The translations under genes and the position numbers were made by a program. The notes below the pieces were generated by a model. The model was not told the DNA's origin. It did no database searches and saw only the letters and a program-made list of their open reading frames with translations. From assembly GCA_947572415.1 (NCBI GenBank), contig CANPBT010000004.1, positions 220 through 64,219 of the forward strand: a stretch of 64,000 nt of DNA, read 5' to 3'. Source of the stretch: an uncultured Clostridia bacterium (GTDB lineage: Bacteria > Bacillota > Clostridia > Christensenellales > Borkfalkiaceae). The first letter of the stretch is position 1; every line of letters starts with the position of its first letter. Of this stretch, positions 1 through 64,000 are shown piece after piece.

Positions 1-556
1 TACTTTTATATTTCTCAAATAAATTATATAAAATAGGTTTTATATATGCATCAAAATCCGACACATGCCACTGTGAAGCGGCATAAACAATCTTTATCAC
101 ATTCTCATTATCGTTAACTTGTTCAATAACCTCCGCTGAATTAACTGCTGTGTTAATAACGACAAACCTGTTCTGTTTTACATAACAATAATATTCTTCT
201 CCAATTAACTTGTTTGGGGTTAATAACATTGAACATTCTTTAATACATCTAAGCAACCACTTCCTGCGCAAAGGAAATCTATAAGACTTCCTGGGCAAAT
301 CTTTAAGATCATCATCTAAAAAATATATTAAAAACTTATTATACTTATTAGCTTCTTTTAAAAGCGCGTATGTTGCAGGCGATTCCCCTCTAACACAAAT
401 AATTATATCAGCCCAATTAAATTCATCCAGTTTAATTTTTAAGCTATTTTGTTTTTTTACATTACAATCATAAATGTAAGCAAAACGTGATAAAGCCCTA
501 AAAAGATCTAACAGCGTAGGTTGCTCACTTTCATGTATTAACAGAATATTAGACAT
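1..556 (-). CDS. Polysaccharide-locus protein, N-terminal fragment (gene runs off the left edge); possibly a glycosyltransferase
   Basis: Not in the ORF track. ATG at 556-554 overlaps the flippase stop (ATGTCTAA). I checked every minus-frame triplet down to nt 2 and found no stop. Translation begins MSNILLIHESEQPTLLDLFRAL. Confidence 0.55.
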   Translation of the reverse strand, partial: MSNILLIHESEQPTLLDLFRALSRFAYIYDCNVKKQNSLKIKLDEFNWADIIICVRGESPATYALLKEANKYNKFLIYFLDDDLKDLPRKSYRFPLRRKWLLRCIKECSMLLTPNKLIGEEYYCYVKQNRFVVINTAVNSAEVIEQVNDNENVIKIVYAASQWHVSDFDAYIKPILYNLFEKYKS

Positions 557-2030
557 TTTCACTGTCCTTTTTATCTTTGAATTTTATTAGTGTTTTGAGC
601 ATTCCTAAACATTCTTTAAAAGCCTTATTTTTAGTTATGAAAGATAGTAACACATAAATTATTATTCCTGCTAACACATCAAGAATAAGTAAAACAACAT
701 TTGACAATGATGAAAGATTTATACAAAAAATTATGCCACACATAATACCTGATATTAATATTGTCGGAATAAAATCTTTCAGCATGTCTGTCAACTTAAA
801 CTTTGTAGCAATATGTGTTTCTATCAGCAAATAGATTGTCATAAGAACTTGGACACCAGCCAAAGTAGCAGATATTGTAGTAACATCAACTTTCAAATAA
901 AACATCACAAAAAACAATGCTACCATTAATATCAATCTAATAACTTCAGCTCTAATCCTAACACTATTTCTACCTATAGCAAAATTCAATTGTACACAAG
1001 CTAGAAAAATAGGCGTAGCAGCATAATACAAACAACTCCAACGCAAAACACCTATGGCTGGTAACCATTTATCAGTCAAAATAACTGAAATTAAAGGCTC
1101 AGCTATCATACATAGTCCCGCCATCATAGGTATAATTATATAGAAAGAAACATTCAATACCCTTCTAAATACCCTATTTAATTCATTATAATCTTTTTGG
1201 TAAGACGCAAACACAGGAAGAAACACATTAGATACAGCACTAAATGTATATAATGCAAAATTTCTGGGGAACAAAGAGCCTTTATCATAATACCCCAATT
1301 CTTCCATAGAATAGACTTTTCCTATTGCAATACTGTAGAATGAATCACCAACAAAAGATAATAAAGATGAAGATAATATTTTTAAGCTAGGTGGCACTAA
1401 ATCTTTTGTACTTTGTTTTGAAATTTTGAATTTAAATTTGATTCTTACAGCAAACATTAAAAGTATCGTTAAAATTAATTGATAACTTAATTGTTGGTAA
1501 ACTAACGCCCATACCTCAAACCCATATACAGCCATAATAATGCCGATAACGCTTGATAATACTGTCGAAATTAAAGTACATACACACAATGTCCTAAAGC
1601 GCATAGCACGAGAAATTGCCGCTGTCCTAACAGAAGCAAAAGCCTGGCAAAATAATGTTAAAGAAATAACACGTAATACCGAAACTAACTGTGGTGTGTC
1701 GTAAAATTCCGCAATAAATGGAGCGGTGAAAAAGATTATTATATATAGTAAAATTGAGCTAAAAATGCTAAAAATTAATACCGTTGAATAATCTTCTTCA
1801 GTTGCTTGATCTTTTCTAATTAACGCAGTCGCAAATCCAGCTTGAATTAATATATCTGTTAAATTAATAAAAACCGTTGTAAGAGCTATAATACCATAAG
1901 CCTCAGGCGCAATCAACCTTGCCAAAACTATTTGGACAAGCATTGAAATTCCTTTTGACATAAATGACTCTAATAACTTCCAAACCGAGTTAACAACTGC
2001 AGTTTTTTTTGAAATATGTGTTTCTTCCAT
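549..2030 (-). CDS. wzx: Wzx-type oligosaccharide flippase (polysaccharide biosynthesis protein, MOP/PST family)
   Basis: 493 aa and about 12-14 hydrophobic segments. The N-terminus (SVWKLLESF..KGISMLVQIVLARLIAPEAYG) is typical of PST-family flippases. It sits in a polysaccharide operon. Confidence 0.8.
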   Translation of the reverse strand: MEETHISKKTAVVNSVWKLLESFMSKGISMLVQIVLARLIAPEAYGIIALTTVFINLTDILIQAGFATALIRKDQATEEDYSTVLIFSIFSSILLYIIIFFTAPFIAEFYDTPQLVSVLRVISLTLFCQAFASVRTAAISRAMRFRTLCVCTLISTVLSSVIGIIMAVYGFEVWALVYQQLSYQLILTILLMFAVRIKFKFKISKQSTKDLVPPSLKILSSSLLSFVGDSFYSIAIGKVYSMEELGYYDKGSLFPRNFALYTFSAVSNVFLPVFASYQKDYNELNRVFRRVLNVSFYIIIPMMAGLCMIAEPLISVILTDKWLPAIGVLRWSCLYYAATPIFLACVQLNFAIGRNSVRIRAEVIRLILMVALFFVMFYLKVDVTTISATLAGVQVLMTIYLLIETHIATKFKLTDMLKDFIPTILISGIMCGIIFCINLSSLSNVVLLILDVLAGIIIYVLLSFITKNKAFKECLGMLKTLIKFKDKKDSENV

Positions 2031-2033
2031 ACA

Positions 2034-3188
2034 TTAAAATACCGAAAAACTATTTAACCCCTCAAAAAAATACCCCTGAGAATATGATGACATAAACAAC
2101 ATAAAGATTGCATAGCAAACAGTCAATGCTAAGTATTTTTTAGATTTCGCTTTGATTACTCTATTGTTTGTGCCTAAAACTAGATACTGAGATACAACGA
2201 TGTATAATATTAAAAGAATATTTTTAAATAGACGTAAATAAGTAGGGTTAAAAAAATAAAATGGAATAATTATAAAACTAATTAAAAAAATTCGGTTTAG
2301 AATTTCTAATTGTTCACGATTTAGAATAAATTTATAATATTTTCCATATTGCGCTCTCAATGCTTCATAACCAATTTTCTGAACATCAGTTTTATAACTT
2401 ATATAAATAAGCCTAAACAAAAAGTAACCGAACAAATGACAAATAATTGTGGAAACTTTTCCTTTCCAATTCAGCATTTCATCAGTCAGCCCATTTTTCA
2501 TGGCTTCAAAATTAAAGTAAACTAAATATTTTTCATTCTTTATTAATTTTCGAGCAATGCTGTATAACAAATTAAATTGTATACAAAGCATAATTAGTAA
2601 AATAATTGCTATAACAAGTGTTATAAATTTAATATTACTATTTTTCTTTTGAATATTAAATAATTTAACTAAAATAAATGAAAGATAAAATAATGCTGTA
2701 GGTTGAATGAGTGCTGCAATTAAAATAATTAAAATATATCTAAAAATTTTATGTTTTTTATCACAAATAAACTGAACAATACCATAACATACAACAATTC
2801 CCATTAAACCATTTTTTATTTGGGCGATAGAATCAAAGAATGGAAATATTAAGTAAAGAACTAACACCAATGCAACATAAGGTGTTGTTTTTTTTAAAGT
2901 TATAAATGCAATAACGAGAGTTACAGTCGCACAAACCAATTTAAAGACAATAAAATTGCCACCTAACAATTTGGTTAAGTTCATTAAAGCATCAGTCAAA
3001 AATGAATCGCCATATAAACCTTTTTCAAAAATCAGCTTATAGATATCTAAATCCGGTGAGCCGCCATTGCAAAATGTATAAATTAGAAAAAGATATAGTA
3101 AAGCAAAGCATAATGCTAGAGATTTATTCTTATTCTTGATGGTGTATCCAGTAACCGCAACTCCTGCAGTCAATAAAAATAATGCCAC
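2034..3188 (-). CDS. Polytopic membrane protein, EpsG/Wzy-like repeat-unit polymerase
   Basis: 384 aa, hydrophobic almost throughout. It lies between the flippase and the glycosyltransferases, the usual Wzy position. No catalytic motif could be verified. Confidence 0.55.
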   Translation of the reverse strand: MALFLLTAGVAVTGYTIKNKNKSLALCFALLYLFLIYTFCNGGSPDLDIYKLIFEKGLYGDSFLTDALMNLTKLLGGNFIVFKLVCATVTLVIAFITLKKTTPYVALVLVLYLIFPFFDSIAQIKNGLMGIVVCYGIVQFICDKKHKIFRYILIILIAALIQPTALFYLSFILVKLFNIQKKNSNIKFITLVIAIILLIMLCIQFNLLYSIARKLIKNEKYLVYFNFEAMKNGLTDEMLNWKGKVSTIICHLFGYFLFRLIYISYKTDVQKIGYEALRAQYGKYYKFILNREQLEILNRIFLISFIIIPFYFFNPTYLRLFKNILLILYIVVSQYLVLGTNNRVIKAKSKKYLALTVCYAIFMLFMSSYSQGYFFEGLNSFSVF

Positions 3189-3196
3189 TAATACCT

Positions 3197-4117
3197 CTAT
3201 ATATTTTGAATTATTTCATTAACTTGAGAATCAATAAGATATTTATTTAACAGTTCTTTAGGCAAATGCTCGTATGAAGACGCAACAAATTCTTTAAGTT
3301 TATTTAAATCATCTATCCCTAAAATAAATATATTATTTTTATTATAAAAATCAAAGTTGACAATATTTGTATTTGTTGTAATTAATTTAACTTCATTATA
3401 TATTGATTCATAATCTCTCATCGTAGCTCCGACTTGATTGGGCAACGTAATGTTTAAAATCGATTTTGATTTCGTAACCAAGTCGATTACTTCTTCATAT
3501 TCTATTACCTTTGAAAAACCTTTCTTTTTTTTATTTAGCCTTGTTGACGGCATAACAAGAAACTTTGTTTTTAAACCCATATCTTTAAACTGATTTTCAA
3601 GATCAAAAATATATTCGGCTCGCCCTTTATCTCTACCAACAAATACTATATCATATTCTTTATCCCTTTTTTTACCAATAAATGAAGGACAATATCCACC
3701 ACATCTAATCAAGTACAAATTATATTTTTTACTATCATTAGCATCATAGGTACAAATTTTTATTCCTGAGGGTATATTATTAGGCAATAAATGTCTTGCT
3801 TTCCCTACTAAATTTGTATATTCAAATATAATTTTTTTATCAGGATGTATTTTCTTTAACCATAACAAAAATTGTTTTGTTATAATTCCGTCAAAAACAA
3901 TTATATATTTGCCTTCAAATTGTAAAATATTTCGATTGAATAAAATCTTATGCGGAAGCCTTAACTTTACTGCAATCTCTAACATTATTCTGCCAAAAAT
4001 AGTTTTATATCTATATGGTAATTCTACCTGATAACCTGAAGCAATAAGCCCCCTGTTCACATAATTATTATCAGCAGTTATAAATAAAATATCTGATTTA
4101 TTAAATGAAATATCCAT
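3197..4117 (-). CDS. Hypothetical polysaccharide-locus protein (possible GT-B-like transferase)
   Basis: 306-aa ORF that fills the gap tightly in the operon. No motif recognised. Confidence 0.5.
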   Translation of the reverse strand: MDISFNKSDILFITADNNYVNRGLIASGYQVELPYRYKTIFGRIMLEIAVKLRLPHKILFNRNILQFEGKYIIVFDGIITKQFLLWLKKIHPDKKIIFEYTNLVGKARHLLPNNIPSGIKICTYDANDSKKYNLYLIRCGGYCPSFIGKKRDKEYDIVFVGRDKGRAEYIFDLENQFKDMGLKTKFLVMPSTRLNKKKKGFSKVIEYEEVIDLVTKSKSILNITLPNQVGATMRDYESIYNEVKLITTNTNIVNFDFYNKNNIFILGIDDLNKLKEFVASSYEHLPKELLNKYLIDSQVNEIIQNI

Positions 4118-4131
4118 TAATACCTTTAAAG

Positions 4132-5244
4132 CTAACTAATTAAAAAATTTATGATTAATCGGTTTATTTCTTTTGCATCAAATCGAGTTTCTGTAAAAAT
4201 GCAAGCATTCTTCCCCATTTTTTCAACTTCTTCTGGATGTTCTATACACCATAAAATCTTCTTCGCCAATGATTGTACATCTTTTTTTTCTATCATAAAT
4301 CCATTATATCCGTCAATTACAGTTTCTCTACACCCAACATTATTACTTGTAATAACAGCTCTACCTGTAGATTCAGCTTCCATTATTGACATAGGCAAGC
4401 CTTCACGGTACGAGGAAGGCAGCACATAGACAGAACAATCTTCCAAATAATGTCTAACATCTTTCGTAGTGCCTAAGTAATTGATACTTCCGTCATCAAT
4501 AAATTCTTGAATATCAGATATTTTAATATCTCCCTCTGCACCCAAATAATTGAATACTGCATCCGGATACTTTTGTTTAACAATACGTGCCGCCTTGCAA
4601 AACTCCATAACACCCTTTGTTTTGAGCATACGAGCTATCATCAAAAAGGTTCGGTGATTTTTAATTGGCTTATATTCAAAATAATCTAAATCAACGCCGA
4701 TACCGGGAATAACAATGCTCTGCTCTTCTTTTACCAATTTGCGGGAAACAAATTCAGCCTTATCGTCATTATTTAAAAAGTAAACTTTATTTGAGCTCTT
4801 AAATGATTTACGGTACATTTTACAAACAACGGAACGAATGATTCGCCATTTAAGTCCGTTGTTTATAAATACGTCACCTGCGCCTTCAACCATTGAAAAT
4901 ATTTTTTTTACGCCAGCTTTCTTTGCGGCACGCACACCGAAAATATTTGGTTTAAGCATAAAAGTAAAAACAATATCGGGCTTTTCGTCCTTAATAATCG
5001 CCACATATTGTTTTTGCAATTTTTTCATACCTAAAGGATTTAAACTTCTGTTTTGGGAGCAAACAGAATAATACATTACACCTTTCTCTTCAATTTCTGC
5101 TTTAAAATCATCACCCAAAGCAATAACCGACACATATGCGCCTTCATTTTGTAAAGCCTTAATTAATCCTATACGAAAATTAACAACAGTTTGCGAAGAA
5201 CCGCAAATTAATAAAATTTTTTTATTCTGCATTCCGTTGTTCAC
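4132..5244 (-). CDS. Family-4 (GT-B) glycosyltransferase
   Basis: C-terminal EGLPMSIMEAESTGRAVITSNNVGCRETV is the GT4 E-x7-E region. It overlaps the upstream gene by 23 nt, so an internal Met (MQNKKILLICG, start 5232) may be the true start. Confidence 0.85.
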   Translation of the reverse strand: MNNGMQNKKILLICGSSQTVVNFRIGLIKALQNEGAYVSVIALGDDFKAEIEEKGVMYYSVCSQNRSLNPLGMKKLQKQYVAIIKDEKPDIVFTFMLKPNIFGVRAAKKAGVKKIFSMVEGAGDVFINNGLKWRIIRSVVCKMYRKSFKSSNKVYFLNNDDKAEFVSRKLVKEEQSIVIPGIGVDLDYFEYKPIKNHRTFLMIARMLKTKGVMEFCKAARIVKQKYPDAVFNYLGAEGDIKISDIQEFIDDGSINYLGTTKDVRHYLEDCSVYVLPSSYREGLPMSIMEAESTGRAVITSNNVGCRETVIDGYNGFMIEKKDVQSLAKKILWCIEHPEEVEKMGKNACIFTETRFDAKEINRLIINFLIS

Positions 5245-6115
5245 TTTCCGTATCCTCTATTGATTGTAGTAAGGTGTATTTTACATAACTTCCAATATAC
5301 TCACTCATTTCTTTATCATAAGACAAGCTTCCAAAGGCTTTTTTGACAAGACCAGTAAATAAGCCTAAAAACTTGATCGCCCAACCGAAACCGTGTACTA
5401 AGCGCAACTTCCTGCCATTTGCTGCGGCAATCTTTTTTACCATTTCAGAAGTATTCGTATATTCCGAATTTTGCGGGAAGAAAATACCACTCTCTTCATT
5501 CAAAATCATTAAACGAACAAACTCGCACAAATTCTCTATATACAGCATAGAGCGTTCGTTTTTAATATAGGGAAAAAACTTTAATTTTAAAGCAAATTTA
5601 CGCAAAGTTAAATAATTACCTTTACAGCCTTTACCGTAAATCATTGGCGGTCGGAGAATACAAATCTTAAAATTTTCATCGGCAAGAGGAACAATTCCGT
5701 TTTCAGCTTGTACTTTACTGTCGCCGTAAGCGTTCTCGGGAGATACAGGCGTATCCCTTGTAATCATTTTCTTTTTGCCGACTTTACTGCTACTACCGTA
5801 AACAATGGCAGAGCTCATAAAAATAAATTGCTTTACTCCATCCGCCTTTGCTTTATTTGCAGTTTCAACTGTCAAGTCAGTATTTACTGAGTAATACAGC
5901 TTTGCCTTTTCTTCACTTATCTTACCACTATCCGAATGTGCAATTCCCGCAACGTGAAAAACAACATCATAACCTGAAAAGCTTTTTTCTCGCCATGCGC
6001 TATCACGCAAATCAATAGTATCAAAACTGCATTCTTCGGGAAAATGCTCGGATATATATTTTTCAACGGAAGTGCCGATATAACTATGTGCTCCCGTTAT
6101 GAGAACCTTTTTCAA
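5222..6115 (-). CDS. NAD-dependent sugar epimerase/dehydratase (SDR)
   Basis: N-terminal Rossmann motif KKVLITGAHSYIGTSV plus the SDR catalytic Y-x3-K (YGDSK). 4-nt overlap with the upstream gene. Confidence 0.8.
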   Translation of the reverse strand: MKKVLITGAHSYIGTSVEKYISEHFPEECSFDTIDLRDSAWREKSFSGYDVVFHVAGIAHSDSGKISEEKAKLYYSVNTDLTVETANKAKADGVKQFIFMSSAIVYGSSSKVGKKKMITRDTPVSPENAYGDSKVQAENGIVPLADENFKICILRPPMIYGKGCKGNYLTLRKFALKLKFFPYIKNERSMLYIENLCEFVRLMILNEESGIFFPQNSEYTNTSEMVKKIAAANGRKLRLVHGFGWAIKFLGLFTGLVKKAFGSLSYDKEMSEYIGSYVKYTLLQSIEDTESEQRNAE

Positions 6116-6786
6116 TCGGCATTTGCCTCCTCGTCCTGATCATTTTCAAGCTCGCTGTTGGTTGTAGCAATAGCTTCCTCTTCCTGCTTATTGAGTTCGC
6201 CTGTGCCACCTTCGACTACACCGTCGTGCTTGACAACGGATATAAACGTACCGAAGAAACACTTTAAATCGAAGAAAAATCCCATACGCTTAACGTACTC
6301 GCCGTCAAATGCCGCTTTTACCGGAATTTCCAACTCGTCCCTGCCGTTGATTTGCGCCCAGCCTGTAAGCCCCGGTTTAATGTCATTAGCACCGTATTTG
6401 TCACGCTCAGCAATCAAATCGTCCTGATTCCAAAGCGCGGGACGTGGACCTATTATTGCCATTTGTCCTGCAAAGATATTAAAAATCTGCGGAAGCTCGT
6501 CAAGTGACGTTTTTCTTAAAAATCCGCCAACTTTGGTAATCCACTTTTTAGGGTCGCTCAACTTGTGCGTAGGTGCATCATGCGGTGTGTCGATACGCAT
6601 CGTGCGGAACTTTAAAATCTTAAATATCTTTTTCTTTTTACCGACACGGTTCTGTTTAAAAAATACTGGACCTTTACTGTCGCACTTGATTGCCAATGCG
6701 ATTATAAACATTGGAAGAGCCAATATAATTATTCCTAAAAAGGACAGAATTAAATCAATTAATCTTTTGAAAAAATGTTTATACAT
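6112..6786 (-). CDS. Small monotopic phosphoglycosyl transferase (bacterial sugar transferase, PglC/WbaP C-terminal type)
   Basis: One N-terminal membrane helix, then KGPVFFKQNRVGK..F.ILKFRTM and LDELPQ..N...G.M..IGPRP motifs. It has an unusual acidic C-terminal tail (ELENDQDEEANAD). Confidence 0.85.
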   Translation of the reverse strand: MYKHFFKRLIDLILSFLGIIILALPMFIIALAIKCDSKGPVFFKQNRVGKKKKIFKILKFRTMRIDTPHDAPTHKLSDPKKWITKVGGFLRKTSLDELPQIFNIFAGQMAIIGPRPALWNQDDLIAERDKYGANDIKPGLTGWAQINGRDELEIPVKAAFDGEYVKRMGFFFDLKCFFGTFISVVKHDGVVEGGTGELNKQEEEAIATTNSELENDQDEEANAD

Positions 6787-6803
6787 AAATATAAGCCCAA
6801 ATA

Positions 6804-7313
6804 TTATGCTTGATTACGGTATACCGTACCTGCAACAATTTTCGTCTTGGAAGGCACTGCCGCACTGACGGATACCACTCCATTGTAATCAATCTGGCAG
6901 AAATCGTTGACAACGCTGTTATGTCCCACTACACTTCCTGCACAGAGAAACACACCGTTACCGATTACGCTGTTTGCATTGACTGTAACAAATGGTTCTA
7001 TAACACAACCTTTGCCTATTCTTGCAGATGACGAAACATAGCTTTTGTCGGAAATAATATTTACAATCTCAAATCCGATTTGTTCTAGTTCGTTATAAAT
7101 CTTTTGCCTTATCTCAGGATTGCCGATAGCTATAATAGCACAAGAAAACTCTTTTAAAAATTTTTCACTTTCAGAAACTTTACCGATAGCTAATGGATTA
7201 TTATCGTCTATAAACTCAATTTTATTGAACCTACCCGTTTCTGCCGCTAATTCTTTTACTACTTGACCGTAACCTCCAGCACCGAAGATTAACAAATTGC
7301 CATAATGCACCAT
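6804..7313 (-). CDS. NeuD/PglD-family sugar N-/O-acetyltransferase (left-handed beta-helix)
   Basis: N-terminal LLIFGAGGYG nucleotide-binding-like segment followed by hexapeptide repeats (IGKGCVIEPFVTVNANSVIGNGVFLCAGSVVGHNSVV). First gene of the operon. Confidence 0.75.
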   Translation of the reverse strand: MVHYGNLLIFGAGGYGQVVKELAAETGRFNKIEFIDDNNPLAIGKVSESEKFLKEFSCAIIAIGNPEIRQKIYNELEQIGFEIVNIISDKSYVSSSARIGKGCVIEPFVTVNANSVIGNGVFLCAGSVVGHNSVVNDFCQIDYNGVVSVSAAVPSKTKIVAGTVYRNQA

Positions 7314-7430
7314 AATTATAGATTTTATTATACTACATTATATATAGAATTGCAATTGAATTACAAAAATTTTCCAGATGATATTCCTTATTTCTATTAT
7401 TTTGGCTTAATGAAAAGCAATTTATTTAAA

Positions 7431-7468
7431 AATAGCAAAAACAGTTCAGGCATAATTGCCTGAACTGT
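7431..7468 (-). terminator. Intrinsic terminator ending the ATPase/4TM-HRDC operon
   Basis: Perfect 11-bp stem ACAGTTCAGGC / GCCTGAACTGT (7441-7451 / 7458-7468) with a 6-nt loop. An A-run on the plus strand gives a U-tract on the minus-strand transcript. Confidence 0.8.
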
Positions 7469-7485
7469 TTAATTAATTACCCACA

Positions 7486-7537
7486 CAAAGCTTTCTATTT
7501 TATTATTACCGTATGTATTGTGGAATTATTTAGAAAG
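7486..7537. repeat. Left copy of the ~55-nt imperfect direct repeat (decayed duplicate of the spoIIID-like 3' end)
   Basis: Aligns with 12597-12653: 16/21 identical, then an identical 11-mer TACCGTATGTA (7507-7517), then about 16 more matches with two small gaps. Confidence 0.6.
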
Positions 7538-7578
7538 ATCATATTATTTATAAATTAAATTTTATCTATGAATATGTA

Positions 7579-8883
7579 TCATGCCGCACCTTTAAGTTCT
7601 TCATAACTTATTATAATGTGAATAAATAATTCTCCATAAAAATCATATTTCTTCTGCCCCAAGCCATAAATCGAAATAAAAGAATTCTCATCCTTTGGCT
7701 TATAAGTTGCCAAAGCGACTAATTGTTGATTATTGAAAATCATATAAGCTTTTATTCTTTTCTCTTTTGCTAACCTTAATCGTTCTTTTTTTAGTATATT
7801 TAATAATTTAATATCAGTTTTTATTTCTCCATCCACTGAAACTACAACTTCAAATCCATCAACGTTTTCTGTATTATTTGGCTTAGTTTCTTCTTTACGC
7901 TTGTTTATATCCTCTTCTTGGCATATATCTATTTTTGAAACTTTTTCTTTTTTGTTTTCGGAACTTACTGCTTTCTCAGTTTCATTAGTTTCTATAATTT
8001 GATTATAAAGAAATTCAATATCGCATTTACCGAATCTTTCAATATTACATATTTTATTCTCATAAATTGAAATTAATAAATAGTAATAATTTTCTCCTAT
8101 ATCTTTATAAACTAAAATCAATTGGTCATCACCCGTATTAACCTGTATATCTGTAATTGATAAACAATGATTAGGTTGAATAGCCAAATAAGAAAAATCA
8201 TCCCCTATTTGATATATATCACAACCACAAAGTTTAAATAGACCAATTATATAACCAAAGTTATTGCTGATATTCTTGATTTTTAAATTTAATTTCATAT
8301 CTCCAAGCGCACTTTTTACTTTATATTCTGATTCCTTATCCGAATTATCATAAAGTTCGAATATTAAATTATTTTTATCAATTCTTTCGTTTCTTTGTTG
8401 CACAAGAGTATAATGTACTCCCATGATAGTCAGTATAGTCGCAGAAAAAGTTGTAACAGCAGTAAATAGCGATACAATTATTTCTCTTCCCTGTGGTATA
8501 TTAATATAACAGAGTAATAGTACAAAATAAATTGGAACAACCAATATAGCAAAACTTATTAATCCACTTGATAATTTACCCAATTTAAATTGTAGGCTGT
8601 TTTTTAAAAATATCGAAACAACATAACTTATCATTGCAATCAAAGTCAACACAATAAATATGCTAGCTATAATTATTGAAGCAGTATTGAACTCATTTTT
8701 AATTTCGCTTATAGCAAAAACGGTCATTACAGCTAACGCACAAACCAACATCATTATGTATGAAAAAATACCACAAGATGTAAAAAATGAAATCTTATAG
8801 TTTTCCATACGCACAAAAAAATCTTCTTTTCTCTTTTTCCAAAGCGAAAATTTCTTTTTAATTTTTTCAAATCCTTTTATCAT
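7579..8883 (-). CDS. Four-TM membrane protein with an unknown central domain and a C-terminal HRDC domain
   Basis: Basic N-terminus (KKKFSLWKKRKED), four hydrophobic helices in aa ~30-165, and a K/E-rich linker. The last ~70 aa (LLNILKKERLRLAKEKRIKAYMIFNNQQLVALATYKPKDENSFISIYGLGQKKYDFYGELFIHII) match the RecQ HRDC pattern position by position. RBS GGAAGGAAA lies 6 nt before the ATG. Confidence 0.7.
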   Translation of the reverse strand: MIKGFEKIKKKFSLWKKRKEDFFVRMENYKISFFTSCGIFSYIMMLVCALAVMTVFAISEIKNEFNTASIIIASIFIVLTLIAMISYVVSIFLKNSLQFKLGKLSSGLISFAILVVPIYFVLLLCYINIPQGREIIVSLFTAVTTFSATILTIMGVHYTLVQQRNERIDKNNLIFELYDNSDKESEYKVKSALGDMKLNLKIKNISNNFGYIIGLFKLCGCDIYQIGDDFSYLAIQPNHCLSITDIQVNTGDDQLILVYKDIGENYYYLLISIYENKICNIERFGKCDIEFLYNQIIETNETEKAVSSENKKEKVSKIDICQEEDINKRKEETKPNNTENVDGFEVVVSVDGEIKTDIKLLNILKKERLRLAKEKRIKAYMIFNNQQLVALATYKPKDENSFISIYGLGQKKYDFYGELFIHIIISYEELKGAA

Positions 8884-8916
8884 TTGTATTTCCTTCCCAT
8901 AAATTTACAATCACTA

Positions 8917-10152
8917 TCAAATATACCAGAGTTGAAGATGCAACACATATTTCATTAATGCACCGGGTTGTGGACACATACAAATAATTGCTCCCGTGCC
9001 TCGCTTTTTATTTTCCAATTTGTCGAGCACGGTAAACGCCGAAGTTTCGTCAGCCGTTACTTTTACGCCCTGCTTAATTTCGATAGGATACAAAACGCCG
9101 TTCTCTTCGATAATAATATCTATCTCGCTTTCAGCATTTGCTTTTTTATCCTTACCTCGATAGTAAGAAACACAATAACGGTAATCTATCCCACTGTTGG
9201 AATAGGACTTTAATATTTCAGAGATTACGAAAGTTTCAAAGAATGCTCCGCTCATAGCCCCTACTGCTAGCGTTTCAGGTGTGAGCCAACGAGTTAAATA
9301 TGCGGCAAGCCCAGTATCCCTGAAATATAATTTAGGCGTTTTAATAGCTCGTTTCAATACAGCCGATGTGTACGGTTCAAGCAAATATATGATCCCCGAC
9401 GCTTCCAGAATGGAAATCCAATTTTTGACCGTGCCTTGATCTCTTCCGATTTCATCGGCGATATTGGAATAATTAAGCATCTGTCCAGTGCGTGCTGCAA
9501 CCGCAACCATAAACTTTCGGAAGTCGTCCAAATTCTGTACAGCAGAAAGGCTGCGGACATCACGCTCTAAATACGTTTTTACATAACTTGCGTAGAACGT
9601 TCCCCAATCAGCGTTTGGATTTTGTAATTCGGGAAAGCCTCCCCTATGGATAATCTGCCAAATATTCTGCATTTGTTTCGCCGTTTTCCCCCGTTCCTGC
9701 ACATATTCCATCGTCGGCAAGAAGGGCTTGCTAAAACTATCCCCAATAATTTCGCGCAACGAAAGTCCGCTCATTTCAATGATGCCGACGCGCCCCGAAA
9801 GCGATTCGGAAACGTTTTTCATTAGCTCGAACGGTTGTGAACCAGAAAGACAGAACAGGCCCCTTTCGTCCTCTTCGTCGCACTTGATTTTAATATAACG
9901 AAAAAGATCGGTTACTCTCTGCACCTCGTCGTATATGACGGGCGGCTGATTTAACATCATGAACGTATTCGGGTTTTCTTTTGCCTGTTCTTCTATAAAG
10001 GGGTCGTCGAACGAAACGTACTTTTTATCGGCAAATAACCTCTTAATCATCGTAGACTTGCCCGTTTGCCTTGCGCCCGTAACAAGAATACACTTGAACG
10101 CTTTATCATTCTTTTGTACGATTTCTTCGATGCTTCTTTTAATATAATTCAT
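8917..10152 (-). CDS. AAA_14/DUF4143-type ATPase with a C-terminal PD-(D/E)xK-like motif
   Basis: Walker A GARQTGKST, Walker B-like VIYDEVQ, and a C-terminal EIDIIIEENGVLYPIEIK (D...E.K). The track starts at a TTG (10167). The ATG at 10152 (MNYIKRS) is preceded by GGTGA and is the more likely start. Confidence 0.85.
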   Translation of the reverse strand: MNYIKRSIEEIVQKNDKAFKCILVTGARQTGKSTMIKRLFADKKYVSFDDPFIEEQAKENPNTFMMLNQPPVIYDEVQRVTDLFRYIKIKCDEEDERGLFCLSGSQPFELMKNVSESLSGRVGIIEMSGLSLREIIGDSFSKPFLPTMEYVQERGKTAKQMQNIWQIIHRGGFPELQNPNADWGTFYASYVKTYLERDVRSLSAVQNLDDFRKFMVAVAARTGQMLNYSNIADEIGRDQGTVKNWISILEASGIIYLLEPYTSAVLKRAIKTPKLYFRDTGLAAYLTRWLTPETLAVGAMSGAFFETFVISEILKSYSNSGIDYRYCVSYYRGKDKKANAESEIDIIIEENGVLYPIEIKQGVKVTADETSAFTVLDKLENKKRGTGAIICMCPQPGALMKYVLHLQLWYI

Positions 10153-10172
10153 AATTTCACCAAACAAAAAAC

Positions 10173-10203
10173 GACTAATCTCGAATTTAATTCCAGATTA
10201 GTC
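10173..10203 (-). promoter_or_regulatory. Inverted repeat over the transcription start and leader of the ATPase operon (operator or leader hairpin)
   Basis: GACTAATCT-N13-AGATTAGTC is a perfect 9-bp inverted repeat whose spacer can pair internally (GAAT/ATTC). On the transcript it is followed by GUUUUUUGUUUGG and then the SD sequence. Confidence 0.5.
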
Positions 10204-10205
10204 AT

Positions 10206-10234
10206 ATTATAGTCTATCTGCGGAGAAAAGTCAA
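10206..10234 (-). promoter_or_regulatory. Sigma-70/SigA-type promoter of the ATPase/4TM-HRDC operon
   Basis: On the minus strand: TTGACT (10234-10229), 17 nt, TATAAT (10211-10206). Confidence 0.65.
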
Positions 10235-10313
10235 TAGGTAAATTTATCAAACTTTGCTAATAAGCTATGTTTTCTTTGATACAATTTTAAAAGTTCAATG
10301 ATTGCTATTTAAT

Positions 10314-10367
10314 TTATGCATATTTTTGGACATACGATTTCTCGAATTATGCATATTTTTCGACATA
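10314..10367. repeat. Two 21-bp direct repeats spaced 33 bp apart
   Basis: TTATGCATATTTTTGGACATA (10314-10334) and TTATGCATATTTTTCGACATA (10347-10367) are 20/21 identical. A partial third copy AAATGCATA lies near 10405. Confidence 0.6.
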
Positions 10368-10526
10368 TCGTTGATCAGAAATACATTTTAATAATTCAGC
10401 TTAAAAATGCATACGGTTTTTAAACGGAAGTGACATAATCACCGTATCGCATACTATTTAATTCGTCAAGCATTTCTTGAAATTGACTGTGATTTTAAAA
10501 GATTCGTTAGATTGCCTAAAAAGGAA

Positions 10527-12406
10527 TTAAAGCTTATAATAATCCAGAATAAAACTACTATCTTTTTTTCTTTCCGTTTTAAGGTCGATTATAAAATACT
10601 CTTCACCGTTTTTACGAAATTTACCGCGTTTAATATTGTTGCTTATATTTGGAATCCCGTCTTTTTTAGCTGATATTTTATCCGCATAGTATGTCGCCTC
10701 TTTTGTGATTTTATTGATTATTATTAAATCCTCCTGATGCCCCATTTTCATGTTTTGCTCTTTGGCGCATATTTTACACACACGATATCCGCCATGATAT
10801 TTTCTAAATTGTGCGGTTATTGAATACGCATATGGATGACAAGAGATTTTATGATTTTCACATCTCAAATATACCTCTTGCTTTTTCCGCATGTAACTTT
10901 ATCGGGGAAGATTCCCTTTTTGTTGTTAGTATCCCAGTCCCAATACTTTTCAATGAATTCCGGAAACATATCCTTTAAAGATATTTTAGACCTCTTCGAA
11001 GTTTGCTCGTAACCGTTCATTTCAGAATCCGATGATAAGGCTTTCGATTCTGGTTTATCTGCCCATAAATAACCCTTGTACGTTTTGTTAGTATTCAAAT
11101 AATTACTCGTATGCTCTGCATCTCTTACAACTTGCCTAAAACCTGCTTTACATAAGTCTTTATGGCTTTTAAATTCATTCACTATTTTAGAAGTTTTGGG
11201 ATCAATTTGCATAACAGGTTTAAATTTCGCTTCTCTCGACAACTCAATTCCACACTTTTTGCATCCAAATTTTAGCTTACTTACAAGTAACGGCGTTGAA
11301 CGCCAATGATAATCATTATGTTTACGACAAATGAAGTTTTGTTCAATTGTACTTGTATAGCTTATTTTGTTGGGATCCGCATCATTGTTTTCATAATCCC
11401 AATATACTATTGCTTTGTCGCGACATTTCTGAAAGAAGCTATCTTCCGGATTCAACATTCCTTCTCGGTTTTCTCTTCCTCTTGACAATCGACATACTTC
11501 CGACGGACACCCGCTATTAGGTCTAAACCGATTACTTATTATACTTGTCCATTCATGTTTGCAATTTCTGCAAACCCAATGCGCGTAACAGTTCGAATTA
11601 GGCGAAAAATTAAATATCGTAAATCCGGCATTCTTTTTATAGTCCCATTCGGTCGCCAATTCCATTCGTCTAAGTCTTGTTTTATCATCTAAGGTTTTCT
11701 CATACAGCTTTTTAGGTTTATATATCGCAAGTATCTTCATGCAATCTTCTTTGACGTCTATTTTAACCTTATTACTTATAAATTTGTTAATTTTATCAAT
11801 GAAGAATTTTTCAATTACCGCTTGCATTTGAGTAAAATTACTTTCTTTGTAATAATATTCCGCTTCTAATTCTTTTTCGCTTTTTTTATAAGCATAAAAT
11901 CTTATTAACTCATAATTATGATCAACCAAAAGTTTAGCCTTACGCAAATCAATATCCTTCTGTTCCTGAACACAGTGCTTAACTCCGTTGTGTTCAATTA
12001 CAAACCTAAATTCAGGAGCAGTCAATACGATATCGGCCTCATACTTTCCGTTTGCTTCGGGAATACCTAAATCTTTAAACGAAGCACGCCTTCTGAGTAC
12101 CCATTTCAACTGTTTATTATTTTGACAAGCACTTTTAAGATAAAAATATATAGCAGACTCACCAAAAGATTCCGAATTTTTATTACAGTACGGGCAACCG
12201 GTTGCTTTTACATCCTTTGTCCTATTGCTGAACGAGGTTTTCCACCCACGTCCGCATTTACAGCATCTCCAAAATACGTCTTTTGACTTTTTACCGTGTA
12301 TTATTTCATCGGGATAAAGTCCGTTTTTATTATTCTTTTTAAAATCCCATTCTTTTTCAATAATGTCTAAATATTTTTTTTGTTTATATTCGTCCGGTTT
12401 GTTCAT
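10527..12406 (-). pseudogene. Frameshifted nuclease gene: multiple zinc ribbons, PD-(D/E)xK core and NUMOD-like modules (homing-endonuclease-like)
   Basis: Two ORFs (10865-12406 and 10527-10892) overlap by 28 nt. The fourth W-x-C...C-x2-C zinc-ribbon repeat is split between them: YWDWDTNNKKGIFPDKVTCGK is followed in the other frame by QEVYLRCENHKISCHPY...RVCKIC. An A5 run (10882-10886) lies in the overlap. A nuclease-like core (YEADIVL...FVIEHNGVKH) follows ribbon 1. Confidence 0.7.
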
Positions 12407-12453
12407 AAATATTCTCCTAAAACAATACGCGTTGGGAAATATTCTATTTCAAT

Positions 12454-12484
12454 ATTATAACACCATATACTATCAATATGTCAA
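12454..12484 (-). promoter_or_regulatory. Candidate extended -10 promoter for the zinc-ribbon nuclease gene
   Basis: On the minus strand: TTGACA (12484-12479), a long 19-nt spacer, then TGTTATAAT (TG-n-TATAAT, 12462-12454). RBS AGGAG lies before the ATG at 12406. Confidence 0.45.
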
Positions 12485-12542
12485 TTATATGAATTCAAAA
12501 ACAGCGGCGCCAAGAAAAAAATCTTGTCGCATCGATATCATG

Positions 12543-12573
12543 AAAAAAAGCGGGCTCGTAAGCCCACTTTTTT
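12543..12573 (-). terminator. Bidirectional-looking intrinsic terminator after the SpoIIID-like remnant
   Basis: A7 - GCGGGCT CGTA AGCCCAC - T6. The stem has 6 of 7 positions paired. Confidence 0.65.
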
Positions 12574-12596
12574 GTGAGGTTAGTTTATTATTAATA

Positions 12597-12653
12597 CAAA
12601 CCTTTCCATTATGTTACTACCGTATGTACGGTTGATTTGGAAATATTGAAATG
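12597..12653. repeat. Right copy of the ~55-nt imperfect direct repeat
   Basis: Covers the last ~10 codons, the stop and the first 3'-UTR bases of the SpoIIID-like ORF. See the left copy at 7486-7537. Confidence 0.6.
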
Positions 12654-12737
12654 TTTTGCCGTTGAACGAACAGTTGAATTTGTTTCTATTATATATTTAC
12701 TCTCTTTAATAACCCTCTCTGCAATATAATCGTACAT
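12609..12737 (-). CDS. spoIIID: SpoIIID-family HTH protein, truncated (42 aa against ~90 aa for the full protein); possibly a pseudogene
   Basis: Not in the ORF track. MYDYIAERVIKESKYIIETNSTVRSTAKHFNISKSTVHTVVT matches my recollection of B. subtilis SpoIIID residues 1-38 (MHDYIKERTIKIGKYIVETKKTVRVIAKEFGVSKSTVH) at about 25/38 positions. RBS GGAGGT precedes the ATG. The ORF stops right after the recognition helix. Confidence 0.6.
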   Translation of the reverse strand: MYDYIAERVIKESKYIIETNSTVRSTAKHFNISKSTVHTVVT

Positions 12738-12760
12738 TTACGGTACCTCCACGTAATTAA

Positions 12761-12791
12761 ATAATATGCGAAAAAGAGTCGGTATATACCG
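12761..12791 (-). promoter_or_regulatory. Possible sporulation-type (sigma-E-like) promoter plus a 12-bp palindrome upstream of the SpoIIID-like ORF
   Basis: On the minus strand: GGTATATACC, 14 nt, CATATTAT. The palindrome is CGGTATATACCG (12780-12791). The match is to a consensus recalled from memory only. Confidence 0.25.
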
Positions 12792-12795
12792 AAAC

Positions 12796-13374
12796 TTATC
12801 GAAGAATGCTTTCAATGCGCTCAAGCACTTTGTCAAGCCCCTGCCGCGTCTGCGAGGAAACGGCGATAATGTTGTCCGAGCCGCACTTGAACGTTGCGGC
12901 TATGTTTGTAATACTACGCGCTGCCGCCGCCTTTGAAAGCTTGTCGGCCTTGGTCGCGATTACGGTAAACGGCAACACATTATAATACAAATAGCTTATC
13001 ATTTGTTTATCGTCCTCCGTTGGGTCGTGACGTAAATCGCAGAGAGCAAATATGTGAGCCGCATTTTTTTCTGCAAAAAACCGCTCCAGAAGGCGCGCCC
13101 ACTTGGCTTTTTCCTCTTTGGATACGCGTGCAAAGCCGTAACCGGGCAAATCCGCAAGCACAAAATCTCCGAAATCGAAATAGTTTACAAGCCTTGTTCT
13201 ACCCGGGTCCTTTGAAACTCTGGCAAGCTTATTTTGATTGGCAAGCATATTAATAAAGCTTGACTTGCCAACATTTGACTTGCCGCATACAGCGATTACA
13301 GGCTTGTCCGGCTTTATGAATTGCGCCTTGCTCGCCGCGCTGGTTATAAATTTTGCATTTGTGATTTTATACAT
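12796..13374 (-). CDS. engB: Ribosome-biogenesis GTPase EngB/YsxC
   Basis: G1 motif GKSNVGKSSFIN and G3 motif DLPGYG. Conserved position downstream of lon. Confidence 0.9.
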   Translation of the reverse strand: MYKITNAKFITSAASKAQFIKPDKPVIAVCGKSNVGKSSFINMLANQNKLARVSKDPGRTRLVNYFDFGDFVLADLPGYGFARVSKEEKAKWARLLERFFAEKNAAHIFALCDLRHDPTEDDKQMISYLYYNVLPFTVIATKADKLSKAAAARSITNIAATFKCGSDNIIAVSSQTRQGLDKVLERIESILR

Positions 13375-13375
13375 T

Positions 13376-15682
13376 TTAAATACCTATAATGGCAGACCTG
13401 AATACCGTATCCACTTCGGTTACGGGTATAAAATTTATACTTTCACGGATTTTTTCGGGAATTTCTTCAAGGTCTTTCTTATTATCGGCCGGTATTATCA
13501 CGTCGCGAATACCAGTGCGATACGCCGCAAGCGCCTTTTCTTTAAGTCCGCCGATAGGCAGAACTTTGCCGCGCAAAGTAATTTCACCGGTCATAGCCAC
13601 ACTCTTTTTTACTGGCTTGCGGGTAAATGCGGAAAGTATGGCAGTTGCCATGGTTATACCGGCGCTGGGTCCGTCCTTTGGCGTTGCTCCCTCCGGAACG
13701 TGAATATGAATATCCGTCTTTTCAAACGAGGACCTGTCTATACCGTAGCTTTCGCTGTTGGAGCGAATATAACTTATCGCCGCGCGGGCGCTCTCTTTCA
13801 TAACGTCGCCGAGTTTGCCGGTAAGCAGAATATCGCCTTTACCGTGCATTGCCGAAACCTCTATGGTAAGAGTGGTGCCGCCCACCGCCGTCCAGGCAAG
13901 CCCCGTTGCCGCGCCCACTTCGTTGCGCGTCAATGCCCCGCCGTCTTTTTCATACCTCTTCGCGCCGAGAAAATCGGCAAGGTTGCGCTCGGTAACGCTG
14001 ACTTTCGTGGCTTCGCCGTCGGCAAGCTTTACGGCGGCTTTTCGGCACAGCGCGTCAATCTGGCGTTCAAGCCCGCGCACTCCCGCTTCCATAGTATATC
14101 CGTCGATAATCGCGTCGAGAGCCTTGTCCGTTATGGAAATTTCGGAAGCTTTCAGCCCGTTCGCCTCCCGCTTCTTGTTGACGAGATAGCGTTTTGCAAT
14201 TTCTTTTTTCTCTTCGGGGGTATAGCCGGTAAGTTCTATAATTTCCATCCTGTCCAAAAGCGGAGCGGGGATAGTTTCCAAACTGTTCGCGGTAGTTATG
14301 AAAAGTACCTTGCTTAAATCGTAAGCGACCTCGATATATCTGTCTACAAAAGTAGAATTTTGCGCAGGGTCGAGGACTTCTAAAAGCGCGTCCGCGGGGT
14401 CGCCGCGCAAATCCGATGAAATTTTGTCGATTTCGTCAAGCAGGAAGACAGGATTGACCGAACCTGCCCTCTTCATACCGCTTATAATCCTGCCGGGCAT
14501 CGAGCCGACGTAGGTTTTTCTGTGACCTCTTATTTCGGCTTCGTCTTTGACGCCGCCGAGACTCATACGCACAAATTTTCTGCCGAGCGAACGGGCTATA
14601 GAGCTGACGATAGAGGTTTTTCCGACGCCGGGAGGCCCTACGAAACATAAAATAGGCGCGTTCATACCGCCGGTACGCTTCAATACCGCAAGGTATTCCG
14701 TTATGCGCTTTTTAATTTTTTCGAGCCCGTAATGGTCGGCTTCGAGAATACTTACCGCGTCGACAAGCTTTTCCGTATCGGTCGTTTTTTCGTGCCACGG
14801 AATATCGAGCATCCAGTCGAGGTACACCCTCAACACGTTATAATCGGGCGAGGAGGTCTGCATTCTCGACATACGCGAAAGCTCCTTCAGGGCCTTCTGC
14901 TCCGCCTCCTCGGGCATACCTTTTTCCTTTATTCTGCGTTCGAGCTCGTCGCGCTCCTCACCGTCGTCGCCGAGCTCGGCGTGGATGGCTTTAAGCTGCT
15001 CGCGCAGATAATACTCTTTCTGATTTTTATCTATATTCTGCCTTACGACCGAATTGATTTTGCGTTCGAGCCGAATGATTTCTATTTCGTCGTTTAAAAA
15101 TCTGTCGATTTTTTTAAGTCTGTCCACCACGCGCGGGCACTCCAAAAGCTCCTGCTTCTGCTCGGTTTTGAGCTGCAGACTGCTTGCGGCAATGTTGACG
15201 AATTCGTCCGGGTCGCCGCACTTATCGAGCGCCGCCAGCGTATCTTTACTTATTCTGTTATCCGCGGAAGTTATGTCTTTGAGTATCTCTTTCGACGTCC
15301 TGAAATACGCCTCCTCCAACGACCTGTCGCCGTGAACGGGCGTTATTTCCTCAACCGTGGCTATAAAAGTTCCGCCCTCTTTTACAAGCTGTCTGGTAAC
15401 CGCGCGAAAAAGCCCCTCCACCGAAATGCGGAGGTTGTTGCCCGGAAGACGCGTTATCTGTTTAAGCTTAACAACCGTGCCCGCCGGATATATATCGTTT
15501 TCGCCAACGTCTTCCTTTTCGGACTGCTTCTGTGCGCATACGTATATGAGCGAGCCGTGATCGGCCGCATACTTGACCGCCGCGAGAGAAATCATTCTTC
15601 CCACGTCGAAATTAACCGTAGTATCCGGAAAAACAACCCTGCCGCGCAATGCAAGCAAAGGGAATTCCTGAAATTTAGGCAT
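13376..15682 (-). CDS. lon: ATP-dependent Lon protease (LonA)
   Basis: 768 aa. LON N-terminal domain, Walker [10 protein letters not shown], and the proteolytic serine motif [14 protein letters not shown]. Confidence 0.95.
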
Positions 15683-15711
15683 TTTATTCTCCTTTGAGTT
15701 TCTTAAAAGTA

Positions 15712-15746
15712 CGCGCTAAACGCGCCCTGACGGCGCGTTTAGCGCG
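15712..15746 (-). terminator. Perfect 15-bp hairpin between clpX and lon (terminator or attenuator)
   Basis: CGCGCTAAACGCGCC - CTGAC - GGCGCGTTTAGCGCG. Confidence 0.6.
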
Positions 15747-15770
15747 GAATACTTTAAATATTTCTTAGGC

Positions 15771-17000
15771 TTACGCCGTCTTTTTATATATAATTTTGGG
15801 CTCCGCCCTGTCCGTCACGCACTCTTTGGTAACGACGACCTCTTCCACGTTCTTTTCGGACGGAAGTTTGTACATTACGGAAGTCATAAAACCTTCTATA
15901 ATAGTCCTCAGCCCTCTTGCTCCCGTCTTTAAACGTATGGCGGTGTTCGCTATTTCACGTACCGCGCCCTCGTCAACGGTAAGTTTAACGCCGTCCATTG
16001 CAATGAGCTTCTGATACTGCTTTATTATGGCGTTTTTCGGACGGGTTAAAATATTGACGAGCGCGTCCTCGTTCAAAGGATGCAAACTTACGACTATGGG
16101 CACGCGCCCGACGAATTCGGGTATGAGCCCAAAGCTCGTCAAATCCTGCGGCTTTACGTCGCAGAGCATTTCGTAAACGTCGTTTTCGTTATCCTTTACC
16201 TTGCCGCCGAAGCCGAGAGACGTGTTATCCTTGCGCTTCTGCACGATTTTATCCAGCCCGACGAAAGCGCCGCCGCAAATAAACAGAATGTTTGTCGTAT
16301 CTATTCGCAGACATTCCTGCTGAGGGTGCTTTCTGCCGCCCTGCGGAGGCACGTTTGCAACCGTGCTTTCGATAATTTTTAAAAGCGCCTGCTGCACGCC
16401 CTCGCCCGAAACGTCGCGGGTTATGGACACGTTTTCGCTCTTCCTAGCGATTTTATCGATTTCGTCGATATAAATTATACCGCGCTGCGCCTTTTCGATA
16501 TCGTAATCGGCATTCTGAATAAGCTTCAAAAGAATATTTTCCACGTCCTCGCCGACGTAGCCCGCCTCGGTGAGCGTTGTCGCGTCCGCCGCGGCAAAGG
16601 GCACGTTCAGGATTTTAGCGAGCGTGCGCGCAAGCAAAGTCTTTCCGCAACCCGTAGGGCCCAGAAGAAGAATGTTGCTTTTTTCGATTTCCACATCGAC
16701 GTCCGCCTCGCTCTTTTTAACGGGCGTGTTGTTTATGCGTTTGTAATGGTTGTAAACCGCTACGGACAGAACTTTTTTCGCCTCGTCCTGACCTACGATG
16801 TATTTGTCGAGCTCTTCCTTTATTTCCGCAGGCTTTTTCAAGGGCACGGGCGTCAGCTCCGCATCGTCCAGATCCCTTACCATATCTCCGCAGATTGTAA
16901 CGCACTCGTCGCAGATGCAGGCGCCGTTCTGACCACTGATAAGGCGGCTCACTTTATCTTCGGATTTACCGCAAAACGAACAAAATCTCTTTTCTTTCAA
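15771..17000 (-). CDS. clpX: ClpX ATPase/unfoldase
   Basis: N-terminal zinc-binding C-x2-C...C-x2-C (CSFCGK...CDEC), Walker A GPTGCGKT, and IYIDEIDK. Confidence 0.95.
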
Positions 17001-17147
17001 GCTTTCTCCTTTCGCTCAAATGTTTTGCGCAGCAAAGCATTTGCAGCGAGTTTGCTATTGTCGTAAAAACGCTTAACGGCGGAAATCAATCCCACCTTGC
17101 GTTTTTTCGTCATTAAATATTTTAAATATAATTTTGGGTTAAAATGC

Positions 17148-17195
17148 GTTTCAAAAAGTTTTAACGCGCAAACCGTTGCGCAGACTTTTTGAAAC
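17148..17195 (-). terminator. Compound hairpin downstream of clpP
   Basis: Outer 12-bp stem GTTTCAAAAAGT / ACTTTTTGAAAC enclosing an inner GCGCAA-ACCG-TTGCGC hairpin. Confidence 0.5.
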
Positions 17196-17214
17196 GTAGA
17201 ATTTTATAAATTTC

Positions 17215-17811
17215 TTATCTCTTTACGAACACTTTATCTATAAGCCCGTAAGCCTGCGCTTCCGCAGCCGACAAATAATTATCCCTGTCGGTGTCGCGCT
17301 CGATTTCGGCGAGCGGTCTGCCCGAATTTTTAGCAAGTATTTCATTCAGCTTCTGCTTGGTGCGCAGTATGTGCTCCGCCGCGATTTTGATATCGCTTGC
17401 CTGACCCTGCGCGCCGCCGAGGGGCTGATGAATCATGATTTCGCTGTTCGGAAGGGCGAATCTCTTGCCCTTTGCTCCGCTGGAAAGAAGGAATGCACCC
17501 ATGGAAGCCGCCATACCGATACATATAGTCGACACGTCGCACTTGATATAATTCATCGTATCGTAAATCGCAAGTCCTGCGGAAACCGAGCCGCCGGGGC
17601 TGTTTATATACAACGATATATCTTTCTGCGGGTCTTTCGCTTCGAGATATATAAGCTGCGCGACTACCGTATTTGCAACCGCGTCGTCGATTTCGCCGCT
17701 TAAAAATATAATTCTGTCCTCTAAAAGTCTGCTGTAAATATCGTACGAACGCTCCCCGCGGGAGGTCTGTTCCACAATGTAAGGCACTAACGCGCCGCGT
17801 TCTCTTTCCAT
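17215..17811 (-). CDS. clpP: ClpP proteolytic subunit
   Basis: 198 aa. The catalytic Ser context GMAASMGA and MIHQP are present. Confidence 0.95.
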
Positions 17812-17827
17812 TTATTGACTCCTTTGA

Positions 17828-19165
17828 TTATTCGGCTTTTTTCGCCGCTTTTTTAGCGGGCTTCGCTTCCTCGACGAAAAGCTCGTTGTTGGCTTTGAGG
17901 AAGTCGAACAATTTCGTTATTATTATATCGTTGCTGATATACTCAACCTGTCTGGGGTCGATTGTCTTTTTATACTCTTCAAGCGTCTTGCCTACAGATT
18001 TGGCTTGCTCCTCGATTTTCGCGTCAAGCTCGCCGTCCTCGACCTTGAAGCCCTCAGTCTTTACAAGCTTGTCGATTACAAGCTGGCTCATAACCCTCGG
18101 CTGCGCCTGGGCCTTGAACTGCGCGCGGAAGTCCTCCATCGAAAGCTGCATATATTTGAGATAATCGTCGAGCTTAAGCCCCTGATACATAAGGCGATAG
18201 CTGAAATCCTGAACCATTCTGTCGATTTCGTTCTCTATCATAGCGTCGGGGATTTCAGCCGTTGCGTGCTTGCATATTTCTGTTATTATGCTGTTTTCCG
18301 TTTCGTCGCGGCCCTTGTTCGCGGCGTTTCTTTCAAGGCGTTCACGCGTTTTCTTTCTGTATTCTTCAACCGTTTCCACGCCCGCGCGGCCTTTGACGAA
18401 CTCGTCGGTGAGCTCGGGATACTGCTTTTCGGTAATCTTATGCAGCTTGATATTGAAAACCGCTTGCTTGCCGCGAAGATTATCCGCCTGATAATCTTCG
18501 GGGAATTTTACGGTAATATCCTTGCTTTCGCCTATCTTCATACCGACCACGCCGTCCTCGAAGCCGGGTATGAACGAGCCGCTGCCCAAAACGAGGTCGT
18601 ACTCCTCAGCGGTGCCGCCGGGGAATTTCTCTCCGTCGACGCTGCCCGAGAAATCGATATTCACGGTGTCGCCGTTTTTACATGCTCTGTCGGTAACTTC
18701 GGCGTTGGTTGCGGCGCTTTCGAGGATTTTTTTCATTTCCGTTTCCACTTCGGCATCGGATACATTATACTCAAACTTTCTGATTTTTAAACCTTTGTAA
18801 GTTTCGATTTTTACTTCGGGCTTTACGGGCACGATTGCCGTAAGGGTAACGCCGTTGCCCTCGGTCATATCCTCGACGTCGAGCGAAGGTTCGCCGACGG
18901 CGGTAAAATTAGCTTTTTCCTTTTCGAGAATTACGGGATAGTGCTCGGAATAAAGGAAGTTAAAAGCTTCCTCGAACAAAACGCCTTTGCCGTAATAATT
19001 TTCGAGGACGGGCTTGGGGACCTTACCCTTTCTGAATCCGGGGACGGAGTATTTGCCCCTTACTTTAAGGTATGATTTGTTGAGCGCATCCTTCCACTCT
19101 TCTTCCGTAAACCCGATAGTAAGTTTAACCGTGCTTTTTTCACCGACTGCCTGTGTATACTTCAT
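17828..19165 (-). CDS. tig: Trigger factor
   Basis: 445 aa. N-terminal ribosome-binding GFRKGKVP motif and a central FKBP-type domain. Lies upstream of clpP-clpX. Confidence 0.95.
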   Translation of the reverse strand: MKYTQAVGEKSTVKLTIGFTEEEWKDALNKSYLKVRGKYSVPGFRKGKVPKPVLENYYGKGVLFEEAFNFLYSEHYPVILEKEKANFTAVGEPSLDVEDMTEGNGVTLTAIVPVKPEVKIETYKGLKIRKFEYNVSDAEVETEMKKILESAATNAEVTDRACKNGDTVNIDFSGSVDGEKFPGGTAEEYDLVLGSGSFIPGFEDGVVGMKIGESKDITVKFPEDYQADNLRGKQAVFNIKLHKITEKQYPELTDEFVKGRAGVETVEEYRKKTRERLERNAANKGRDETENSIITEICKHATAEIPDAMIENEIDRMVQDFSYRLMYQGLKLDDYLKYMQLSMEDFRAQFKAQAQPRVMSQLVIDKLVKTEGFKVEDGELDAKIEEQAKSVGKTLEEYKKTIDPRQVEYISNDIIITKLFDFLKANNELFVEEAKPAKKAAKKAE

Positions 19166-19279
19166 TTTAATCTCCTGAATGTAATATTTAATTTATATGG
19201 TAAACATTTTAACATAATTAATCAATTTTGAAAAGCGTTTTGCGTTTACTTTTACTAAATTTTACATTATAATATAGTT

Positions 19280-20941
19280 ATGCCACAAGACGCTTTTACA
19301 ATAAAATATATCGCTGAGGAGCTTAAAAACAAGCTTCTTGGCGGAAAAATATCAAGAATAATCCAGCCGGCCCGCGACGAGCTTACGTTTATTATATACA
19401 CCGGAAAAAGCAATATTAAACTCGAAGCTTGCCTGTCTGCGCAATCTTCGAGGCTGAGCCTTACGGAAACGGACAAGCCCGTGCCGTTAACCGCGCCGAA
19501 TTTTTGTATGCTTTTGAGGAAACACCTGCAAAACGCGGAAATCTGCGACGTCGTCCAACCCGACTTCGAAAGAATAATTTACTTCGATTTGAAATGCGTT
19601 TCGGACTTCTCGTCCTCCGTTATGCGCCTGTACTTTGAAATAATGGGCAAGTACTCGAATGCCGTGCTCACCGAAAACGGAATAATTGTCGGCGCGCTTA
19701 AAACCACTTCGCTCGGCGAAAACACAAAACGCGTGCTTTTCGGCGGCATAAAATATGCGCCGCCCGAACCGCAGGATAAAATCCCGCCCGAAAATCTTAA
19801 AGAACTTGAAAACGCACTCGGTTACCGCGCGGGCGATACGGCGCGGTTTATCTGCGACAGGGTTAAAGGCATTGCGTATGCCACCGCTCTCGATATGGCG
19901 AGCCGCTACGGCGAAAACATCACTGCGGAAAACATTCACGATTACGTCTATTCATTGCCCACCGAGCCTTGCGTAACTTTTGAGGGCGGACAGCCCGTCG
20001 ATTTCAAAGTGCGCGCCATAACGGGCGAGAAAAAGCTCTACCCCGACGTGCTGTCGGCGCAGAGCGCGTATTACGCATACGTAACGGAAAAACGCGCGTT
20101 CGGCGCAAAGAAAACCAAACTTGAAAACGCGCTCGGCGGAGCGATAAAAAAAGCCGAAAAACGGCTTGCCGCGATTAACGAAAAGCTCGAAGAATGCCGC
20201 GACGCGGAAACGGTTAAACTCAAGGGCGAACTGATAACCGCAAACATTTATGCACTGCAACGGGGTATGTCGGGGTTTAAAGCGGTAAACTACTACGACC
20301 CCGACGGCGGTGAAATAAAAATCGGGCTCGACGCAACCTTGTCCCCCTCCCAGAACGCGCAAAAATATTACAAAAAATACGCGAAGCTGAAGCGTACGCA
20401 GACAAGCGTCGGCGAGCAGAAAGAAGAAATTCTGCAAAAGCTCGGCTATTACGAAAGCATTGCTTCGCATATAAAATCCGCGGAAAGCCCGGCCGACTTA
20501 GACGAAACCGAGGAAGAGCTTGCAGTGCTCGGACTTATAGCCGCGCCCGCCGCAAAAAAGAAAAAGACGGAAACGCCTTACCGCGTATTCGACGTGCTCG
20601 GGTTTAAGGTTATTGCCGGACGCAACAATATCCAGAATGAAAGGCTGACAAAGAGCCTTGCGCCCGACGACGTATGGCTGCACACGCAGAAGTACCACTC
20701 CTCCCACGTCGCGATTATAACGGATGGCAAAAGCGTGCCGGAAGAAGTTATAAAAATCGCGGCGGAAATTTGCGCCTATTACTCGGAGGGGCGCGACGGA
20801 AGCAAAATCCCCGTGGATTACACAAAAAAGAAATTTGTAAAAAAACCGCCCAAATCGAACACCGGCTTCGTAATTTACACCGACTATAAGACGGCGCTTG
20901 CGACACCGGACGGGCACTTCGGAGAAAAAAATGAACGATAA
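19280..20941 (+). CDS. rqcH: NFACT-family ribosome quality-control protein (RqcH; fibronectin-binding protein A-like)
   Basis: 553 aa. The NFACT-N start (FTIKYIAEELKNKLLGGKISRIIQP..DEL), a coiled-coil middle and an NFACT-R-like C-terminus are present. Confidence 0.85.
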   Translation: MPQDAFTIKYIAEELKNKLLGGKISRIIQPARDELTFIIYTGKSNIKLEACLSAQSSRLSLTETDKPVPLTAPNFCMLLRKHLQNAEICDVVQPDFERIIYFDLKCVSDFSSSVMRLYFEIMGKYSNAVLTENGIIVGALKTTSLGENTKRVLFGGIKYAPPEPQDKIPPENLKELENALGYRAGDTARFICDRVKGIAYATALDMASRYGENITAENIHDYVYSLPTEPCVTFEGGQPVDFKVRAITGEKKLYPDVLSAQSAYYAYVTEKRAFGAKKTKLENALGGAIKKAEKRLAAINEKLEECRDAETVKLKGELITANIYALQRGMSGFKAVNYYDPDGGEIKIGLDATLSPSQNAQKYYKKYAKLKRTQTSVGEQKEEILQKLGYYESIASHIKSAESPADLDETEEELAVLGLIAAPAAKKKKTETPYRVFDVLGFKVIAGRNNIQNERLTKSLAPDDVWLHTQKYHSSHVAIITDGKSVPEEVIKIAAEICAYYSEGRDGSKIPVDYTKKKFVKKPPKSNTGFVIYTDYKTALATPDGHFGEKNER

Positions 20942-21245
20942 TAAACAACTTAAAGACGAAGAACGTAAAACCGACGAGGAATATACCGGAAAAACTTACG
21001 CATATATCGGGCTGGGGCTTATGGCGGGCGCCGCGCTGTTTTTCGGGCTGTCCTTCACCGTTATGGGAATTTACTCCCTCATAGCCTCGATACTTCTTAG
21101 CCTCGCCTCGATTACGTTTATAAACTTACAGAAAAAGAAATACGACTTCAAATGGCTTATTTATATCAAAATTGTCGCGTATATAATTTTTGCCGTGATA
21201 TTTCTGTTCTTTGCCGGCGGAATACTCTGGTCGGGTGCGGAATAA
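20931..21245 (+). CDS. Small membrane protein (3 predicted TM helices)
   Basis: The ATG at 20931 is preceded by GGAGAAAAAA and overlaps the rqcH stop. The track's earlier start at 20898 lacks an RBS. Confidence 0.55.
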   Translation: MNDNKQLKDEERKTDEEYTGKTYAYIGLGLMAGAALFFGLSFTVMGIYSLIASILLSLASITFINLQKKKYDFKWLIYIKIVAYIIFAVIFLFFAGGILWSGAE

Positions 21246-21307
21246 TAACGCAAAATTTTAAATTAAGAGGTATAAAAATTTAAAAAGTCTGCCATTATTT
21301 AAATATA

Positions 21308-21667
21308 ATGGACAGAATTTGCAGTGCGGTTTTCGATAAAATACGTGAACTCAGCCCTATGGGCAGATACGTTATCGTGGCCGAAGAAGAATTTTACGAC
21401 GGATTCCCCGAGGACGGGGAAAGAAGCTACAAGGAGCTTGACAGGGCGCTCTCGGTACTTAAAAACGGCGGATTTATCGACGTAAAATATTCCCGCGGGG
21501 ATATGTACTGCGTGGCGCCGCTCAAAGATTATGTGGACGAAATTATAACGCCCGCCCCCGCCGCAAAGCCCGCGGCGCGGAAAATGGATATGACGTTTAT
21601 TTCCGCATTTGCGGGAAGCGCGTTGGGCAGCCTTATAATTTCGCTCATATTCGCGTTAGTGGTATAA
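21308..21667 (+). CDS. 119-aa winged-helix-like protein with a C-terminal TM anchor
   Basis: Soluble ~85-aa domain (..LSVLKNGGFIDVKYS..) plus a terminal hydrophobic helix. First of two tandem genes with the same architecture. Confidence 0.55.
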   Translation: MDRICSAVFDKIRELSPMGRYVIVAEEEFYDGFPEDGERSYKELDRALSVLKNGGFIDVKYSRGDMYCVAPLKDYVDEIITPAPAAKPAARKMDMTFISAFAGSALGSLIISLIFALVV

Positions 21668-22026
21668 TGCTTTCCAAATACGAAAACGAAGTTATGGCGG
21701 CGGTTTACATCCTTTGCGACGGGCTGGACAGCTGTCTTATTTCACCTCTGGAAATTCTGTCAGTTCTACCGGAAAAAAGAAAGTACAGCCTTGAAAAAGT
21801 CGACGGGATACTACACGACCTGATGTGCGACGGATACTTCGATTTAATTACATCTGAAAGAAAAGGCGAAAAAATGTACGTTATAAACCTTAAAGCCAAC
21901 GGGCTTGCGTACAAGCGCAACGCAAAACAGAAGCAACGCGACATCGCGTTCAGGATAGTGCTGGCATTTATAGGGGCTATCGCCACTTTCATTTTCGGGC
22001 TTATAATAAAAAGTATATTCGGTTAA
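21667..22026 (+). CDS. 119-aa winged-helix-like protein with a C-terminal TM anchor (paralog-like)
   Basis: The start overlaps the previous stop (TAATG). Same length and layout as its neighbour (..LHDLMCDGYFDLITS.. plus a terminal helix). Confidence 0.55.
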   Translation: MLSKYENEVMAAVYILCDGLDSCLISPLEILSVLPEKRKYSLEKVDGILHDLMCDGYFDLITSERKGEKMYVINLKANGLAYKRNAKQKQRDIAFRIVLAFIGAIATFIFGLIIKSIFG

Positions 22027-22113
22027 AAAGCTGCCTTTTAAGACGGCTTTTTGTTTGCTTTTTCCTCCGTCTTTTGCTAAAATAAATTATGTAAACCCTT
22101 AAAGAGGAAATTT

Positions 22114-23559
22114 ATGAAACACAAAAAACTGATTATTTCGCTTACGGCGGTACTTTCCGTATTATTGTTTCTGGCGACCTTTGTATTCGTTTGGTACGTA
22201 TGCGACTATTACCCCGATTTCAAAGAATTCAGAAAAGAATTCGAAATACCCGGGCTCGACGAGGGCGCGGTTCCGCAGGGAATGGGCACCACCAACGTCA
22301 AATACGAAGTAAAGCAAGAGGACGGCACCTCCAAATCCGAAAACAGACAGTTCTTTTTCGTCAGCGCTTATATGACCGACGGCTCCCCCTCCCGCATCTA
22401 TGTTATAGGCGAAAAGAAGAGCGACGAGCAAACTTCCGCTTACGCGGGATATATCGGCTACGTCACTATGAAGCTCAAAAACGCCGATGGCAATTACGTT
22501 GATTTTTACGGGCATTGCGGCGGCGTTGCGCTCAACGAAAACACGCTTTGGGTTGCGAGCGACAGAACGGTTTACGTAGCAAAGGCGAGCGAGGAATACA
22601 AATCCAAAAACATTTCCCGCGAGATACTCGAAAAGGCGATAATAAGCCGCAACCCCGTCGTAAACAACGAGGACGGCACGACCGAAACCAAGGATTTCAG
22701 CATAAGCTTTACCGCCTCGTTCGACGCGAACTGCAACGCTTCGTTTTTATATCTCTACGACGACTCGCGTTATACCTCCACTACTTACGACAGGTTGTAC
22801 GTGGGCGAGTTTTACCGCAAGGGCAATTACGAAACCGACTTATCGCACAGACTCGTTACCCCCAACGGACACAAGAATAACGCGTTTATGTACGAATACA
22901 ACATAAGTACGAGTTCGGATAATAAATACGGACTGATTACGCTCGACGACAAAGGTCTGGACGATGACAACAAGGTACCCGAAATAAAGAAAATCTTCTC
23001 TCTGCCCGAAAAAATTCAGGGCGCGGCTTTCTCCGGAAGAGAGGGCTACGGCACCAACGACGGCATGATTGTGCTTTCTCAAAGCTACGGACTTTCGAAC
23101 TCTCGGTTGCTGTGCTTCGACTGGAAGAAAGTAAACGAATCGGCAAACGGCGTACTCTACTCGAAGCTGAGCGTTGACGGAAAAGGTTTAGGCAAAGTAG
23201 CCACCGAGGGCAACAAGGACGAAGAAGGCATAAAGGACGAGGATATCAAGGACAACGAAAGGCCGAGAGGCAGTTTCGTTTACAATAACGTATATAAAAC
23301 GGTCGGCGGACAAAAAATGCCGTTCACCGACAGCGCGCTGCGCGTTTACTACGTCGATATCAACAACGAAGATATGTTCGTAAGCGACTACTCCGTTCCT
23401 TCGATGTCTGAAGGACTGTGCGTAATTACCCGCCCCGGAGCAAACCCTGCGCCTAAAATGCGCGTTTACGTGCTTTTCGAGTCGGCGAGCAAAAAATACA
23501 ACAAATTCGTGCGCGAACGCCTGCACAACGTGTACAGCTTTATCCCGCACGTGAAATAA
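22114..23559 (+). CDS. Membrane-anchored extracytoplasmic protein of unknown function
   Basis: 481 aa with an N-terminal TM helix. RBS AGAGGAAA precedes the ATG. No motif recognised. Confidence 0.6.
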   Translation: MKHKKLIISLTAVLSVLLFLATFVFVWYVCDYYPDFKEFRKEFEIPGLDEGAVPQGMGTTNVKYEVKQEDGTSKSENRQFFFVSAYMTDGSPSRIYVIGEKKSDEQTSAYAGYIGYVTMKLKNADGNYVDFYGHCGGVALNENTLWVASDRTVYVAKASEEYKSKNISREILEKAIISRNPVVNNEDGTTETKDFSISFTASFDANCNASFLYLYDDSRYTSTTYDRLYVGEFYRKGNYETDLSHRLVTPNGHKNNAFMYEYNISTSSDNKYGLITLDDKGLDDDNKVPEIKKIFSLPEKIQGAAFSGREGYGTNDGMIVLSQSYGLSNSRLLCFDWKKVNESANGVLYSKLSVDGKGLGKVATEGNKDEEGIKDEDIKDNERPRGSFVYNNVYKTVGGQKMPFTDSALRVYYVDINNEDMFVSDYSVPSMSEGLCVITRPGANPAPKMRVYVLFESASKKYNKFVRERLHNVYSFIPHVK

Positions 23560-23575
23560 ATAAACTCAAAAAAAC

Positions 23576-23602
23576 AACCTCCCCGCCGACGGCGGGGAGG
23601 TT
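23576..23602. terminator. Bidirectional terminator between convergent genes
   Basis: AACCTCCCCGCC - GAC - GGCGGGGAGGTT (12-bp stem), with an A-run on the left and a T-rich stretch on the right. Confidence 0.8.
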
Positions 23603-23616
23603 AATTTATTATACGC

Positions 23617-24984
23617 TTATTTTATGAACGCAAGGCAAGCTTTGTATAGGCTGTACACGTCCGCTTTTGAAATGAGTTCGTAAGGGGCGTGCATAGAAAG
23701 CACGGGCACGCCTACGTCAACCGTGTCAATACCGAGATTGCCTATGAATTTTGCGACCGTGCCGCCGCCGCCCGCGTCAACCGCGCCGAGCTCGCCAGTC
23801 TGCCAGATAACGCCGTTCTCTTCGAATATATCGCGAAGGTAGCCCATAAACTCCGCGGGGGCGTCGTTTGTGCCCGACTTACCGCGCGCGCCGGTGTACT
23901 TGGAAACCGCCGCTCCGCAGGACACGAAAGTCGTGTTGCGTTTTTCGAAAACCGAGCTATAAGCGGGGTCGAAGCCGGCAGTTACGTCCGCGGAAATACA
24001 TTTCGAGTTATACCTGACCTCAATGGGATTAGCGCCAAACGACGCGGCAATCGTTTCTATTACGTCGGAAATAACCTTGCTTTGCATACCCGTCGTGCCG
24101 TCGCTGCCCACTTCCTCCTTGTCGGCAAACACCGCAAGCACGGTATGGGGAGAATCGTAGTCGAAAACAGCTTTCATTTCGGGGTAAGCGCACACTTTGT
24201 CGTCATGCCCGTAAGCCGAAATCAGCGCGCCGTCAAAGCCCACGTCGCGGGCTTTGCCCGCCGGCACGAAGCACAGCTCCGAACACTGGAAATCTATTTC
24301 GGTAATACCGTACTTCTTGTTTAAAAGCTTTAATACGGCCGCTTTTACGCACTCCTTTTCCTCTTCGTCGTCAACTGCGGGAAGTCCGCCGATAACCGCG
24401 TTTAAGCTTTCGCCGTCTATGGCCTTGCCCAAAGTTTTCTGGCTCTGTTCGCCGCCCAAATGCGGTAAAAGGTCGGTTACGTAGAATATGGGGTCGTTTT
24501 CGTCCTCGCCGACGCAGACTTCTCGCTTTTCTCCGCCGCGAAGCATAACCACGCCGTGCAGCGCCAAAGGCAGCGCCGTCCACTGATATTTTTTAATACC
24601 GCCGTAATAGTGCGTTTTGAAATAGCAAAGCCCGGCTTCCTCGTACATGGGGTTGGGTTTTAAATCCAGTCTGGGCGAATCTACGTGGGCGACCATTATA
24701 CGCACGCCGTCCTTTGCAACGTCCTCTTTGCCTACGCTTATAAGAAAGATATTTTTGCCTCTGTTAAGGAAGTAACGCTTGTCGCCCGCCTTTAATTTTT
24801 CCGAAAAACTGAAAGGCTTGAAGCCCTTTTCTTCGGCAAGCTTTTTAGCCGTTTCGGAAGCGTCGCGTTCGGTTTTTGAAGTATCCAAAAACTTTTTGTA
24901 GCCTTCGGCAAAATCATAAATTTGTTTAAGCTCATTTCCGTCCGCTTCTTTGTAGACGTTTTTACGCTTATATTTTAAATCCAT
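23617..24984 (-). CDS. M18-family aminopeptidase
   Basis: VAHVDSPRLDLKPNP and the later metal-ligand regions are typical of M18 peptidases. The true start is likely the ATG at 24984 (MDLKYKRKN), which has AAGGAG 7 nt upstream. The track's longer start at 25104 is AT-rich and has no RBS. Confidence 0.8.
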   Translation of the reverse strand: MDLKYKRKNVYKEADGNELKQIYDFAEGYKKFLDTSKTERDASETAKKLAEEKGFKPFSFSEKLKAGDKRYFLNRGKNIFLISVGKEDVAKDGVRIMVAHVDSPRLDLKPNPMYEEAGLCYFKTHYYGGIKKYQWTALPLALHGVVMLRGGEKREVCVGEDENDPIFYVTDLLPHLGGEQSQKTLGKAIDGESLNAVIGGLPAVDDEEEKECVKAAVLKLLNKKYGITEIDFQCSELCFVPAGKARDVGFDGALISAYGHDDKVCAYPEMKAVFDYDSPHTVLAVFADKEEVGSDGTTGMQSKVISDVIETIAASFGANPIEVRYNSKCISADVTAGFDPAYSSVFEKRNTTFVSCGAAVSKYTGARGKSGTNDAPAEFMGYLRDIFEENGVIWQTGELGAVDAGGGGTVAKFIGNLGIDTVDVGVPVLSMHAPYELISKADVYSLYKACLAFIK

Positions 24985-25164
24985 AGTCAAACTCCTTGTA
25001 AAATTATCTTTATTACGATTATAGTATTTTGCCGTAAATTTGTCAAGTACAGTTAAGTTATTAATAAAAATAACAACTTTTTTTAAATTTATATCGATAA
25101 ACAATTTACTATTTATTTAATAATTTGGTATAATAAAAAGGCTGGAATGGGAAGGTAATTCGAT

Positions 25165-25707
25165 TTGAAAAATAAAAGTGCGGTTACGGCAAAAAAAATT
25201 GCAACGCTTTCCGTTTTTACGGCTTTGAGCCTGATAATGTTCATAATAGAAAACCAGTTTCCGCCTATGTTTATCCCCGGCGCTAGAATGGGACTTGCGA
25301 ACATTTTTTCTTTCGCGGCGCTCGTTATATATTCGCCCGTGGAAGCTTTCGTCATAGTCGCGGCGAGGACGGCGCTGGGCGCGGTTTTTGCAGGAAACGT
25401 ATCCGCGCTTTTATATAGCTTTACGGGCGGAGTTGTTTCTATGGCGATTTCGTCGATACTTATGTACACGATATACCCTAAAATTTCGGTAATGTCGGTA
25501 AGTATTGTTGCGGCGGTTTCGCACAATGTCACGCAGAACGTCGTTTTCGTAATCATTTCCGGCACGGCGCTCACTTTCGGTTATATGCCCTACCTCATGC
25601 TTCTCGGTATTCTTTCGGGAGGAATCGTAGGCGCGATAATAATGCTCGTTTTCAAAAAAGTACCCAAAACGGTATTCGAAAAGGCAATAGGTAAAAGATA
25701 TCCTTAA
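25165..25707 (+). CDS. Gx-transporter family membrane protein (heptaprenyl diphosphate synthase component I-like)
   Basis: 180 aa, 5-6 TM helices, TTG start with GGGAAGG upstream. The family usually pairs with NusG-II proteins, and one is encoded at 31687-32154. Confidence 0.6.
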   Translation: MKNKSAVTAKKIATLSVFTALSLIMFIIENQFPPMFIPGARMGLANIFSFAALVIYSPVEAFVIVAARTALGAVFAGNVSALLYSFTGGVVSMAISSILMYTIYPKISVMSVSIVAAVSHNVTQNVVFVIISGTALTFGYMPYLMLLGILSGGIVGAIIMLVFKKVPKTVFEKAIGKRYP

Positions 25708-25756
25708 ACGGATATTTTACAAATAAACTCATAAAAAATTTATAAGGAGAACAGTT

Positions 25757-27052
25757 GTGAAAGCAGTTAAAGGAAAATACTACTTCGGCGGCGTGCACCC
25801 GCACGACATGAAAGCGATTTCAAGCTCTGCCGCCCTTGAAGTATTCCCCACGCCGGACGTCGTGGCGATTTCGACCCTGCAATCGCTCGGCAAACCCGCC
25901 GTCCCCGCGGTGGAAGCCGGTAAGAGCGTTAAACAGGGCGAAGTTATCGCAAAAGCCGACGGCATGATTTCTTCCGATGTTTTCGCAAGCGTCAGCGGCA
26001 CGGTCAAAGAAATCAAGACAATGCCCGGCGCGAGCGGCACGGACGAAACGTTTATCGTAATAGAGTCCGACGGGAAAAACGAAACAAGCTTTATGCCTCC
26101 GCTTGCCGACCCTTCGGCAGAGGATATAAAGCAGAGAATCAGAGACGCGGGTATCGTAGGTCTCGGCGGTGCGGGCTTCCCCACCGCGGTTAAGGTTGCA
26201 CCCAGAACGCCCGTCGACGCGTTGATAATCAACGGCGCCGAGTGCGAACCCTATCTTACGTGCGACCACCGCCTTATGCTTGAAAAGGCGGACGGCATTG
26301 CGCAGGGCGCTAGATATATCGCAAAGGCGCTTGGCGTAAGCAAAATTATTATAGGCATAGAGGCGAACAAGCCCGACTGCATTAAAGAATTTGAAAAATA
26401 CGACGACATTCAGCCGGTAATCCTTAAAAAACAGTATCCTATGGGCGGCGAAAAGCAGCTTATATACGTAACCACCGGAAGAAAGGTCGGCGTAGGCAAA
26501 CTGCCCGCAGACGTAGGCGTCGTAGTTCAGAACGTGGCGACCTGCTTTGCGGTTTACGAGGCGGTTGAACTCGGCAAGCCCCTCTTCGAAAGAGCGATAA
26601 CGATATCGGGCAAGGCGGTTAAAGAGCCCAAAAACCTCTGGGTTAAAGTGGGCACTCCCGTCGCTTCGCTTATCGAATTCTGCGGAGGCGAGAGCGTTAC
26701 GCCCAAGAAAGCGGTTTTGGGCGGACCTATGACGGGCGTTGCTGTTGCGAATTACGACAGCTATACGCATAAGACGACCTCGGGCGTGCTTTTGATGACA
26801 GCCGAAGAAGCTGCCGACGAAGAGCCTACACCCTGCCTGCAATGCGGCAAATGCGCGGACGTATGCCCTATGCACCTTATGCCCATGAACACGGCGTTTT
26901 ACTCCGCAGCCGGCGATTTCGACGCGGCGGCAAAGTACGGCAATGTTCAGGCATGCATAGAGTGCGGCGCGTGCGAGTATATCTGCCCCGCGAGGCGTCC
27001 CCTTATTCAGGCTATAAGAAAGACGAAGGCTTACCTTCGCAATAAGAAATAG
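25757..27052 (+). CDS. rnfC: Rnf complex subunit C
   Basis: 431 aa, GTG start. GLGGAGFPT NADH/FMN-site motif and two C-x2-C-x2-C-x3-CP ferredoxin motifs at the C-terminus. Confidence 0.9.
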   Translation: MKAVKGKYYFGGVHPHDMKAISSSAALEVFPTPDVVAISTLQSLGKPAVPAVEAGKSVKQGEVIAKADGMISSDVFASVSGTVKEIKTMPGASGTDETFIVIESDGKNETSFMPPLADPSAEDIKQRIRDAGIVGLGGAGFPTAVKVAPRTPVDALIINGAECEPYLTCDHRLMLEKADGIAQGARYIAKALGVSKIIIGIEANKPDCIKEFEKYDDIQPVILKKQYPMGGEKQLIYVTTGRKVGVGKLPADVGVVVQNVATCFAVYEAVELGKPLFERAITISGKAVKEPKNLWVKVGTPVASLIEFCGGESVTPKKAVLGGPMTGVAVANYDSYTHKTTSGVLLMTAEEAADEEPTPCLQCGKCADVCPMHLMPMNTAFYSAAGDFDAAAKYGNVQACIECGACEYICPARRPLIQAIRKTKAYLRNKK

Positions 27053-27064
27053 GAGAGCAAAGAA

Positions 27065-28114
27065 ATGGACAATACTATAGTAGTTTCTACACCTCCCCAC
27101 GTCAAATCCAAACGCACCACGCGCGGAATAATGCTGGACGTGCTTATCGCACTTTTGCCCTGCGCTATTGCCGGCATCGTATTTTTCGGCTGGCGGGCGC
27201 TCGTAATCGAGCTGGTTGCCGTCGTTACATGCGTTGCGACCGAATTCGTATACTTTTTTATCCTTAACAAGGGTTTTTCAAACAAGTGTGCGGACGCAAA
27301 AAAGGTCTGTTTGAGATGGGTGAAACAATTTGATTTAACTTCGGTTATCACGGGCCTTATCCTTGCGCTTATACTCTCTTCCGATGTTAAATGGTATGAA
27401 GTGATTATAGGCAGCATATTTGCGATAGCGGTCGTTAAAATGCTTTTCGGCGGCACGGGCAAAAACCTTGTCAATCCCGCTGCGGCGGCTCGTGTATTTA
27501 TGTTTTTAAGCTTTTCGGCGACTATGATAAAATACGGACTGCCCGCGTTCGATGCGATTTCGTCCGACAGCGGCACACTCGCCACTGGCGCAACCAACCT
27601 TTCGGTACTCCTCGGCAAGGACCCTGCGAGCAAAATTAACGCACTTGACCTATTCCTCGGTTCGGGCGTTGCCGGTTGCATAGGCGAAACTTGCAAAGTT
27701 GCAATCCTCGTCGGATACGTATATCTTTGCGTAAGGCAGGTTATCAAGTGGTGGCAGCCACTGCTGTTTATCGCAGTTTTCGGTTTTTCGGCGGTATTCA
27801 TGTCCGGATTTGCGTTTGACAGTTATAAGTTTGACATGACGCTTTTCCTGCCCCACATCTTATCGGGCGGCGTGTTGTTCGGCGCGGTATTTATGTTTAC
27901 CGACTACTCCACCTCCCCCAAAGGAATTTACGGCCAGCTTTTCTATTATATAGTCGCCGCGTTGCTCGTTGCAATTTTAAGGTATCTCACAAAGATAGAA
28001 GTAACTTCTTTCGTAATAATTCTTATCAACTTATTCGTTCCCCTTATCGATAAATACTTTATAAGAAGGCCTTTCGGCTATAAAAAAGAAAAGAAAGTTA
28101 AGGAGGTAAAATAA
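27065..28114 (+). CDS. rnfD: Rnf complex subunit D
   Basis: 349-aa polytopic protein with the NqrB/RnfD flavinylation motif context ..LATGATNLS. Confidence 0.9.
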   Translation: MDNTIVVSTPPHVKSKRTTRGIMLDVLIALLPCAIAGIVFFGWRALVIELVAVVTCVATEFVYFFILNKGFSNKCADAKKVCLRWVKQFDLTSVITGLILALILSSDVKWYEVIIGSIFAIAVVKMLFGGTGKNLVNPAAAARVFMFLSFSATMIKYGLPAFDAISSDSGTLATGATNLSVLLGKDPASKINALDLFLGSGVAGCIGETCKVAILVGYVYLCVRQVIKWWQPLLFIAVFGFSAVFMSGFAFDSYKFDMTLFLPHILSGGVLFGAVFMFTDYSTSPKGIYGQLFYYIVAALLVAILRYLTKIEVTSFVIILINLFVPLIDKYFIRRPFGYKKEKKVKEVK

Positions 28115-28115
28115 T

Positions 28116-29525
28116 ATGACGGTTAAACAATTTTTTAAAAGCACCACGTTTAAGTGTCTTGTCACGCTCCTTTCCATTCTGCTTGTCTGCGGGATTTTCC
28201 TTACGATTATGCACGGTCTTTTGGAAGTTACTGCCGAAGAAAAGCTTTCAAGGGCAATAAGTAAAATTTACGGCAAAAACGTAACGACCGAGATATCCGA
28301 GGTCAAAAACAAGGAGCTTGACCTTGCAACAATCGAGGAAGCGTACTGCGTAACATCAGAGGGCGGAAACTTCCTTGTTAAGTCAACCGGTAAAGGCGGC
28401 TTTGCGGGTACGGTTACATGTTGGGTTGTCGTTGAAATCAAAGATAATAAAATTTCAGGCGTTGGTAAAGTTGCAATTGATTCTTACGTCGGCGAAACGC
28501 AGATGGCGGAAATAAAACAGTCTTTCCTCGACAGCTTCGGCGAAAAATATACGGACGGTATCTACTACACCACCGACGACGGTTTTAAAGTATCCAGCTC
28601 GACAAAGTCGTCAAACGCTATCTGTAATGCGGTAAACGGCGCGTTGCAGTACGTTAAGACCGAAAAGCTCGGCATGGAGACAAACGATAAGTTCAAAGAT
28701 TTCTTACACACCGAATTCATCAACAAAAAATCAACCACATTCAAAATGGCAGCAAACGGCGGCGTAACTTACAACATCACGACCGCGGGGTACGGTTTGG
28801 CAAGCTCGTCCACTATCGAAATCACCGTTTCGAAAGACAAAATTATTACCGCATATAAGGTAACGGCGGACGGGTCTACGGACGGTTACTCGCTGAAAGC
28901 CGACATTAAAAACGGCGTACCGTTCATCGGCAAAAATCTTGCGGATATCACCGCTATTCTCGGCGAAGGGCTCGAATACCCCGGCGACGACATGAACACC
29001 GCAGTGAACACGGGCGCGAGCAATACGACTTACGACTGCTATACCGCCGCAGTGTTTGCACTTGCAAACTTCGATATTGCGCTTGCAAACATCGACGTTT
29101 TCGAAAACTTCGAACATCTTAAATTTATAAACAAATCAAAATCCAAATTTACCGTAAACGAGGATTTAAGCGTAACGTACGCGCTTGTTACTGCCGGTTA
29201 CGGTTTGGCAAGCTCGTCCACTATCGAAATCACCGTTTCGAAAGACAAAATTATTACCGCATATAAGGTAACGGCGGACGGGTCTACGGACGGTTACTCG
29301 CTGAAAGCCGACATTAAAAACGGCGTACCGTTCATCGGCAAAAATCTTGCGGATATCACCGCTATTCTCGGCGAAGGGCTCGAATACCCCGGCGACGACA
29401 TGAACACCGCAGTGAACACGGGCGCGAGCAATACGACTTACGATTGCTACACCGCCGCAGTGTTTGCACTTGCAAACTACGACAACTGCGTTCCCGCTGA
29501 AAGCGAAGGAGGCAAAGCACAATGA
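28116..29525 (+). CDS. rnfG: Rnf complex subunit G, expanded (469 aa; three FMN-bind-like domains)
   Basis: N-terminal TM helix, then an RnfG-type FMN-bind domain (GKGGFAGTVTCWVVVEI...VSSSTKSSNAI), then two further FMN-bind-like domains (GYGLASSSTIEITV...NTGASNTT). Lies between rnfD and rnfE. Confidence 0.85.
   Translation: MTVKQFFKSTTFKCLVTLLSILLVCGIFLTIMHGLLEVTAEEKLSRAISKIYGKNVTTEISEVKNKELDLATIEEAYCVTSEGGNFLVKSTGKGGFAGTVTCWVVVEIKDNKISGVGKVAIDSYVGETQMAEIKQSFLDSFGEKYTDGIYYTTDDGFKVSSSTKSSNAICNAVNGALQYVKTEKLGMETNDKFKDFLHTEFINKKSTTFKMAANGGVTYNITTAGYGLASSSTIEITVSKDKIITAYKVTADGSTDGYSLKADIKNGVPFIGKNLADITAILGEGLEYPGDDMNTAVNTGASNTTYDCYTAAVFALANFDIALANIDVFENFEHLKFINKSKSKFTVNEDLSVTYALVTAGYGLASSSTIEITVSKDKIITAYKVTADGSTDGYSLKADIKNGVPFIGKNLADITAILGEGLEYPGDDMNTAVNTGASNTTYDCYTAAVFALANYDNCVPAESEGGKAQ
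28791..29478 (+). repeat. Tandem duplication inside rnfG (408-bp period; 280-bp near-identical cores)
   Basis: 28791-29070 and 29199-29478 differ at only 2 positions, both synonymous (GAC/GAT and TAT/TAC). The ~128 bp upstream of each core is diverged. Confidence 0.9.
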
Positions 29526-30169
29526 ATAAGTTTAAAAAGATTACCCTTGACGGGTTAATTTTCCAGAACCCTACCTTTATTCTGGTTCTCGGTACCTGCC
29601 CCACCCTCGGACTTATTAACTCCGCATTTTCTTCAATGGGTATGGGCCTTACCGTTCTGGTTATCCTTACTTTAAGCAACGTTTTGATTTCACTTTTAAG
29701 AAAGCTTATCCCCAACGAAGTGCGTATCCCTTGCTATATCGTAATTATAGCCACACTGGTTACTTTTGCGAGAATGTTCCTTGATAAGTTTCTGCCGGAT
29801 TTATACGAAAGCCTCGGCGGCTTCCTTGCGCTTATCGTCGTAAACTGTATAATCCTCGGCAGAGCGGAAGCTTTTGCAAATAAGCACACCGTACTCGAAT
29901 CGGCTGTAGACGGAGTTTCACAAGGGCTCGGATTCACGCTTGCGCTTACTATTATGGGCGTTATATGCGAATTCTTCGGTAAAGGCTCGTTATTCGGTTT
30001 TGCGATTATGGACTTCAAAATTGCGATGCTTGCAACGCCCGCCGGCGCGTTCCTCGTATACGGCATATCAATTGCGGTATTTGTATACGTGGTAGACGGC
30101 GTGCAGAGAATGTTGCGCGTTAAGACAAACAAGCTCGCGCGTGAAAATATGTTGAAGGAGGCTGCGTAA
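29522..30169 (+). CDS. rnfE: Rnf complex subunit E
   Basis: 215-aa polytopic protein of the NqrD/RnfE type (LVLGTCPTL, NCIILGRAEAFA). 4-nt overlap with rnfG. Confidence 0.9.
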   Translation: MNKFKKITLDGLIFQNPTFILVLGTCPTLGLINSAFSSMGMGLTVLVILTLSNVLISLLRKLIPNEVRIPCYIVIIATLVTFARMFLDKFLPDLYESLGGFLALIVVNCIILGRAEAFANKHTVLESAVDGVSQGLGFTLALTIMGVICEFFGKGSLFGFAIMDFKIAMLATPAGAFLVYGISIAVFVYVVDGVQRMLRVKTNKLARENMLKEAA

Positions 30170-30172
30170 ATT

Positions 30173-30778
30173 ATGGGTACTTTTATTGCGATAGTGCTTG
30201 CGGCGGTTTTGACAAACAACTTTATCACCGCTAAAACTTACGGTATCTGCCCCTTCCTCGGAGTTTCCAAGAAGACTTCCTCTGCTGCGGGTATGGGAGT
30301 TGCGGTAACGCTTGTAATGGTAATTGCAACCCTTGTTACCTATCCCATTTACACCTACGTTATGATTCCCTTGAAGATAGAATTTTTAGAAATAATTTTC
30401 TTCATCTTCATTATAGCTTCTCTCGTACAGATGCTTGAAAAAATCATACAGAAAATTTCCCCCTCGCTTTACGGGGCTATGGGTATATACCTCCCCCTCA
30501 TAACCACCAACTGCGCGGTGTTGGGCGTAACCGAGCTTGTTATCGGCGACATGTCAGGCATTCTTGCCGAAGGCGCCGCTATGAATATCGGCTGGGCAGT
30601 TCTGTACGCACTGTTTGCAGGCGTCGGCTTCACGCTGGTTATGGTTATAATGAGCGGTATGCGCGAAAAACTTAACTGCTATAAAATGCCCAAGGCAATT
30701 GCCGGCTTCCCCATTGCTATGGTTACGGCTTGCTTTATATGTATGGCGTTTATGGTATTCAGTTATATAAGTTTATAA
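30173..30778 (+). CDS. rnfA: Rnf complex subunit A
   Basis: 201-aa polytopic protein of the NqrE/RnfA type (LPLITTNCAVLG). Confidence 0.9.
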   Translation: MGTFIAIVLAAVLTNNFITAKTYGICPFLGVSKKTSSAAGMGVAVTLVMVIATLVTYPIYTYVMIPLKIEFLEIIFFIFIIASLVQMLEKIIQKISPSLYGAMGIYLPLITTNCAVLGVTELVIGDMSGILAEGAAMNIGWAVLYALFAGVGFTLVMVIMSGMREKLNCYKMPKAIAGFPIAMVTACFICMAFMVFSYISL

Positions 30779-30789
30779 GGAGATAGAAT

Positions 30790-31644
30790 ATGAATTTACT
30801 TGAAATTACAACCCAGACCTGGATAACGGTCGGCATAGTTGCCGGAATATTCGCAGGTACTGCGCTCCTTATAGGAATTTTGATACTTGTTGTCGGTAAG
30901 GTGTTTAAAGTAAACGTAGACGAAAAAATCGAAAGTATTTTGAATAACCTTGCAGGCGCAAACTGCGGCGGTTGCGGTTGCTCGGGTTGCAGCGGCTTTG
31001 CAAACAAGCTTGCAAACGGCGGGGCGGAGCTTTCCGACTGCCACGTAACCTCCCCCGAAAAGAAAGCTGAAATCGCAAAGCTTCTGGGGATAGAGATTAA
31101 AGACGAAGAGCCTACGGTTGCGGTGGTTCACTGCAACGGCGGTATTGAAAACTGTGCCGATAAATTCGAATACAAGGGCAACCCCACGTGCGCGGCTAAC
31201 GCTTCGCTTCTGGGCGGCAACAAGGCGTGTAGCTTCGCCTGCCTCGGCTGCGGCGACTGTAAAGCCGTTTGCCCCGAAAACGCAATTTCGGTCGACGGCA
31301 GACTTGCAAAGGTTGACCCGGACAGATGTATAAGCTGCGGCGCATGTATTTCTACTTGCCCCAAAGGCATTATAGACCGTATCCCCTCTTCCGCCCCCGT
31401 ATATGTTGCCTGCTCCTCAAAATGCAGAGGCAAGGACGTTATGAACGTCTGTAAGGTAGGCTGTATCGCCTGCGGAATATGCGCAAAATCCTGCCCTCAC
31501 GGCGCGATAACAATGCAGGACAATCTGCCCGTTATAGATTATACCAAGTGTACAGGATGCCTTACGTGCGTTGAAAAGTGCCCGAGGCACATAATAATAA
31601 GCCGCAAAGTCGTTGCGGAAGAAACCCCCGTCGAAACGGTGTAA
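30790..31644 (+). CDS. rnfB: Rnf complex subunit B (polyferredoxin)
   Basis: N-terminal TM helix, a CGGCGCSGC cluster, then several C-x2-C-x2-C-x3-CP motifs. Confidence 0.9.
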   Translation: MNLLEITTQTWITVGIVAGIFAGTALLIGILILVVGKVFKVNVDEKIESILNNLAGANCGGCGCSGCSGFANKLANGGAELSDCHVTSPEKKAEIAKLLGIEIKDEEPTVAVVHCNGGIENCADKFEYKGNPTCAANASLLGGNKACSFACLGCGDCKAVCPENAISVDGRLAKVDPDRCISCGACISTCPKGIIDRIPSSAPVYVACSSKCRGKDVMNVCKVGCIACGICAKSCPHGAITMQDNLPVIDYTKCTGCLTCVEKCPRHIIISRKVVAEETPVETV

Positions 31645-31647
31645 AAG

Positions 31648-31688
31648 AAAAAAAATCGTGTCTGCAAAACGCAGACACGATTTTTTTT
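31648..31688. terminator. Bidirectional terminator after rnfB and the NusG-II gene
   Basis: A8 - ATCGTGTCTGC - AAAAC - GCAGACACGAT - T8. Confidence 0.85.
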
Positions 31689-32154
31689 ATATTATAATTG
31701 TTCCGTCGTCGATATCGAAATCGAAAGGAATAATTTTCATTCTGTGCGGCGAGCAGTAAATCATTCCTCCGGAGTTTTTAAGCTCGGGCGTATATACGCA
31801 ATCGTTTTTCCCGCAATTTGCTTCCGTAACTCTTACCGAACCTTTTTTATTAATATGAACCTTATTATAATCACCGTCACCGGTATTTATCCTTAATACT
31901 ACAGCAGTATCGTCCTCGCTGATTATTTGAACATAAGCGCCGTTAAGCGTCCTTTGCCCCTCTTTGAAATCGTAGTCGTAAACAATTTCGTTTCTTACGT
32001 AAATGCGGATACCTTTCAGAGGGCTGTCGTCGCGGGTTACGAAAATCACGACAAACAATACCGCAACCAACGCTAATACGGCGACGTACACTATTATATC
32101 CGGTAATTTAAAGCCTTTGTCGGCTTTAACCTGTTCTACCTTTTTAAGCGACAT
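31687..32154 (-). CDS. NusG domain II-containing membrane-anchored protein
   Basis: 155 aa. TM helix followed by a beta-rich domain with CGKNDCV...YCSPHR cysteines, as in the NusG-II family. Confidence 0.65.
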   Translation of the reverse strand: MSLKKVEQVKADKGFKLPDIIVYVAVLALVAVLFVVIFVTRDDSPLKGIRIYVRNEIVYDYDFKEGQRTLNGAYVQIISEDDTAVVLRINTGDGDYNKVHINKKGSVRVTEANCGKNDCVYTPELKNSGGMIYCSPHRMKIIPFDFDIDDGTIII

Positions 32155-32168
32155 TGCATACCTCGCCG

Positions 32169-33362
32169 TCAGTTATTGTCATAAGTAAATACAACCTTTC
32201 TGTCGGTAAGCTTATTTTCGATAAATTTGAGCGCGTTATTCTTGCCCATTGCCATTAAAGCCGTCGTAAGCGCGTCACCCTCAGCCGCAGTGCCGCCGAT
32301 TACCGTTGCCGACATTATTCCCTTGTTTACGGGTTTGCCCGTCGTAGGGTCGATTACATGGCAATAACGCACGCCGTCAAGAATGTAATATTTTACGTCG
32401 TCGGCGCTGGTGGAAACGCACTCGTTTTTAACCTTGGTTCTGAGAAACTGCTGCCCGAAATAGTCCGAGCGGGGATTTTTGAATTCAAGGTCGTATACGC
32501 CCATTTTAAAATGATTTTTTAAAACTATACTGCTCGAGCCGAAATCGAAATAACCGTACTTAAAACCGCTTTCGTCCATCATTGAATTTATTATATCAAC
32601 CGCATAGCCTTTGCCGATACCGCCGAGGTCAATTTTCATAGAATAAGTAACCCCGTCGATTTCAACGGTTACGGCAGGCTTTTTTACGTAAAATTTGCCC
32701 TCTTCCTCATAAACCTCGATATCGCCGAAATGCGAGGAAAGCTGCCTGAACTTTTCTATCGACGCATCGGACGGAAGGTCTGCGGCGGTTGCGGGTATTT
32801 GCCCGTTCGTGTTGAAGCCGTAAGCCTCCACGCTGTAATATACTGCCGGATTATAATATCCGTCCGTAAACTCGTACATCTGTTCGGCAAGAGTAAACAC
32901 GTCGTAAGCGACTTTGTCAACCTCGATAACTGCTCCTGCCGTAGCGGAATTGAATAAAGTTACCGCAGAACTTTCAACGCCTATAGAAAGCGATTCGTTT
33001 ATTTCTCCCAGCTTATCTTTAACGGAGTTTATAAACGCTTCACATCTTGCCTCCGCGCTTGCCTCGTCTGTAAAATCTTCGGAAACGACTATGGTTGCGT
33101 CGGCAGTCATGATATAGTAAAAGGTTTTACCCATACTTTTATAAGCGGCAGGATTTTCCGCCGCACCGCCGCCGTCGGTAACGGACGTTTCGCCCGCTAC
33201 AGTGCCCGCTACTTTAAAATTATCGAGCGTCAGCTCGTACGAGCCCGCAGGCATATTAGTATAAATTTCGTATTCGGTTTTCTGCCCTTCCGTATCAGTG
33301 CAACCGGAAAGCAACGCTGCGGAAGCAAATATAACGGCGCATGCCGCAAAAAGCTTTTTCAT
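32169..33362 (-). CDS. apbE: FAD:protein FMN transferase (ApbE) lipoprotein
   Basis: Lipobox LLSGC and the ApbE signature DLGGIGKGYAVD. Confidence 0.85.
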   Translation of the reverse strand: MKKLFAACAVIFASAALLSGCTDTEGQKTEYEIYTNMPAGSYELTLDNFKVAGTVAGETSVTDGGGAAENPAAYKSMGKTFYYIMTADATIVVSEDFTDEASAEARCEAFINSVKDKLGEINESLSIGVESSAVTLFNSATAGAVIEVDKVAYDVFTLAEQMYEFTDGYYNPAVYYSVEAYGFNTNGQIPATAADLPSDASIEKFRQLSSHFGDIEVYEEEGKFYVKKPAVTVEIDGVTYSMKIDLGGIGKGYAVDIINSMMDESGFKYGYFDFGSSSIVLKNHFKMGVYDLEFKNPRSDYFGQQFLRTKVKNECVSTSADDVKYYILDGVRYCHVIDPTTGKPVNKGIMSATVIGGTAAEGDALTTALMAMGKNNALKFIENKLTDRKVVFTYDNN

Positions 33363-33424
33363 ATGTTTAATTATATATCAAAACGCAATAAAAATCAATC
33401 ATTTGCAAACCCTCAAAAAGCAAT

Positions 33425-33456
33425 AAAAAAGCGTTCGCTCAAGCGAACGCTTTTTG
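33425..33456 (-). terminator. Intrinsic terminator of the PplA-like gene
   Basis: A6 - AGCGTTCGC TCAA GCGAACGCT - T5. Confidence 0.8.
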
Positions 33457-33470
33457 TTATTTGTTTTAAA

Positions 33471-34655
33471 TTAATACTTTGCGTCGAATGCGTTTTTGAT
33501 AAGCTTCGAATAAGATAAAGTATTTGCTTTTTCGGTGTTCTGGTCAGTCCAGGTAGCGCCCGTAGATACGCCGTTGGTATCAACCCAGTATTTATCGCCT
33601 TCAAGCTCTTTCAATTCGAGTTTCAAAAGCTCGTCTACGCCCTTTTCTTTAACGTATTTAACGATTGCGTCGCGGTTAGCTTTCCAACCGAGCTGACCAG
33701 GTTTAATCTTGTCGCCAGCCCAGTAGCCGTTTTCTTCTTTGGAAAGAGCCGCTTTCGTCATAACGTCGGTCTTTTTGCCTTTGTCGCCTTCGCCTACGAT
33801 AACCGCAACTTTATTAGCCATAACAGCTTTATAGTACGTCTTTACGTTCTGAGCGTCCTGGAAGAACTCAACCATCGTCTTGTCGTTTACCATATAGCCT
33901 TTCGTTAAATCGTAAGTCATGGTTACGCTACCGAAAGTTACGGTTTTGTAGAAAGTTTTTTCCACGTCGTTACCGTGGTCTTTAACCGTTGCCTTTACCT
34001 TGTAAGCCTCGCCGATAGTGGTATCGTCGTTAGGAATAGTGATATAGGTGGGAAGGCAAACTTCGGAAAGCTGAACGTCGGTTATAGCGCCCGCTTTTAC
34101 CGTAACGGAAGCAAAGCCCGCATAGCCTGCGCCGTGAACAAGCCCGAAAGCTTCGCCTGTGTGGATATCGTTAAGCGCGTTCTGGATAGCGAGTACGAAT
34201 CTGCCGCTGGTCTGCGTAGCGCCCGAAAGGATATAAGCGCTGTCAAGCGTCTGCTTGTCGCCTTTAACAACAAGAGGTTCACCGTTAGCCGCAGTTGCAA
34301 CTTTAAGAGCCTTGACTTCCGCAACCGTCTTGCCTACGAAAGTTTCTTTAATATAATTAGGTATGTGCTTGTTTGTTTCATCTGCACCCAACGAGCCTTC
34401 ACTCGCATTCCAACCATTAGATACGTTCGTGTAATATTCTGTATCTGCTTCATAAGTAACGTTGGTAATTTTGTCGCCTTTTACTTCAACTTTAACTTTT
34501 ACGCCATAAGTTTTGCCGGGCGTCCAGGCATTGTCATATTTGTATTCGCCGGTAAAGGTTTCGGTCTTTTCGGCACAGCCCGCCATAGCGGCAACGCCCG
34601 CACAGAGAGTGCCGGCAACAGCGCATACGGCTAATGTTTTAAAAATTTTCTTCAT
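33471..34655 (-). CDS. Extracytoplasmic lipoprotein with two FMN-bind domains (PplA-like)
   Basis: Lipobox AMAGC. Two flavinylation motifs are present: LSGATQTS (aa ~143-150) and STGATWT (aa ~364-370). Each follows a beta-rich G(Y/K)..V.V. segment. Confidence 0.75.
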   Translation of the reverse strand: MKKIFKTLAVCAVAGTLCAGVAAMAGCAEKTETFTGEYKYDNAWTPGKTYGVKVKVEVKGDKITNVTYEADTEYYTNVSNGWNASEGSLGADETNKHIPNYIKETFVGKTVAEVKALKVATAANGEPLVVKGDKQTLDSAYILSGATQTSGRFVLAIQNALNDIHTGEAFGLVHGAGYAGFASVTVKAGAITDVQLSEVCLPTYITIPNDDTTIGEAYKVKATVKDHGNDVEKTFYKTVTFGSVTMTYDLTKGYMVNDKTMVEFFQDAQNVKTYYKAVMANKVAVIVGEGDKGKKTDVMTKAALSKEENGYWAGDKIKPGQLGWKANRDAIVKYVKEKGVDELLKLELKELEGDKYWVDTNGVSTGATWTDQNTEKANTLSYSKLIKNAFDAKY

Positions 34656-34686
34656 GAGAATTTTCTCCTTTTTTTATTCTTAACAT

Positions 34687-34715
34687 ATTCTACCACAATG
34701 GAATATTACTGTCAA
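34687..34715 (-). promoter_or_regulatory. Near-consensus promoter of the PplA-like gene
   Basis: On the minus strand: TTGACA (34715-34710), 17 nt, TAGAAT (34692-34687), preceded by TGG. Confidence 0.65.
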
Positions 34716-34746
34716 ATATTTTATCGGTACTTTTTTACTTATTTTT

Positions 34747-37557
34747 TTATTCTGTACGGAGCGCCACAACGGGGTCTTTTTTAGCCGCCGCCGACGCGGG
34801 AATCAAACCCGAAATCAAGGTCAGCCCTACGCTTATGGCAACCATTATCGCCGCCTGCCATATCGGCAGCGCCGCAATGGTAAACACGCCCGTCAAAGCT
34901 CCGACGATTACGTTTATTATAAGCGACAGCACGTAGGTAATTATTATACCAACCAGCCCCGCGGCAAAGCCTATTATAAATGTTTCCGCATTGAAAAGCC
35001 GTTTTATATCTTTCTTTCTTGCGCCGACAGAGCGGAGTATGCCTATTTCCTTTATTCGTTCGACAACCGATACGTAAGTTATTATGCCCACCATAACGGT
35101 CGAAACAACGAGCGAAAGCGCGGTAAACGCGATAAGCGCAATGGTTATCATCTGAATCATTGTGTTTACCATCATTATTATAAGCCCGACGGTATCGGTA
35201 TACTTTACCATATCGCCCTCTTCAAGCCCCGTAACCTCCGCCGTAGTGCCGTCTGCCCTGGTGAAAGTTATAGTGCCGCTTCCGTCCTCGCAGGCGGCAT
35301 TCCATTTATCGAGGTATTCGGTAACAAGGTCTTTGCTTTCGAAGTTCAAAGGATAAATTTTAAAGCTTGAGGGCAGTTCGTTCGCGGCAACCATACCCGC
35401 CGTGATTTCCAGCGCGTTGCCTCCTCCGCCACCCATTGACATCATACTGCCGGCGTTGAAAATGTAATACGTTGTTCTGGGAACGGTAACAAGCACGCTT
35501 GAATCTTCCGGCGTGGGATATGTATACGAATAATTATAAGGCAGCCATTGAAGCGCACCCTTTTCATTTATATGTTTTGCTATATTGCTGTTTAACGAAG
35601 AATTTATAGTGTGTTGCGTAAGCGCCTTTGTGTGGTACATACCCGAAGAAAGGCAGCCGTAGGAAATGCCCTCCTTCTTTTGCAGAATAACTTTTACCTT
35701 TAAATCAACCCCGTTGCTCTTATCAAAGTTTTCCGAGTTGGGGTTATATTTGAACGGTAACATCGCGCCGAGAATTTCCTGCTTGCCTGCCGCCGTTTCT
35801 ATAGTAAATATATCGGTTGCGGCGGGCTTTGTGAATATCGTATCGTTGGGATACCACTTGAACGTTTTCGCGTTTTCACCGACGAAAAGCGAAAAATCGG
35901 TGCCTTTCAGATTATCGTCCCATTTACCGTTTTCATACTTTCCGTTATACTTATCTATAATACTCTGGTCGTACTCACCGCCCTGTGCCTTGTAAGCAAA
36001 GTTCAAAAATTCGTCCTGAGTCATATAGCCGTACTGCCCGAAGTTCAAATCGGAAAAGGAATTATCGTGGATAACCATAATAAGACTGTCTTTATTTTCG
36101 AAAATGTCCTTTATTTCCGCTTCGGTAAGATTTTCCGTTTTGCCGTTGTAGGAAGCGAGTATATCGTACTGCGAAAGTATATAGTTGTAATTATCGGGGA
36201 TTTCGTCAAAAGAATCCACGGTGGATATCATGGGCGCGTAATCGGCGTAATCGGGCTGCTCGCCGAGCACGGAAGAGTAAATCGCCCTTATACCCGTAAC
36301 CGACACGTTTTCTGTCACTTCTTCGCCAGACGGCACCTTGTGCTTGAAATCCGTATAAATATAATTCGACATATCGAAGCTAAAGCCGTATTGCAACGAA
36401 TTGTAATAGTCCTTCGGCATAGCGTCTACATAGTCCTTATAGTCCTGCGTGATTACGTTGGTTACCGTTGCGCTGTTGAAGTTCATCAACGTTTCCAGAA
36501 GCGAATCTACGTACACCTTGTCTTTTAGCTTATCTATATCAACCTTTGTGCCTGACATATTAGCAAAATCCATAAGGGCGTTGAAGTCAATCGCTGTTTC
36601 CGTAACGGTTAGCGGATAGCCCGAAAGCATATCGTCTTCCATACTCTTTATGTACCCCTGCACGCCCGAGGAAATTGCAAGCACCAGTGAAACGCCTATT
36701 ATGCCTATGCTGCCCGCAAACGCAACCATTGTGGTACGCTTTGCCTTTGACAGCAGGTTTTTCAACGACAGCATAAACGCCATACCGAACGACATCGAGG
36801 ACTTTTTCTTTTTGCCCTTGTTTGTCGTTTGCTCGGGTAACTGCTCGGGCTGCTGCCCGGCAGCAGCCTCTTCGACGCCGTCGAAGGGCTTCGTATCGTC
36901 GACGACAAGCCCGTCCAGAAGCCTTATTATACGCGTAGAATACTGTTCGGCAAGCTCGGGGTTGTGCGTTACCATTATAACGAGGCGGTCTTTCGAAATT
37001 TCTTTCAAAAGCTCCATTATCTGCACGCTGGTTTTTGAATCGAGCGCGCCCGTCGGTTCGTCGGCAAGCACTATTTCGGGGTCGTTGATTAATGCGCGTG
37101 CTATCGCAACCCTCTGCGCCTGCCCGCCCGAAAGCTGGTTGGGGCGGTTATGTATCCTGTCTTTCAGTCCGACCCTGTCAAGCGCTTCTATGGCGCGCCT
37201 TCTACGCTCCTCCTTATCCACGCCCGATATCGTGAGCGCAAGCTCCACGTTCTGCAATATCGTCTGGTGGGGTATCAGATGATAGCTCTGGAAAATAAAG
37301 CCTATGCTGTGGTTGCGATAGGTATCCCAGTCCCTGTCGGTATACTGCTTTGTGCTTACGCCGTTTATTATAAGGTCGCCAGAGGTATATTTGTCGAGCC
37401 CGCCTATAATATTCAGAAGGGTGGTTTTGCCGCAACCCGAAGCGCCCAAAATGGACACGAATTCATTTTTGCGGAAGTTCAAGCTTACGCCCTTTAAGGC
37501 GTGCACCGCTTCACCCGCGACGGGATAATCCTTTTTGATATCCTTTAATTGTAGCAT
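34747..37557 (-). CDS. MacB-type fused ABC ATPase / FtsX-family permease with a very large extracytoplasmic domain
   Basis: N-terminal GASGCGKTT, LSGGQAQR and LADEPTGALD. TM helix 1, then a soluble region of more than 500 aa, then the FtsX C-terminal TM bundle. The likely start is the ATG at 37557 (MLQLKDIKK), which has GGAGAGG upstream. Confidence 0.85.
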   Translation of the reverse strand: MLQLKDIKKDYPVAGEAVHALKGVSLNFRKNEFVSILGASGCGKTTLLNIIGGLDKYTSGDLIINGVSTKQYTDRDWDTYRNHSIGFIFQSYHLIPHQTILQNVELALTISGVDKEERRRRAIEALDRVGLKDRIHNRPNQLSGGQAQRVAIARALINDPEIVLADEPTGALDSKTSVQIMELLKEISKDRLVIMVTHNPELAEQYSTRIIRLLDGLVVDDTKPFDGVEEAAAGQQPEQLPEQTTNKGKKKKSSMSFGMAFMLSLKNLLSKAKRTTMVAFAGSIGIIGVSLVLAISSGVQGYIKSMEDDMLSGYPLTVTETAIDFNALMDFANMSGTKVDIDKLKDKVYVDSLLETLMNFNSATVTNVITQDYKDYVDAMPKDYYNSLQYGFSFDMSNYIYTDFKHKVPSGEEVTENVSVTGIRAIYSSVLGEQPDYADYAPMISTVDSFDEIPDNYNYILSQYDILASYNGKTENLTEAEIKDIFENKDSLIMVIHDNSFSDLNFGQYGYMTQDEFLNFAYKAQGGEYDQSIIDKYNGKYENGKWDDNLKGTDFSLFVGENAKTFKWYPNDTIFTKPAATDIFTIETAAGKQEILGAMLPFKYNPNSENFDKSNGVDLKVKVILQKKEGISYGCLSSGMYHTKALTQHTINSSLNSNIAKHINEKGALQWLPYNYSYTYPTPEDSSVLVTVPRTTYYIFNAGSMMSMGGGGGNALEITAGMVAANELPSSFKIYPLNFESKDLVTEYLDKWNAACEDGSGTITFTRADGTTAEVTGLEEGDMVKYTDTVGLIIMMVNTMIQMITIALIAFTALSLVVSTVMVGIITYVSVVERIKEIGILRSVGARKKDIKRLFNAETFIIGFAAGLVGIIITYVLSLIINVIVGALTGVFTIAALPIWQAAIMVAISVGLTLISGLIPASAAAKKDPVVALRTE

Positions 37558-37647
37558 TTTTTCAAGCCTCTCCATTATTTGTATTAACTGTATTATATTA
37601 ATTCAATGTGTGAAAAAATAAATCACAAAGTGAAAAACTGATAAAAA

Positions 37648-38055
37648 TCATTGCTTGTGCTTTATTAAATTCATTATGCAATAAGCCGATTCAGCTATAA
37701 GGAGCAACGCCGTAAGCACAAAAAAGCAAATTATCACGACTAAATCCGAAACATTTTTGACGTAGTCGGAGGTATGCTTTATAGCGATATCGCAAACTAT
37801 TTCGCAAAATGCCATAGCTCCGATTTTAGGCAGGAGAAATATTAAAGACAGTATGTATTTTTCCGGAGCTTTCAAAAGCAAAATTGCCAAAAGCTGTAAA
37901 ACCGAAAATACCAAATAAAATATTGCGGAAAGATAAAGCGCGTTATCCGTACCTTTTACGAACTGTCTTAATATAATAGCAACAATCAAATCGATAGCAA
38001 GCAAAACATTTAAAACTACTAAACAGACATTAAATATTAATTTACTTTTCCCCAT
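37648..38055 (-). CDS. Small membrane protein (4 TM helices), unknown function
   Basis: 135-aa hydrophobic ORF. Confidence 0.5.
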   Translation of the reverse strand: MGKSKLIFNVCLVVLNVLLAIDLIVAIILRQFVKGTDNALYLSAIFYLVFSVLQLLAILLLKAPEKYILSLIFLLPKIGAMAFCEIVCDIAIKHTSDYVKNVSDLVVIICFFVLTALLLIAESAYCIMNLIKHKQ

Positions 38056-38174
38056 AAATACCTATCTCTGCAACAATTCGATTTAATTTTATTTTACAGA
38101 ATAATATCTTATTAAAGAAAAACTTTTATGATCTTCTTCTGAAAGATATAACAATACGTCGGAAAAACGCATTT

Positions 38175-39818
38175 TTAAATCATTCCCTTTTTAAGTCTGG
38201 CAACAGCCCTGCCTTTGCCGAGTATGCGCATAATAGTGCACAAATCGGGCGAGTTGGGCATACCCGTCACCGCAATGCGCAGAATTTCGGCGATGTCGGA
38301 CACGTTGCCCTTATACGCTTCGGGGTTTGCCTTATACTCGCTCATTTCCGAGGCGAAGCCCACCTTCGGCGCGATTGCCTTTACCTTGTTAAACCATACC
38401 GAATTGTCGTCGGCGGGGTCGTAAGTTTTTGCAAATTCTTCGAGCACGGTGTTTACCGTAGCTTTATCGAAGCGGTAGTTATATTCGGGCGCGAACGCAT
38501 CGTCGAAGAAGTAATCTATAAGGCGTACGCCCTGCTCGGCGCGCTCGATATCCTTTCTGCGTTTTTTACCGCCGACGCCCATAACGAGTTCGAGCACTTT
38601 TATTATATACTCTTCGTCCGCAAAATGCGCTTTATCCTTATCAGTGCCGAATTCCTCCGCCCAGCCTTTTAGGAAGTCGAAGCACTGCTTTGCCGAAAGG
38701 CGCGAAATTTCGTTTTTGGAAATATCGTTGAGCTTATCCAAATCGAACAACGCGCCGCTGCGGCTCATCTTCTCTATCCTGAATTTGAAATCGCGATAGT
38801 CCGCGTCGGGGTTTTTAAGCGACCATTCCTCGAAGTCGGAGTTTAAAATCGTCATAAGATACTTTACGACCGCGACGGGATAATAGCCCGCCTTGCGATA
38901 GAAATCGAGCGAAAGCTCGGGGTCTTTTCTCTTGGAAAGCTTGCGCTTGGTGCCGCCGTCCATTTTCATAAGCGAGCACGTGTGCGCATATCTGGGCGGC
39001 TTGAAGCCGAGCACCTTATGAAGCTCGATGTGCACGGGCAGGCTAGACAGCCATTCCTCGCCGCGGATTACGAGCGTCGTGCGCATAAAATGGTCGTCGA
39101 TTGCGTGCGCGAAATGGTAAGTGGGGATACCGTCGGATTTGAGTATTACGACGTCCTGGTCGTTTTCCGTGACGGTGATATCGCCCTTTATCGCGTCGCG
39201 GAAAGTCATTTTATTTTCGATACTGCCCTGCGATTTCAAACGGATAACAAAAGGCTTGCCCGCCCTTAAATTTTCGTAAATTTGCTCCTCGGAAAGGTTG
39301 CGGCACTTAGCGTACTCGCCGTAGTAGCCGGTGGTTTTCTTTTCGGCGGTCTGGTTTTCACGCACTGCGTTGAGCTCGTCCTCGGTGCAAAAGCACGGAT
39401 AAGCAAGCCCCTGCTCCAAAAGCCTCTTTACAAAGCTGCGGTAAATTTCGGCGCGACGACGCTGGTAATAGGGGCCGTATTTGTTAAGCGGCGAATTCAA
39501 TTCCGCGCCCTCGTCGAAATTAATCCCGAAATAATTTAGGCTGCGGATAACGCTTTCGACAGCGCCGTCGACCCTGCGTTTTTCGTCGGTGTCTTCAATC
39601 CTTAAGTAGAAAATGCCGCCCGTGGTGTGCGCGCTCCTTTCGTCGGCAAGCGCGGAATACAGATTGCCGAGGTGGATAAAGCCCGTGGGCGACGGCGCAA
39701 GGCGGGTTACCTCTGCCTTAGGCGCGCGGTCGCGCTCGGGATAGATTTTTTCGTATTCCTCGGGCGGAAGTAAACCGGTATCGGGGATAAGTGCGGCTGC
39801 AAGTTTTTTTAAATCCAT
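38175..39818 (-). CDS. gltX: Glutamate--tRNA ligase (long form)
   Basis: Class-I HIGH-type motif PSPTGFIHLGN and KMSKS-type motif KLSKRK. The likely start is the ATG at 39818 (MDLKKLAA), which has GAGAGG upstream. Confidence 0.8.
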   Translation of the reverse strand: MDLKKLAAALIPDTGLLPPEEYEKIYPERDRAPKAEVTRLAPSPTGFIHLGNLYSALADERSAHTTGGIFYLRIEDTDEKRRVDGAVESVIRSLNYFGINFDEGAELNSPLNKYGPYYQRRRAEIYRSFVKRLLEQGLAYPCFCTEDELNAVRENQTAEKKTTGYYGEYAKCRNLSEEQIYENLRAGKPFVIRLKSQGSIENKMTFRDAIKGDITVTENDQDVVILKSDGIPTYHFAHAIDDHFMRTTLVIRGEEWLSSLPVHIELHKVLGFKPPRYAHTCSLMKMDGGTKRKLSKRKDPELSLDFYRKAGYYPVAVVKYLMTILNSDFEEWSLKNPDADYRDFKFRIEKMSRSGALFDLDKLNDISKNEISRLSAKQCFDFLKGWAEEFGTDKDKAHFADEEYIIKVLELVMGVGGKKRRKDIERAEQGVRLIDYFFDDAFAPEYNYRFDKATVNTVLEEFAKTYDPADDNSVWFNKVKAIAPKVGFASEMSEYKANPEAYKGNVSDIAEILRIAVTGMPNSPDLCTIMRILGKGRAVARLKKGMI

Positions 39819-39829
39819 AATTAAACCTC

Positions 39830-40438
39830 TCAATGCTTGCGCTTATAAAATTTGCGAAGCGTAAACCATAAAATAATGAGTATTTCAAACGACCCCGCCA
39901 CTATATACAGAAAGTACATTTTATCGAAGTCGGAAAACACGTTTACGAACACGTTGAAAATTACCGCCGCCGTCCAGACGATGAGCGAGCAGGTGACCAT
40001 ATTAGTTATCCAGTTGCCCCATTTTGCGGAAAAAACGGTCGCGGTTATCGCGCACGCAAACGGCGCGCAGATAAACGTGAGCCACGCATAACCTTCGGTA
40101 AACGGTATAAAAAAGAATATCATAAAAATGCCCGTAGCGACAAACCACACGAGCCCGAGAGATAATAGGATTATCAAAAGCCGTTTTTTGCCGGTATCCA
40201 GCTTGGGCTTTACAATCTTCTGCGTCGCGGAAGAGGAAATGATATCGTCCACCGTTATATTGTAAATTTCGGCAAGTTTAATAAGTACGCGAATATCGGG
40301 TATGGCCTCACCCCGCTCCCATTTGGAAACGGCTTTATCCGAATAATTAAGCATTTCCGCAAGCTGCAACTGTGTAAGATGAGCGTGCGTACGAAGCTCC
40401 GTAAGATTCTTTGCTATCGTTTCTTTTAACTCGTCCAT
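39830..40438 (-). CDS. XRE-family HTH regulator fused to a 4-TM membrane domain
   Basis: N-terminal LTQLQLAEMLNYSDKAVSKWERGEAIPD HTH, with a hydrophobic C-terminal half. It ends 11 nt before the gltX start. Confidence 0.75.
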   Translation of the reverse strand: MDELKETIAKNLTELRTHAHLTQLQLAEMLNYSDKAVSKWERGEAIPDIRVLIKLAEIYNITVDDIISSSATQKIVKPKLDTGKKRLLIILLSLGLVWFVATGIFMIFFFIPFTEGYAWLTFICAPFACAITATVFSAKWGNWITNMVTCSLIVWTAAVIFNVFVNVFSDFDKMYFLYIVAGSFEILIILWFTLRKFYKRKH

Positions 40439-40698
40439 AAGGATATTTTAACACATATCGGCAAAAAGTTCAACTAATTATGCCACTCTACCGTGAGTAG
40501 AGCGTGAAATTTTGTCGGTAGAGTTGAGTTTTTATTCAGTTTACCTATAATTTTAAATAGTGGATAACATTTTGCGTAAAATATGTTGTTTTTCCGATAT
40601 TTGCGGTGATAATATAACTATAGCCGTATAACGGAGAGGCAAATATCCGTTACGGAAATAATATTTTTTAATCTGCATAAATTTCGAGGTGTTCTATT

Positions 40699-41643
40699 AT
40701 GAATAATGATTTTGATATTTTTGTCGATTCCGCAGCAAACCTGACGGACGAAATGATTGCCGAAACAGGGATTAAAGTTATCCCCTTCACCTATACCGTA
40801 AACGGAGAGATAAAATCCTGTTACGAAAAAGACAAACCTTTTAAAGAAACCGCAAAAGCCTATTACAAGCTTTTATCGGAAGGCGCGGACATTAAAACCT
40901 CGCTCGTGTGCGAAGAGGATTTTATAAACGCCGTCGCCCCCTCTATGGAGCAGGGCAAAGACGTGTTGCTTGTGACGATTACGCAAGGGCTGAGCGGCAC
41001 TTACGCGCAGGCAGTAAAGGCTATGAATACTTTAAAGGAAAAATTCCCCGACAGGAAAATGTACGTGATGGACAGCGCGAACGCTTCGCTCGGCGAAGGG
41101 CTTCTGGCGGTTCAGGCGGCACATATGAAATCCGCGGGCGAAAGCATAGAAGCGTGCGCCGCGTGGATTGACGAAAACAGATACAAAATGAACTCCGTCG
41201 TTACAGTGAACGACCTTAAATATCTTAAAAAGAGCGGCAGGGTTTCGACCATAGTGGCGATTGCCGGCGCGCTGCTGAACATAAAGCCTATGCTTCACGC
41301 AGACGGCGCAAGCCCCGCCATGCTCACCGTATACGCAAAGGAGCGCGGCAGAAAGAAATCAATCGACGCAATGGTGAAAAAATTTGCCGAAAACGTAATC
41401 GACCCCGCAAACCATACCATAGCTATAACCCATTGCGATTGCGAGGCAGAAGCGAAAGAGCTTGCCGAAAGATTAAGGCAGCTTGGCGCAAACGATATCG
41501 TAATCGAGTTTTACGACCTTTGCACGGGCTCGCACGTGGGCCCCGGCACGCTTGCACTCTTCTTTATGGGTAAGGAAAGGCGTACCGCCGCAACCGTAGC
41601 CGAGCACAAGAAATTCGGACTGTTCGCAAAGAAAAACGCGTAA
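40699..41643 (+). CDS. degV: DegV-family fatty-acid-binding protein
   Basis: 314 aa. N-terminal DSAANL..E and the TSL/GTY regions are typical of DegV. Confidence 0.8.
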   Translation: MNNDFDIFVDSAANLTDEMIAETGIKVIPFTYTVNGEIKSCYEKDKPFKETAKAYYKLLSEGADIKTSLVCEEDFINAVAPSMEQGKDVLLVTITQGLSGTYAQAVKAMNTLKEKFPDRKMYVMDSANASLGEGLLAVQAAHMKSAGESIEACAAWIDENRYKMNSVVTVNDLKYLKKSGRVSTIVAIAGALLNIKPMLHADGASPAMLTVYAKERGRKKSIDAMVKKFAENVIDPANHTIAITHCDCEAEAKELAERLRQLGANDIVIEFYDLCTGSHVGPGTLALFFMGKERRTAATVAEHKKFGLFAKKNA

Positions 41644-41647
41644 ATTT

Positions 41648-41810
41648 TAACCTCATTCGTCCGCGCCTTCACGGCGCAGACACCTTCCCCGTCGGGGGAA
41701 GGCTCAAATATAGTAAAAGCTCCCGACAGGGAGCTTAAATTTTATCGGAAATATGAGCTTCCTATTTGAGGAAGCTGTCCCGTAGCTTGCGTAAGGGACT
41801 GATGAGGTTA
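41648..41810. ncRNA. Candidate structured RNA or element: five hairpins enclosed by a 9-bp closing helix
   Basis: TAACCTCAT (41648-41656) pairs perfectly with ATGAGGTTA (41802-41810). Inside are hairpins at 41659-41681, 41683-41702 (8 bp, loop GTCG), 41717-41736 (8 bp, loop GACA), 41756-41776 and 41777-41799. The strand is undetermined. Confidence 0.35.
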
Positions 41811-41813
41811 GCT

Positions 41814-42299
41814 TTAATGGAATTTATCGTAATCGAAAGCCTCTTTCTTTTCTTTGAGTAAGTAATCGAGGAAGCACTCGCAGCCGTCGTAAATATCGCG
41901 ATACGCCTTTTCGAAGTCGCGCGTGTACCACGGGTCGGCAACGTCGCGCGGGCGCGAGGTGAACGAGCAGAGCTTGGATATTTTCGCGCCGTACTCCCCG
42001 CCCGTCAGGCGCAGTAAATCCAAAAGGTTGCTGCTGTCCATAACGAGGATATAGTCGTTATTTTTGACGTCGGAAAGGCTTATCTGCTTTGAGGTGTGCC
42101 CGCCGATAATGCCGTGCTCGGAAAGCGTCTTTTTGGCGGGAGGATATATGGGGTTGCCCTCCTCACAGTCATGCGTGGCGAAAGAAGTTATGCGGAAGCT
42201 TAAATCAAGCCCCCTTTCCTTTACCATTTTTTTGAATATCAGCTCAGCCATAGGCGAACGGCAGATATTGCCCATACATACGAAAGCTACGTTTATCAT
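41814..42299 (-). CDS. Low-molecular-weight protein tyrosine phosphatase
   Basis: P-loop VCMGNICRSP, plus a DP motif later in the sequence. The ATG at 42299 has AAGGAG 9 nt upstream. Confidence 0.9.
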   Translation of the reverse strand: MINVAFVCMGNICRSPMAELIFKKMVKERGLDLSFRITSFATHDCEEGNPIYPPAKKTLSEHGIIGGHTSKQISLSDVKNNDYILVMDSSNLLDLLRLTGGEYGAKISKLCSFTSRPRDVADPWYTRDFEKAYRDIYDGCECFLDYLLKEKKEAFDYDKFH

Positions 42300-42316
42300 A
42301 CAAACCACTCCTTTAA

Positions 42317-42901
42317 TTAATCGCCGATTTTAAGCTTTTGCCAGCCGCCCCCGTCGGGCACGTAATTTTCTATAAAAGAAATCAGCTTGTCGGCGTCGTC
42401 AAACACTTTGTACATTTCGCCGCACTTAAAGGTCATAAATTTACGCTCCGCAACGGTGTTCATAAACTTTTCAAGGTCGTCGTAATAATCGAGAGTGTTG
42501 AGTATCGCGATAGCCTTGTTATGCCTGCCTAGCTGCTTTAAAGTCAGCACTTCGAAAAACTCCTCAAAGGTGCCTATGCCGCCCGGAGTTATTATAAAGG
42601 CTTCAGCCTCGTCCTCCATTACGAACTTCCTTTCGGACATGGTTTTGGTGTAAGTTATCTTGTCGCAACCGTCGAAAATAGCTTCGACGCTTTCTTCCCT
42701 GAAAAACTCGGGGATAACCCCGTGTACAAAGCCGCCGCCCGCTTTAAAACCGCGCGCAGCCGCGCCCATAAGCCCCGTAGCGCCCGCGCCGAACACGAGC
42801 GAATGCCCCTTTTGCGCAAGCTTTTTTGCGAGTTTTTCGGTTTCTTCGATATATATTTTGTCAATATGCGCGCTTGCCGCGCCGAAAATACAGATTTTCA
42901 T
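42317..42901 (-). CDS. LOG-family (TIGR00730) nucleotide phosphoribohydrolase
   Basis: PGGIGTFEE and GGG..G.MG motifs. Confidence 0.85.
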   Translation of the reverse strand: MKICIFGAASAHIDKIYIEETEKLAKKLAQKGHSLVFGAGATGLMGAAARGFKAGGGFVHGVIPEFFREESVEAIFDGCDKITYTKTMSERKFVMEDEAEAFIITPGGIGTFEEFFEVLTLKQLGRHNKAIAILNTLDYYDDLEKFMNTVAERKFMTFKCGEMYKVFDDADKLISFIENYVPDGGGWQKLKIGD

Positions 42902-42975
42902 AATTTGCCTCTTAAAAATATAGTACTCTTATATTATATTCATTTTTAAGAAAATGTTAAATTTTAATAAAAGCC

Positions 42976-43004
42976 TTGACAAACTTTCAGATTGCGAATA
43001 TAAT
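42976..43004 (+). promoter_or_regulatory. Perfect-consensus promoter with no downstream ORF
   Basis: TTGACA (42976-42981), 17 nt, TATAAT (42999-43004). Confidence 0.7.
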
Positions 43005-43010
43005 ATAAAT

Positions 43011-43108
43011 GAACAAGGGCGATAACCGATTGAGGTTAAGCGACGGTTAGCCTAAGTTGTTCAATTAAAATAACTGTCCGACTTTGACCGAGGGGCAGTT
43101 ATTTTTTT
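43011..43108 (+). ncRNA. Candidate ~98-nt small RNA (promoter, long hairpin, intrinsic terminator)
   Basis: Hairpin 1 spans 43011-43062: GAACAA-GGGC-..-TAACCG, a 15-nt loop ATTGAGGTTAAGCGA, then CGGTTA-GCCT-..-TTGTTC. The terminator has an 11-bp stem (43069-43079 / 43093-43103, one G-U pair) and a T7 run. The only ORF here is 13 codons with no RBS. Confidence 0.5.
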
Positions 43109-43123
43109 ATACGAATTCGGTTT

Positions 43124-43333
43124 TTATTTTATATCGGATTCGCCGAGCAAATAATCGGTTGTAACACCGAAGTACCTTGCAAGTGTTACCACTACCTGCG
43201 CATTCGGTATCCGTTTACCTTTTTCCCAGTAATTTATTCCGCTACAACTTAAACCTGTGTCTTTTGCAACTTGCAATTGCGACAACCCTTTTTCATTTCT
43301 TAATTCCTTTAATCTTTCCATCAACTCTTCCAT
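43124..43333 (-). CDS. Small XRE/Cro-type HTH repressor
   Basis: 69 aa with the HTH LSQLQVAKDTGLSCSGINYWEKGKRIPN. The ATG at 43333 is taken as the start; the track starts at a TTG at 43339. Confidence 0.85.
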   Translation of the reverse strand: MEELMERLKELRNEKGLSQLQVAKDTGLSCSGINYWEKGKRIPNAQVVVTLARYFGVTTDYLLGESDIK

Positions 43334-43345
43334 AACCAAATATTA

Positions 43346-43412
43346 TCACATTTGTGGTAAAATTGCTTGACATTTCACATTTGTGAAAATATAATAGTTA
43401 CCACAAATGTGA
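43346..43412. promoter_or_regulatory. Three 12-bp operator copies in the divergent control region
   Basis: TCACATTTGTGG (43346-43357), TCACATTTGTGA (43375-43386), and CCACAAATGTGA (43401-43412, the exact reverse complement of the first). Confidence 0.7.
43367..43395 (+). promoter_or_regulatory. Perfect-consensus promoter of the 96-aa gene, overlapped by operator 2
   Basis: TTGACA (43367-43372), 17 nt, TATAAT (43390-43395). RBS AAGGAG at 43418-43423. Confidence 0.7.
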
Positions 43413-43419
43413 ATTGTAA
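43391..43419 (-). promoter_or_regulatory. Candidate promoter of the XRE gene; its -10 overlaps the opposing -10
   Basis: On the minus strand: TTACAA (43419-43414), 17 nt, TATTAT (43396-43391). Confidence 0.45.
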
Positions 43420-43430
43420 GGAGTTAAATT

Positions 43431-43721
43431 ATGAAAAAATCAACTATTTTGGAAGTATTTCAACGTGACAGAGGTATGTCGCCGAATATACCTATGAGCG
43501 ACGAATATTATAAACTTATTGCAAAAGTCTGCGATTTAGAAAAAGAGTTTATGAAAAAGATAGAAGCAGAACCAGATTTAACTAAACAGTTACAAGAACT
43601 TGAAAACGCTATTGACGCAGCCTCCTCCGTCGAAATAGACAATTATTTTGTGGAGGGCTTTAAAATCGGGCTGCTGATAGGCATTGAGGCGAGCGAGCCG
43701 TACGAGCCGAGCGGACTTTAA
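43431..43721 (+). CDS. 96-aa hypothetical protein controlled by the XRE switch
   Basis: Strong RBS and promoter. Mostly helical, with a conserved-looking YFVEGFKIGLLIG near the C-terminus. No function recognised. Confidence 0.65.
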   Translation: MKKSTILEVFQRDRGMSPNIPMSDEYYKLIAKVCDLEKEFMKKIEAEPDLTKQLQELENAIDAASSVEIDNYFVEGFKIGLLIGIEASEPYEPSGL

Positions 43722-44176
43722 ACGTTATAATAGATAACGGTAAAAATTACGGCAATAAGTATAAGCGCGATACCGACGATAAGCACATACGCTACGCTGC
43801 GCGGTTTTTCGCGCTTTGCCTTACGGTATTCGTAATAGTCTTTATATTTACGCTTTGATAAATCGCGGCGGAAAACCTCGAAAACCATTCGAAAACCGTA
43901 GCCTAAAATATCGAAAGCGCCGCCGTTGCTTGCGAAAATTAAAAGCCCCACGCCCGCAAAACATATTCCCGACACAAAAAAACCGTCGGAAAGTATGCGC
44001 ATAACCTCCTTTATTCGGGTCTGCGCATAGATATTTTCTATGCTTACGACGGCGAGGACGAATAATAGCCCCGCCGCCAAGCATACCGCGTACCTTATTA
44101 TATTTTTTTTGTTGAGCTTACTTTCATTCGATTTCGGCTGTATATCTGTCGTATTCGGCATCGTTGCAATAAACAA
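43718..44176 (-). CDS. DUF3899-like small membrane protein
   Basis: Two TM pairs flank a basic loop (RRDLSKRKYKDYYEYRKAKRE). The start is uncertain because the ORF overlaps the oppF 3' end. Confidence 0.55.
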   Translation of the reverse strand: MFIATMPNTTDIQPKSNESKLNKKNIIRYAVCLAAGLLFVLAVVSIENIYAQTRIKEVMRILSDGFFVSGICFAGVGLLIFASNGGAFDILGYGFRMVFEVFRRDLSKRKYKDYYEYRKAKREKPRSVAYVLIVGIALILIAVIFTVIYYNV

Positions 44177-45239
44177 AATGTTCCTCAGATATTTCCCGCA
44201 TTCGCGGCTTATCGACCGAATAATCGTGTTCGGCGATAGGGTTGTATATTATCCTCTTCCTGCGCTTTTCCGACTCGGGGTCGGGCAGAGGGATTGCGGA
44301 TAAAAGCGATTTCGTGTATGGGTGTAACGGCTTTGCGAACAGTTCGTCCGCGGGCGCGAGTTCGACCATTTTACCGAAATGCATCACGCCGACTTTGTCG
44401 GAAAAGTATTTTACGACCGATAAATCGTGCGCAATGAACAGTATGGTAAGCCCTAACTTGTGCCTTAAATCGTTTAACAGGTTTATAACCTGCGCCTGAA
44501 TTGATACGTCGAGCGCGGATATCGGTTCGTCGGCAATTATAAGCTCGGGCTTCATAATCACCGCCCTTGCGATGCCTATCCTCTGCCGCTGCCCGCCTGA
44601 AAATTCGTGCGGGTATCTGCCCGCGTGTTCGGGCACAAGCCCTACGAGGTCAAGCATTTTATAGACCTGCTCGTCGATGTATTTTTTATCCTTTACGCCC
44701 TGAATTATAAGCCCTTCGGCTATAATTTCACGTACGGTCATGCGCGGGTTAAGGCTTGCGATAGGGTCCTGAAAAATCATCTGAATTTTCGTCGCGAGCT
44801 TTTCTTTCCGCGCAATGCGCTCGTCCTCTCTGGCTTTTTTGATATTTTCGGTTTGCTCGCGCAAAACCGCCGCGCACCTTTCACGAGCGGCGGCAAGCTC
44901 TTGTTCGCGCTGCGCCTTATCGTCGGCGTAACGCTTTTTTATTTCCGCCTCTACCCTTTTACACTCTGCGCGCGCGGCGGCGGCTTTTTCCTTGTATGAG
45001 CCGGTGCCCGCGCAAATCCTCTTTCCATCGAAATATACGCTGCCGCCCGTCGCGTCGTACAGCCTTATTATCGACCGGCCCGTTGTGGTTTTGCCGCAGC
45101 CGCTTTCGCCGACAAGCCCGAAAACTTCGCCTTTTTTTATTTCGAAGCTGACGTCGTCAACCGCTTTCAGCACCTGACTTCCCGCCTTGAAATACTGGCA
45201 AAGGTGTTCGACCTTTAATAATACGTTGTTATCGTCCAT
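44124..45239 (-). CDS. oppF: Opp/Dpp-type ABC ATPase (OppF-like) with a ~70-aa coiled-coil insertion
   Basis: Walker A GESGCGKTT, Q-loop MIFQDPIASLNP, signature FSGGQRQR. An A/E/K/R-rich insertion (KEKAAAARAECKRVEAEIKKRY...) lies between Walker A and the Q-loop. Confidence 0.8.
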   Translation of the reverse strand: MDDNNVLLKVEHLCQYFKAGSQVLKAVDDVSFEIKKGEVFGLVGESGCGKTTTGRSIIRLYDATGGSVYFDGKRICAGTGSYKEKAAAARAECKRVEAEIKKRYADDKAQREQELAAARERCAAVLREQTENIKKAREDERIARKEKLATKIQMIFQDPIASLNPRMTVREIIAEGLIIQGVKDKKYIDEQVYKMLDLVGLVPEHAGRYPHEFSGGQRQRIGIARAVIMKPELIIADEPISALDVSIQAQVINLLNDLRHKLGLTILFIAHDLSVVKYFSDKVGVMHFGKMVELAPADELFAKPLHPYTKSLLSAIPLPDPESEKRRKRIIYNPIAEHDYSVDKPRMREISEEHFVYCNDAEYDRYTAEIE

Positions 45240-47454
45240 TTGCAGCCTCCCTTGCCTCTTTCATGCGCGCTATCCTTGCCGTAACCGTTTTTGGCGGCTC
45301 GACCTTGGGCGCGTCGGGGTGTAAAAGCCACGTCGCCGCGGAATGCGTTTTTGAAATTTTAAACATAGGCGGTTGCCGCTCGAAGTCTATTTTCAGCGCG
45401 TATCTGTTCCGCTCGGCAAAGGCGTCGCCCTTGGGCGGATACACCATATTCGGCGGTGTGCCGGGGATTGCTTCGAGCTTTTCCTTTGTTTCGAGGTCGG
45501 GCATTGACGATAAGAGCGCCCACGTATAGGGGTGTGCGGGCGAATAGAATATATCTTCCGCCGTGCCTATTTCAACAATTTTACCCGCGTACATAACCGC
45601 GACTCTGTCAGCCATATTCGCAACCACGCCCAAATCGTGCGTGATGAATATGACCGACAAATTGCGCCGGGCTTTTACTTTGTTTATAAGTTCGAGTATC
45701 TGCGACTGTATCGTCACGTCGAGCGCGGTGGTCGGCTCGTCGCAGATAAGGATATCGGGGTTTGCCGAAAGCGCTATCGCGATAACAATCCTCTGGCGCA
45801 TTCCGCCCGAAAATTCGAAAGGAAACTGGTTGAACCGCTTTCCGGGGTCGGGTATGCCAACCTCTTCCAAAAGCTTCAAAGCGCGGGTTTTTGCCATACG
45901 GCGGGTAACCTTGTATACAACCCCGCTCGCCTTTTCCTTTAAATAGTCTATCATAGCGACCGCGCGTTCGTCAAAGTTTATATTTGTGTTTGCGATACTT
46001 TTTTCATATACCCGCCTTACGCGCAAAACAATGTTACGGATATCGTTTTTCGCCGCCTCCGGGTCGATAAGGTTTTTATCGGCGACCTTCCATGCCGGCG
46101 GGTTGCCCTTTGCGGCTCTTTTATCGTAGGCGGCTTTCTGTCTTTTATACCGCTTTTCCTCTTTAATATTGCCCGCTATGCCTGCGTAATAAGCGGCAAC
46201 CGCCGCTTTTATGCCCGAAGCGAAAGTATACGCGGTGTTGTCCTTTATGATTTCAAGTCTGTCTATTCCGTTTTCGACGGCTTCGACAAGCTGTTTTACC
46301 GCGCTTGCAACATCTTTTTTATCGGGGTTTTCCTCTTCGAAAACGGGCAGAAAGGTATCAATCACTTTAATTGCTTCGCGTTTATTCTTGCACGATTGTT
46401 CATGTGCATACTTCAACCCCTCTTTTTCGAGAGAAATGAAATCGAGCATAAAATTATCGTCGAGATACCCCCGAAGAAATTTATTGAGCTGCTCCACGCC
46501 CATTTCGGGCAGAGGCTGCCCCGAAAACGTAAGATAATAGCCCATAGCGAAAAAGTTGGGTTTTGCAAAAGCCGTGGCTTCCGCAAGTATCCGCCTTATT
46601 TTTTTCAAATCTTCGGCAAGTTCGGGATACGCCGCAGAACGCTCCTCTTCACGCTGTTTATTAAACAAAACGTCCGCCAAATCCTTTATTTTGCGGGTAA
46701 ACGGGGTTTTGACGGCTTTGCCGACCTTGTCGAGAAGGTTTTTCAGCTCTTCCGCGCGTTCGTTTACAACGTACGTCTGTACGCTTTCCGCGGCAACCGA
46801 AGCTATTTCCGCCGCGTCGCGCGCGACGTCTTTAAAGGAATTGTTTTCCAGCCTGAAAAGCACGTCGTCGATTTCATGAATACAGTCCTCCGCGGCCTCG
46901 TAAGCCTTGTTGTAGGCGTTTTCAAGCTCTAAATGCTTATACTCGAATTTGTTGAAATCGGCGCACTTTCGCTTGTTTTCCGCCTTAACCGCGTCGCTTG
47001 CGCCGCGGGATAAATCCATAGCGGCGTTTATGCGCGCAAGCATTGCGTTGAAGTCCTTGCGCGACTGCTTCTGGCTGAGTTTGCCTTTTATGAGCATTGC
47101 TTCGGTCATCTGCTTGCCGACGCGCATTATGGGATTGAGCGACGACAGCGGGTCCTGATAAATCATGGCTATCTTATCGCCGCGCAGGCGGTTGAAGCTT
47201 TCTTCGGAAATTTTCATTAAGTCCTGCCCGTCGTAGATTATTTCGCCGCCGTCCTTAATCGCGTTGCCCGCGAGTATGCCCATTATGGCGCGGTTTGTAA
47301 CCGACTTGCCCGAGCCACTTTCACCCACTATCGCAAGCGTTTCGCCCCTGTATAAATCAAAGGAAATGTCCCTTACCGCCTGAACCTTGCCCGCGTCGGT
47401 ACGGAATGAAATTTTTAAGTTTTTTACTTCGAGTTTAAGTTCTTCTTTATCCAT
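45229..47454 (-). CDS. oppD: Opp/Dpp-type ABC ATPase (OppD-like) with a ~390-aa insertion
   Basis: 741 aa. Walker A GESGSGKSV is near aa 45, the Q-loop MIYQDPLSSLNP near aa 100, and the signature FSGGMRQR only at aa 548. Confidence 0.8.
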   Translation of the reverse strand: MDKEELKLEVKNLKISFRTDAGKVQAVRDISFDLYRGETLAIVGESGSGKSVTNRAIMGILAGNAIKDGGEIIYDGQDLMKISEESFNRLRGDKIAMIYQDPLSSLNPIMRVGKQMTEAMLIKGKLSQKQSRKDFNAMLARINAAMDLSRGASDAVKAENKRKCADFNKFEYKHLELENAYNKAYEAAEDCIHEIDDVLFRLENNSFKDVARDAAEIASVAAESVQTYVVNERAEELKNLLDKVGKAVKTPFTRKIKDLADVLFNKQREEERSAAYPELAEDLKKIRRILAEATAFAKPNFFAMGYYLTFSGQPLPEMGVEQLNKFLRGYLDDNFMLDFISLEKEGLKYAHEQSCKNKREAIKVIDTFLPVFEEENPDKKDVASAVKQLVEAVENGIDRLEIIKDNTAYTFASGIKAAVAAYYAGIAGNIKEEKRYKRQKAAYDKRAAKGNPPAWKVADKNLIDPEAAKNDIRNIVLRVRRVYEKSIANTNINFDERAVAMIDYLKEKASGVVYKVTRRMAKTRALKLLEEVGIPDPGKRFNQFPFEFSGGMRQRIVIAIALSANPDILICDEPTTALDVTIQSQILELINKVKARRNLSVIFITHDLGVVANMADRVAVMYAGKIVEIGTAEDIFYSPAHPYTWALLSSMPDLETKEKLEAIPGTPPNMVYPPKGDAFAERNRYALKIDFERQPPMFKISKTHSAATWLLHPDAPKVEPPKTVTARIARMKEAREAANGR

Positions 47455-47455
47455 T

Positions 47456-49021
47456 TCAACCCTCCGAACCGCGCAGCCCCGGATTGAACGCGTCGCGCAA
47501 GCCGTTGCCGAACAGATTGAAACATATCATTAATAGCGAAATCACGATTGCGGGGAAAAGCATAAGGTGCGGGAAATTAGTCCAGATAGCCGACGCGTCG
47601 GAAAGCAACGTGCCGAGGCTGGTCGTCGTGGAATTGCCGAGGTTGACAATGCCGAGGAAGCTCAACATACTTTCGTTGAAAATTACGCCGGGGATTACGA
47701 GCGCGGAAGAGGTTATAATCATACCGAGCGAGTTGGGGAAAATGTGCTTCCAGATAATCCTTCTGTCCCGCGCGCCGAGCGTCCTTGCCGCGAGCACGTA
47801 TTCCTGATTTTTGAACCTGTAAAACTGCGTCCTCACGGTGGAAGCGGTGCCTATCCAGCCCGTAAGCACGAATGCGAACAGCAGGCTCGGGATAACCCCC
47901 ACTTTCGCCGCGAAATGAAGCTGGAAAAGGGTTGCGAGCACTATGAACGGCATACCCGACAGAATGTCGCTTATACGCTCCATTATAAGGTCGGTCTTGC
48001 CGCCGTAATAGCCCTCTATCGCGCCGTAAACCGCGCCTATGAAGAGGTTTATGACCGACACGAAAAGCGCGACCATAAGGCTCAATTTAATACCGCTCGC
48101 GAGCCTTAACGCAAGGTCGTAGCCCTGACTGTCCGTGCCGAATAAATACTGCGGCTCGAACCCGTTAACGTATCTGTAATAGTTATAGTACAAAACGCGC
48201 ACCTTGTATTCGGCGTTTTCCGCGCTGCTGCCGCCGCCCGCATACTGATAATAAACGGGGTTGCCCGCTTCGTCACGGAGGTAGTTGTCTTCGAGCGTGA
48301 AATTATTGTCGTTATAGGAAATAACGGATGTTTTCCCGCTTGAATTTACGCGCAGGGGATTTAAACGCGAATCCATTTTGTACCAGTAATTCGCCTCCGT
48401 CGTATCGGGGCAGTATTCGTTGTTTGCAACGAGCGGATACAGGACGCGCAGGCCGGTACTGTTCTGCCACTCTACTATTTCCGCGTATTGCGACTGAGGA
48501 ATCTGTCTGTAAATAAACCCGACTTCGAGATAGGTTTCGAGCTTTATCGGGTAAATCGCCGAACCCGCGGACTGCTTTTTGTCGCCTATTTTTTTAACGG
48601 GCTGATAATACCCGCCCATAGCGTCCTTGGAGTTTACGCCGCCCTTACCCTCGCCGTCCTCCGCGCCGATGCCTATGGAAAGGTTGTAGATAAGTCCCTT
48701 TTCCGAGCTTTCGCGCGAAACGGTGCCGTCGGCTATGCCGATTTTGGAAAGCGCGATATTACGCGGAACTTTCCTTGCGTAATACGGGTCCATAAAAGAC
48801 GAATCGTAACGCGTGTTGAAAAGCGGCGCGAAAATCGCGAACAGCACGATAAGCGCGATTATTATCGCAGCCACGACAGCCGCCTTGCTTTTACAGAAGC
48901 GATTGAAAGCGTCGCGGAAATACCCGACGGGTTTTGTAGACAGAGATTTGTCGTGATAAACGTCGCCGCCGTCGGCGAACTCAAATTTTTCTTTGGGAAT
49001 TTTATTGAATTTATCGTCCAT
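47456..49021 (-). CDS. oppC: Opp/Dpp-type ABC permease (OppC-like), expanded
   Basis: 521 aa. One N-terminal TM helix, a soluble loop of about 220 aa, then the canonical BPD-transporter core. Confidence 0.8.
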   Translation of the reverse strand: MDDKFNKIPKEKFEFADGGDVYHDKSLSTKPVGYFRDAFNRFCKSKAAVVAAIIIALIVLFAIFAPLFNTRYDSSFMDPYYARKVPRNIALSKIGIADGTVSRESSEKGLIYNLSIGIGAEDGEGKGGVNSKDAMGGYYQPVKKIGDKKQSAGSAIYPIKLETYLEVGFIYRQIPQSQYAEIVEWQNSTGLRVLYPLVANNEYCPDTTEANYWYKMDSRLNPLRVNSSGKTSVISYNDNNFTLEDNYLRDEAGNPVYYQYAGGGSSAENAEYKVRVLYYNYYRYVNGFEPQYLFGTDSQGYDLALRLASGIKLSLMVALFVSVINLFIGAVYGAIEGYYGGKTDLIMERISDILSGMPFIVLATLFQLHFAAKVGVIPSLLFAFVLTGWIGTASTVRTQFYRFKNQEYVLAARTLGARDRRIIWKHIFPNSLGMIITSSALVIPGVIFNESMLSFLGIVNLGNSTTTSLGTLLSDASAIWTNFPHLMLFPAIVISLLMICFNLFGNGLRDAFNPGLRGSEG

Positions 49022-49022
49022 T

Positions 49023-49988
49023 TTATCTTTCCCCCATACGTATTCTCGGGTCGATAAAGCCGTAGCTTATATCCACCACTATGCCCGCAAGCAAGCCGAT
49101 AAACGTGTAAAAAACGGTATCCATCATAAACACGTCGTAATCGAGCAGCTGAATTGACTGAATATACAGCTTGCCGACGCCGGGGATAGAGAAAATCTGT
49201 TCGATAATCATAGACCCGCCGAGTATGGATATAAAGCTTGAAATTATCATGGGAAGAATCGGAACCATAGCGTTGCGCATCGCGTGGCGCACGGTTGCCT
49301 GACCGCGGGTAAGCCCCTTAGTCCTCGCGAGCAGCATATAGTCCGACGTAAGCGTTTCGGTGAGCTCCGCACGGGTATAGCGGCACAGCCCCGCGATTTC
49401 GCCGAAGGACAGCGCAAGCACGGGCAAAATCATACTGTAAAACATTTTGGGCGAAAACCACGAGCCGCCCGCGTCCGCTAGCGAGGATACTATCGCTGGG
49501 AACCAGCCCAGCTTATAGTAGAAAAAGTACTGCACGAGGAATGCGTACACGTACGACGGCACCGAAATAAAAATCATGGTCGCCGTGCTGATAAACGTAT
49601 CCTGCCATTTATTTTTTTTGACCGCCGCAAGTATGCCAAGAAGCAGACCTATTGGTATCGAAAACAGCAACGAATACAGGTTTACGAGCACGGTAGGCGC
49701 GAGCCTGTCGACGATTACGTCCCACGCGGGGGTCAGCGTGGAAATATACCAGCTTGTGCCGAAATCCCACGCGGTGAAAATATTTTTGAGATATATGCCG
49801 TACTGCACTATTATCGGCTTATTGTAGCCCAACGCCTCCCAGCGCGCCTCGATTACAGCCGCAAGGTTTTTATCGGTCGGCAGAGTGCGCGGCAGCATGC
49901 GTACGAGCACGAAGCAGACGGTAATTATTACGAAGAACGAAAGGAGCATCAACAGCACCCTTTTAACTACGTATTTGAACATTCGCAT
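49023..49988 (-). CDS. oppB: Opp/Dpp-type ABC permease (OppB-like)
   Basis: 321 aa. The typical OppB start (MFKYVVKRVL) and a 6-TM core. Confidence 0.85.
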   Translation of the reverse strand: MRMFKYVVKRVLLMLLSFFVIITVCFVLVRMLPRTLPTDKNLAAVIEARWEALGYNKPIIVQYGIYLKNIFTAWDFGTSWYISTLTPAWDVIVDRLAPTVLVNLYSLLFSIPIGLLLGILAAVKKNKWQDTFISTATMIFISVPSYVYAFLVQYFFYYKLGWFPAIVSSLADAGGSWFSPKMFYSMILPVLALSFGEIAGLCRYTRAELTETLTSDYMLLARTKGLTRGQATVRHAMRNAMVPILPMIISSFISILGGSMIIEQIFSIPGVGKLYIQSIQLLDYDVFMMDTVFYTFIGLLAGIVVDISYGFIDPRIRMGER

Positions 49989-50065
49989 AATCTGTTACCT
50001 CCGAACAGGCAGACAGGTAACGGGAGTTTTCGCCCCCCGTTACCCCTTTAATAACCCGTTAAAAA

Positions 50066-52564
50066 TCAAACGTAGCTTAATTTGCCGTTATTGTCTTTTA
50101 CGAACTGCGCCCACTGGTCGTCGTTGTAGTTATACACCAGTAGCCTTAATCCGCCGAAATCGTACATAATATTGTAGTTTTCGGTATAGTAGCTTACTTT
50201 GTATGAAAGTATGGTGTTGTTCGTCATCGAAGCAAGCGGAATAGAATAATACTTTGCAAGATACTTTTCCTCCAGCTGCGAGGTAATGGACAGCTTTGTC
50301 GCATTGTCCGCCGTGGCGTATTGCCCCACGCCCATCATGCTTTGGCTCCACGCCTGCCACGTCATCGTAACGTCCTTGCCGCCTACGTTGAGCGTAACCG
50401 TTTCGGTCGTGGGGTCCCAGCAAGCCGCTTCGTTGAGGTCGTAATTGTCGGGGTCCATATAAACCTGGAAGTTACGGAAAGGATAGAAAGCCGCTCCGCC
50501 CCACGCGCCGTAGCCTATGGCGAATTTTCCTGCGGGAACCTGCGAATAAGGCGTATCCACGTTGCCGACCGCTTCGAGGGTGATTTTGCCGAAGCCGGAG
50601 CCCTCCGCCGCGGCGTTCAGATATTTTTCAAGGAGCGCGACCTGCTGCTGATGGTCTGACGTAAGCGCGCCGCCCGCCCATGCAATCCTTATTTTTATAT
50701 TGCCGCCCGAATATCCGTATTCGGAGTCCGCAGTGATTTCGGAATATGCGGTTTTCATAAGCTCTTTCGCTTCGGTAAGGTTGTAGCCGGTTATCGAGCC
50801 GTAGGCCTCCTCGAGGGTTTTATAAGTTTTATCCGCGCCGTACTCAACGCCGTAAAGGTTGCATATGGCCTGCATAGCTTCGTCGCTCTTGCGGTAGCTC
50901 GAATCGGGGTCGTTGAATATATCGTAGAAGTACAACCCGTTCATAAGCGAGTATGCGGGGTGATATCCCGCCGTAGCCGAAACCCACTCCGAACGGTTTA
51001 TCGCAAGGCTGAACGCTTTGCGGAAGTTGTCGTTTCTTACAACGACGCTGTTCTCGTTGCCCTCCGCGGAGTCCATACCTTTAAGCGCGTTCAAATCGGT
51101 ATTGAAGTACAGATAAGTCGTGTACGTATCGTCAACCGAATACAGCTTGTCGCTCGTCCTGTACTGCGACATTTTCGTCGCGGACGGAGTCCAGCTTGTC
51201 AAATCGCCTTTAAGGAATACGCTTTCGGCCGTGTCGGGCTGAATTACGTCTATAACTATTTTAGAGGTCTGCCACTGGCGCACGTGCTTTCCGTCCACCT
51301 CGAATTTGGTGTGCGACACGAGGTTGCCGTATTCGTCGCGGACAAGCTCGCCGTCGTCGTCCTTATCGAACCCGTACCAGTTTTCATTGTGCACGAGCAC
51401 GAGCTGCCTGTCGGCTTCGTAGGTCTGCAATTTGTAAACCCCGTACGACATGGTTTTATCCACGCTCGTGCCGTAGGAAGTAGTTACAAGCTCGCCGGAG
51501 GTGTCGAAGTTGGCTTCGTACAAATCCTTGTATACGAGCCAGGTAGCGCCCGTAAGCGAAGAAAGGAAATACCCCTTCTCCTCATATGTGTTCAACACGT
51601 AGCGGATAGTATAGTCGTCCACCTTATACAAGCCGACCTTGTCAAAATCCACGTGGGCGCCCGTGCCGCTTATATAGAAAAGAAATTCCTTATAAAGCTC
51701 CTCGTTAATCTGCGTTTTGCCCTCGTCGGTATAAATGGACATATCGAATGCGGATAAATACTGGTCGATAATCGTGTAAACCGCCTGCTTATTGTCGTCG
51801 GTTACCCGAATATAGCCGTATGCATTTGCCGCTCCGTCGAAAGCCGCGTACGCTTCGGGCTCAATAAACTCGCGTTCGTATAAATATTTGAACGAATACG
51901 GCGCAACGGTCATCTCTTCCGAGTTAAGATTGATATAAACGTCTTTGGAGGTCAAGTCAAACGAATAGTCCGGCTCCTCGTCATCACCGTACGGCGGAAC
52001 GGCGGGGCTGTAAATAGGCGCGTCCGAATTGTAGAACGCCCTCGCGCCCGCAAGCGCGTTTTCGCCTGATATATACAGGTTCGCGCGGTAGTTGCGCATA
52101 TCCGAACGAAGAAGCTGCTCCATAGAATACAGATAATCGTCCGCCGTTATTTTTTCGCCGTTCTGCCAGCACGCGTCGGGGTTGAGTTTGATTTCGTAAA
52201 CATATCCCGAATCCGGCGTGCCCGTAAAAGCAGAGCCGTATTTCGTAAGGTCTGATAAGTTCGAGGCCGTTACGTCGTTTACCTCGGTCGCCATTTCATA
52301 CACCCACTGGTAAATGCTCTCGTTTGAATCGTCGATAGATATGTCCACAAACGGACTTGCCACAAAATCGAGGATTGCCCTGTCAACGTCCATTTCCCAC
52401 GTATGCGGATTCCAGTTGGTAGCAAGGGACGACGCATAGTCGTTATAAGTATAGCCGCTGTTTTCCGACTTGGGCGCGCACGCGGAAATAAACCCTGCGG
52501 AAGCGGTTGTAATAACCGCAAACGCCGCCATAACCGCCGTTGTTTTTTTTGTTTTTGATGTCAT
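50066..52564 (-). CDS. Family-5 (peptide/nickel-type) solute-binding lipoprotein, expanded (832 aa)
   Basis: Lipobox FISAC. Lies at the head of the opp-type operon. It is about 300 aa longer than typical OppA/DppA proteins. Confidence 0.7.
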   Translation of the reverse strand: MTSKTKKTTAVMAAFAVITTASAGFISACAPKSENSGYTYNDYASSLATNWNPHTWEMDVDRAILDFVASPFVDISIDDSNESIYQWVYEMATEVNDVTASNLSDLTKYGSAFTGTPDSGYVYEIKLNPDACWQNGEKITADDYLYSMEQLLRSDMRNYRANLYISGENALAGARAFYNSDAPIYSPAVPPYGDDEEPDYSFDLTSKDVYINLNSEEMTVAPYSFKYLYEREFIEPEAYAAFDGAANAYGYIRVTDDNKQAVYTIIDQYLSAFDMSIYTDEGKTQINEELYKEFLFYISGTGAHVDFDKVGLYKVDDYTIRYVLNTYEEKGYFLSSLTGATWLVYKDLYEANFDTSGELVTTSYGTSVDKTMSYGVYKLQTYEADRQLVLVHNENWYGFDKDDDGELVRDEYGNLVSHTKFEVDGKHVRQWQTSKIVIDVIQPDTAESVFLKGDLTSWTPSATKMSQYRTSDKLYSVDDTYTTYLYFNTDLNALKGMDSAEGNENSVVVRNDNFRKAFSLAINRSEWVSATAGYHPAYSLMNGLYFYDIFNDPDSSYRKSDEAMQAICNLYGVEYGADKTYKTLEEAYGSITGYNLTEAKELMKTAYSEITADSEYGYSGGNIKIRIAWAGGALTSDHQQQVALLEKYLNAAAEGSGFGKITLEAVGNVDTPYSQVPAGKFAIGYGAWGGAAFYPFRNFQVYMDPDNYDLNEAACWDPTTETVTLNVGGKDVTMTWQAWSQSMMGVGQYATADNATKLSITSQLEEKYLAKYYSIPLASMTNNTILSYKVSYYTENYNIMYDFGGLRLLVYNYNDDQWAQFVKDNNGKLSYV

Positions 52565-52628
52565 CGTTATTACCTCCGTTTTTAGTTTGTCTGATTTTAA
52601 AAGCTTTTATAATCGGATAATATATTTT

Positions 52629-52670
52629 GTGTGAGGTTTAACCTCACACGGCGGATATGAAAATATCCGC
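52629..52670 (-). promoter_or_regulatory. Two adjacent hairpins in the opp leader
   Basis: GTGTGAGGTT-T-AACCTCACAC (52629-52649) and GCGGATAT-GAAA-ATATCCGC (52651-52670). Both lie between the candidate promoter and the start codon. Confidence 0.4.
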
Positions 52671-52723
52671 TTAAAATTGCATATTTTTATGCCTTTTTAA
52701 TCAATTTATTTTAAATTTTGCTT

Positions 52724-52753
52724 ATAATACCATATATCGGCTTACATTGTCAA
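52724..52753 (-). promoter_or_regulatory. Candidate promoter of the opp-type operon
   Basis: On the minus strand: TTGACA (52753-52748), 18 nt, TATTAT (52729-52724), preceded by TGG. Confidence 0.5.
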
Positions 52754-52874
52754 ATAAAATATGAATAAAATGTGATAATTTATTAATATATATATGAAAT
52801 TACACTAATATTTGTATATTTTCAGAATTATTTGCATAATTGTATAAATATGCACAATAGCCCGAACACTGTGA

Positions 52875-52915
52875 AAAAGAAAACCCCCTGTTGCGGAAAA
52901 CCGCAACAGGGGGTT
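52875..52915 (-). terminator. Intrinsic terminator of the transglutaminase-like gene
   Basis: 15-bp stem AACCCCCTGTTGCGG - AAAA - CCGCAACAGGGGGTT. The minus-strand transcript continues UUUUCUUUUU. Confidence 0.85.
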
Positions 52916-52951
52916 ATACTATTTAAAAATTTTGTGTAGCATTTAATTTGT

Positions 52952-55900
52952 TCAGTTTCGGCGTTTCATTATTACTACTACCGCCGCACCGACACAAGCC
53001 AAGGCGATTACAACAGATATGACCGTTATGGCTATTACCACCGAATTATCATTATCCGGCTTTAAATCCGTATTGCCGCCCACGTTAGCCTCGTCGTTGG
53101 GGTCATTACCATCGGGAGGAGTTATGGGCTTGTCGGGGTCAACCACAGGAGGTTCGGGCTCGTCAGGGTCAACCACGGGAGGTTCGGGCTCGTCAGGGTC
53201 AACAGGTAATTCCGGAATATCGGTAATTATTATTTCTCCGCCGGTTCCAGGAATAGATTCAGCTTCGCCTTTTACCGATACCGCAACTTTAACAGGTTCA
53301 ATAATTTCAGTATCTTTTTCTGTTAAGCGATGTGCAGCTTCTATAGCTATAAACTTAATTTCTATTTCGTTGCTCGATTCAAGCTCGCTGTTAGAAAGTT
53401 CAAGTTTGCCTTCTGCCGTAACCTTATTCGTAATATCTTTACCGTTAAGCGTTACACTGTAAACCATATAACCGCTGTCGGGCTTGATATCGTAGGTACA
53501 GTTTTCACCGGGCTTTAAGGTCTTAACAGCGCCGTCCTCTTTGGAAAGCTTGCCGCCCCTGCCGTTTATGCTTGCGTATACCGTTTTGTTATCGCTTGCC
53601 TTATCCGCGGGAACAGCCGCTACCATATAGGGCGAGAAGCTTGAAACGGTAGCAACCAAGCCGAGTTTGGTAATTACGCAAGGTATTTCTTCAACGCCGA
53701 GGTAATTGCCTTGATTATCGTGTTTGTAGTGGAAAAGTTTGAAAGTAACGCCTTCGTCTTCGGGGCCGTAACCTTGAGGGAAGCCCAAAGCTATTTTAAC
53801 GTAGCTTCCGTTGGGAATCGAAGCATACTGACCGCATATCTGCAAATCGATATCGTAAGTTTCACTCTTCTTGATATCTTCCTGCTTGATATTGATATCG
53901 CCGTTTTTATCGATTTCGTTGAGCATTGCGTCCTGGGTATCTTTATTGACGCTGTCGACTACCAAAAGCATCTGGCTTCTCTTGTTTTCAGAGATAATAT
54001 TGCCCTCTTCGTCCTTGAAATCAACTTCCGACAAGTCGGAGTTGCTCAACAGCGTAGGCTGTGCGCAGCATTCTACCCAAAGTCTGCCGTCGTATCCGAA
54101 TACTGCCGGACAAGCGCGATACAATCTGTCGAAAGTAAGGGGAATGGAATTCGGAAGTTTACCGGTCGTATACGTCGTACCGTCGGCCTTGTACCTGATT
54201 TGATTAGACCCTACGTTGGTGAACGAGAACGTATAAGTTTCCATATTGTGTTCGTACATAAGGCTGGGCATAAACCTGAACCTTAAAGTATGTTCGTCTA
54301 CAAGCTCAACCAGCTTGCCGCTTTCCAAAGGAAGGAATTTAGCGTACTCGCCTATATTCTCTTTACTGTGCTTGGTAGTATAAGTTATGCCGATTTCTTT
54401 ATCGGGGTCAAGTACGCGCAGAGGCTGGTCATAAGTAATTTCGTAGACTTTTACGTACTTTTCGTCCATAAGGCTGCTGTTCGGAGCCCTCATGGAGTCG
54501 TTTATGGTATTGCCTTCCGTTACGCTTGCGTTGGTCTTGGAAACGTAAGGCGCGGGAGAATAAGTACCGTAAGCTTTATTTTCGAACACGGCGGAAATAA
54601 CCGTGATGTGGTCGCCTATATCCTTATCGCCCTTATTATAATCGTGGCTGTAATACATGTTGGCTATCCCGGCGGCGGGGTCGGGAATTATGGGTTTGCC
54701 GTTAACAAGGTAATCGGGATTATAATTCAAATCGGGGTCGGAGTCTATTACCGCAAACTGCGAATAAAGCGCCGAGGGGGGGTTGGTAGTTTTCGTCTGA
54801 ACGCCGTTATCAAACGTTGCAAGATCGTCATTAAAATATACTTTATAGAATGCCGCAAGGTCAATCCAGCACGTCCAGTTTATTTCGCCGTCCCTTAAAT
54901 CGGCAGTACGGTAAATTATGTGCAAATTATCTTCTTCCGCAAGCCTTATAGCGCTTTTGCCGTTATAGCTTATTTGTTCATCGTAAGCCATTACGTCTAA
55001 ACCGAATTCGTCCTTCGTACCGTCGCCATAAGGCGTGTACTGTATAGAACGCACCAAACCGTTCGAATCGGTCTTGCAGCCGTAATCGTAACGGGCAAGC
55101 TCGGGATATTTAAGCTCGTAGCCGGACGAAGAAATATAGCCGTCCGTAATATGGTGTTTATCATTAGTTGCAAAACCCATATTCATATATTTATTTCTGT
55201 CCGTACCGGTGCTGTTCCAGGTAACGTCAACCGCATACCAGGCGCCTTCCTGCGTCTGCTCTTCGGAAGCCGCGTAAGAAGCCGCAGCGGGGGCGTTGCC
55301 ATCTACCTCTTCATCTTCCGTTACGGCGTTTTCCAGCCATATATAGTTCCAGGCGTGCGCGGTGGTTCCCTGAGAAAATTCACCCTTGCTGTCTTTTGCT
55401 TTGCTGTAGCCGGATACCACAAGGCAGGGAATGCCGAGCTTATCCATAACGGCTTTATATGCGGCGGAATAGCCTCCGCAGACCGCCGTTTTGTTTACCA
55501 AAGCGCCGAAAGCCGTGCTTACGGCGGAAGCGCTCGAAACGCCCGTTTCAAGGTAATCGTCAAGCGCGCCGAAATCATATACAACGTTTTCCGCGATATA
55601 TTTGTTTACGTACCTTGCTTTAAGTACGTCTTTCGCCATACCGTACTTATCGTCTTTCGCCGCCTTTTCCGCTTCGTCCGCGATTTTGTTAACTTCGGCA
55701 TAGAAAGAGTTAAGCGCCTTGTTTACGTCTATTGCGGAAGTGAAGCCGTTATCGTGATAGGCGTTCGCTTCCCTGCCGCTGTCTATAAACGCAGAGTAAA
55801 CGCCGTTTTGGCGGCCCGCGCTTATAGTCAGTTTGTAAAAGTCTATATAGAAGAGTTCGGGGTGATCCGTAAGGTACGCGTCGCGCGCGGCGCTGAACGC

Positions 55901-56251
55901 TTTGGGGATAGTCAAATCTCCGTCAATTACCCATTTTTTAATTTCTTCCGAAGTAGCGAGCCCCTTAGCGGTAAGCGAATATTCAACTTTACCGTCTATA
56001 AAGTCGCCGGATTTCTGCATTTCTTCAAAAGCTTTGTAAAACTTTTTAGCGAGAGTGTATTCCTGTTCGTTATTGTCTTTGTCGGTGGTTTTAAGATTAT
56101 CGTAGAAGTATGTAGACGCAATTGTCTGAACATAATCTTCAGTTTCTGCCGATACCTTTTTTCCCGTGAACAGTTGCGCACCCGAAAACAGAGTAAGCGC
56201 ATACGCCGCGGTTATACCTACCGTTGCAAGACGTTTTGTGAGTGATTTCAT
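52952..56251 (-). CDS. Large surface protein with a transglutaminase-like cysteine-protease core and a C-terminal TM anchor
   Basis: Signal peptide. Cys-His-Asp core contexts are AVCGGYSAAY, TAHAWNYIWL and WYAVDVTWN. The C-terminus has a Pro/Glu/Asp-rich stalk followed by one hydrophobic helix and RRN. Confidence 0.8.
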   Translation of the reverse strand: MKSLTKRLATVGITAAYALTLFSGAQLFTGKKVSAETEDYVQTIASTYFYDNLKTTDKDNNEQEYTLAKKFYKAFEEMQKSGDFIDGKVEYSLTAKGLATSEEIKKWVIDGDLTIPKAFSAARDAYLTDHPELFYIDFYKLTISAGRQNGVYSAFIDSGREANAYHDNGFTSAIDVNKALNSFYAEVNKIADEAEKAAKDDKYGMAKDVLKARYVNKYIAENVVYDFGALDDYLETGVSSASAVSTAFGALVNKTAVCGGYSAAYKAVMDKLGIPCLVVSGYSKAKDSKGEFSQGTTAHAWNYIWLENAVTEDEEVDGNAPAAASYAASEEQTQEGAWYAVDVTWNSTGTDRNKYMNMGFATNDKHHITDGYISSSGYELKYPELARYDYGCKTDSNGLVRSIQYTPYGDGTKDEFGLDVMAYDEQISYNGKSAIRLAEEDNLHIIYRTADLRDGEINWTCWIDLAAFYKVYFNDDLATFDNGVQTKTTNPPSALYSQFAVIDSDPDLNYNPDYLVNGKPIIPDPAAGIANMYYSHDYNKGDKDIGDHITVISAVFENKAYGTYSPAPYVSKTNASVTEGNTINDSMRAPNSSLMDEKYVKVYEITYDQPLRVLDPDKEIGITYTTKHSKENIGEYAKFLPLESGKLVELVDEHTLRFRFMPSLMYEHNMETYTFSFTNVGSNQIRYKADGTTYTTGKLPNSIPLTFDRLYRACPAVFGYDGRLWVECCAQPTLLSNSDLSEVDFKDEEGNIISENKRSQMLLVVDSVNKDTQDAMLNEIDKNGDINIKQEDIKKSETYDIDLQICGQYASIPNGSYVKIALGFPQGYGPEDEGVTFKLFHYKHDNQGNYLGVEEIPCVITKLGLVATVSSFSPYMVAAVPADKASDNKTVYASINGRGGKLSKEDGAVKTLKPGENCTYDIKPDSGYMVYSVTLNGKDITNKVTAEGKLELSNSELESSNEIEIKFIAIEAAHRLTEKDTEIIEPVKVAVSVKGEAESIPGTGGEIIITDIPELPVDPDEPEPPVVDPDEPEPPVVDPDKPITPPDGNDPNDEANVGGNTDLKPDNDNSVVIAITVISVVIALACVGAAVVVIMKRRN
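53131..53203 (-). repeat. 30-bp tandem repeat (2.4 copies) encoding the PEPPVVDPDE stalk
   Basis: 53131-53160, 53161-53190, and a partial copy at 53191-53203. The first two copies differ at 4 positions. Confidence 0.85.
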
Positions 56252-56280
56252 AAAACCTCCAAATTCAATTGTTGTGTGTA

Positions 56281-56309
56281 ACTATAAACTTAAATACTGC
56301 ATTTGTCAA
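56281..56309 (-). promoter_or_regulatory. Promoter of the transglutaminase-like gene
   Basis: On the minus strand: TTGACA (56309-56304), 17 nt, TATAGT (56286-56281). Confidence 0.6.
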
Positions 56310-56456
56310 GCGTTTGAACGTATTTTCTCGTTTTTGGACTATTTTTCAAGCTTTTTACACGACATATATATTATGGTATGTAAAAAAATGCCAAATCGTG
56401 CCTGAATCAGCCGAAAATGGCAAAAATAACCATTATCCTCGCAAATCCATATAATA

Positions 56457-56487
56457 CCGCGCCGCGCACAATTAGCGCGCGGCGCGG
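56457..56487 (-). terminator. GC-rich hairpin immediately 3' of the tmRNA
   Basis: CCGCGCCGCGC...GCGCGGCGCGG (11-bp arms). Confidence 0.6.
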
Positions 56488-56490
56488 ATT

Positions 56491-56878
56491 TGGTGGACGA
56501 GTAGGGACTTGCACCCTAGTCTTACGGGTTTTATTCAGGCTTTCTACATACTTATTCCGCCGTTTGACTTTACGTATAAACGCCGACGAACGGGCTTTTA
56601 TACGCGCATACCGCAAAATACATTTTTACGCGCGCGGTAAAACGCGCAAAAAAGTTTACCGCCTGATTAACGCCGTAATTCCGCCGACGGTGAACGGATT
56701 ACGACGGACAGCGTTAAGTTACGCTGCGCAAGCTACGCTTGCCGCTCTGTGAGCGGGGAAAGCGACAACTTTGGAATCGTTAGATTCTGCATTTAAATTT
56801 AAGTTTCCGTTTTTACAAAGCCGAGCCTTTGATATGCTTTTCCTGTCTGCCGCCCGCAATCGAATCTGAAACTCGCCC
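56491..56878 (-). ncRNA. ssrA: tmRNA (SsrA), 388 nt
   Basis: The 5' GGGCGAG pairs with the 3' CUCGUCC-ACCA, giving a G3-U70 wobble and an encoded CCA. T-arm is UAGGG-UGCAAGU-CCCUA. The 5' AGAUUCGAU resembles the conserved GGAUUCGAC. An internal tag frame ends ...AFPAHRAASVACAA-UAA (stop at 56719-56721; candidate resume codon GCA at 56790-56788, preceded by AAAUUUAAAU). Confidence 0.85.
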
Positions 56879-56986
56879 GAACCGTCATACAATATAATTA
56901 TTATATCCCCTTTACATGAAAAAAACAAGCGAATTTTTTTGTTTTTTATTGACAAATTAACGCAAATATTATAAAGTTAATTAGAT

Positions 56987-57898
56987 ATGATTTACACCGT
57001 TACGTTTAATCCCTCGCTGGATTATTACGTACAAGTTAATAATTTGAAAAGCGGCGCCGTAAACCGTACGGCGAGCGAAAGACTTGCCGTAGGCGGCAAG
57101 GGCATAAACGTGTCACTCGCGCTCAAAGAGCTTGGCAACGATACGCTTGCACTCGGATTTACCGCGGGGTTTACAGGCAAAGCCATACGCGAAAAGGTTG
57201 ACCTCCTGGGGCTTGACTACGACTTTATAGAAGTCGGCGGGCAGAGCCGTATAAACGTGAAAATCAAAAGCAATACCGAAACGGATATCAACGGTACGGG
57301 CGCGGTCGTTACCGCAAACGACGTGAACAAACTTGTAAGGAAGCTTAAAAGCCTGTTGAAAGAGGGCGACTGGCTTGTCGTCAGCGGCAGTATACCCGCA
57401 AGCCTTACCCCCACCGTCTATGCGGATTTATTCAGAAAACTGAAAAGCATTAAAAACATAAACTTCGTAGTGGACGCCTGCGGGCGGCTTCTGACGGAAA
57501 CGTTGAAATTCAAGCCGTTTCTGATAAAACCGAATCTTACGGAAATGTGCGAAATTTTCGGGCTTAACTCGATACCCGACATAGAGGGCACCTTTTCTTT
57601 TGCGCGCAAACTGCAAAAAATGGGCGCGAGGAACGTAATAATTTCAATGGGCGGCTCGGGCGCGATTATGGTGACCGAAACAGACCAGTCGCTTTACGTG
57701 CGCGCCGCGCGCGGGCAGCTTATTAATTCCGTCGGAGCGGGCGACTCGATGATTGCGGGGTTCATACACGAATATCTGAAATCCGGCAACTACTTCTCCT
57801 CTTTGAACTTTGCAACGGCGGCGGGCAGCGCGTGCGCATTCACCAAAAACCTTGCCACGCGCGAGCAAATCGAGTATGTAGAGTCGCTTATGTTATGA
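56987..57898 (+). CDS. fruK: 1-phosphofructokinase / PfkB-family sugar kinase
   Basis: MIYTVTFNPSLDY start, GGKGINV, and the C-terminal GAGDSMIAGF motif. Confidence 0.8.
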   Translation: MIYTVTFNPSLDYYVQVNNLKSGAVNRTASERLAVGGKGINVSLALKELGNDTLALGFTAGFTGKAIREKVDLLGLDYDFIEVGGQSRINVKIKSNTETDINGTGAVVTANDVNKLVRKLKSLLKEGDWLVVSGSIPASLTPTVYADLFRKLKSIKNINFVVDACGRLLTETLKFKPFLIKPNLTEMCEIFGLNSIPDIEGTFSFARKLQKMGARNVIISMGGSGAIMVTETDQSLYVRAARGQLINSVGAGDSMIAGFIHEYLKSGNYFSSLNFATAAGSACAFTKNLATREQIEYVESLML

Positions 57899-58452
57899 TT
57901 GAAATTTACTTCACGAAAAACAAGGACGTTTACCGAAAAGCGGAAATACTCATCGCGCGCAAATTGAACAGAGCGTTTACAATATTGCGCACAAAAAACG
58001 GCAAGCCTTATATCGAAGGCGACCCCTTATATTTTTCGATTACACACTCCGGCGGCCGCGCGCTTATAGCGATTTGCGACAAGCCCGTCGGCGTCGATAT
58101 GGAGCTTTACGACACGAACGGCAGGCTCAAAAACTACAAGCACGTTTTAAGCCGTTTCACCGAGCGGGAAAAAAAACAGATTGACGAAAATTTTGAGTGC
58201 TTTTTTTTAAACTGGGTCTGTAAGGAAGCATATATAAAAATGAACGGCGGTACGCTTGCGCGCGATTTGAAGAGGCTGGAATACGCTTATGACAAATTAT
58301 ACGTTGACGGGCGCGAAGCCGACTGCGGTTACGCCGTGGTAACGGGTTACCGCACGGGCGCGTACGCTGTTTGCGCGAAAGGATATTCGGACTGCGAGCT
58401 TTGCGAATGTCCTTTTAAATTATTCAGAATACGTAAGGGAGAAAAACTATGA
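57895..58452 (+). CDS. Sfp-type 4'-phosphopantetheinyl transferase
   Basis: GKPY....FSITHSG..A......VGVDME and W..KEA.IK motifs. The ATG overlaps the fruK stop (ATGA). Confidence 0.75.
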   Translation: MIEIYFTKNKDVYRKAEILIARKLNRAFTILRTKNGKPYIEGDPLYFSITHSGGRALIAICDKPVGVDMELYDTNGRLKNYKHVLSRFTEREKKQIDENFECFFLNWVCKEAYIKMNGGTLARDLKRLEYAYDKLYVDGREADCGYAVVTGYRTGAYAVCAKGYSDCELCECPFKLFRIRKGEKL

Positions 58453-59102
58453 CAGTTTTCGTAATCGCAATGGAAAAAGAGGCAAAGCCGCTGATTTCGG
58501 CAATGCAGACCGAGCGCGACGTCGAATTTTGCGGCAAACGTCTATTAACGGGCAGGCTTTACGGTAAGCGCTGCGGCGCGGTGATTTGCGGAGTGGGCAA
58601 AGTTAACGCCGCAATCGGCGCGCAGATTGCAATAGACGAGCTGGGCGCGGACGCGATAATTAACCTCGGCGTTGCGGGCGGACTTAACCGCACGGTCGAG
58701 GTAGGGAAAATTTACGGGATTTCGCACGCGGTGCAGTACGACTTCGACCTGACGCAGTTAAACGGCACGGCAGTGGGCACGCTGGACGAATGCAAGGATA
58801 ATTACCTGCCCCTTTCCACCCCTCCCGTCTACCCGCTTAAAAAAATCGGCACGGGCGACAGATTTAACGACAGCCCCGACGATTTTAAGCTTCTGACAAA
58901 GGTTGTAAACGCCGATATCCGCGATATGGAGTGCGGAGCAATTGCGCAAGTGTGCATGCACGCAAAAGTAAAATGTCTGGCGTATAAGATTATTTCAGAC
59001 CTGGCGGGAAGCGGCAGCACGACCGAGCAATACCTTTGTAACCTTTCGCTCTGCTTTTCAACCCTCGAAAGAGAACTTGAAAATATAATATCGAATATCT
59101 GA
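58449..59102 (+). CDS. mtnN: 5'-methylthioadenosine/S-adenosylhomocysteine nucleosidase
   Basis: PNP/UDP-1 fold motifs (IAMEKEA, GVGKVNAA, GVAGGL, GTGDRF, DMECGA). Adjacent to luxS. Confidence 0.8.
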   Translation: MTVFVIAMEKEAKPLISAMQTERDVEFCGKRLLTGRLYGKRCGAVICGVGKVNAAIGAQIAIDELGADAIINLGVAGGLNRTVEVGKIYGISHAVQYDFDLTQLNGTAVGTLDECKDNYLPLSTPPVYPLKKIGTGDRFNDSPDDFKLLTKVVNADIRDMECGAIAQVCMHAKVKCLAYKIISDLAGSGSTTEQYLCNLSLCFSTLERELENIISNI

Positions 59103-59136
59103 AATTAACGGCGCGCGGCGCCGAAAAGAGCTTATT

Positions 59137-59568
59137 ATGGAAAGAATACCTTCGTTTTCGAAAAATCACGATACTTTATCCGTCGGGCTGCACGAATGCG
59201 GCACCGCTTACGGCGTTACCACTTGGGATTTGCGCTTCAAAAAACCCAACGGCGGCGACTACGTCACCCCGAAAGCAAGCCACACAATCGAGCATTTGCT
59301 TGCGACGGTTTTACGCAACTCCGACAAAAAGGACAATATCGTCTACTTCGGACCTATGGGCTGCCGTACGGGATTTTATCTTCTAACCGCTGGGCTCGAT
59401 TACGAGGCAGTTTACAACCTCTTGAAAAGCAGCTTTGAGCTCGCCCTCGAATTTACCGAAGTGCCGGGCAACAAACGCGAGGAATGCGGCAACTATCTCG
59501 AACACGACCTTTCGGGCGCGATTGACGAATGTAAAAATTATTTAAGGATACTGAAAGATAATGATTAA
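59137..59568 (+). CDS. luxS: S-ribosylhomocysteine lyase
   Basis: HTIEHLLA metal-binding motif and GCRTGFY. Confidence 0.9.
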   Translation: MERIPSFSKNHDTLSVGLHECGTAYGVTTWDLRFKKPNGGDYVTPKASHTIEHLLATVLRNSDKKDNIVYFGPMGCRTGFYLLTAGLDYEAVYNLLKSSFELALEFTEVPGNKREECGNYLEHDLSGAIDECKNYLRILKDND

Positions 59569-60232
59569 GCTTGGCGGCGGCTGGGACGAACTTCTGGGCG
59601 GTTTGTTTTCAGATGAAAGATATCTCAAAATACGCGAATTTTTGAAATACGAATACAATAATTACATAGTCTATCCCGATATGTACGACCTTTTCAACTG
59701 TTTCAGATATACCCCTCTGAACGAATTGAAAGCGGTTATTCTGGGGCAGGACCCGTATCACGAACCGAATCAGGCGCACGGGCTCTGTTTTTCCGTAAAA
59801 AAAGGCGTGGCTTTGCCGCCTTCGCTTCAAAACATTTATAAAGAAATACAGAGCGATTTGGGCATACGGGAGCCGCTTTGCGGCGATTTGACAAAATGGG
59901 CGAAAGAGGGCGTGCTTTTGCTCAACACCACGCTTACCGTACGCGAACACCGCGCCAACTCGCACTCGAAATGCGGTTGGGCATGGTTTACCGACAGCGT
60001 AATAAAGCTTATTTCCGAAAACACGCAAAACACCGTTTTCATACTCTGGGGCGGCAACGCGAGAAGCAAAACTCCGCTGATTGACGGAAGCAAGCATCTG
60101 ATTTTACAGTGCGCGCACCCCTCGCCGCTGTCGGCTTTCAACGGCTTTTTCGGTTGCAGACACTTTTCAAAGACAAACGAATACCTTTCGGCACACGGCA
60201 AAAAGCCCGTAGACTGGAATCTGAATACCTGA
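59561..60232 (+). CDS. ung: Uracil-DNA glycosylase (family 1)
   Basis: GQDPYH, LLLNT.LTV and HPSPLS motifs. Confidence 0.9.
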   Translation: MIKLGGGWDELLGGLFSDERYLKIREFLKYEYNNYIVYPDMYDLFNCFRYTPLNELKAVILGQDPYHEPNQAHGLCFSVKKGVALPPSLQNIYKEIQSDLGIREPLCGDLTKWAKEGVLLLNTTLTVREHRANSHSKCGWAWFTDSVIKLISENTQNTVFILWGGNARSKTPLIDGSKHLILQCAHPSPLSAFNGFFGCRHFSKTNEYLSAHGKKPVDWNLNT

Positions 60233-60253
60233 CGAAATCTGAAAGAGGTAATT

Positions 60254-61465
60254 ATGAAGTATATAGTAGTGCTCGGCGACGGTATGTCCGACTGGAAAAT
60301 CCCCGACTTAAACAACAAAACCTGCCTTGAAGCGGCGCGCACCCCCACGCTAGATATGCTTGCGGAAAAATCGCAGGCGGGGCTGTGCACGACCGTACCC
60401 GACGGTATGAAGCCCGGCTCCGACGTGGCGAATATGTCCGTCCTCGGCTTCGACCCGAAGCAATATTACACGGGGCGCTCGCCTCTCGAAGCCGTTTCTA
60501 TGGGAATAGAACTAAAGCCCACCGACGTAACTTTAAGGTGCAACCTCGTCACCCTTTCGGACGACGAGCCATATGAAAACAAGACAATGCTCGACTACTC
60601 CGCAGGGGAAATTTCCTCCGCAGAAGCCGAGGAGCTTATAAATTTTTTAAAACCGCATTTCGACGGCGATAAATTCAAGCTGTATGCGGGTATTTCGTAC
60701 AGACACTGCCTTGTCGCCGACAACGGGATTACCGGGCATACACTTACTCCGCCGCACGATATTTCCGATAAAAAAATTACGGACAGTCTGCCGAAGGGCG
60801 AAAACGGCGGGCTTTACCTTGAATTTATGAAGAAAAGCTACGCGCTTTTAAAAGACCACCCCGTCAATTTAAAACGCATAAAAGAGGGCAAAAACCCCGC
60901 GAACAGCATATGGCTGTGGGGCGAGGGCACAAAGCCCGCGCTTGCCGCTTTTGAGAAGCTGCGCGGCAAAAAGGGCGGAATTATTTCCGCGGTGGATCTT
61001 GTACGCGGCATAGGCTTGCTTGCCGATATGAAGATAATCGACGTCGACGGAATTACGGGAAATTACGATACGAATTTCGACGGCAAGGCGAAAGCCGCCG
61101 TAAGAGAGCTTATAGGCGGGCTCGACTTCGTATATATTCATATGGAGGCGCCCGACGAATGCGGGCACCACGGCGACTTTAAGCACAAAATTTACTCGAT
61201 TGAAAAAATCGACGGCGTTGTAAAGACAATCTGCGACGGGCTTTCCGCCGCGGGCGAAGATTTCGCCATGCTTATCTGCCCCGACCACCCCACGCCCGTC
61301 GCGTGCAAAACGCACGTATCCGAGCCCGTGCCCTACCTCCTTTATACGAACGCGACAAACCTTTATAACGGCGCGAAGCGGTACACGGAGGCCGAAGCCG
61401 CCGCAACCGGCGAATACGTACCCGACGGCTACAAGCTTATAGAAAAGCTGTTTGAAATAAAATAG
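60254..61465 (+). CDS. apgM: Cofactor-independent phosphoglycerate mutase, archaeal/ApgM type
   Basis: MKYIVVLGDGMSD start and HMEAPDECGH metal-site motif. Confidence 0.8.
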   Translation: MKYIVVLGDGMSDWKIPDLNNKTCLEAARTPTLDMLAEKSQAGLCTTVPDGMKPGSDVANMSVLGFDPKQYYTGRSPLEAVSMGIELKPTDVTLRCNLVTLSDDEPYENKTMLDYSAGEISSAEAEELINFLKPHFDGDKFKLYAGISYRHCLVADNGITGHTLTPPHDISDKKITDSLPKGENGGLYLEFMKKSYALLKDHPVNLKRIKEGKNPANSIWLWGEGTKPALAAFEKLRGKKGGIISAVDLVRGIGLLADMKIIDVDGITGNYDTNFDGKAKAAVRELIGGLDFVYIHMEAPDECGHHGDFKHKIYSIEKIDGVVKTICDGLSAAGEDFAMLICPDHPTPVACKTHVSEPVPYLLYTNATNLYNGAKRYTEAEAAATGEYVPDGYKLIEKLFEIK

Positions 61466-61467
61466 TT

Positions 61468-61498
61468 AAAAGCCTTACCTGCACGGTAAGGCTTTTCT
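61468..61498. terminator. Bidirectional terminator
   Basis: AAGCCTTACC - TGCAC - GGTAAGGCTT, flanked by an A-run and a T-run. Confidence 0.8.
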
Positions 61499-61792
61499 TT
61501 ACTTTGCTTTAAGCTGATTTTTTTGCTTTTTATAGGTGTTGTTCGCCTCGTCGAGCATTGCCTTTTTAGCGGGTTGCGGCTCGTAATATCCGCGCGACTG
61601 CATCTGCGTAAACAGACAGAACTGGTTTTCCGCCACGCCCAGAAGATTTGTGGAAAAGTTTTTCCTCACCGCCTTGGTGCTACCCTCGAAAAGGGCGGTC
61701 GTATAAATTTCCATAAGCTGCTTTTCGGATTCGAGCATATCCTGCAAGGTATCTTTTTCATTCAAAGTACAGTCCATTTTGGTAAGTTTCAT
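61499..61792 (-). CDS. Coat F domain spore-coat-like protein
   Basis: 97 aa. LNEKDTLQDML.SEK.L...Y..A..E....VR is typical of the CotF family. Confidence 0.7.
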   Translation of the reverse strand: MKLTKMDCTLNEKDTLQDMLESEKQLMEIYTTALFEGSTKAVRKNFSTNLLGVAENQFCLFTQMQSRGYYEPQPAKKAMLDEANNTYKKQKNQLKAK

Positions 61793-61793
61793 T

Positions 61794-61982
61794 TCAGCCT
61801 CCTATCATCGATAAAAGCGCGTTGAAACGCTGTTCGTGTTCGTCCGCGATTTTGGTAAACGTCGAAGCGAGGTCAACGTCGGTAAGCGTTTTCGAGTATG
61901 CCCTCGCCTTTTTGCACAATAGCCCCTCCGCGGTAAGCGCGTCGGATATCAGTTGTAATTCTTTACTTGTTATTTCGGTCAT
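61794..61982 (-). CDS. Small helical partner protein of the CotF-like gene
   Basis: The ATG at 61982 has GGAGG upstream. 62 aa (MTEITSKELQLISDAL..). It abuts the CotF-like gene. Confidence 0.55.
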   Translation of the reverse strand: MTEITSKELQLISDALTAEGLLCKKARAYSKTLTDVDLASTFTKIADEHEQRFNALLSMIGG

Positions 61983-62074
61983 ATAAATTACCTCCGTAAC
62001 GGTTATTAACAAAAAAAATATATTTTATACGATTGACATGTCATATAAAAATATGATAAACTTGTCACATAAGT

Positions 62075-63628
62075 ATGAAAAATATGTGTAAAATTGTCGC
62101 TTTGACGGGAGCGACGGGCGCGATGGGCGGCGAAGTGCTGTTAAGCCTTATGCGCTCGGACAAGCAGATTTCCGTCAGGTGCATAATTTACGAAGCGAAA
62201 AAAACAATACCGAAGTTCGTAAGAAAAATTTTTAAAAAATACAGAGAGCGGATATTCGCATTCAAGGGCGATATTGCGAGATACGAGGACTGCGTGAAGC
62301 TTTTGGACGGCGCGGAGTATCTTATAAACTGCGCTTCTATTATCCCGCCCAAATCCGACCATAACCCGCAAGGCACTTATTTGAGCAACTATATAGGCAC
62401 GAAAAACCTCGTCGACGCGGTAATCGCGGGCGGTAACAAAGTCGCTTTCGTGCATATCGCAACCGTCGCGCTGTACGGCAACAGGTCAATGCCGCATATC
62501 TGGGGCAGAGTCGGCGACCCGATTATATCGAGCGACTACGACAGCTACTCCCTCTATAAGCTCAAAGCGGAGAGATATCTTCTGGAAAGCGGACTTAAAA
62601 AGTTTGTTTCGCTGCGGCAGACGGGGATTTTGCACAAATATATGTTTGCGAATAATTTAAAAGACGGACTGATGTTCCACACGCCGTGGAATTGCGTACT
62701 CGAATGGGTCACCGACGTCGACAGCGGAATACTCTGCAAAAACCTTATCGAGCGCGACCTCGACGAAAGGCTTGACGGCTTCTGGAATAGAGTATACAAC
62801 ATAGGCGGAGGGCAGAGTTGCCGCGCGACCGGCTTCGAAACGATGGACGCGGGCTTCGCCCTTATGGGTAGCGGAGCAAAGAAATTTTTCAAGCCGAACT
62901 GGAATGCCGCGAGGAATTTCCACGGCGTATGGTATACCGACAGCGACGAGCTGGAAGCTTACCTCGAATTCAGACACGAAAGCTTTTCCGATTTCTGGAA
63001 ACGAATGGGCAAGAAATACCCCTACTTCAAGTTGGGCAAACTTGTCCCCGCGCCGATAATTTCGCAGCTGGCGATAAAGCGGCTGTTCAAAAACACCAAC
63101 TCCCCCGCCTACTGGATAAAACACGGGAAGCAAGGCAGAGTGAAAGCGTTTTTCGGCGGAATGGACGAGTATAAGAAAATACCGTCAGACTGGAAAAAAT
63201 ATCGGTTGCTGTGCGAAAGCGAGGATTACGAAAAGCTGAAAGATAAAGCTTTTTTGAATAAGGAAACGCTTTTGAACCACGGCTACGACGAAAGCAAACC
63301 GCTTGAAGAGCTAAATATTGACGATTTGCAAAGCGCGGCGAAATTCCGCGGCGGCGAATGTATCGCCGAGGAATACGAAGCCGGAAATTTACACAAAAAA
63401 ATTGCGTGGCGGTGCGGCGACGGACACGAATTTTTATCCACCCCCTACACCGTTTTAAAGGGCGGTTACTGGTGCCCGCACTGCTCGGAGCCCAAACCCT
63501 GGCGTTACGGCGCGCTGGCAAAGAAAATACCCTTTTACGCACAGCTTTATTACGACACGCACGGCAAGGACGAGGAAAACGACGTTTATCCCACCCCCGA
63601 CGACGATGAAACTTTTATTTTGAATTAA
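62075..63628 (+). CDS. NAD(P)-dependent SDR (epimerase/reductase-like) fused to a C-terminal zinc ribbon
   Basis: N-terminal VALTGATGAMGGEV Rossmann motif and YSLYK catalytic motif. The C-terminal WRCGDGHEFLSTPYTVLKGGYWCPHC zinc ribbon is of the same type as those in the cassette nuclease. Confidence 0.7.
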   Translation: MKNMCKIVALTGATGAMGGEVLLSLMRSDKQISVRCIIYEAKKTIPKFVRKIFKKYRERIFAFKGDIARYEDCVKLLDGAEYLINCASIIPPKSDHNPQGTYLSNYIGTKNLVDAVIAGGNKVAFVHIATVALYGNRSMPHIWGRVGDPIISSDYDSYSLYKLKAERYLLESGLKKFVSLRQTGILHKYMFANNLKDGLMFHTPWNCVLEWVTDVDSGILCKNLIERDLDERLDGFWNRVYNIGGGQSCRATGFETMDAGFALMGSGAKKFFKPNWNAARNFHGVWYTDSDELEAYLEFRHESFSDFWKRMGKKYPYFKLGKLVPAPIISQLAIKRLFKNTNSPAYWIKHGKQGRVKAFFGGMDEYKKIPSDWKKYRLLCESEDYEKLKDKAFLNKETLLNHGYDESKPLEELNIDDLQSAAKFRGGECIAEEYEAGNLHKKIAWRCGDGHEFLSTPYTVLKGGYWCPHCSEPKPWRYGALAKKIPFYAQLYYDTHGKDEENDVYPTPDDDETFILN

Positions 63629-63635
63629 TTAAACC

Positions 63636-64000
63636 ATGAAAGTAATTTTATACACATTTTCCGGCACGGGCAACACGCTCAAGGTTGCCGCACTGATAAA
63701 AAAATATATGAATGCGGACGTTACCGTTTACCGCGTTTCCGCAAAAAGCGGAAACGCGCCCGACGCGTCGGGCTTTGACCTTATCGGACTGGGCTATCCC
63801 ATACACGCGTTCAACGCGCCCGAACCCATTTTGAAATTTGCCGAAAGTCTGCCGGAAGTTGCATACAGGCGGGCTTTCATTTTCAAAACCTCTGGCGAGG
63901 GATTGCATCTTAACGACTGCTCATCGCAAAAATTGATTCAGATAGTGCGGAAAAAAGGTTACGACGTAACGCTTGAAAGGCACGTGGTTATGCCTTACAA
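63636..64000 (+). CDS. Flavodoxin-like / EFR1-type protein, 5' part (gene runs off the right edge)
   Basis: Not in the ORF track. ATG at 63636. The frame is open to the window end. It starts MKVILYTFSGTGNTLKVA, a flavodoxin-like phosphate-binding loop. Confidence 0.6.
   Translation, partial: MKVILYTFSGTGNTLKVAALIKKYMNADVTVYRVSAKSGNAPDASGFDLIGLGYPIHAFNAPEPILKFAESLPEVAYRRAFIFKTSGEGLHLNDCSSQKLIQIVRKKGYDVTLERHVVMPY

What the first reader, a model, noticed from the sequence alone, without database searches (positions are those of the whole stretch)
7486..12653. ~55-nt imperfect direct repeats bracket a 5.1-kb three-gene cassette that has no recombinase
The alignment of plus-strand 7486-7537 with 12597-12653:
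- 16/21 identical (CAAAGCTTTCTATTTTATTAT vs CAAACCTTTCCATTATGTTAC).
- Then an identical 11-mer TACCGTATGTA (7507-7517 / 12618-12628).
- Then about 16 more matches with two short gaps (TTG--TGGAATTATT vs TTGATTTGGAAATATT).

Context of the two copies:
- The right copy is the last ~10 codons, the stop and the first 3'-UTR bases of the SpoIIID-like ORF.
- The left copy is a decayed duplicate just after the stop of the 4TM-HRDC gene.
- In minus-strand sense each copy is followed by about 20-25 AT-rich nt and a strong terminator hairpin.

The ATPase, 4TM-HRDC and zinc-ribbon nuclease genes therefore look like one inserted unit with an att-like duplication or recombination scar. No integrase or transposase is present. 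The only mobility candidate is the frameshifted homing-endonuclease-like gene.
Basis: seen in the sequence. Interest (0 to 1): 0.65.

Follow-up and report, generated by a model that had tools for sequence, protein, structure and literature searches.

The report
Recombinase sites of a spoIIID-splitting island
The two repeats are attachment sites of a 28-kb mobile island that has cut the sporulation regulator gene spoIIID in two; its serine recombinase lies outside the window, and the 5.1-kb three-gene block is only the island's first cargo module.

Summary
The repeat is real: local alignment score 47, against a null of 19 ± 3 with a maximum of 36.

- **Right copy.** This is where spoIIID breaks off after codon 38 and runs into the end of an inserted element (attL). 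Close relatives carry the intact site: engB-HAD-spoIIID (83 aa)-BcrAD.
- **Rest of the element.** A contig that differs from the window by 5 of 12,737 bases shows the island is 28,193 bp. In order it holds the cassette, a polysaccharide locus, a Mob_Pre relaxase, a 533-aa large serine recombinase, then the 3' half of spoIIID and BcrAD.
- **Left copy.** This is a decayed internal attP-like site. Its left arm matches the element's recombinase-side arm better than it matches spoIIID.
- **Reading.** The cassette is a recombinase-less module fused in front of a 23-kb element. It was never seen moving alone. Its DUF4379 gene is a frameshifted pseudogene that also occurs alone in an unrelated genome.
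- **Spread.** The same STVH|TVV junction occurs in 33 distinct SpoIIID lineages in metagenomes.

"No recombinase" and "homing endonuclease" do not. This is a new member of the skin/SPβ/gin kind of gene-splitting element.

The parts
12624..12737 (-). 5' half of the split spoIIID gene (codons 1-38, ending ...SKSTVH). With the element's tail it reads on as a 42-aa ORF whose stop is at 12609-12611.
   Evidence: Pfam SpoIIID positions 2-41 of 82. Intact 83-aa alleles with STVH|KDVTERL occur in relatives. Joined to the 3' half on L163, it gives a full-length SpoIIID match of 119 bits.
12594..12653 (.). Right repeat = attL. The spoIIID-side arm (B) is 12627-12653 and the predicted crossover dinucleotide CA is 12625-12626. 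The element-side arm (P' tail, ACGGTAGTAACATAATGGAAAGG...) is 12594-12623.
   Evidence: Occupied and empty alleles diverge exactly after GTACAT. The crossover in the L052 hybrids lies inside GTACATACGGT. Across 41 distinct tails the first 10 nt were fixed by the search pattern; the further conservation to about +23 (CAAAAyAGAACG) is independent of it.
12548..12575 (.). Hairpin terminator after the tail, with T-runs on both sides. It is also the left edge of the DUF4379 unit shared with L169.
10527..12406 (-). DUF4379 (treble-clef zinc finger x3) gene, frameshifted into a 513-aa ORF (10865-12406) and a 121-aa ORF (10527-10892). The middle region has a weak DUF559-like (nuclease-fold) match.
   Evidence: Pfam hit. 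The 672-aa homologue P0263 covers both ORFs in one frame. DUF559 E = 0.005, below the curated cut-off. A 93%-identical unit (window 12573-10475) stands alone in L169.
8917..10167 (-). AAA_14/DUF4143 ATPase, a candidate anti-phage gene (PADLOC PDC-S01).
   Evidence: Pfam. PADLOC PDLC04790, E = 2e-95. Other PDC-S01 ATPases occupy the same position after the tail in L043 and L001.
7579..8883 (-). Membrane protein with a C-terminal HRDC domain.
   Evidence: Pfam HRDC, E = 7e-15, residues 359-424. Only the HRDC part matches RecQ or DpdF models.
7468..7541 (.). Left repeat = decayed internal attP-like site. The P-type arm plus core is 7513-7541 (CTTTCTAAATAATTCCACAATACAT). The P' tail is 7468-7512 (ACGGTAATAATAAAATAGAAAGCTTTGTGTGGGTAATTAATTAAA).
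   Evidence: The tail is closer to the L002-type tail (score 65) than to the right copy (47). The left arm scores 11 against the P arm of L149/L163 and 7 against the spoIIID arm; the null 99th percentile is 8. It is present in every contig that carries this island.
7439..7470 (-). Strong terminator (14-bp stem) after the left tail, upstream of the polysaccharide operon leader.
   Evidence: The leader 7314-7377 is 79% identical to the L002 operon leader.
1..7313 (-). Polysaccharide biosynthesis locus (PglD-like acetyltransferase, sugar transferase, epimerase, glycosyltransferases, EpsG-like polymerase, flippase). This is the cargo of module 2 and continues about 15.6 kb beyond the window's left edge to the relaxase, the recombinase and attR.
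12779..13374 (-). Host flank: engB (12796-13374) and its terminator (12779-12792). GC steps from about 0.49 (host) to about 0.33 (island side) near here.

Best explanation
**What it is.** The window holds the left 12.6 kb of a 28.2-kb integrative, mobilizable island. A large serine recombinase (LSR) inserted it into spoIIID between codons 38 and 39, at GTA-CA-T.

**Right repeat.** This is attL, the spoIIID arm joined to the element's P' arm.

**Far end.** It lies outside the window, on a near-identical contig. There the 533-aa LSR gene runs into the P arm and is followed directly by the 3' half of spoIIID and by BcrAD. This is attR.

**Left repeat.** This is a second, decayed site of attP type (P arm, core, P' arm) inside the island. 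It marks where a 5.1-kb recombinase-less module was fused in front of a 23-kb element. That module carries the DUF4379 pseudogene, the PDC-S01-type ATPase and the HRDC membrane protein. The 23-kb element carries the polysaccharide locus, the relaxase and the LSR, and it once abutted spoIIID directly, as a related island does in L002.

**How the fusion may have arisen (inferred).** One route is attL x attR recombination between two chromosomes carrying different elements. Another is integration of a fused circle with two attP sites.

**Present behaviour.** The composite now moves, or recently moved, as one unit.

**Shown:**
- the split gene;
- the intact site in relatives;
- the LSR and relaxase at the far end;
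- the common junction;
- the P-arm likeness of the left copy.

**Inferred:**
- that the LSR catalysed the insertion;
- the route of fusion;
- excision that would rejoin spoIIID.
For: - **Split gene.** The 5' half matches Pfam SpoIIID 2-41/82. The 3' half follows the LSR on L163-L166, L168 and L149. Joined, they give a full-length match.
- **Same molecule.** NODE_1052 and NODE_181 carry both ends. The stitched contig has 5 mismatches over 12,737 nt against the window. The element is 28,193 bp, with modules of 5,111 and 23,082 bp and GC 0.34 against 0.46-0.49 in the flanks.
- **Empty site.** L072-L077 have engB-HAD-spoIIID (83 aa)-BcrAD. The first 38 residues are identical to the truncated ORF of L001.
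- **LSR.** It has Resolvase, Recombinase and Zn_ribbon domains. It is 76% identical to the LSR of L109, a complete 6.2-kb element in the same site, and 58% to that of L070.
- **Hotspot at the core.** L043/L044, of the same species, carry a different cargo after ...GTAACATAA. L052/L054/L059 join an L002-type 5' spoIIID to the window-type island inside GTACATACGGT at 99.7% identity.
- **Site anatomy.** Reconstructed attP sites are dyads centred on GTA-CA-TAC: 15/24 (5 of 300 mononucleotide shuffles reach it) and 16/24 (0 of 300 reach it).
- **Left copy.** P-arm and tail scores are.
- **Precedent.** Tandem junction modules occur elsewhere (L090, L078).
- **Spread.** 33 distinct SpoIIID N-termini share the STVH|TVV junction.
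Against: - The recombinase, relaxase and attR are not in the window itself. They were read on contigs from other samples that are near-identical where they overlap.
- No excision or circular junction was seen. Only assembled contigs were available for four runs, and they showed no joints.
- The left copy shows no significant ungapped dyad (12/24). Its left arm is also weakly like the spoIIID arm (score 7, about the 95th percentile of the null). Calling it a P arm rests on one comparison.
- Module 1 was never found apart from module 2 in about 45 contigs.
- Its DUF4379 part occurs alone elsewhere. Ordinary mosaic recombination therefore also shaped the cassette.
- It is not known whether this organism sporulates.
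Confidence: 0.75

Rival explanations
1. The left copy is a by-product of ordinary (homologous or illegitimate) recombination between two island variants, not of a site-specific step. A donor segment (truncated spoIIID, tail, cassette) was joined to a recipient island inside the recipient's own truncated spoIIID. This left the recipient's last codons and tail as a scar.
For: - The left arm has weak likeness to the spoIIID arm (score 7-9 against a null of 3.9 ± 2.5).
- The cassette is a mosaic, since the DUF4379 unit occurs alone elsewhere.
- L001 has extra cargo after its tail with no second site.
- Partial spoIIID relics fused to other ORFs exist (L079).
Against: - The left arm matches the element's P arm clearly better than the spoIIID arm (11 against 7; null 99th percentile 8).
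- The spacing from core to tail is kept.
- The other observed exchanges break at or next to the core rather than at random places: L052 inside the core, L043 within 15 nt after it.
Confidence: 0.15
2. One reading: the three genes are one self-contained mobile cassette that duplicated its target on insertion, moved by the frameshifted homing-endonuclease-like gene.
For: - Direct repeats bracket the three genes.
- The DUF4379 gene has a weak nuclease-fold (DUF559) match and turns up in an unrelated genome.
Against: - The repeat is the att site of an LSR element found in 33 lineages with quite different cargo.
- Serine recombinases make no target duplication.
- No homing-endonuclease family matches.
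- The DUF4379 unit in L169 travels without the other two genes and without the repeats.
- No cassette-free copy of this island was seen.
Confidence: 0.03
3. The repeated tail plus terminator is a functional RNA or regulatory module, such as a 3' UTR or insulator, kept in two copies because it is useful, not because it is a recombination site.
For: - Each tail is followed by a terminator.
- The tail is transcribed as the end of the truncated ORF.
Against: - The terminators differ completely between copies and between islands. Only the first roughly 23-45 nt after the core are conserved.
- That conservation mirrors the P arm as an inverted repeat. This is expected for recombinase half-sites and not for a terminator module.
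Confidence: 0.05

Closest known systems
skin element in sigK (SpoIVCA), SPβ in spsM (SprA/SprB), gin in gerE: gene-intervening elements of mother-cell sporulation genes (PMC4191935, PMC5595907, PMC5025042)
   Same: - A large serine recombinase element sits inside the reading frame of a mother-cell sporulation gene.
- The recombinase gene is next to an att site.
- Uninterrupted alleles exist in relatives.
- Joining the halves restores an intact ORF.
- Like gin, the element is not a prophage.
   Different: - The target is spoIIID, which I did not find reported as a split gene in the searched library.
- The element carries a relaxase, a whole polysaccharide locus and candidate defence genes.
- Developmental excision and a directionality factor are untested.
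- The host is an uncultured mouse-gut Christensenellales-like bacterium whose sporulation is unknown.
Composite SCC islands at rlmH (orfX) in staphylococci, with ccr-less pseudo-SCC modules bounded by repeated attachment sequences (own knowledge; the L070 LSR scores best to CcrB among NCBIfam models)
   Same: - LSR-driven islands stack at a single chromosomal site.
- Internal att-type repeats mark module borders.
- Some modules have no recombinase and depend on a neighbour's.
   Different: - SCC inserts at the 3' end of its target without inactivating it. Here the target ORF is cut in the middle.
- The recombinase is only distantly CcrB-like: 148 bits against a family cut-off of 900.
CIME/ICE accretion at the fda gene of Streptococcus thermophilus (own knowledge)
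   Same: A recombinase-less module flanked by att sites lies in tandem with a complete element, and is explained by accretion followed by decay.
   Different: Those elements use tyrosine integrases with long identity segments. Cis-mobilisation of the module was shown experimentally there and not here.

Membership tests
LSR gene-intervening element of a sporulation gene (skin/SPβ/gin kind) | The element splits the ORF, and the 5' and 3' parts flank it and join to an intact ORF. | tested here: met
   The 5' half is at 12624-12737. The 3' half follows the element on L163/L149. Joined, the 83 aa match Pfam SpoIIID 2-81/82 at 119 bits.
LSR gene-intervening element of a sporulation gene (skin/SPβ/gin kind) | An uninterrupted allele exists at the same locus in close relatives. 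| tested here: met
   L072-L077 have engB-HAD-spoIIID (83 aa)-BcrAD. The junction is precise in the alignments.
LSR gene-intervening element of a sporulation gene (skin/SPβ/gin kind) | A large serine recombinase is encoded in the element next to an att site. | tested here: met
   A 533-aa protein with Resolvase, Recombinase and Zn_ribbon domains ends at the attR core. It lies on contigs near-identical to the window, but outside the window.
LSR gene-intervening element of a sporulation gene (skin/SPβ/gin kind) | The att sites are short dyads around a central dinucleotide, with no target duplication. | tested here: met
   Reconstructed attP dyads are 15/24 (5 of 300 shuffles reach it) and 16/24 (0 of 300), centred on GTA-CA-TAC. 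No duplication is seen in L109.
LSR gene-intervening element of a sporulation gene (skin/SPβ/gin kind) | Precise excision in the mother cell, controlled by a directionality factor, restores the gene. | not testable with these tools
   Only assembled contigs were available, and they showed no joints. No directionality factor was sought.
Integrative mobilizable element (IME) | The element has its own relaxase and integrase but no conjugation machinery. | tested here: met
   A Mob_Pre relaxase (E = 4e-48) and the LSR are present. No transfer-apparatus families appear in the gene lists of the 28 kb. oriT was not sought.
Recombinase-less module of a composite island (CIME / pseudo-SCC kind) | The module is bounded by two att-type sites in direct orientation and lacks a recombinase. 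| tested here: met
   Searches cover the sites. Searches show no recombinase.
Recombinase-less module of a composite island (CIME / pseudo-SCC kind) | The module is found, or excises, apart from its neighbour. | tested here: not met
   The cassette is always linked to this polysaccharide locus in about 45 contigs, and no joints were seen. A module-2-like island without the cassette does exist in L002.
Homing endonuclease gene | A recognised homing-endonuclease domain is present. | tested here: not met
   Only DUF4379 zinc fingers pass threshold. DUF559 is sub-threshold. There are no PADLOC or NCBIfam hits.

The most novel reading that the evidence does not exclude
spoIIID, the early mother-cell regulator, is a widespread and so far undescribed target of serine-recombinase elements in gut Clostridia. 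Three further things would follow:
- Excision in the mother cell rejoins the gene, so the element gates sporulation.
- The site acts as a stacking platform that collects cargo such as capsule loci and candidate defence genes.
- In some lineages it forms tandem arrays of truncated spoIIID modules ahead of an intact copy.
Probability: 0.35. Interest if true: 0.75.

Novelty: new member of a known kind. Interest (0 to 1): 0.6.

Why it matters
- **The 'recombinase-less cassette' is explained.** It is a cargo module of a larger recombinase-bearing island.
- **It would add spoIIID to the short list of split sporulation genes** (sigK, spsM, spoVFB, spoVR, gerE). In Bacillus subtilis, SpoIIID helps drive expression of the recombinase that rejoins sigK (PMC6957869), so a split spoIIID would place a DNA rearrangement one step earlier in the cascade.
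- **A whole surface-polysaccharide locus rides on a mobilizable element.** The island is shared at 99.7% identity between two gut species whose backbones are about 77% identical. This bears on how capsule types and candidate defence genes spread in the gut.

Tried and rejected
- **Viral contigs.** The attL pattern gave no hit. The 13 attP-pattern hits lacked the tail consensus and any LSR or spoIIID match, so they are chance.
- **Excision joints.** Contigs of four runs laid on 7000-13400 showed none. One loose end only confirmed the L052-type hybrid.
- **Full-length spoIIID with the window's own N-terminus.** None was found among 7,841 homologues. All sampled strains of this species therefore seem to carry an element.
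- **Further relic sites.** An nhmmer search found none in L001 or L043.
- **Ungapped dyad in the left copy.** Not significant.
- **The 'decayed spoIIID codons' reading of the left arm.** It is only marginally supported, and I now prefer the P-arm reading.
- **DUF4379 annotation.** PADLOC and NCBIfam gave nothing.
- **LSR remnants.** None were found in the window.
- **Integron-cassette reading.** Considered and dropped. There is no tyrosine integrase, and the repeat is an LSR site.
Full report
**1. The observation**

The repeat exists at the stated coordinates. The 11-mer TACCGTATGTA lies at 7507-7517 and 12618-12628. The pair is the top direct repeat in 7000-13000: 59 nt, 75% identity, spacing 5111. 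A gapped local alignment scores 47. Real AT-rich segment pairs give 19.4 ± 3.0 with a maximum of 36, and shuffles give 19.7 ± 2.6 with a maximum of 37. Each copy is followed, in minus-strand sense, by a terminator hairpin.

**2. The right copy is a broken gene's end**

The ORF at 12612-12737 (42 aa) matches only positions 2-41 of the 82-position Pfam SpoIIID model. Protein searches returned two classes with near-identical N-termini:
- full-length proteins of 82-85 aa reading ...SKSTVH|KDVTERL...;
- truncated ORFs of 42-50 aa reading ...SKSTVH|TVV...

In the species of L001 (EngB 88% identical to the window's) the truncated form sits at engB-HAD-ORF, followed by a tail, a terminator and foreign genes. 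Other strains of that species have engB-HAD-spoIIID (83 aa)-BcrAD/DUF2229, and the first 38 residues are identical. That is the empty site. The insertion point is GTACAT|AAAGAT, which becomes GTACAT|ACGGTAGTAA.

**3. The rest of the element**

The window is AT-rich (about 0.30) from position 1 to about 12,780 and about 0.48 beyond. Everything left of the junction belongs to the insert.

I searched with the BcrAD neighbour of the empty site. A cluster member lies on the same 120-kb and 37.6-kb contigs that carry the window-type junction. Stitching the 37.6-kb contig gives these figures:

| Measure | Value |
|---|---|
| Mismatches against the window | 5 in 12,737 nt |
| Element length, attL to attR | 28,193 bp |
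| Element GC | 0.34 |
| Flank GC | 0.46-0.49 |

The gene order is:
1. tail and terminator;
2. DUF4379, ATPase and HRDC (5,111 bp);
3. the second site and its terminator;
4. a polysaccharide locus of about 17 kb;
5. a 385-aa HTH protein;
6. a Mob_Pre relaxase;
7. a 164-aa ORF;
8. a 541-aa HTH_24 protein;
9. a 533-aa large serine recombinase with Resolvase, Recombinase and Zn_ribbon domains;
10. the P arm and core;
11. the 3' 45 codons of spoIIID;
12. BcrAD.

The two spoIIID halves join to an 83-aa protein with a full-length Pfam match of 119 bits.

**4. The site behaves as a recombinase site**

- **Other elements in the same place.** L109 is a complete 6.2-kb element at the same position with an LSR 76% identical to this one and no duplication. 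L070 has a related LSR 0.6 kb after the junction.
- **Many lineages.** A metagenome scan found the junction in 64 loci with 33 distinct SpoIIID N-termini.
- **Tail conservation.** The first 10 nt of the tail were fixed by the search pattern. The further conservation to about +23 (CAAAAyAGAACG) is independent, and beyond that the tails split into sub-families.
- **Dyad symmetry.** The P arm is the inverted repeat of the tail. Reconstructed attP sites give 15/24 (5 of 300 shuffles reach it) and 16/24 (0 of 300), centred on GTA-CA-TAC.
- **Breakpoints at the core.** Two same-species contigs carry a different cargo after ...GTAACATAA. Three contigs with the L002 species' backbone and its own 5' spoIIID carry the window-type island at 99.7% identity, with the crossover inside GTACATACGGT.

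**5. The left copy**

Its tail matches the L002-type tail (score 65) better than the right copy (47). It keeps the group consensus to about +45. Its left arm scores 11 against the element's P arm, where the null is 2.9 ± 1.5 with a 99th percentile of 8. It scores 7 against the spoIIID arm.

It therefore reads as P arm, core, P' arm: an attP-type site, decayed in its inner positions, with no significant ungapped dyad. In L002 a related tail directly follows the truncated gene and precedes a terminator, a permease and a polysaccharide operon with a homologous leader. Module 2 thus looks like an element that once abutted spoIIID, and the cassette is a later front-end addition. Tandem junction modules occur in other lineages (L090, L078).

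**6. The cassette**

- **ATPase.** It is an AAA_14/DUF4143 protein matching the PADLOC candidate PDC-S01. Different PDC-S01 ATPases occupy the same place in L043 and L001.
- **HRDC protein.** Only its C-terminal domain is recognisable.
- **DUF4379 gene.** It is frameshifted, since a 672-aa homologue spans both ORFs. Its 2.1-kb unit, terminator included, is 93% identical to a lone copy in an unrelated 55%-GC genome.
- **Linkage.** The cassette is a mosaic. It was always found linked to this polysaccharide locus, and no excision joints were seen in contigs.

**7. Comparison and novelty**

The closest known systems are the serine-recombinase elements that split mother-cell sporulation genes: skin, SPβ, and especially the non-prophage gin (PMC4191935, PMC5595907). 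The stacking with internal att sites and a recombinase-less module recalls composite SCC islands and CIME/ICE accretion; that comparison rests on my own knowledge.

I found no report of spoIIID as a split target in the searched library. That is absence from that library only.

I file this as a new member of a known kind.

**8. Limits**

- The recombinase and attR lie outside the window.
- Catalysis, excision and sporulation of the host are all untested.
- The route by which the two modules fused is inferred.

Noticed in passing
L163 9720-9770 (attR; outside the window): The recombinase ORF ends in a TAA made at the junction (…ACC GAC CGT ACA TAA|AGA), so the P arm encodes its C-terminus. In the excised circle the ORF would instead read on into the tail for about 18 more codons. 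The protein's end would then differ between the integrated and excised states.
   Followed up: partly
L078, L082, L107, L115, L135, L090 (metagenome loci): In several lineages a truncated spoIIID, tail and recombinase-less cargo (1.4-6.4 kb) are followed by a complete spoIIID. The promoter and first 38 codons are duplicated, with 181 and 195 bp exact in L078 and L107. L090 and L078 have two such modules in tandem. Serine recombinases do not make such duplications, and I have no tested mechanism for it.
   Followed up: partly
L002 14562-14849 versus L035 9837-10124: A 288-bp stretch (165 bp upstream plus 38 codons) is 98.6% identical between a truncated and a full-length spoIIID locus with unrelated flanks. 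In L035-L040 the full-length gene is preceded by a truncated IS200-type Y1 transposase gene, then either a split serine recombinase or prophage tail genes. These may be the two ends of one island, but that is not shown.
   Followed up: partly
L043/L044 10125-13800: Same species as the window (99.6% identity over 10 kb), but after the junction there is a different cargo: a 395-aa PDC-S01 ATPase and a 751-aa protein with a RyR domain. Both contigs end there, so the far side is unknown.
   Followed up: partly
window 10475-12573 versus L169 9835-11679: The DUF4379 gene with its upstream hairpin is 92-94% identical to a lone copy in an unrelated 55%-GC genome. That copy has a 271-bp deletion that removes the frameshift region. 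The gene seems to travel by itself.
   Followed up: partly
L079 (metagenome locus): About 12 codons of spoIIID (AAKHFGISKSTVH) plus the tail are fused in frame after an unrelated ORF. This is another partial relic of the junction away from an intact 5' half.
   Followed up: no
window 28843-28857 and 29251-29265: Two identical 15-mers (TATATGCGGTAATAA) 408 nt apart turned up as 2-mismatch hits to the core pattern. They are probably an unrelated local repeat.
   Followed up: no
L163 14428-14932: A BrnT/BrnA toxin-antitoxin pair lies just beyond BcrAD/DUF2229 on the host side of attR.
   Followed up: no

Follow-up and report, generated by a model that had tools for sequence, protein, structure and literature searches.

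HRDC domains are generic nucleic-acid-binding modules that otherwise serve as regulatory DNA-binding modules in RecQ-type helicases, and in some proteins they mediate protein contacts instead of DNA binding. In the Kiwa system, a membrane-embedded part is coupled to a cytoplasmic DNA-binding part that acts on ejected phage or plasmid DNA (PMC11785009). PDC-S01 (COG1373 ‘ATP-binding protein’) is an already catalogued and extremely abundant candidate, with 10,358 loci across 6,530 genomes (PMC13356809); published studies treat it as a one-gene candidate (PMC12988326; PMC13356809), with no experimental validation reported (PMC12988326). The domain DUF4143 is listed within the PD-(D/E)XK superfamily (PMC3424549).

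Here, we analyzed two adjacent genes in a 64,000-nt stretch of DNA from an uncultured Clostridia bacterium (GCA_947572415.1), hereafter the window. Gene 1 is, judged by a full-length profile match, the PADLOC candidate system PDC-S01. Its architecture shows no difference from PDC-S01, since both have the same P-loop ATPase, wHTH and PD-(D/E)xK fold; what differs is that gene 1 is here plausibly co-transcribed with a second gene. The new part of the locus is gene 2. With Kiwa (KwaA 4-TM tetramer plus KwaB DUF4868), gene 2 may share the proposed working principle, by analogy only, Kiwa being built from two proteins with DUF4868 whereas gene 2 is one polypeptide with an HRDC domain. The KwaA and KwaB models of PADLOC gave no match for gene 2 at E ≤ 1, nor for its relatives at E ≤ 0.1. 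Like the CBASS 2TM/4TM effectors and SLATT proteins, gene 2 appears to be a small multi-TM module on a cytoplasmic sensing domain in defence islands; unlike them, it has no cyclase or signal-generating partner at its locus. The CBASS/SLATT TM-effector models did not match gene 2, and in its relatives they gave insignificant, composition-driven matches (E 0.001–0.04).

Results

Organization and transcription signals of the locus

Both genes lie in a 5.1-kb AT-rich variable island, which is flanked by a capsule locus on one side and, on the other, by the end of the tig-clpPX-lon cluster that carries engB and the spoIIID fragment. The features are as follows.

7439–7470, minus strand: intrinsic terminator, perfect 14-bp stem, 4-nt loop and T-run
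7469–7527, no strand assigned: distal copy of a 59-nt imperfect direct repeat (75% identity) that bounds the 5.1-kb island
7579–8883, minus strand: gene 2, 434 aa; four TM helices, beta-sandwich, linker and HRDC domain
8416–8883, minus strand: gene 2 residues 1–156, basic N-terminal helix and four TM helices
8020–8370, minus strand: gene 2 residues 172–288, cytoplasmic Ig-like beta-sandwich (predicted model)
7816–8019, minus strand: gene 2 residues 289–356, long helix, K/E-rich low-confidence linker and short beta-hairpin
7579–7815, minus strand: gene 2 residues 357–434 and stop codon, HRDC domain
8884–8916, minus strand: intergenic spacer, 33 nt, holding the gene 2 ribosome-binding site; GC falls here from 0.43 to 0.27
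8917–10152, minus strand: gene 1, 411 aa; AAA_14 P-loop ATPase, then wHTH, then DUF4143 PD-(D/E)xK domain
10168–10208, minus strand: leader palindrome/hairpin, core GACTAATCT/AGATTAGTC, followed by a T-run
10206–10234, minus strand: sigma-70-type promoter TTGACT-17-TATAAT, 11 of 12 matches
10527–12406, minus strand: neighboring DUF4379 gene, frameshifted (513 aa + 121 aa), outside the operon
12580–12638, no strand assigned: proximal copy of the 59-nt repeat, overlapping the 3′ end of the SpoIIID-like fragment
12609–12737, minus strand: SpoIIID-like fragment, 42 aa

The near-consensus promoter described in the first-pass annotation proved to be the top promoter-like site within 7300–12900. It serves gene 1 and probably gene 2 too. 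The spacing of 33 nt between the gene 1 stop and gene 2, together with a ribosome-binding site proper to the latter (GGAAGGAAA), was likewise as annotated. No promoter-like site was found near upstream of gene 2 and no terminator between the two genes, and the signals make their co-transcription plausible. The terminator closing the unit was also recovered, with a stem of 14 bp at 7439–7470 in place of the 11 bp at 7441–7468 given before.

The 9-bp inverted repeat noted earlier in the leader turned out to be the perfect core of two 20-nt arms (10168–10187 and 10189–10208) with 85% complementarity. As RNA, the hairpin has a dG of −16.8 kcal/mol (z = −4.1) and is followed by U6GUUU. The palindrome is also kept at locus L017, upstream of the gene 1 orthologue, and at locus L012, where a gene 2 homologue without gene 1 lies about 430 nt downstream of it. 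Because its sequence is retained rather than covarying across these three loci, the operator and hairpin readings are inseparable, and the element may act either as an operator or as an attenuator/terminator-like structure. An Rfam search of the leader and the island for structured RNAs or riboswitches returned none at E ≤ 1.

The AT-rich character of the island was borne out by the GC content, which is 0.27 in gene 2 and 0.34 in the adjoining 513-aa ORF versus 0.49 in the tig-lon core. Both copies of the 59-nt repeat match a single stretch of locus L004 (2985–3103). The idea that the island is an excisable intervening element splitting spoIIID was rejected, because the C-terminal half of SpoIIID was found nowhere in the window.

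Gene 1 belongs to a widespread candidate family

The ORF of gene 1 as listed (8917–10167) opens at a TTG codon. Translation almost certainly begins at the ATG at 10152 instead, because the L017 orthologue opens with MNYIKRS. Pfam searches matched AAA_14 (E 3.9e-25) and DUF4143 (E 1.3e-42), and the protein carries Walker A (G26..GKS), Walker B (D75-E76) and E343-x-D345...E358-x-K360 motifs, in agreement with the Walker A/B and D...E.K nuclease-type motifs first read from the translation. The PADLOC profile PDLC04790 was matched at E 6.6e-95, residues 1–392 aligning with profile positions 8–398 of 422. At least 7,993 strong homologues were found, with more than 120 clusters at 76% identity or above, and homologues are present on 82 plasmids from other phyla. 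Such a broad solo spread of PDC-S01 is consistent with an autonomous candidate system, and gene 1 alone might, in an NTP-dependent manner, recognize and cleave foreign nucleic acid.

Gene 2 combines a membrane module, a beta-sandwich and an HRDC domain

The hydrophobic segments of gene 2 span residues ~31–63, 64–97, 101–132 and 135–156. The N-terminus holds 11 K/R versus 4 D/E and the TM2-TM3 loop is K-rich, so that by the positive-inside rule an N-in/C-in topology is predicted, which would place the region behind the TM helices in the cytoplasm, as proposed in the first-pass annotation. Two conserved elements stand out in the TM region, namely a cytoplasmic loop F99-x2-G102-x4-G107 and a G155-V-H157-Y158 motif at the cytoplasmic end of TM4.

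The middle domain of about 115–120 aa, originally left unplaced, stayed so in database searches: residues 1–350 of gene 2 had no significant model in Pfam, NCBIfam, PHROGs or PADLOC. Modelled by itself, the domain yielded a beta-sandwich with pLDDT 88.8 and pTM 0.83, in which N204, N208, G210, G214, Y232, P237, Y259, D261, Y267, Y268 and C287 are invariant in the family. A Foldseek search against the PDB gave no match at E < 1e-3 (best TM 0.44). Relationships to actinoporins, archaeal pilins or FN3/Ig domains were considered and dropped, the weak Foldseek matches saying only ‘generic beta-sandwich’. The linker region that follows contains an invariant K330-E-x-T333-K-P335 motif.

The C-terminal HRDC domain passed the profile search (Pfam PF00570; E 7e-15; 55.2 bits versus a 23.8-bit cut-off), residues 359–424 covering profile positions 3–68 of 68, which upheld the initial assignment. 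It aligns ungapped across 70 aa with the HRDC domain of E. coli RecQ, and its AF2 model matches 1wud with a TM score of 0.92 and an rmsd of 0.9 Å in Foldseek; the five-helix fold also matches 2rhf and the HRDC domains of BLM, WRN, RNase D and Rrp6. Y380, conserved in at least 90% of the gene 2 family, aligns with Tyr555, an ssDNA-binding residue of E. coli RecQ (PMC1616949). Unlike RecQ, gene 2 has no helicase, RQC or nuclease domain, and its HRDC domain is tethered to a 4-TM anchor: there was no helicase match in Pfam, and TIGR01389 was matched by the HRDC region only (52 bits versus a 640-bit cut-off). No family model or paper that we found covers the arrangement of four TM helices, sandwich and HRDC domain, so the architecture, which had not been recognized in the first reading either, appears to be undescribed.

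The gene 2 family is rare and has relatives without the HRDC domain

In a set of 5.8 billion proteins, the gene 2 family accounts for about 29 clusters, each of them Clostridia-like. A GTDB scan recovered four loci in 185,579 species genomes, and a JGI metagenome scan recovered two short loci. The module of TM helices and sandwich had no true matches in IMG/VR, INPHARED or PLSDB, and given this absence from phage and plasmid collections there is no direct link of gene 2 to mobile elements. Across 24 aligned family members, whose identity to the window protein falls as low as 36%, 43 positions are invariant, implying purifying selection.

When the HRDC domain was removed from the profile, an exhaustive search returned only 43 proteins. 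Among them are close relatives without HRDC (P0034, 286 aa; contigs up to 34 kb) and an HRDC-less sister family of 270–300 aa (P0049–P0067), whose profile matched that of gene 2 with an hhalign probability of 99.6% (E 1.4e-23) and which is homologous from the TM2-TM3 loop through the end of the sandwich. At the fold level, BFVD contained two matching phage proteins of about 250 aa, A0A8S5R7G4 (E 2e-6) and A0A6G5Y3T4 (E 2e-5), over about 240 columns. Both the sister family and the phage proteins are without linker and HRDC and are equally uncharacterized. The comparison suggests that the four TM helices and the sandwich are the conserved core of gene 2, with HRDC as an add-on. P0036, with a weak C-terminal WYL match, was set aside as a case of an alternative sensor domain, as its sandwich is cut short and it may be a chimera or truncation.

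At least four independent disrupted alleles of gene 2 were identified (L017, L025, P0071/75/80 and P0076+P0079), and this repeated disruption fits a costly, dispensable gene. The GC content of gene 2 is 0.25–0.31 in all 13 loci, irrespective of that of the flanks (0.35–0.52).

The two genes are not obligate partners

The first-pass annotation took the two genes for a self-contained operon working as one system. This did not hold across the family: among 12 informative contexts, an AAA_14/DUF4143 gene lies directly upstream of the gene 2 homologue in only three (the window, L017 and L004/L005), the other nine (L001, L006, L008, L009, L010/L025, L011, L012, L013 and L022) having none, so that the ATPase is for the most part not a conserved neighbor. 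A tblastn search for PDC-S01 remnants next to solo gene 2 homologues found none. DNA homology between the loci is restricted to the gene 2 ORF and its ribosome-binding site, beginning, in the four closest loci, 4–17 nt upstream of the gene 2 ATG (L004, L011, L012) or 3 nt inside the ORF (L006), and the L012 homologue has a near-consensus promoter of its own. In L017, gene 1 is intact (86% identity) and gene 2 has lost about 1,050 nt between short direct repeats, leaving a 54-aa stub. The two genes are probably separate modules.

The gene 2 proteins of the window and L004 have 62% identity, but their PDC-S01 neighbors align in BLASTP at Walker A only and belong to different lineages (PDLC04790 and PDLC04787, respectively). 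Since the two PDC-S01 proteins are unrelated beyond Walker A, the adjacency has at least two separate origins, which leaves room for a facultative partnership. PDC-S01 accounts for about 0.06% of genes in rumen genomes (10,358 loci in 6,530 genomes, PMC13356809; about 2,500 genes per genome assumed), and chance is unlikely to produce two independent adjacencies in 12 contexts, unless PDC-S01 is strongly enriched in the islands. In L022–L024, an RNase III-like gene lies 21 nt upstream of the gene 2 homologue, and variable nuclease partners are therefore conceivable.

Discussion

We consider that the locus has about an even chance of consisting of two evolutionarily separable single-gene modules, PDC-S01 and a member of a rare Clostridia family, that were joined into one transcription unit within the variable island; the mechanisms given for them are inferred. 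In the gene 2 protein, the sandwich would be docked at the cytoplasmic face of the 4-TM bundle, and the HRDC domain would hang from this core by the flexible charged linker. At the inner face of the membrane, the HRDC domain may bind single-stranded or branched DNA, e.g., incoming phage or plasmid DNA or the first replication intermediates, and either hold it there or signal to the core, which might act as the effector by exclusion or membrane damage. We tentatively propose, with more doubt than conviction, that the four TM helices and Ig-like sandwich, with or without HRDC, represent a new single-gene anti-mobile-element system of gut/rumen Clostridia that intercepts DNA at the cytoplasmic membrane face via HRDC, and that could plug in downstream of different nucleases (two PDC-S01 lineages, RNase III-like) which degrade the captured nucleic acid. 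Should gene 2 indeed serve immunity or exclusion, an HRDC domain acting as a membrane-tethered nucleic-acid reader would be seen for the first time beyond helicases and RNases, and gene 2 would define a new 4TM and beta-sandwich family of about 40 clusters with no Pfam, NCBIfam, PHROGs or PADLOC model. Its repeated position behind unrelated PDC-S01 genes would also give a concrete handle on one of the most abundant prokaryotic defence candidates.

It is unlikely, in our estimation, that the pair is a facultative but genuine two-gene system, in which the membrane HRDC protein recruits or activates PDC-S01 on membrane-localized DNA, or a toxic membrane effector is under the control of the ATPase. 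The tight spacing, the single promoter and terminator and the lack of internal signals agree with such a system, as does L017, where the pair recurs in different flanks together with the promoter-proximal palindrome and the junction of the two genes; to these can be added the second, unrelated PDC-S01 gene 51 nt upstream of the gene 2 orthologue in L004/L005 and the RNase III-like nuclease in L022–L024. They are set against nine contexts without any AAA_14/DUF4143 gene, a gene 1 lineage orders of magnitude larger than that of gene 2, and a GC mismatch (0.43 vs. 0.27) that, together with the ORF-limited homology, points to separate acquisition. Moreover, gene 1 was kept in L017 after the loss of gene 2, and the ExK motif of the L004 partner is possibly degenerate (IYIQ; alignment uncertain). 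If the two genes are independent modules, the locus cautions against defining a system within defence islands from tight operon-like spacing alone.

The defence reading of the first-pass annotation stands in part: gene 1 is a PDC-S01 candidate, and seven of 13 gene 2 contexts, a small sample with no formal background, have RM, TIR/SEFIR (bSEFIR), Mokosh-like (MkoA-like), HEPN, HipBA, PDC-S41 or PDC-S01 genes within about 6 kb, but the two-gene system is not conserved. No defence genes were found in six of the 13 contexts, and six are metabolic or housekeeping. These latter contexts, the generic nucleic-acid binding of HRDC modules, the SpoIIID-like fragments near gene 2 in the window, L004 and L008, and the probably spore-forming nature of the hosts would suit a lineage-specific protein that ties the cell's own DNA to the membrane, for example in the handling of chromosome or forespore DNA or in DNA uptake, and whose link to islands is incidental. 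We regard this as quite improbable, since a family so rare and patchy, with a GC content always well below that of its host, a position that differs among related genomes, repeated pseudogenization and frequent defence neighbors does not fit a conserved cellular function.

Even less probable is that both genes are decaying cargo of a former mobile element, without current function and adjacent through repeated insertion at a recombination hot spot, because both ORFs in the window are intact with their invariant motifs, a near-consensus promoter and a strong terminator are present and the gene 2 family keeps its 43 invariant positions, in spite of the flanking 59-nt repeat, the truncated spoIIID, the frameshifted DUF4379 gene, the many broken gene 2 alleles and best matches in public data of 100% identity for gene 2 versus 89% for gene 1, a difference that suggests a mosaic locus. 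The DUF4379 gene itself encodes treble-clef zinc-ribbon repeats (DUF4379 E 1.9e-32, three repeats) and a nuclease-like core, and its reading frame resumes past the shift at an A-run near 10885.

Organization of the probable gene 1-gene 2 transcription unit

The sequence features listed in the first-pass annotation for this unit were confirmed, and the perfect terminator that it placed at the end is present, with a stem of 14 bp rather than 11 bp. The unit comprises the following features.

10234-10206, minus strand: near-consensus promoter TTGACT-17-TATAAT, from the promoter scan
Arms within 10168-10208, minus strand: leader palindrome with a perfect 9-bp core, covering the predicted transcription start
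8917-10152, minus strand: gene 1, a PDC-S01-type ATPase gene, start taken as ATG
33 nt between gene 1 and gene 2, minus strand: spacer with a ribosome-binding site
7579-8883, minus strand: gene 2, an ORF of 434 aa
7439-7470, minus strand: terminator, 14-bp perfect stem

The ATG at 10152 was taken as the start of gene 1 because the orthologue at L017, one of the loci carrying gene 2 homologues elsewhere (numbered with an L), opens with MNYIKRS. Sequence scanning revealed neither a terminator-like nor a good promoter-like site between the two genes, and co-transcription is therefore the simplest reading. Folded as RNA, the leader palindrome (ACTAATCTnGAA..TTCnAGATTAGT) gave a dG of -16.8 kcal/mol (z = -4.1), and a U-run comes after it. 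It occurs once in the 64-kb window, and its sequence is kept at three loci, namely the window (10168-10208), L017 (~6640-6680) and L012 (2756-2791). The L012 copy, which scores as a terminator in the scan, lies ~430 nt upstream of the gene 2 homologue in inverted orientation with respect to it, with gene 1 absent nearby. Upstream of the gene 1 promoter, at a distance of 80-130 nt, a 21-nt direct repeat TTATGCATATTTTTGGACATA is present twice (10314-10334 and 10347-10367; 95% identity, 33 nt apart). Each copy contains the palindromic core TATGCATA, and the two may be regulator-binding sites.

Gene 1 belongs to the candidate defence family PDC-S01

Gene 1 is an ordinary member of an already known candidate kind, PDC-S01. 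Its 411-aa product matched Pfam AAA_14 (E 3.9e-25) and DUF4143 (E 1.3e-42), with weak wHTH matches between them, and the PADLOC PDC-S01 profile PDLC04790 was matched over its full length (E 6.6e-95). The protein carries Walker A (G26..GKS), Walker B (D75-E76) and nuclease-type motifs (E343-x-D345 and E358-x-K360), and DUF4143 is included in a listing of the PD-(D/E)XK superfamily (PMC3424549). PDC-S01 is a single-gene guilt-by-embedding candidate and ranks fourth in frequency among prokaryotic defence candidates; for most candidates of this type, experimental validation is pending (PMC12988326). In a set of 6,530 rumen genomes, no other single locus was as frequent, PDC-S01 being counted 10,358 times (PMC13356809). 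Homologues of gene 1 at E<=1e-50 numbered at least 7,993 among the 8,000 candidates scored, more than 120 clusters were found at >=76% identity, and relatives annotated as "ATP-binding protein" were located on 82 plasmids, from genera that include Moraxella, Rhizobium and Agrobacterium. No related solved structure was detectable by sequence search. As is assumed for PDC-S01, gene 1 might encode an autonomous NTP-dependent nuclease or sensor.

Gene 2 encodes a membrane protein with a C-terminal HRDC domain

The proposed architectures, an AAA/PD-(D/E)xK ATPase and a four-TM protein ending in HRDC, were borne out. Library matches of gene 2 were confined to the last 70 residues, where Pfam HRDC (E 7e-15) and the tail of recQ TIGR01389 were hit; DpdF models also matched, via their own HRDC. 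The earlier comparison of this terminus with RecQ held up well: it aligned without gaps to the Escherichia coli RecQ HRDC, and in an AF2 model (24-sequence alignment, mean pLDDT 81) it superposed on 1wud with a TM of 0.92 and an rmsd of 0.9 A, making the HRDC assignment solid. RecQ Tyr555 is important in the binding of ssDNA and 3'-overhang DNA (PMC1616949); the aligned residue of gene 2, Y380, is kept in >=90% of the family.

In the model, the chain starts with a basic N-terminal helix and four long TM helices. Next come an Ig-like beta-sandwich of ten strands (residues 172-288) and a long helix, and the K/E-rich linker after these was modelled at low confidence; an invariant K-E-x-T-K-P motif and a beta-hairpin then lead to the HRDC domain. 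Hydropathy and charge distribution indicated an N-in/C-in topology, which places the sandwich and HRDC in the cytoplasm, as the first-pass annotation had expected of everything beyond the TM helices. The sandwich modelled alone reached a pLDDT of 88.8 and a pTM of 0.83, and it had no significant neighbour in the PDB (best E 8e-3, TM <=0.44). Conserved residues gather on the cytoplasmic face: in the loop with F99, G102 and G107, in the G155-V-H-Y158 motif and where the sandwich begins.

The gene 2 family is rare and lineage-restricted

Gene 2 is a real novelty in both family and architecture, rare and lineage-restricted, and a candidate whose function is predicted only. The full architecture was represented by 29 clusters among 5.8 billion proteins. 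A scan of 185,579 species-representative genomes gave four loci, which come from Lachnospiraceae, 'Borkfalkiaceae' and unclassified Clostridia MAGs, and the JGI metagenome set gave two; no homologue was found in IMG/VR, INPHARED or PLSDB. An exhaustive search with an HRDC-removed profile recovered 43 proteins in all, including close relatives that stop after the sandwich (e.g., P0034, 286 aa, with its cluster found on contigs as long as 34 kb) and a remoter family, 270-300 aa in length, that shares the 4TM+sandwich layout (profile-profile probability 99.6%, E 1.4e-23). Since such relatives lack HRDC, the membrane module and sandwich are the conserved core and HRDC is an add-on. The libraries searched contained no model for this core. 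Two uncharacterised phage proteins of ~250 aa resembled the gene 2 model in fold (E 2e-6 and 2e-5). In one family member, P0036 (414 aa), the sandwich ends early and is followed by a C-terminus that resembles WYL (PADLOC WYL, E 2e-4); this is either a true domain swap or a chimera of assembly or rearrangement.

Gene 2 is disrupted unusually often. It carries an internal deletion at L017 (described below), and at L025 it is split into 174 and 241 aa. Within the window gene 2 cluster (>=90% identity), P0071, P0075 and P0080, from other samples, share an allele that passes into foreign sequence at residue ~230, following ...SITDIQV and with the tail IPESPRNLPKCLISTKSKSPRFTKN; this allele was present on several contigs from three sources. 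P0076 and P0079 are two 202-aa ORFs of one split allele on a single 8.9-kb contig. Intact copies retain 43 invariant positions in the 24-sequence alignment, at identities to the window protein down to 36%. Frequent loss combined with strong conservation of intact copies is suggestive of a costly, conditionally useful gene.

Association of gene 2 with gene 1 and other nuclease genes

Thirteen distinct contexts of gene 2 homologues were analyzed, and in 12 of them the upstream side was informative. Only three of these (the window, L017 and L004/L005) have an AAA_14/DUF4143 gene directly upstream; it was absent from L001, L006, L008, L009, L010/L025, L011, L012, L013 and L022-24, and tblastn detected no PDC-S01 remnants there. 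In the four closest loci (L004, L006, L011 and L012), DNA similarity to the window sets in around the gene 2 start codon, at points ranging from 17 nt before it to 3 nt within the coding sequence, and ceases within ~50 nt of the gene 2 stop. The GC content of gene 2 is 0.25-0.31 at every locus, compared with 0.35-0.52 for the flanks and 0.43 for gene 1, and the L012 homologue has its own promoter (TTGACG-17-TATAAT). At L017, the gene 1 orthologue is intact (86% identity) and ~1,050 nt of gene 2 are gone, deleted between two short direct repeats (corresponding to window 8824-8859 and 7755-7790) and leaving a 54-aa HRDC stub. Taken together, these results make an obligate pair unlikely, and the self-contained two-gene system put forward earlier does not stand as a conserved unit.

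A looser, facultative partnership of gene 2 with nucleases was also considered. At L004, the PDC-S01 protein is of another subfamily (PDLC04787, E 3e-153) and shares Walker A alone with gene 1 in BLASTP, whereas the gene 2 orthologues of the two loci are 62% identical; the adjacency therefore arose at least twice, with unrelated subfamilies. Two independent same-strand adjacencies in 12 contexts would be improbable unless the islands were enriched in PDC-S01 more than 10-fold, a rough estimate based on PDC-S01 making up ~0.06% of rumen genes (counts from PMC13356809 and our assumed ~2,500 genes per genome). Moreover, an RNase III-like gene (331 aa; L022 354-1349, also L023 and L024) lies directly ahead of a gene 2 homologue (39% identity), at a distance of 21 nt. 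These points speak against chance alone, and we regard such a partnership as possible although rather improbable. The L022 protein comprises an RNase III domain and a dsRBD and exceeds the typical Rnc length.

In public assemblies, gene 2 occurs at 100% identity (P0001 and P0070; contigs up to 120 kb) and the best match of gene 1 is 89% identical (P0106), which suggests strain-to-strain recombination at the gene 1/gene 2 junction.

Defence genes in the neighbourhood and a proposed mechanism

Known or candidate defence genes were present within ~6 kb in seven of the 13 contexts; of the phage-defence character ascribed to the locus, a defence-island flavour persists in this small sample and the conserved two-gene unit does not.

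Defence-related genes near gene 2 homologues
Window: PDC-S01, which is gene 1 itself
L017: PDC-S01, type I HsdM, DUF5677
L004: PDC-S01, MkoA-like helicase of 1,529 aa
L006: type I RM, capP-like M78 peptidase, bSEFIR, TIR
L013: HKD/SNF2, DUF4391, type III methyltransferase
L022: HipBA, PDC-S41 (Schlafen-like helicase) and DUF2971, after the RNase III-like gene and gene 2 homologue
L010: ParA-like protein, HEPN

The L001 context adjoins an integrase-bearing element, and nothing relevant was found in the remaining five. Downstream of the L004 pair (5991-13786), proteins of 175 and 734 aa are encoded together with the MkoA-like (Mokosh) AAA_11/AAA_12 helicase; among the three scanned, the Mokosh (Mko) model matched the helicase only, and the other two had no matches.

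We infer the following mechanism for gene 2. Its functional core would be the 4TM bundle with the sandwich docked on its cytoplasmic face, and HRDC, attached through a charged and flexible linker, would bind single-stranded or branched DNA close to the membrane. After capture, HRDC might either hold the DNA or set off the core. Gene 2 differs from Kiwa, of which it is not a member, PADLOC giving no KwaA or KwaB matches.

Chromosomal setting and the AT-rich island

The window represents chromosomal DNA. From the sizes and order of its ORFs, 12796-19165 is predicted to carry tig, clpP, clpX, lon and engB, of which engB alone was checked with Pfam, and a low-GC capsule/glycan locus spans 549-7313. 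Gene 1, gene 2 and a frameshifted zinc-ribbon gene make up a 5.1-kb AT-rich island, bounded by a 59-nt imperfect direct repeat (75% identity).

7469-7527: 59-nt repeat, first copy
12580-12638: 59-nt repeat, second copy

The repeat includes a small palindrome ACCGTACATACGGT, and both copies align to one stretch of L004 just upstream of its PDC-S01 gene; it could be the mark of a recombination hot spot or an att-like remnant. The zinc-ribbon gene (10527-12406, minus strand), for which PADLOC gave no match, contains a 513-aa ORF with three DUF4379 treble-clef repeats flanking a nuclease-like core (YEADIV...VIEHNG..H, spotted by eye), which runs on into an overlapping 121-aa ORF through a frameshift at an A-run near 10885. 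Together they look like one ~630-aa homing-endonuclease-like gene, either a pseudogene or affected by a sequencing error.

A 42-aa SpoIIID-like N-terminal fragment lies at 12609-12737 (minus strand), the C-terminal half of SpoIIID not being found in the window. Its ending, ...SKSTVHTVVT*, is identical in L004 (2957-3070), and L008 also has a SpoIIID-like start (8653-8724), which lies downstream of its gene 2 homologue at a distance of ~370 nt. The fragment is either a conserved mini-ORF or a shared pseudogene.
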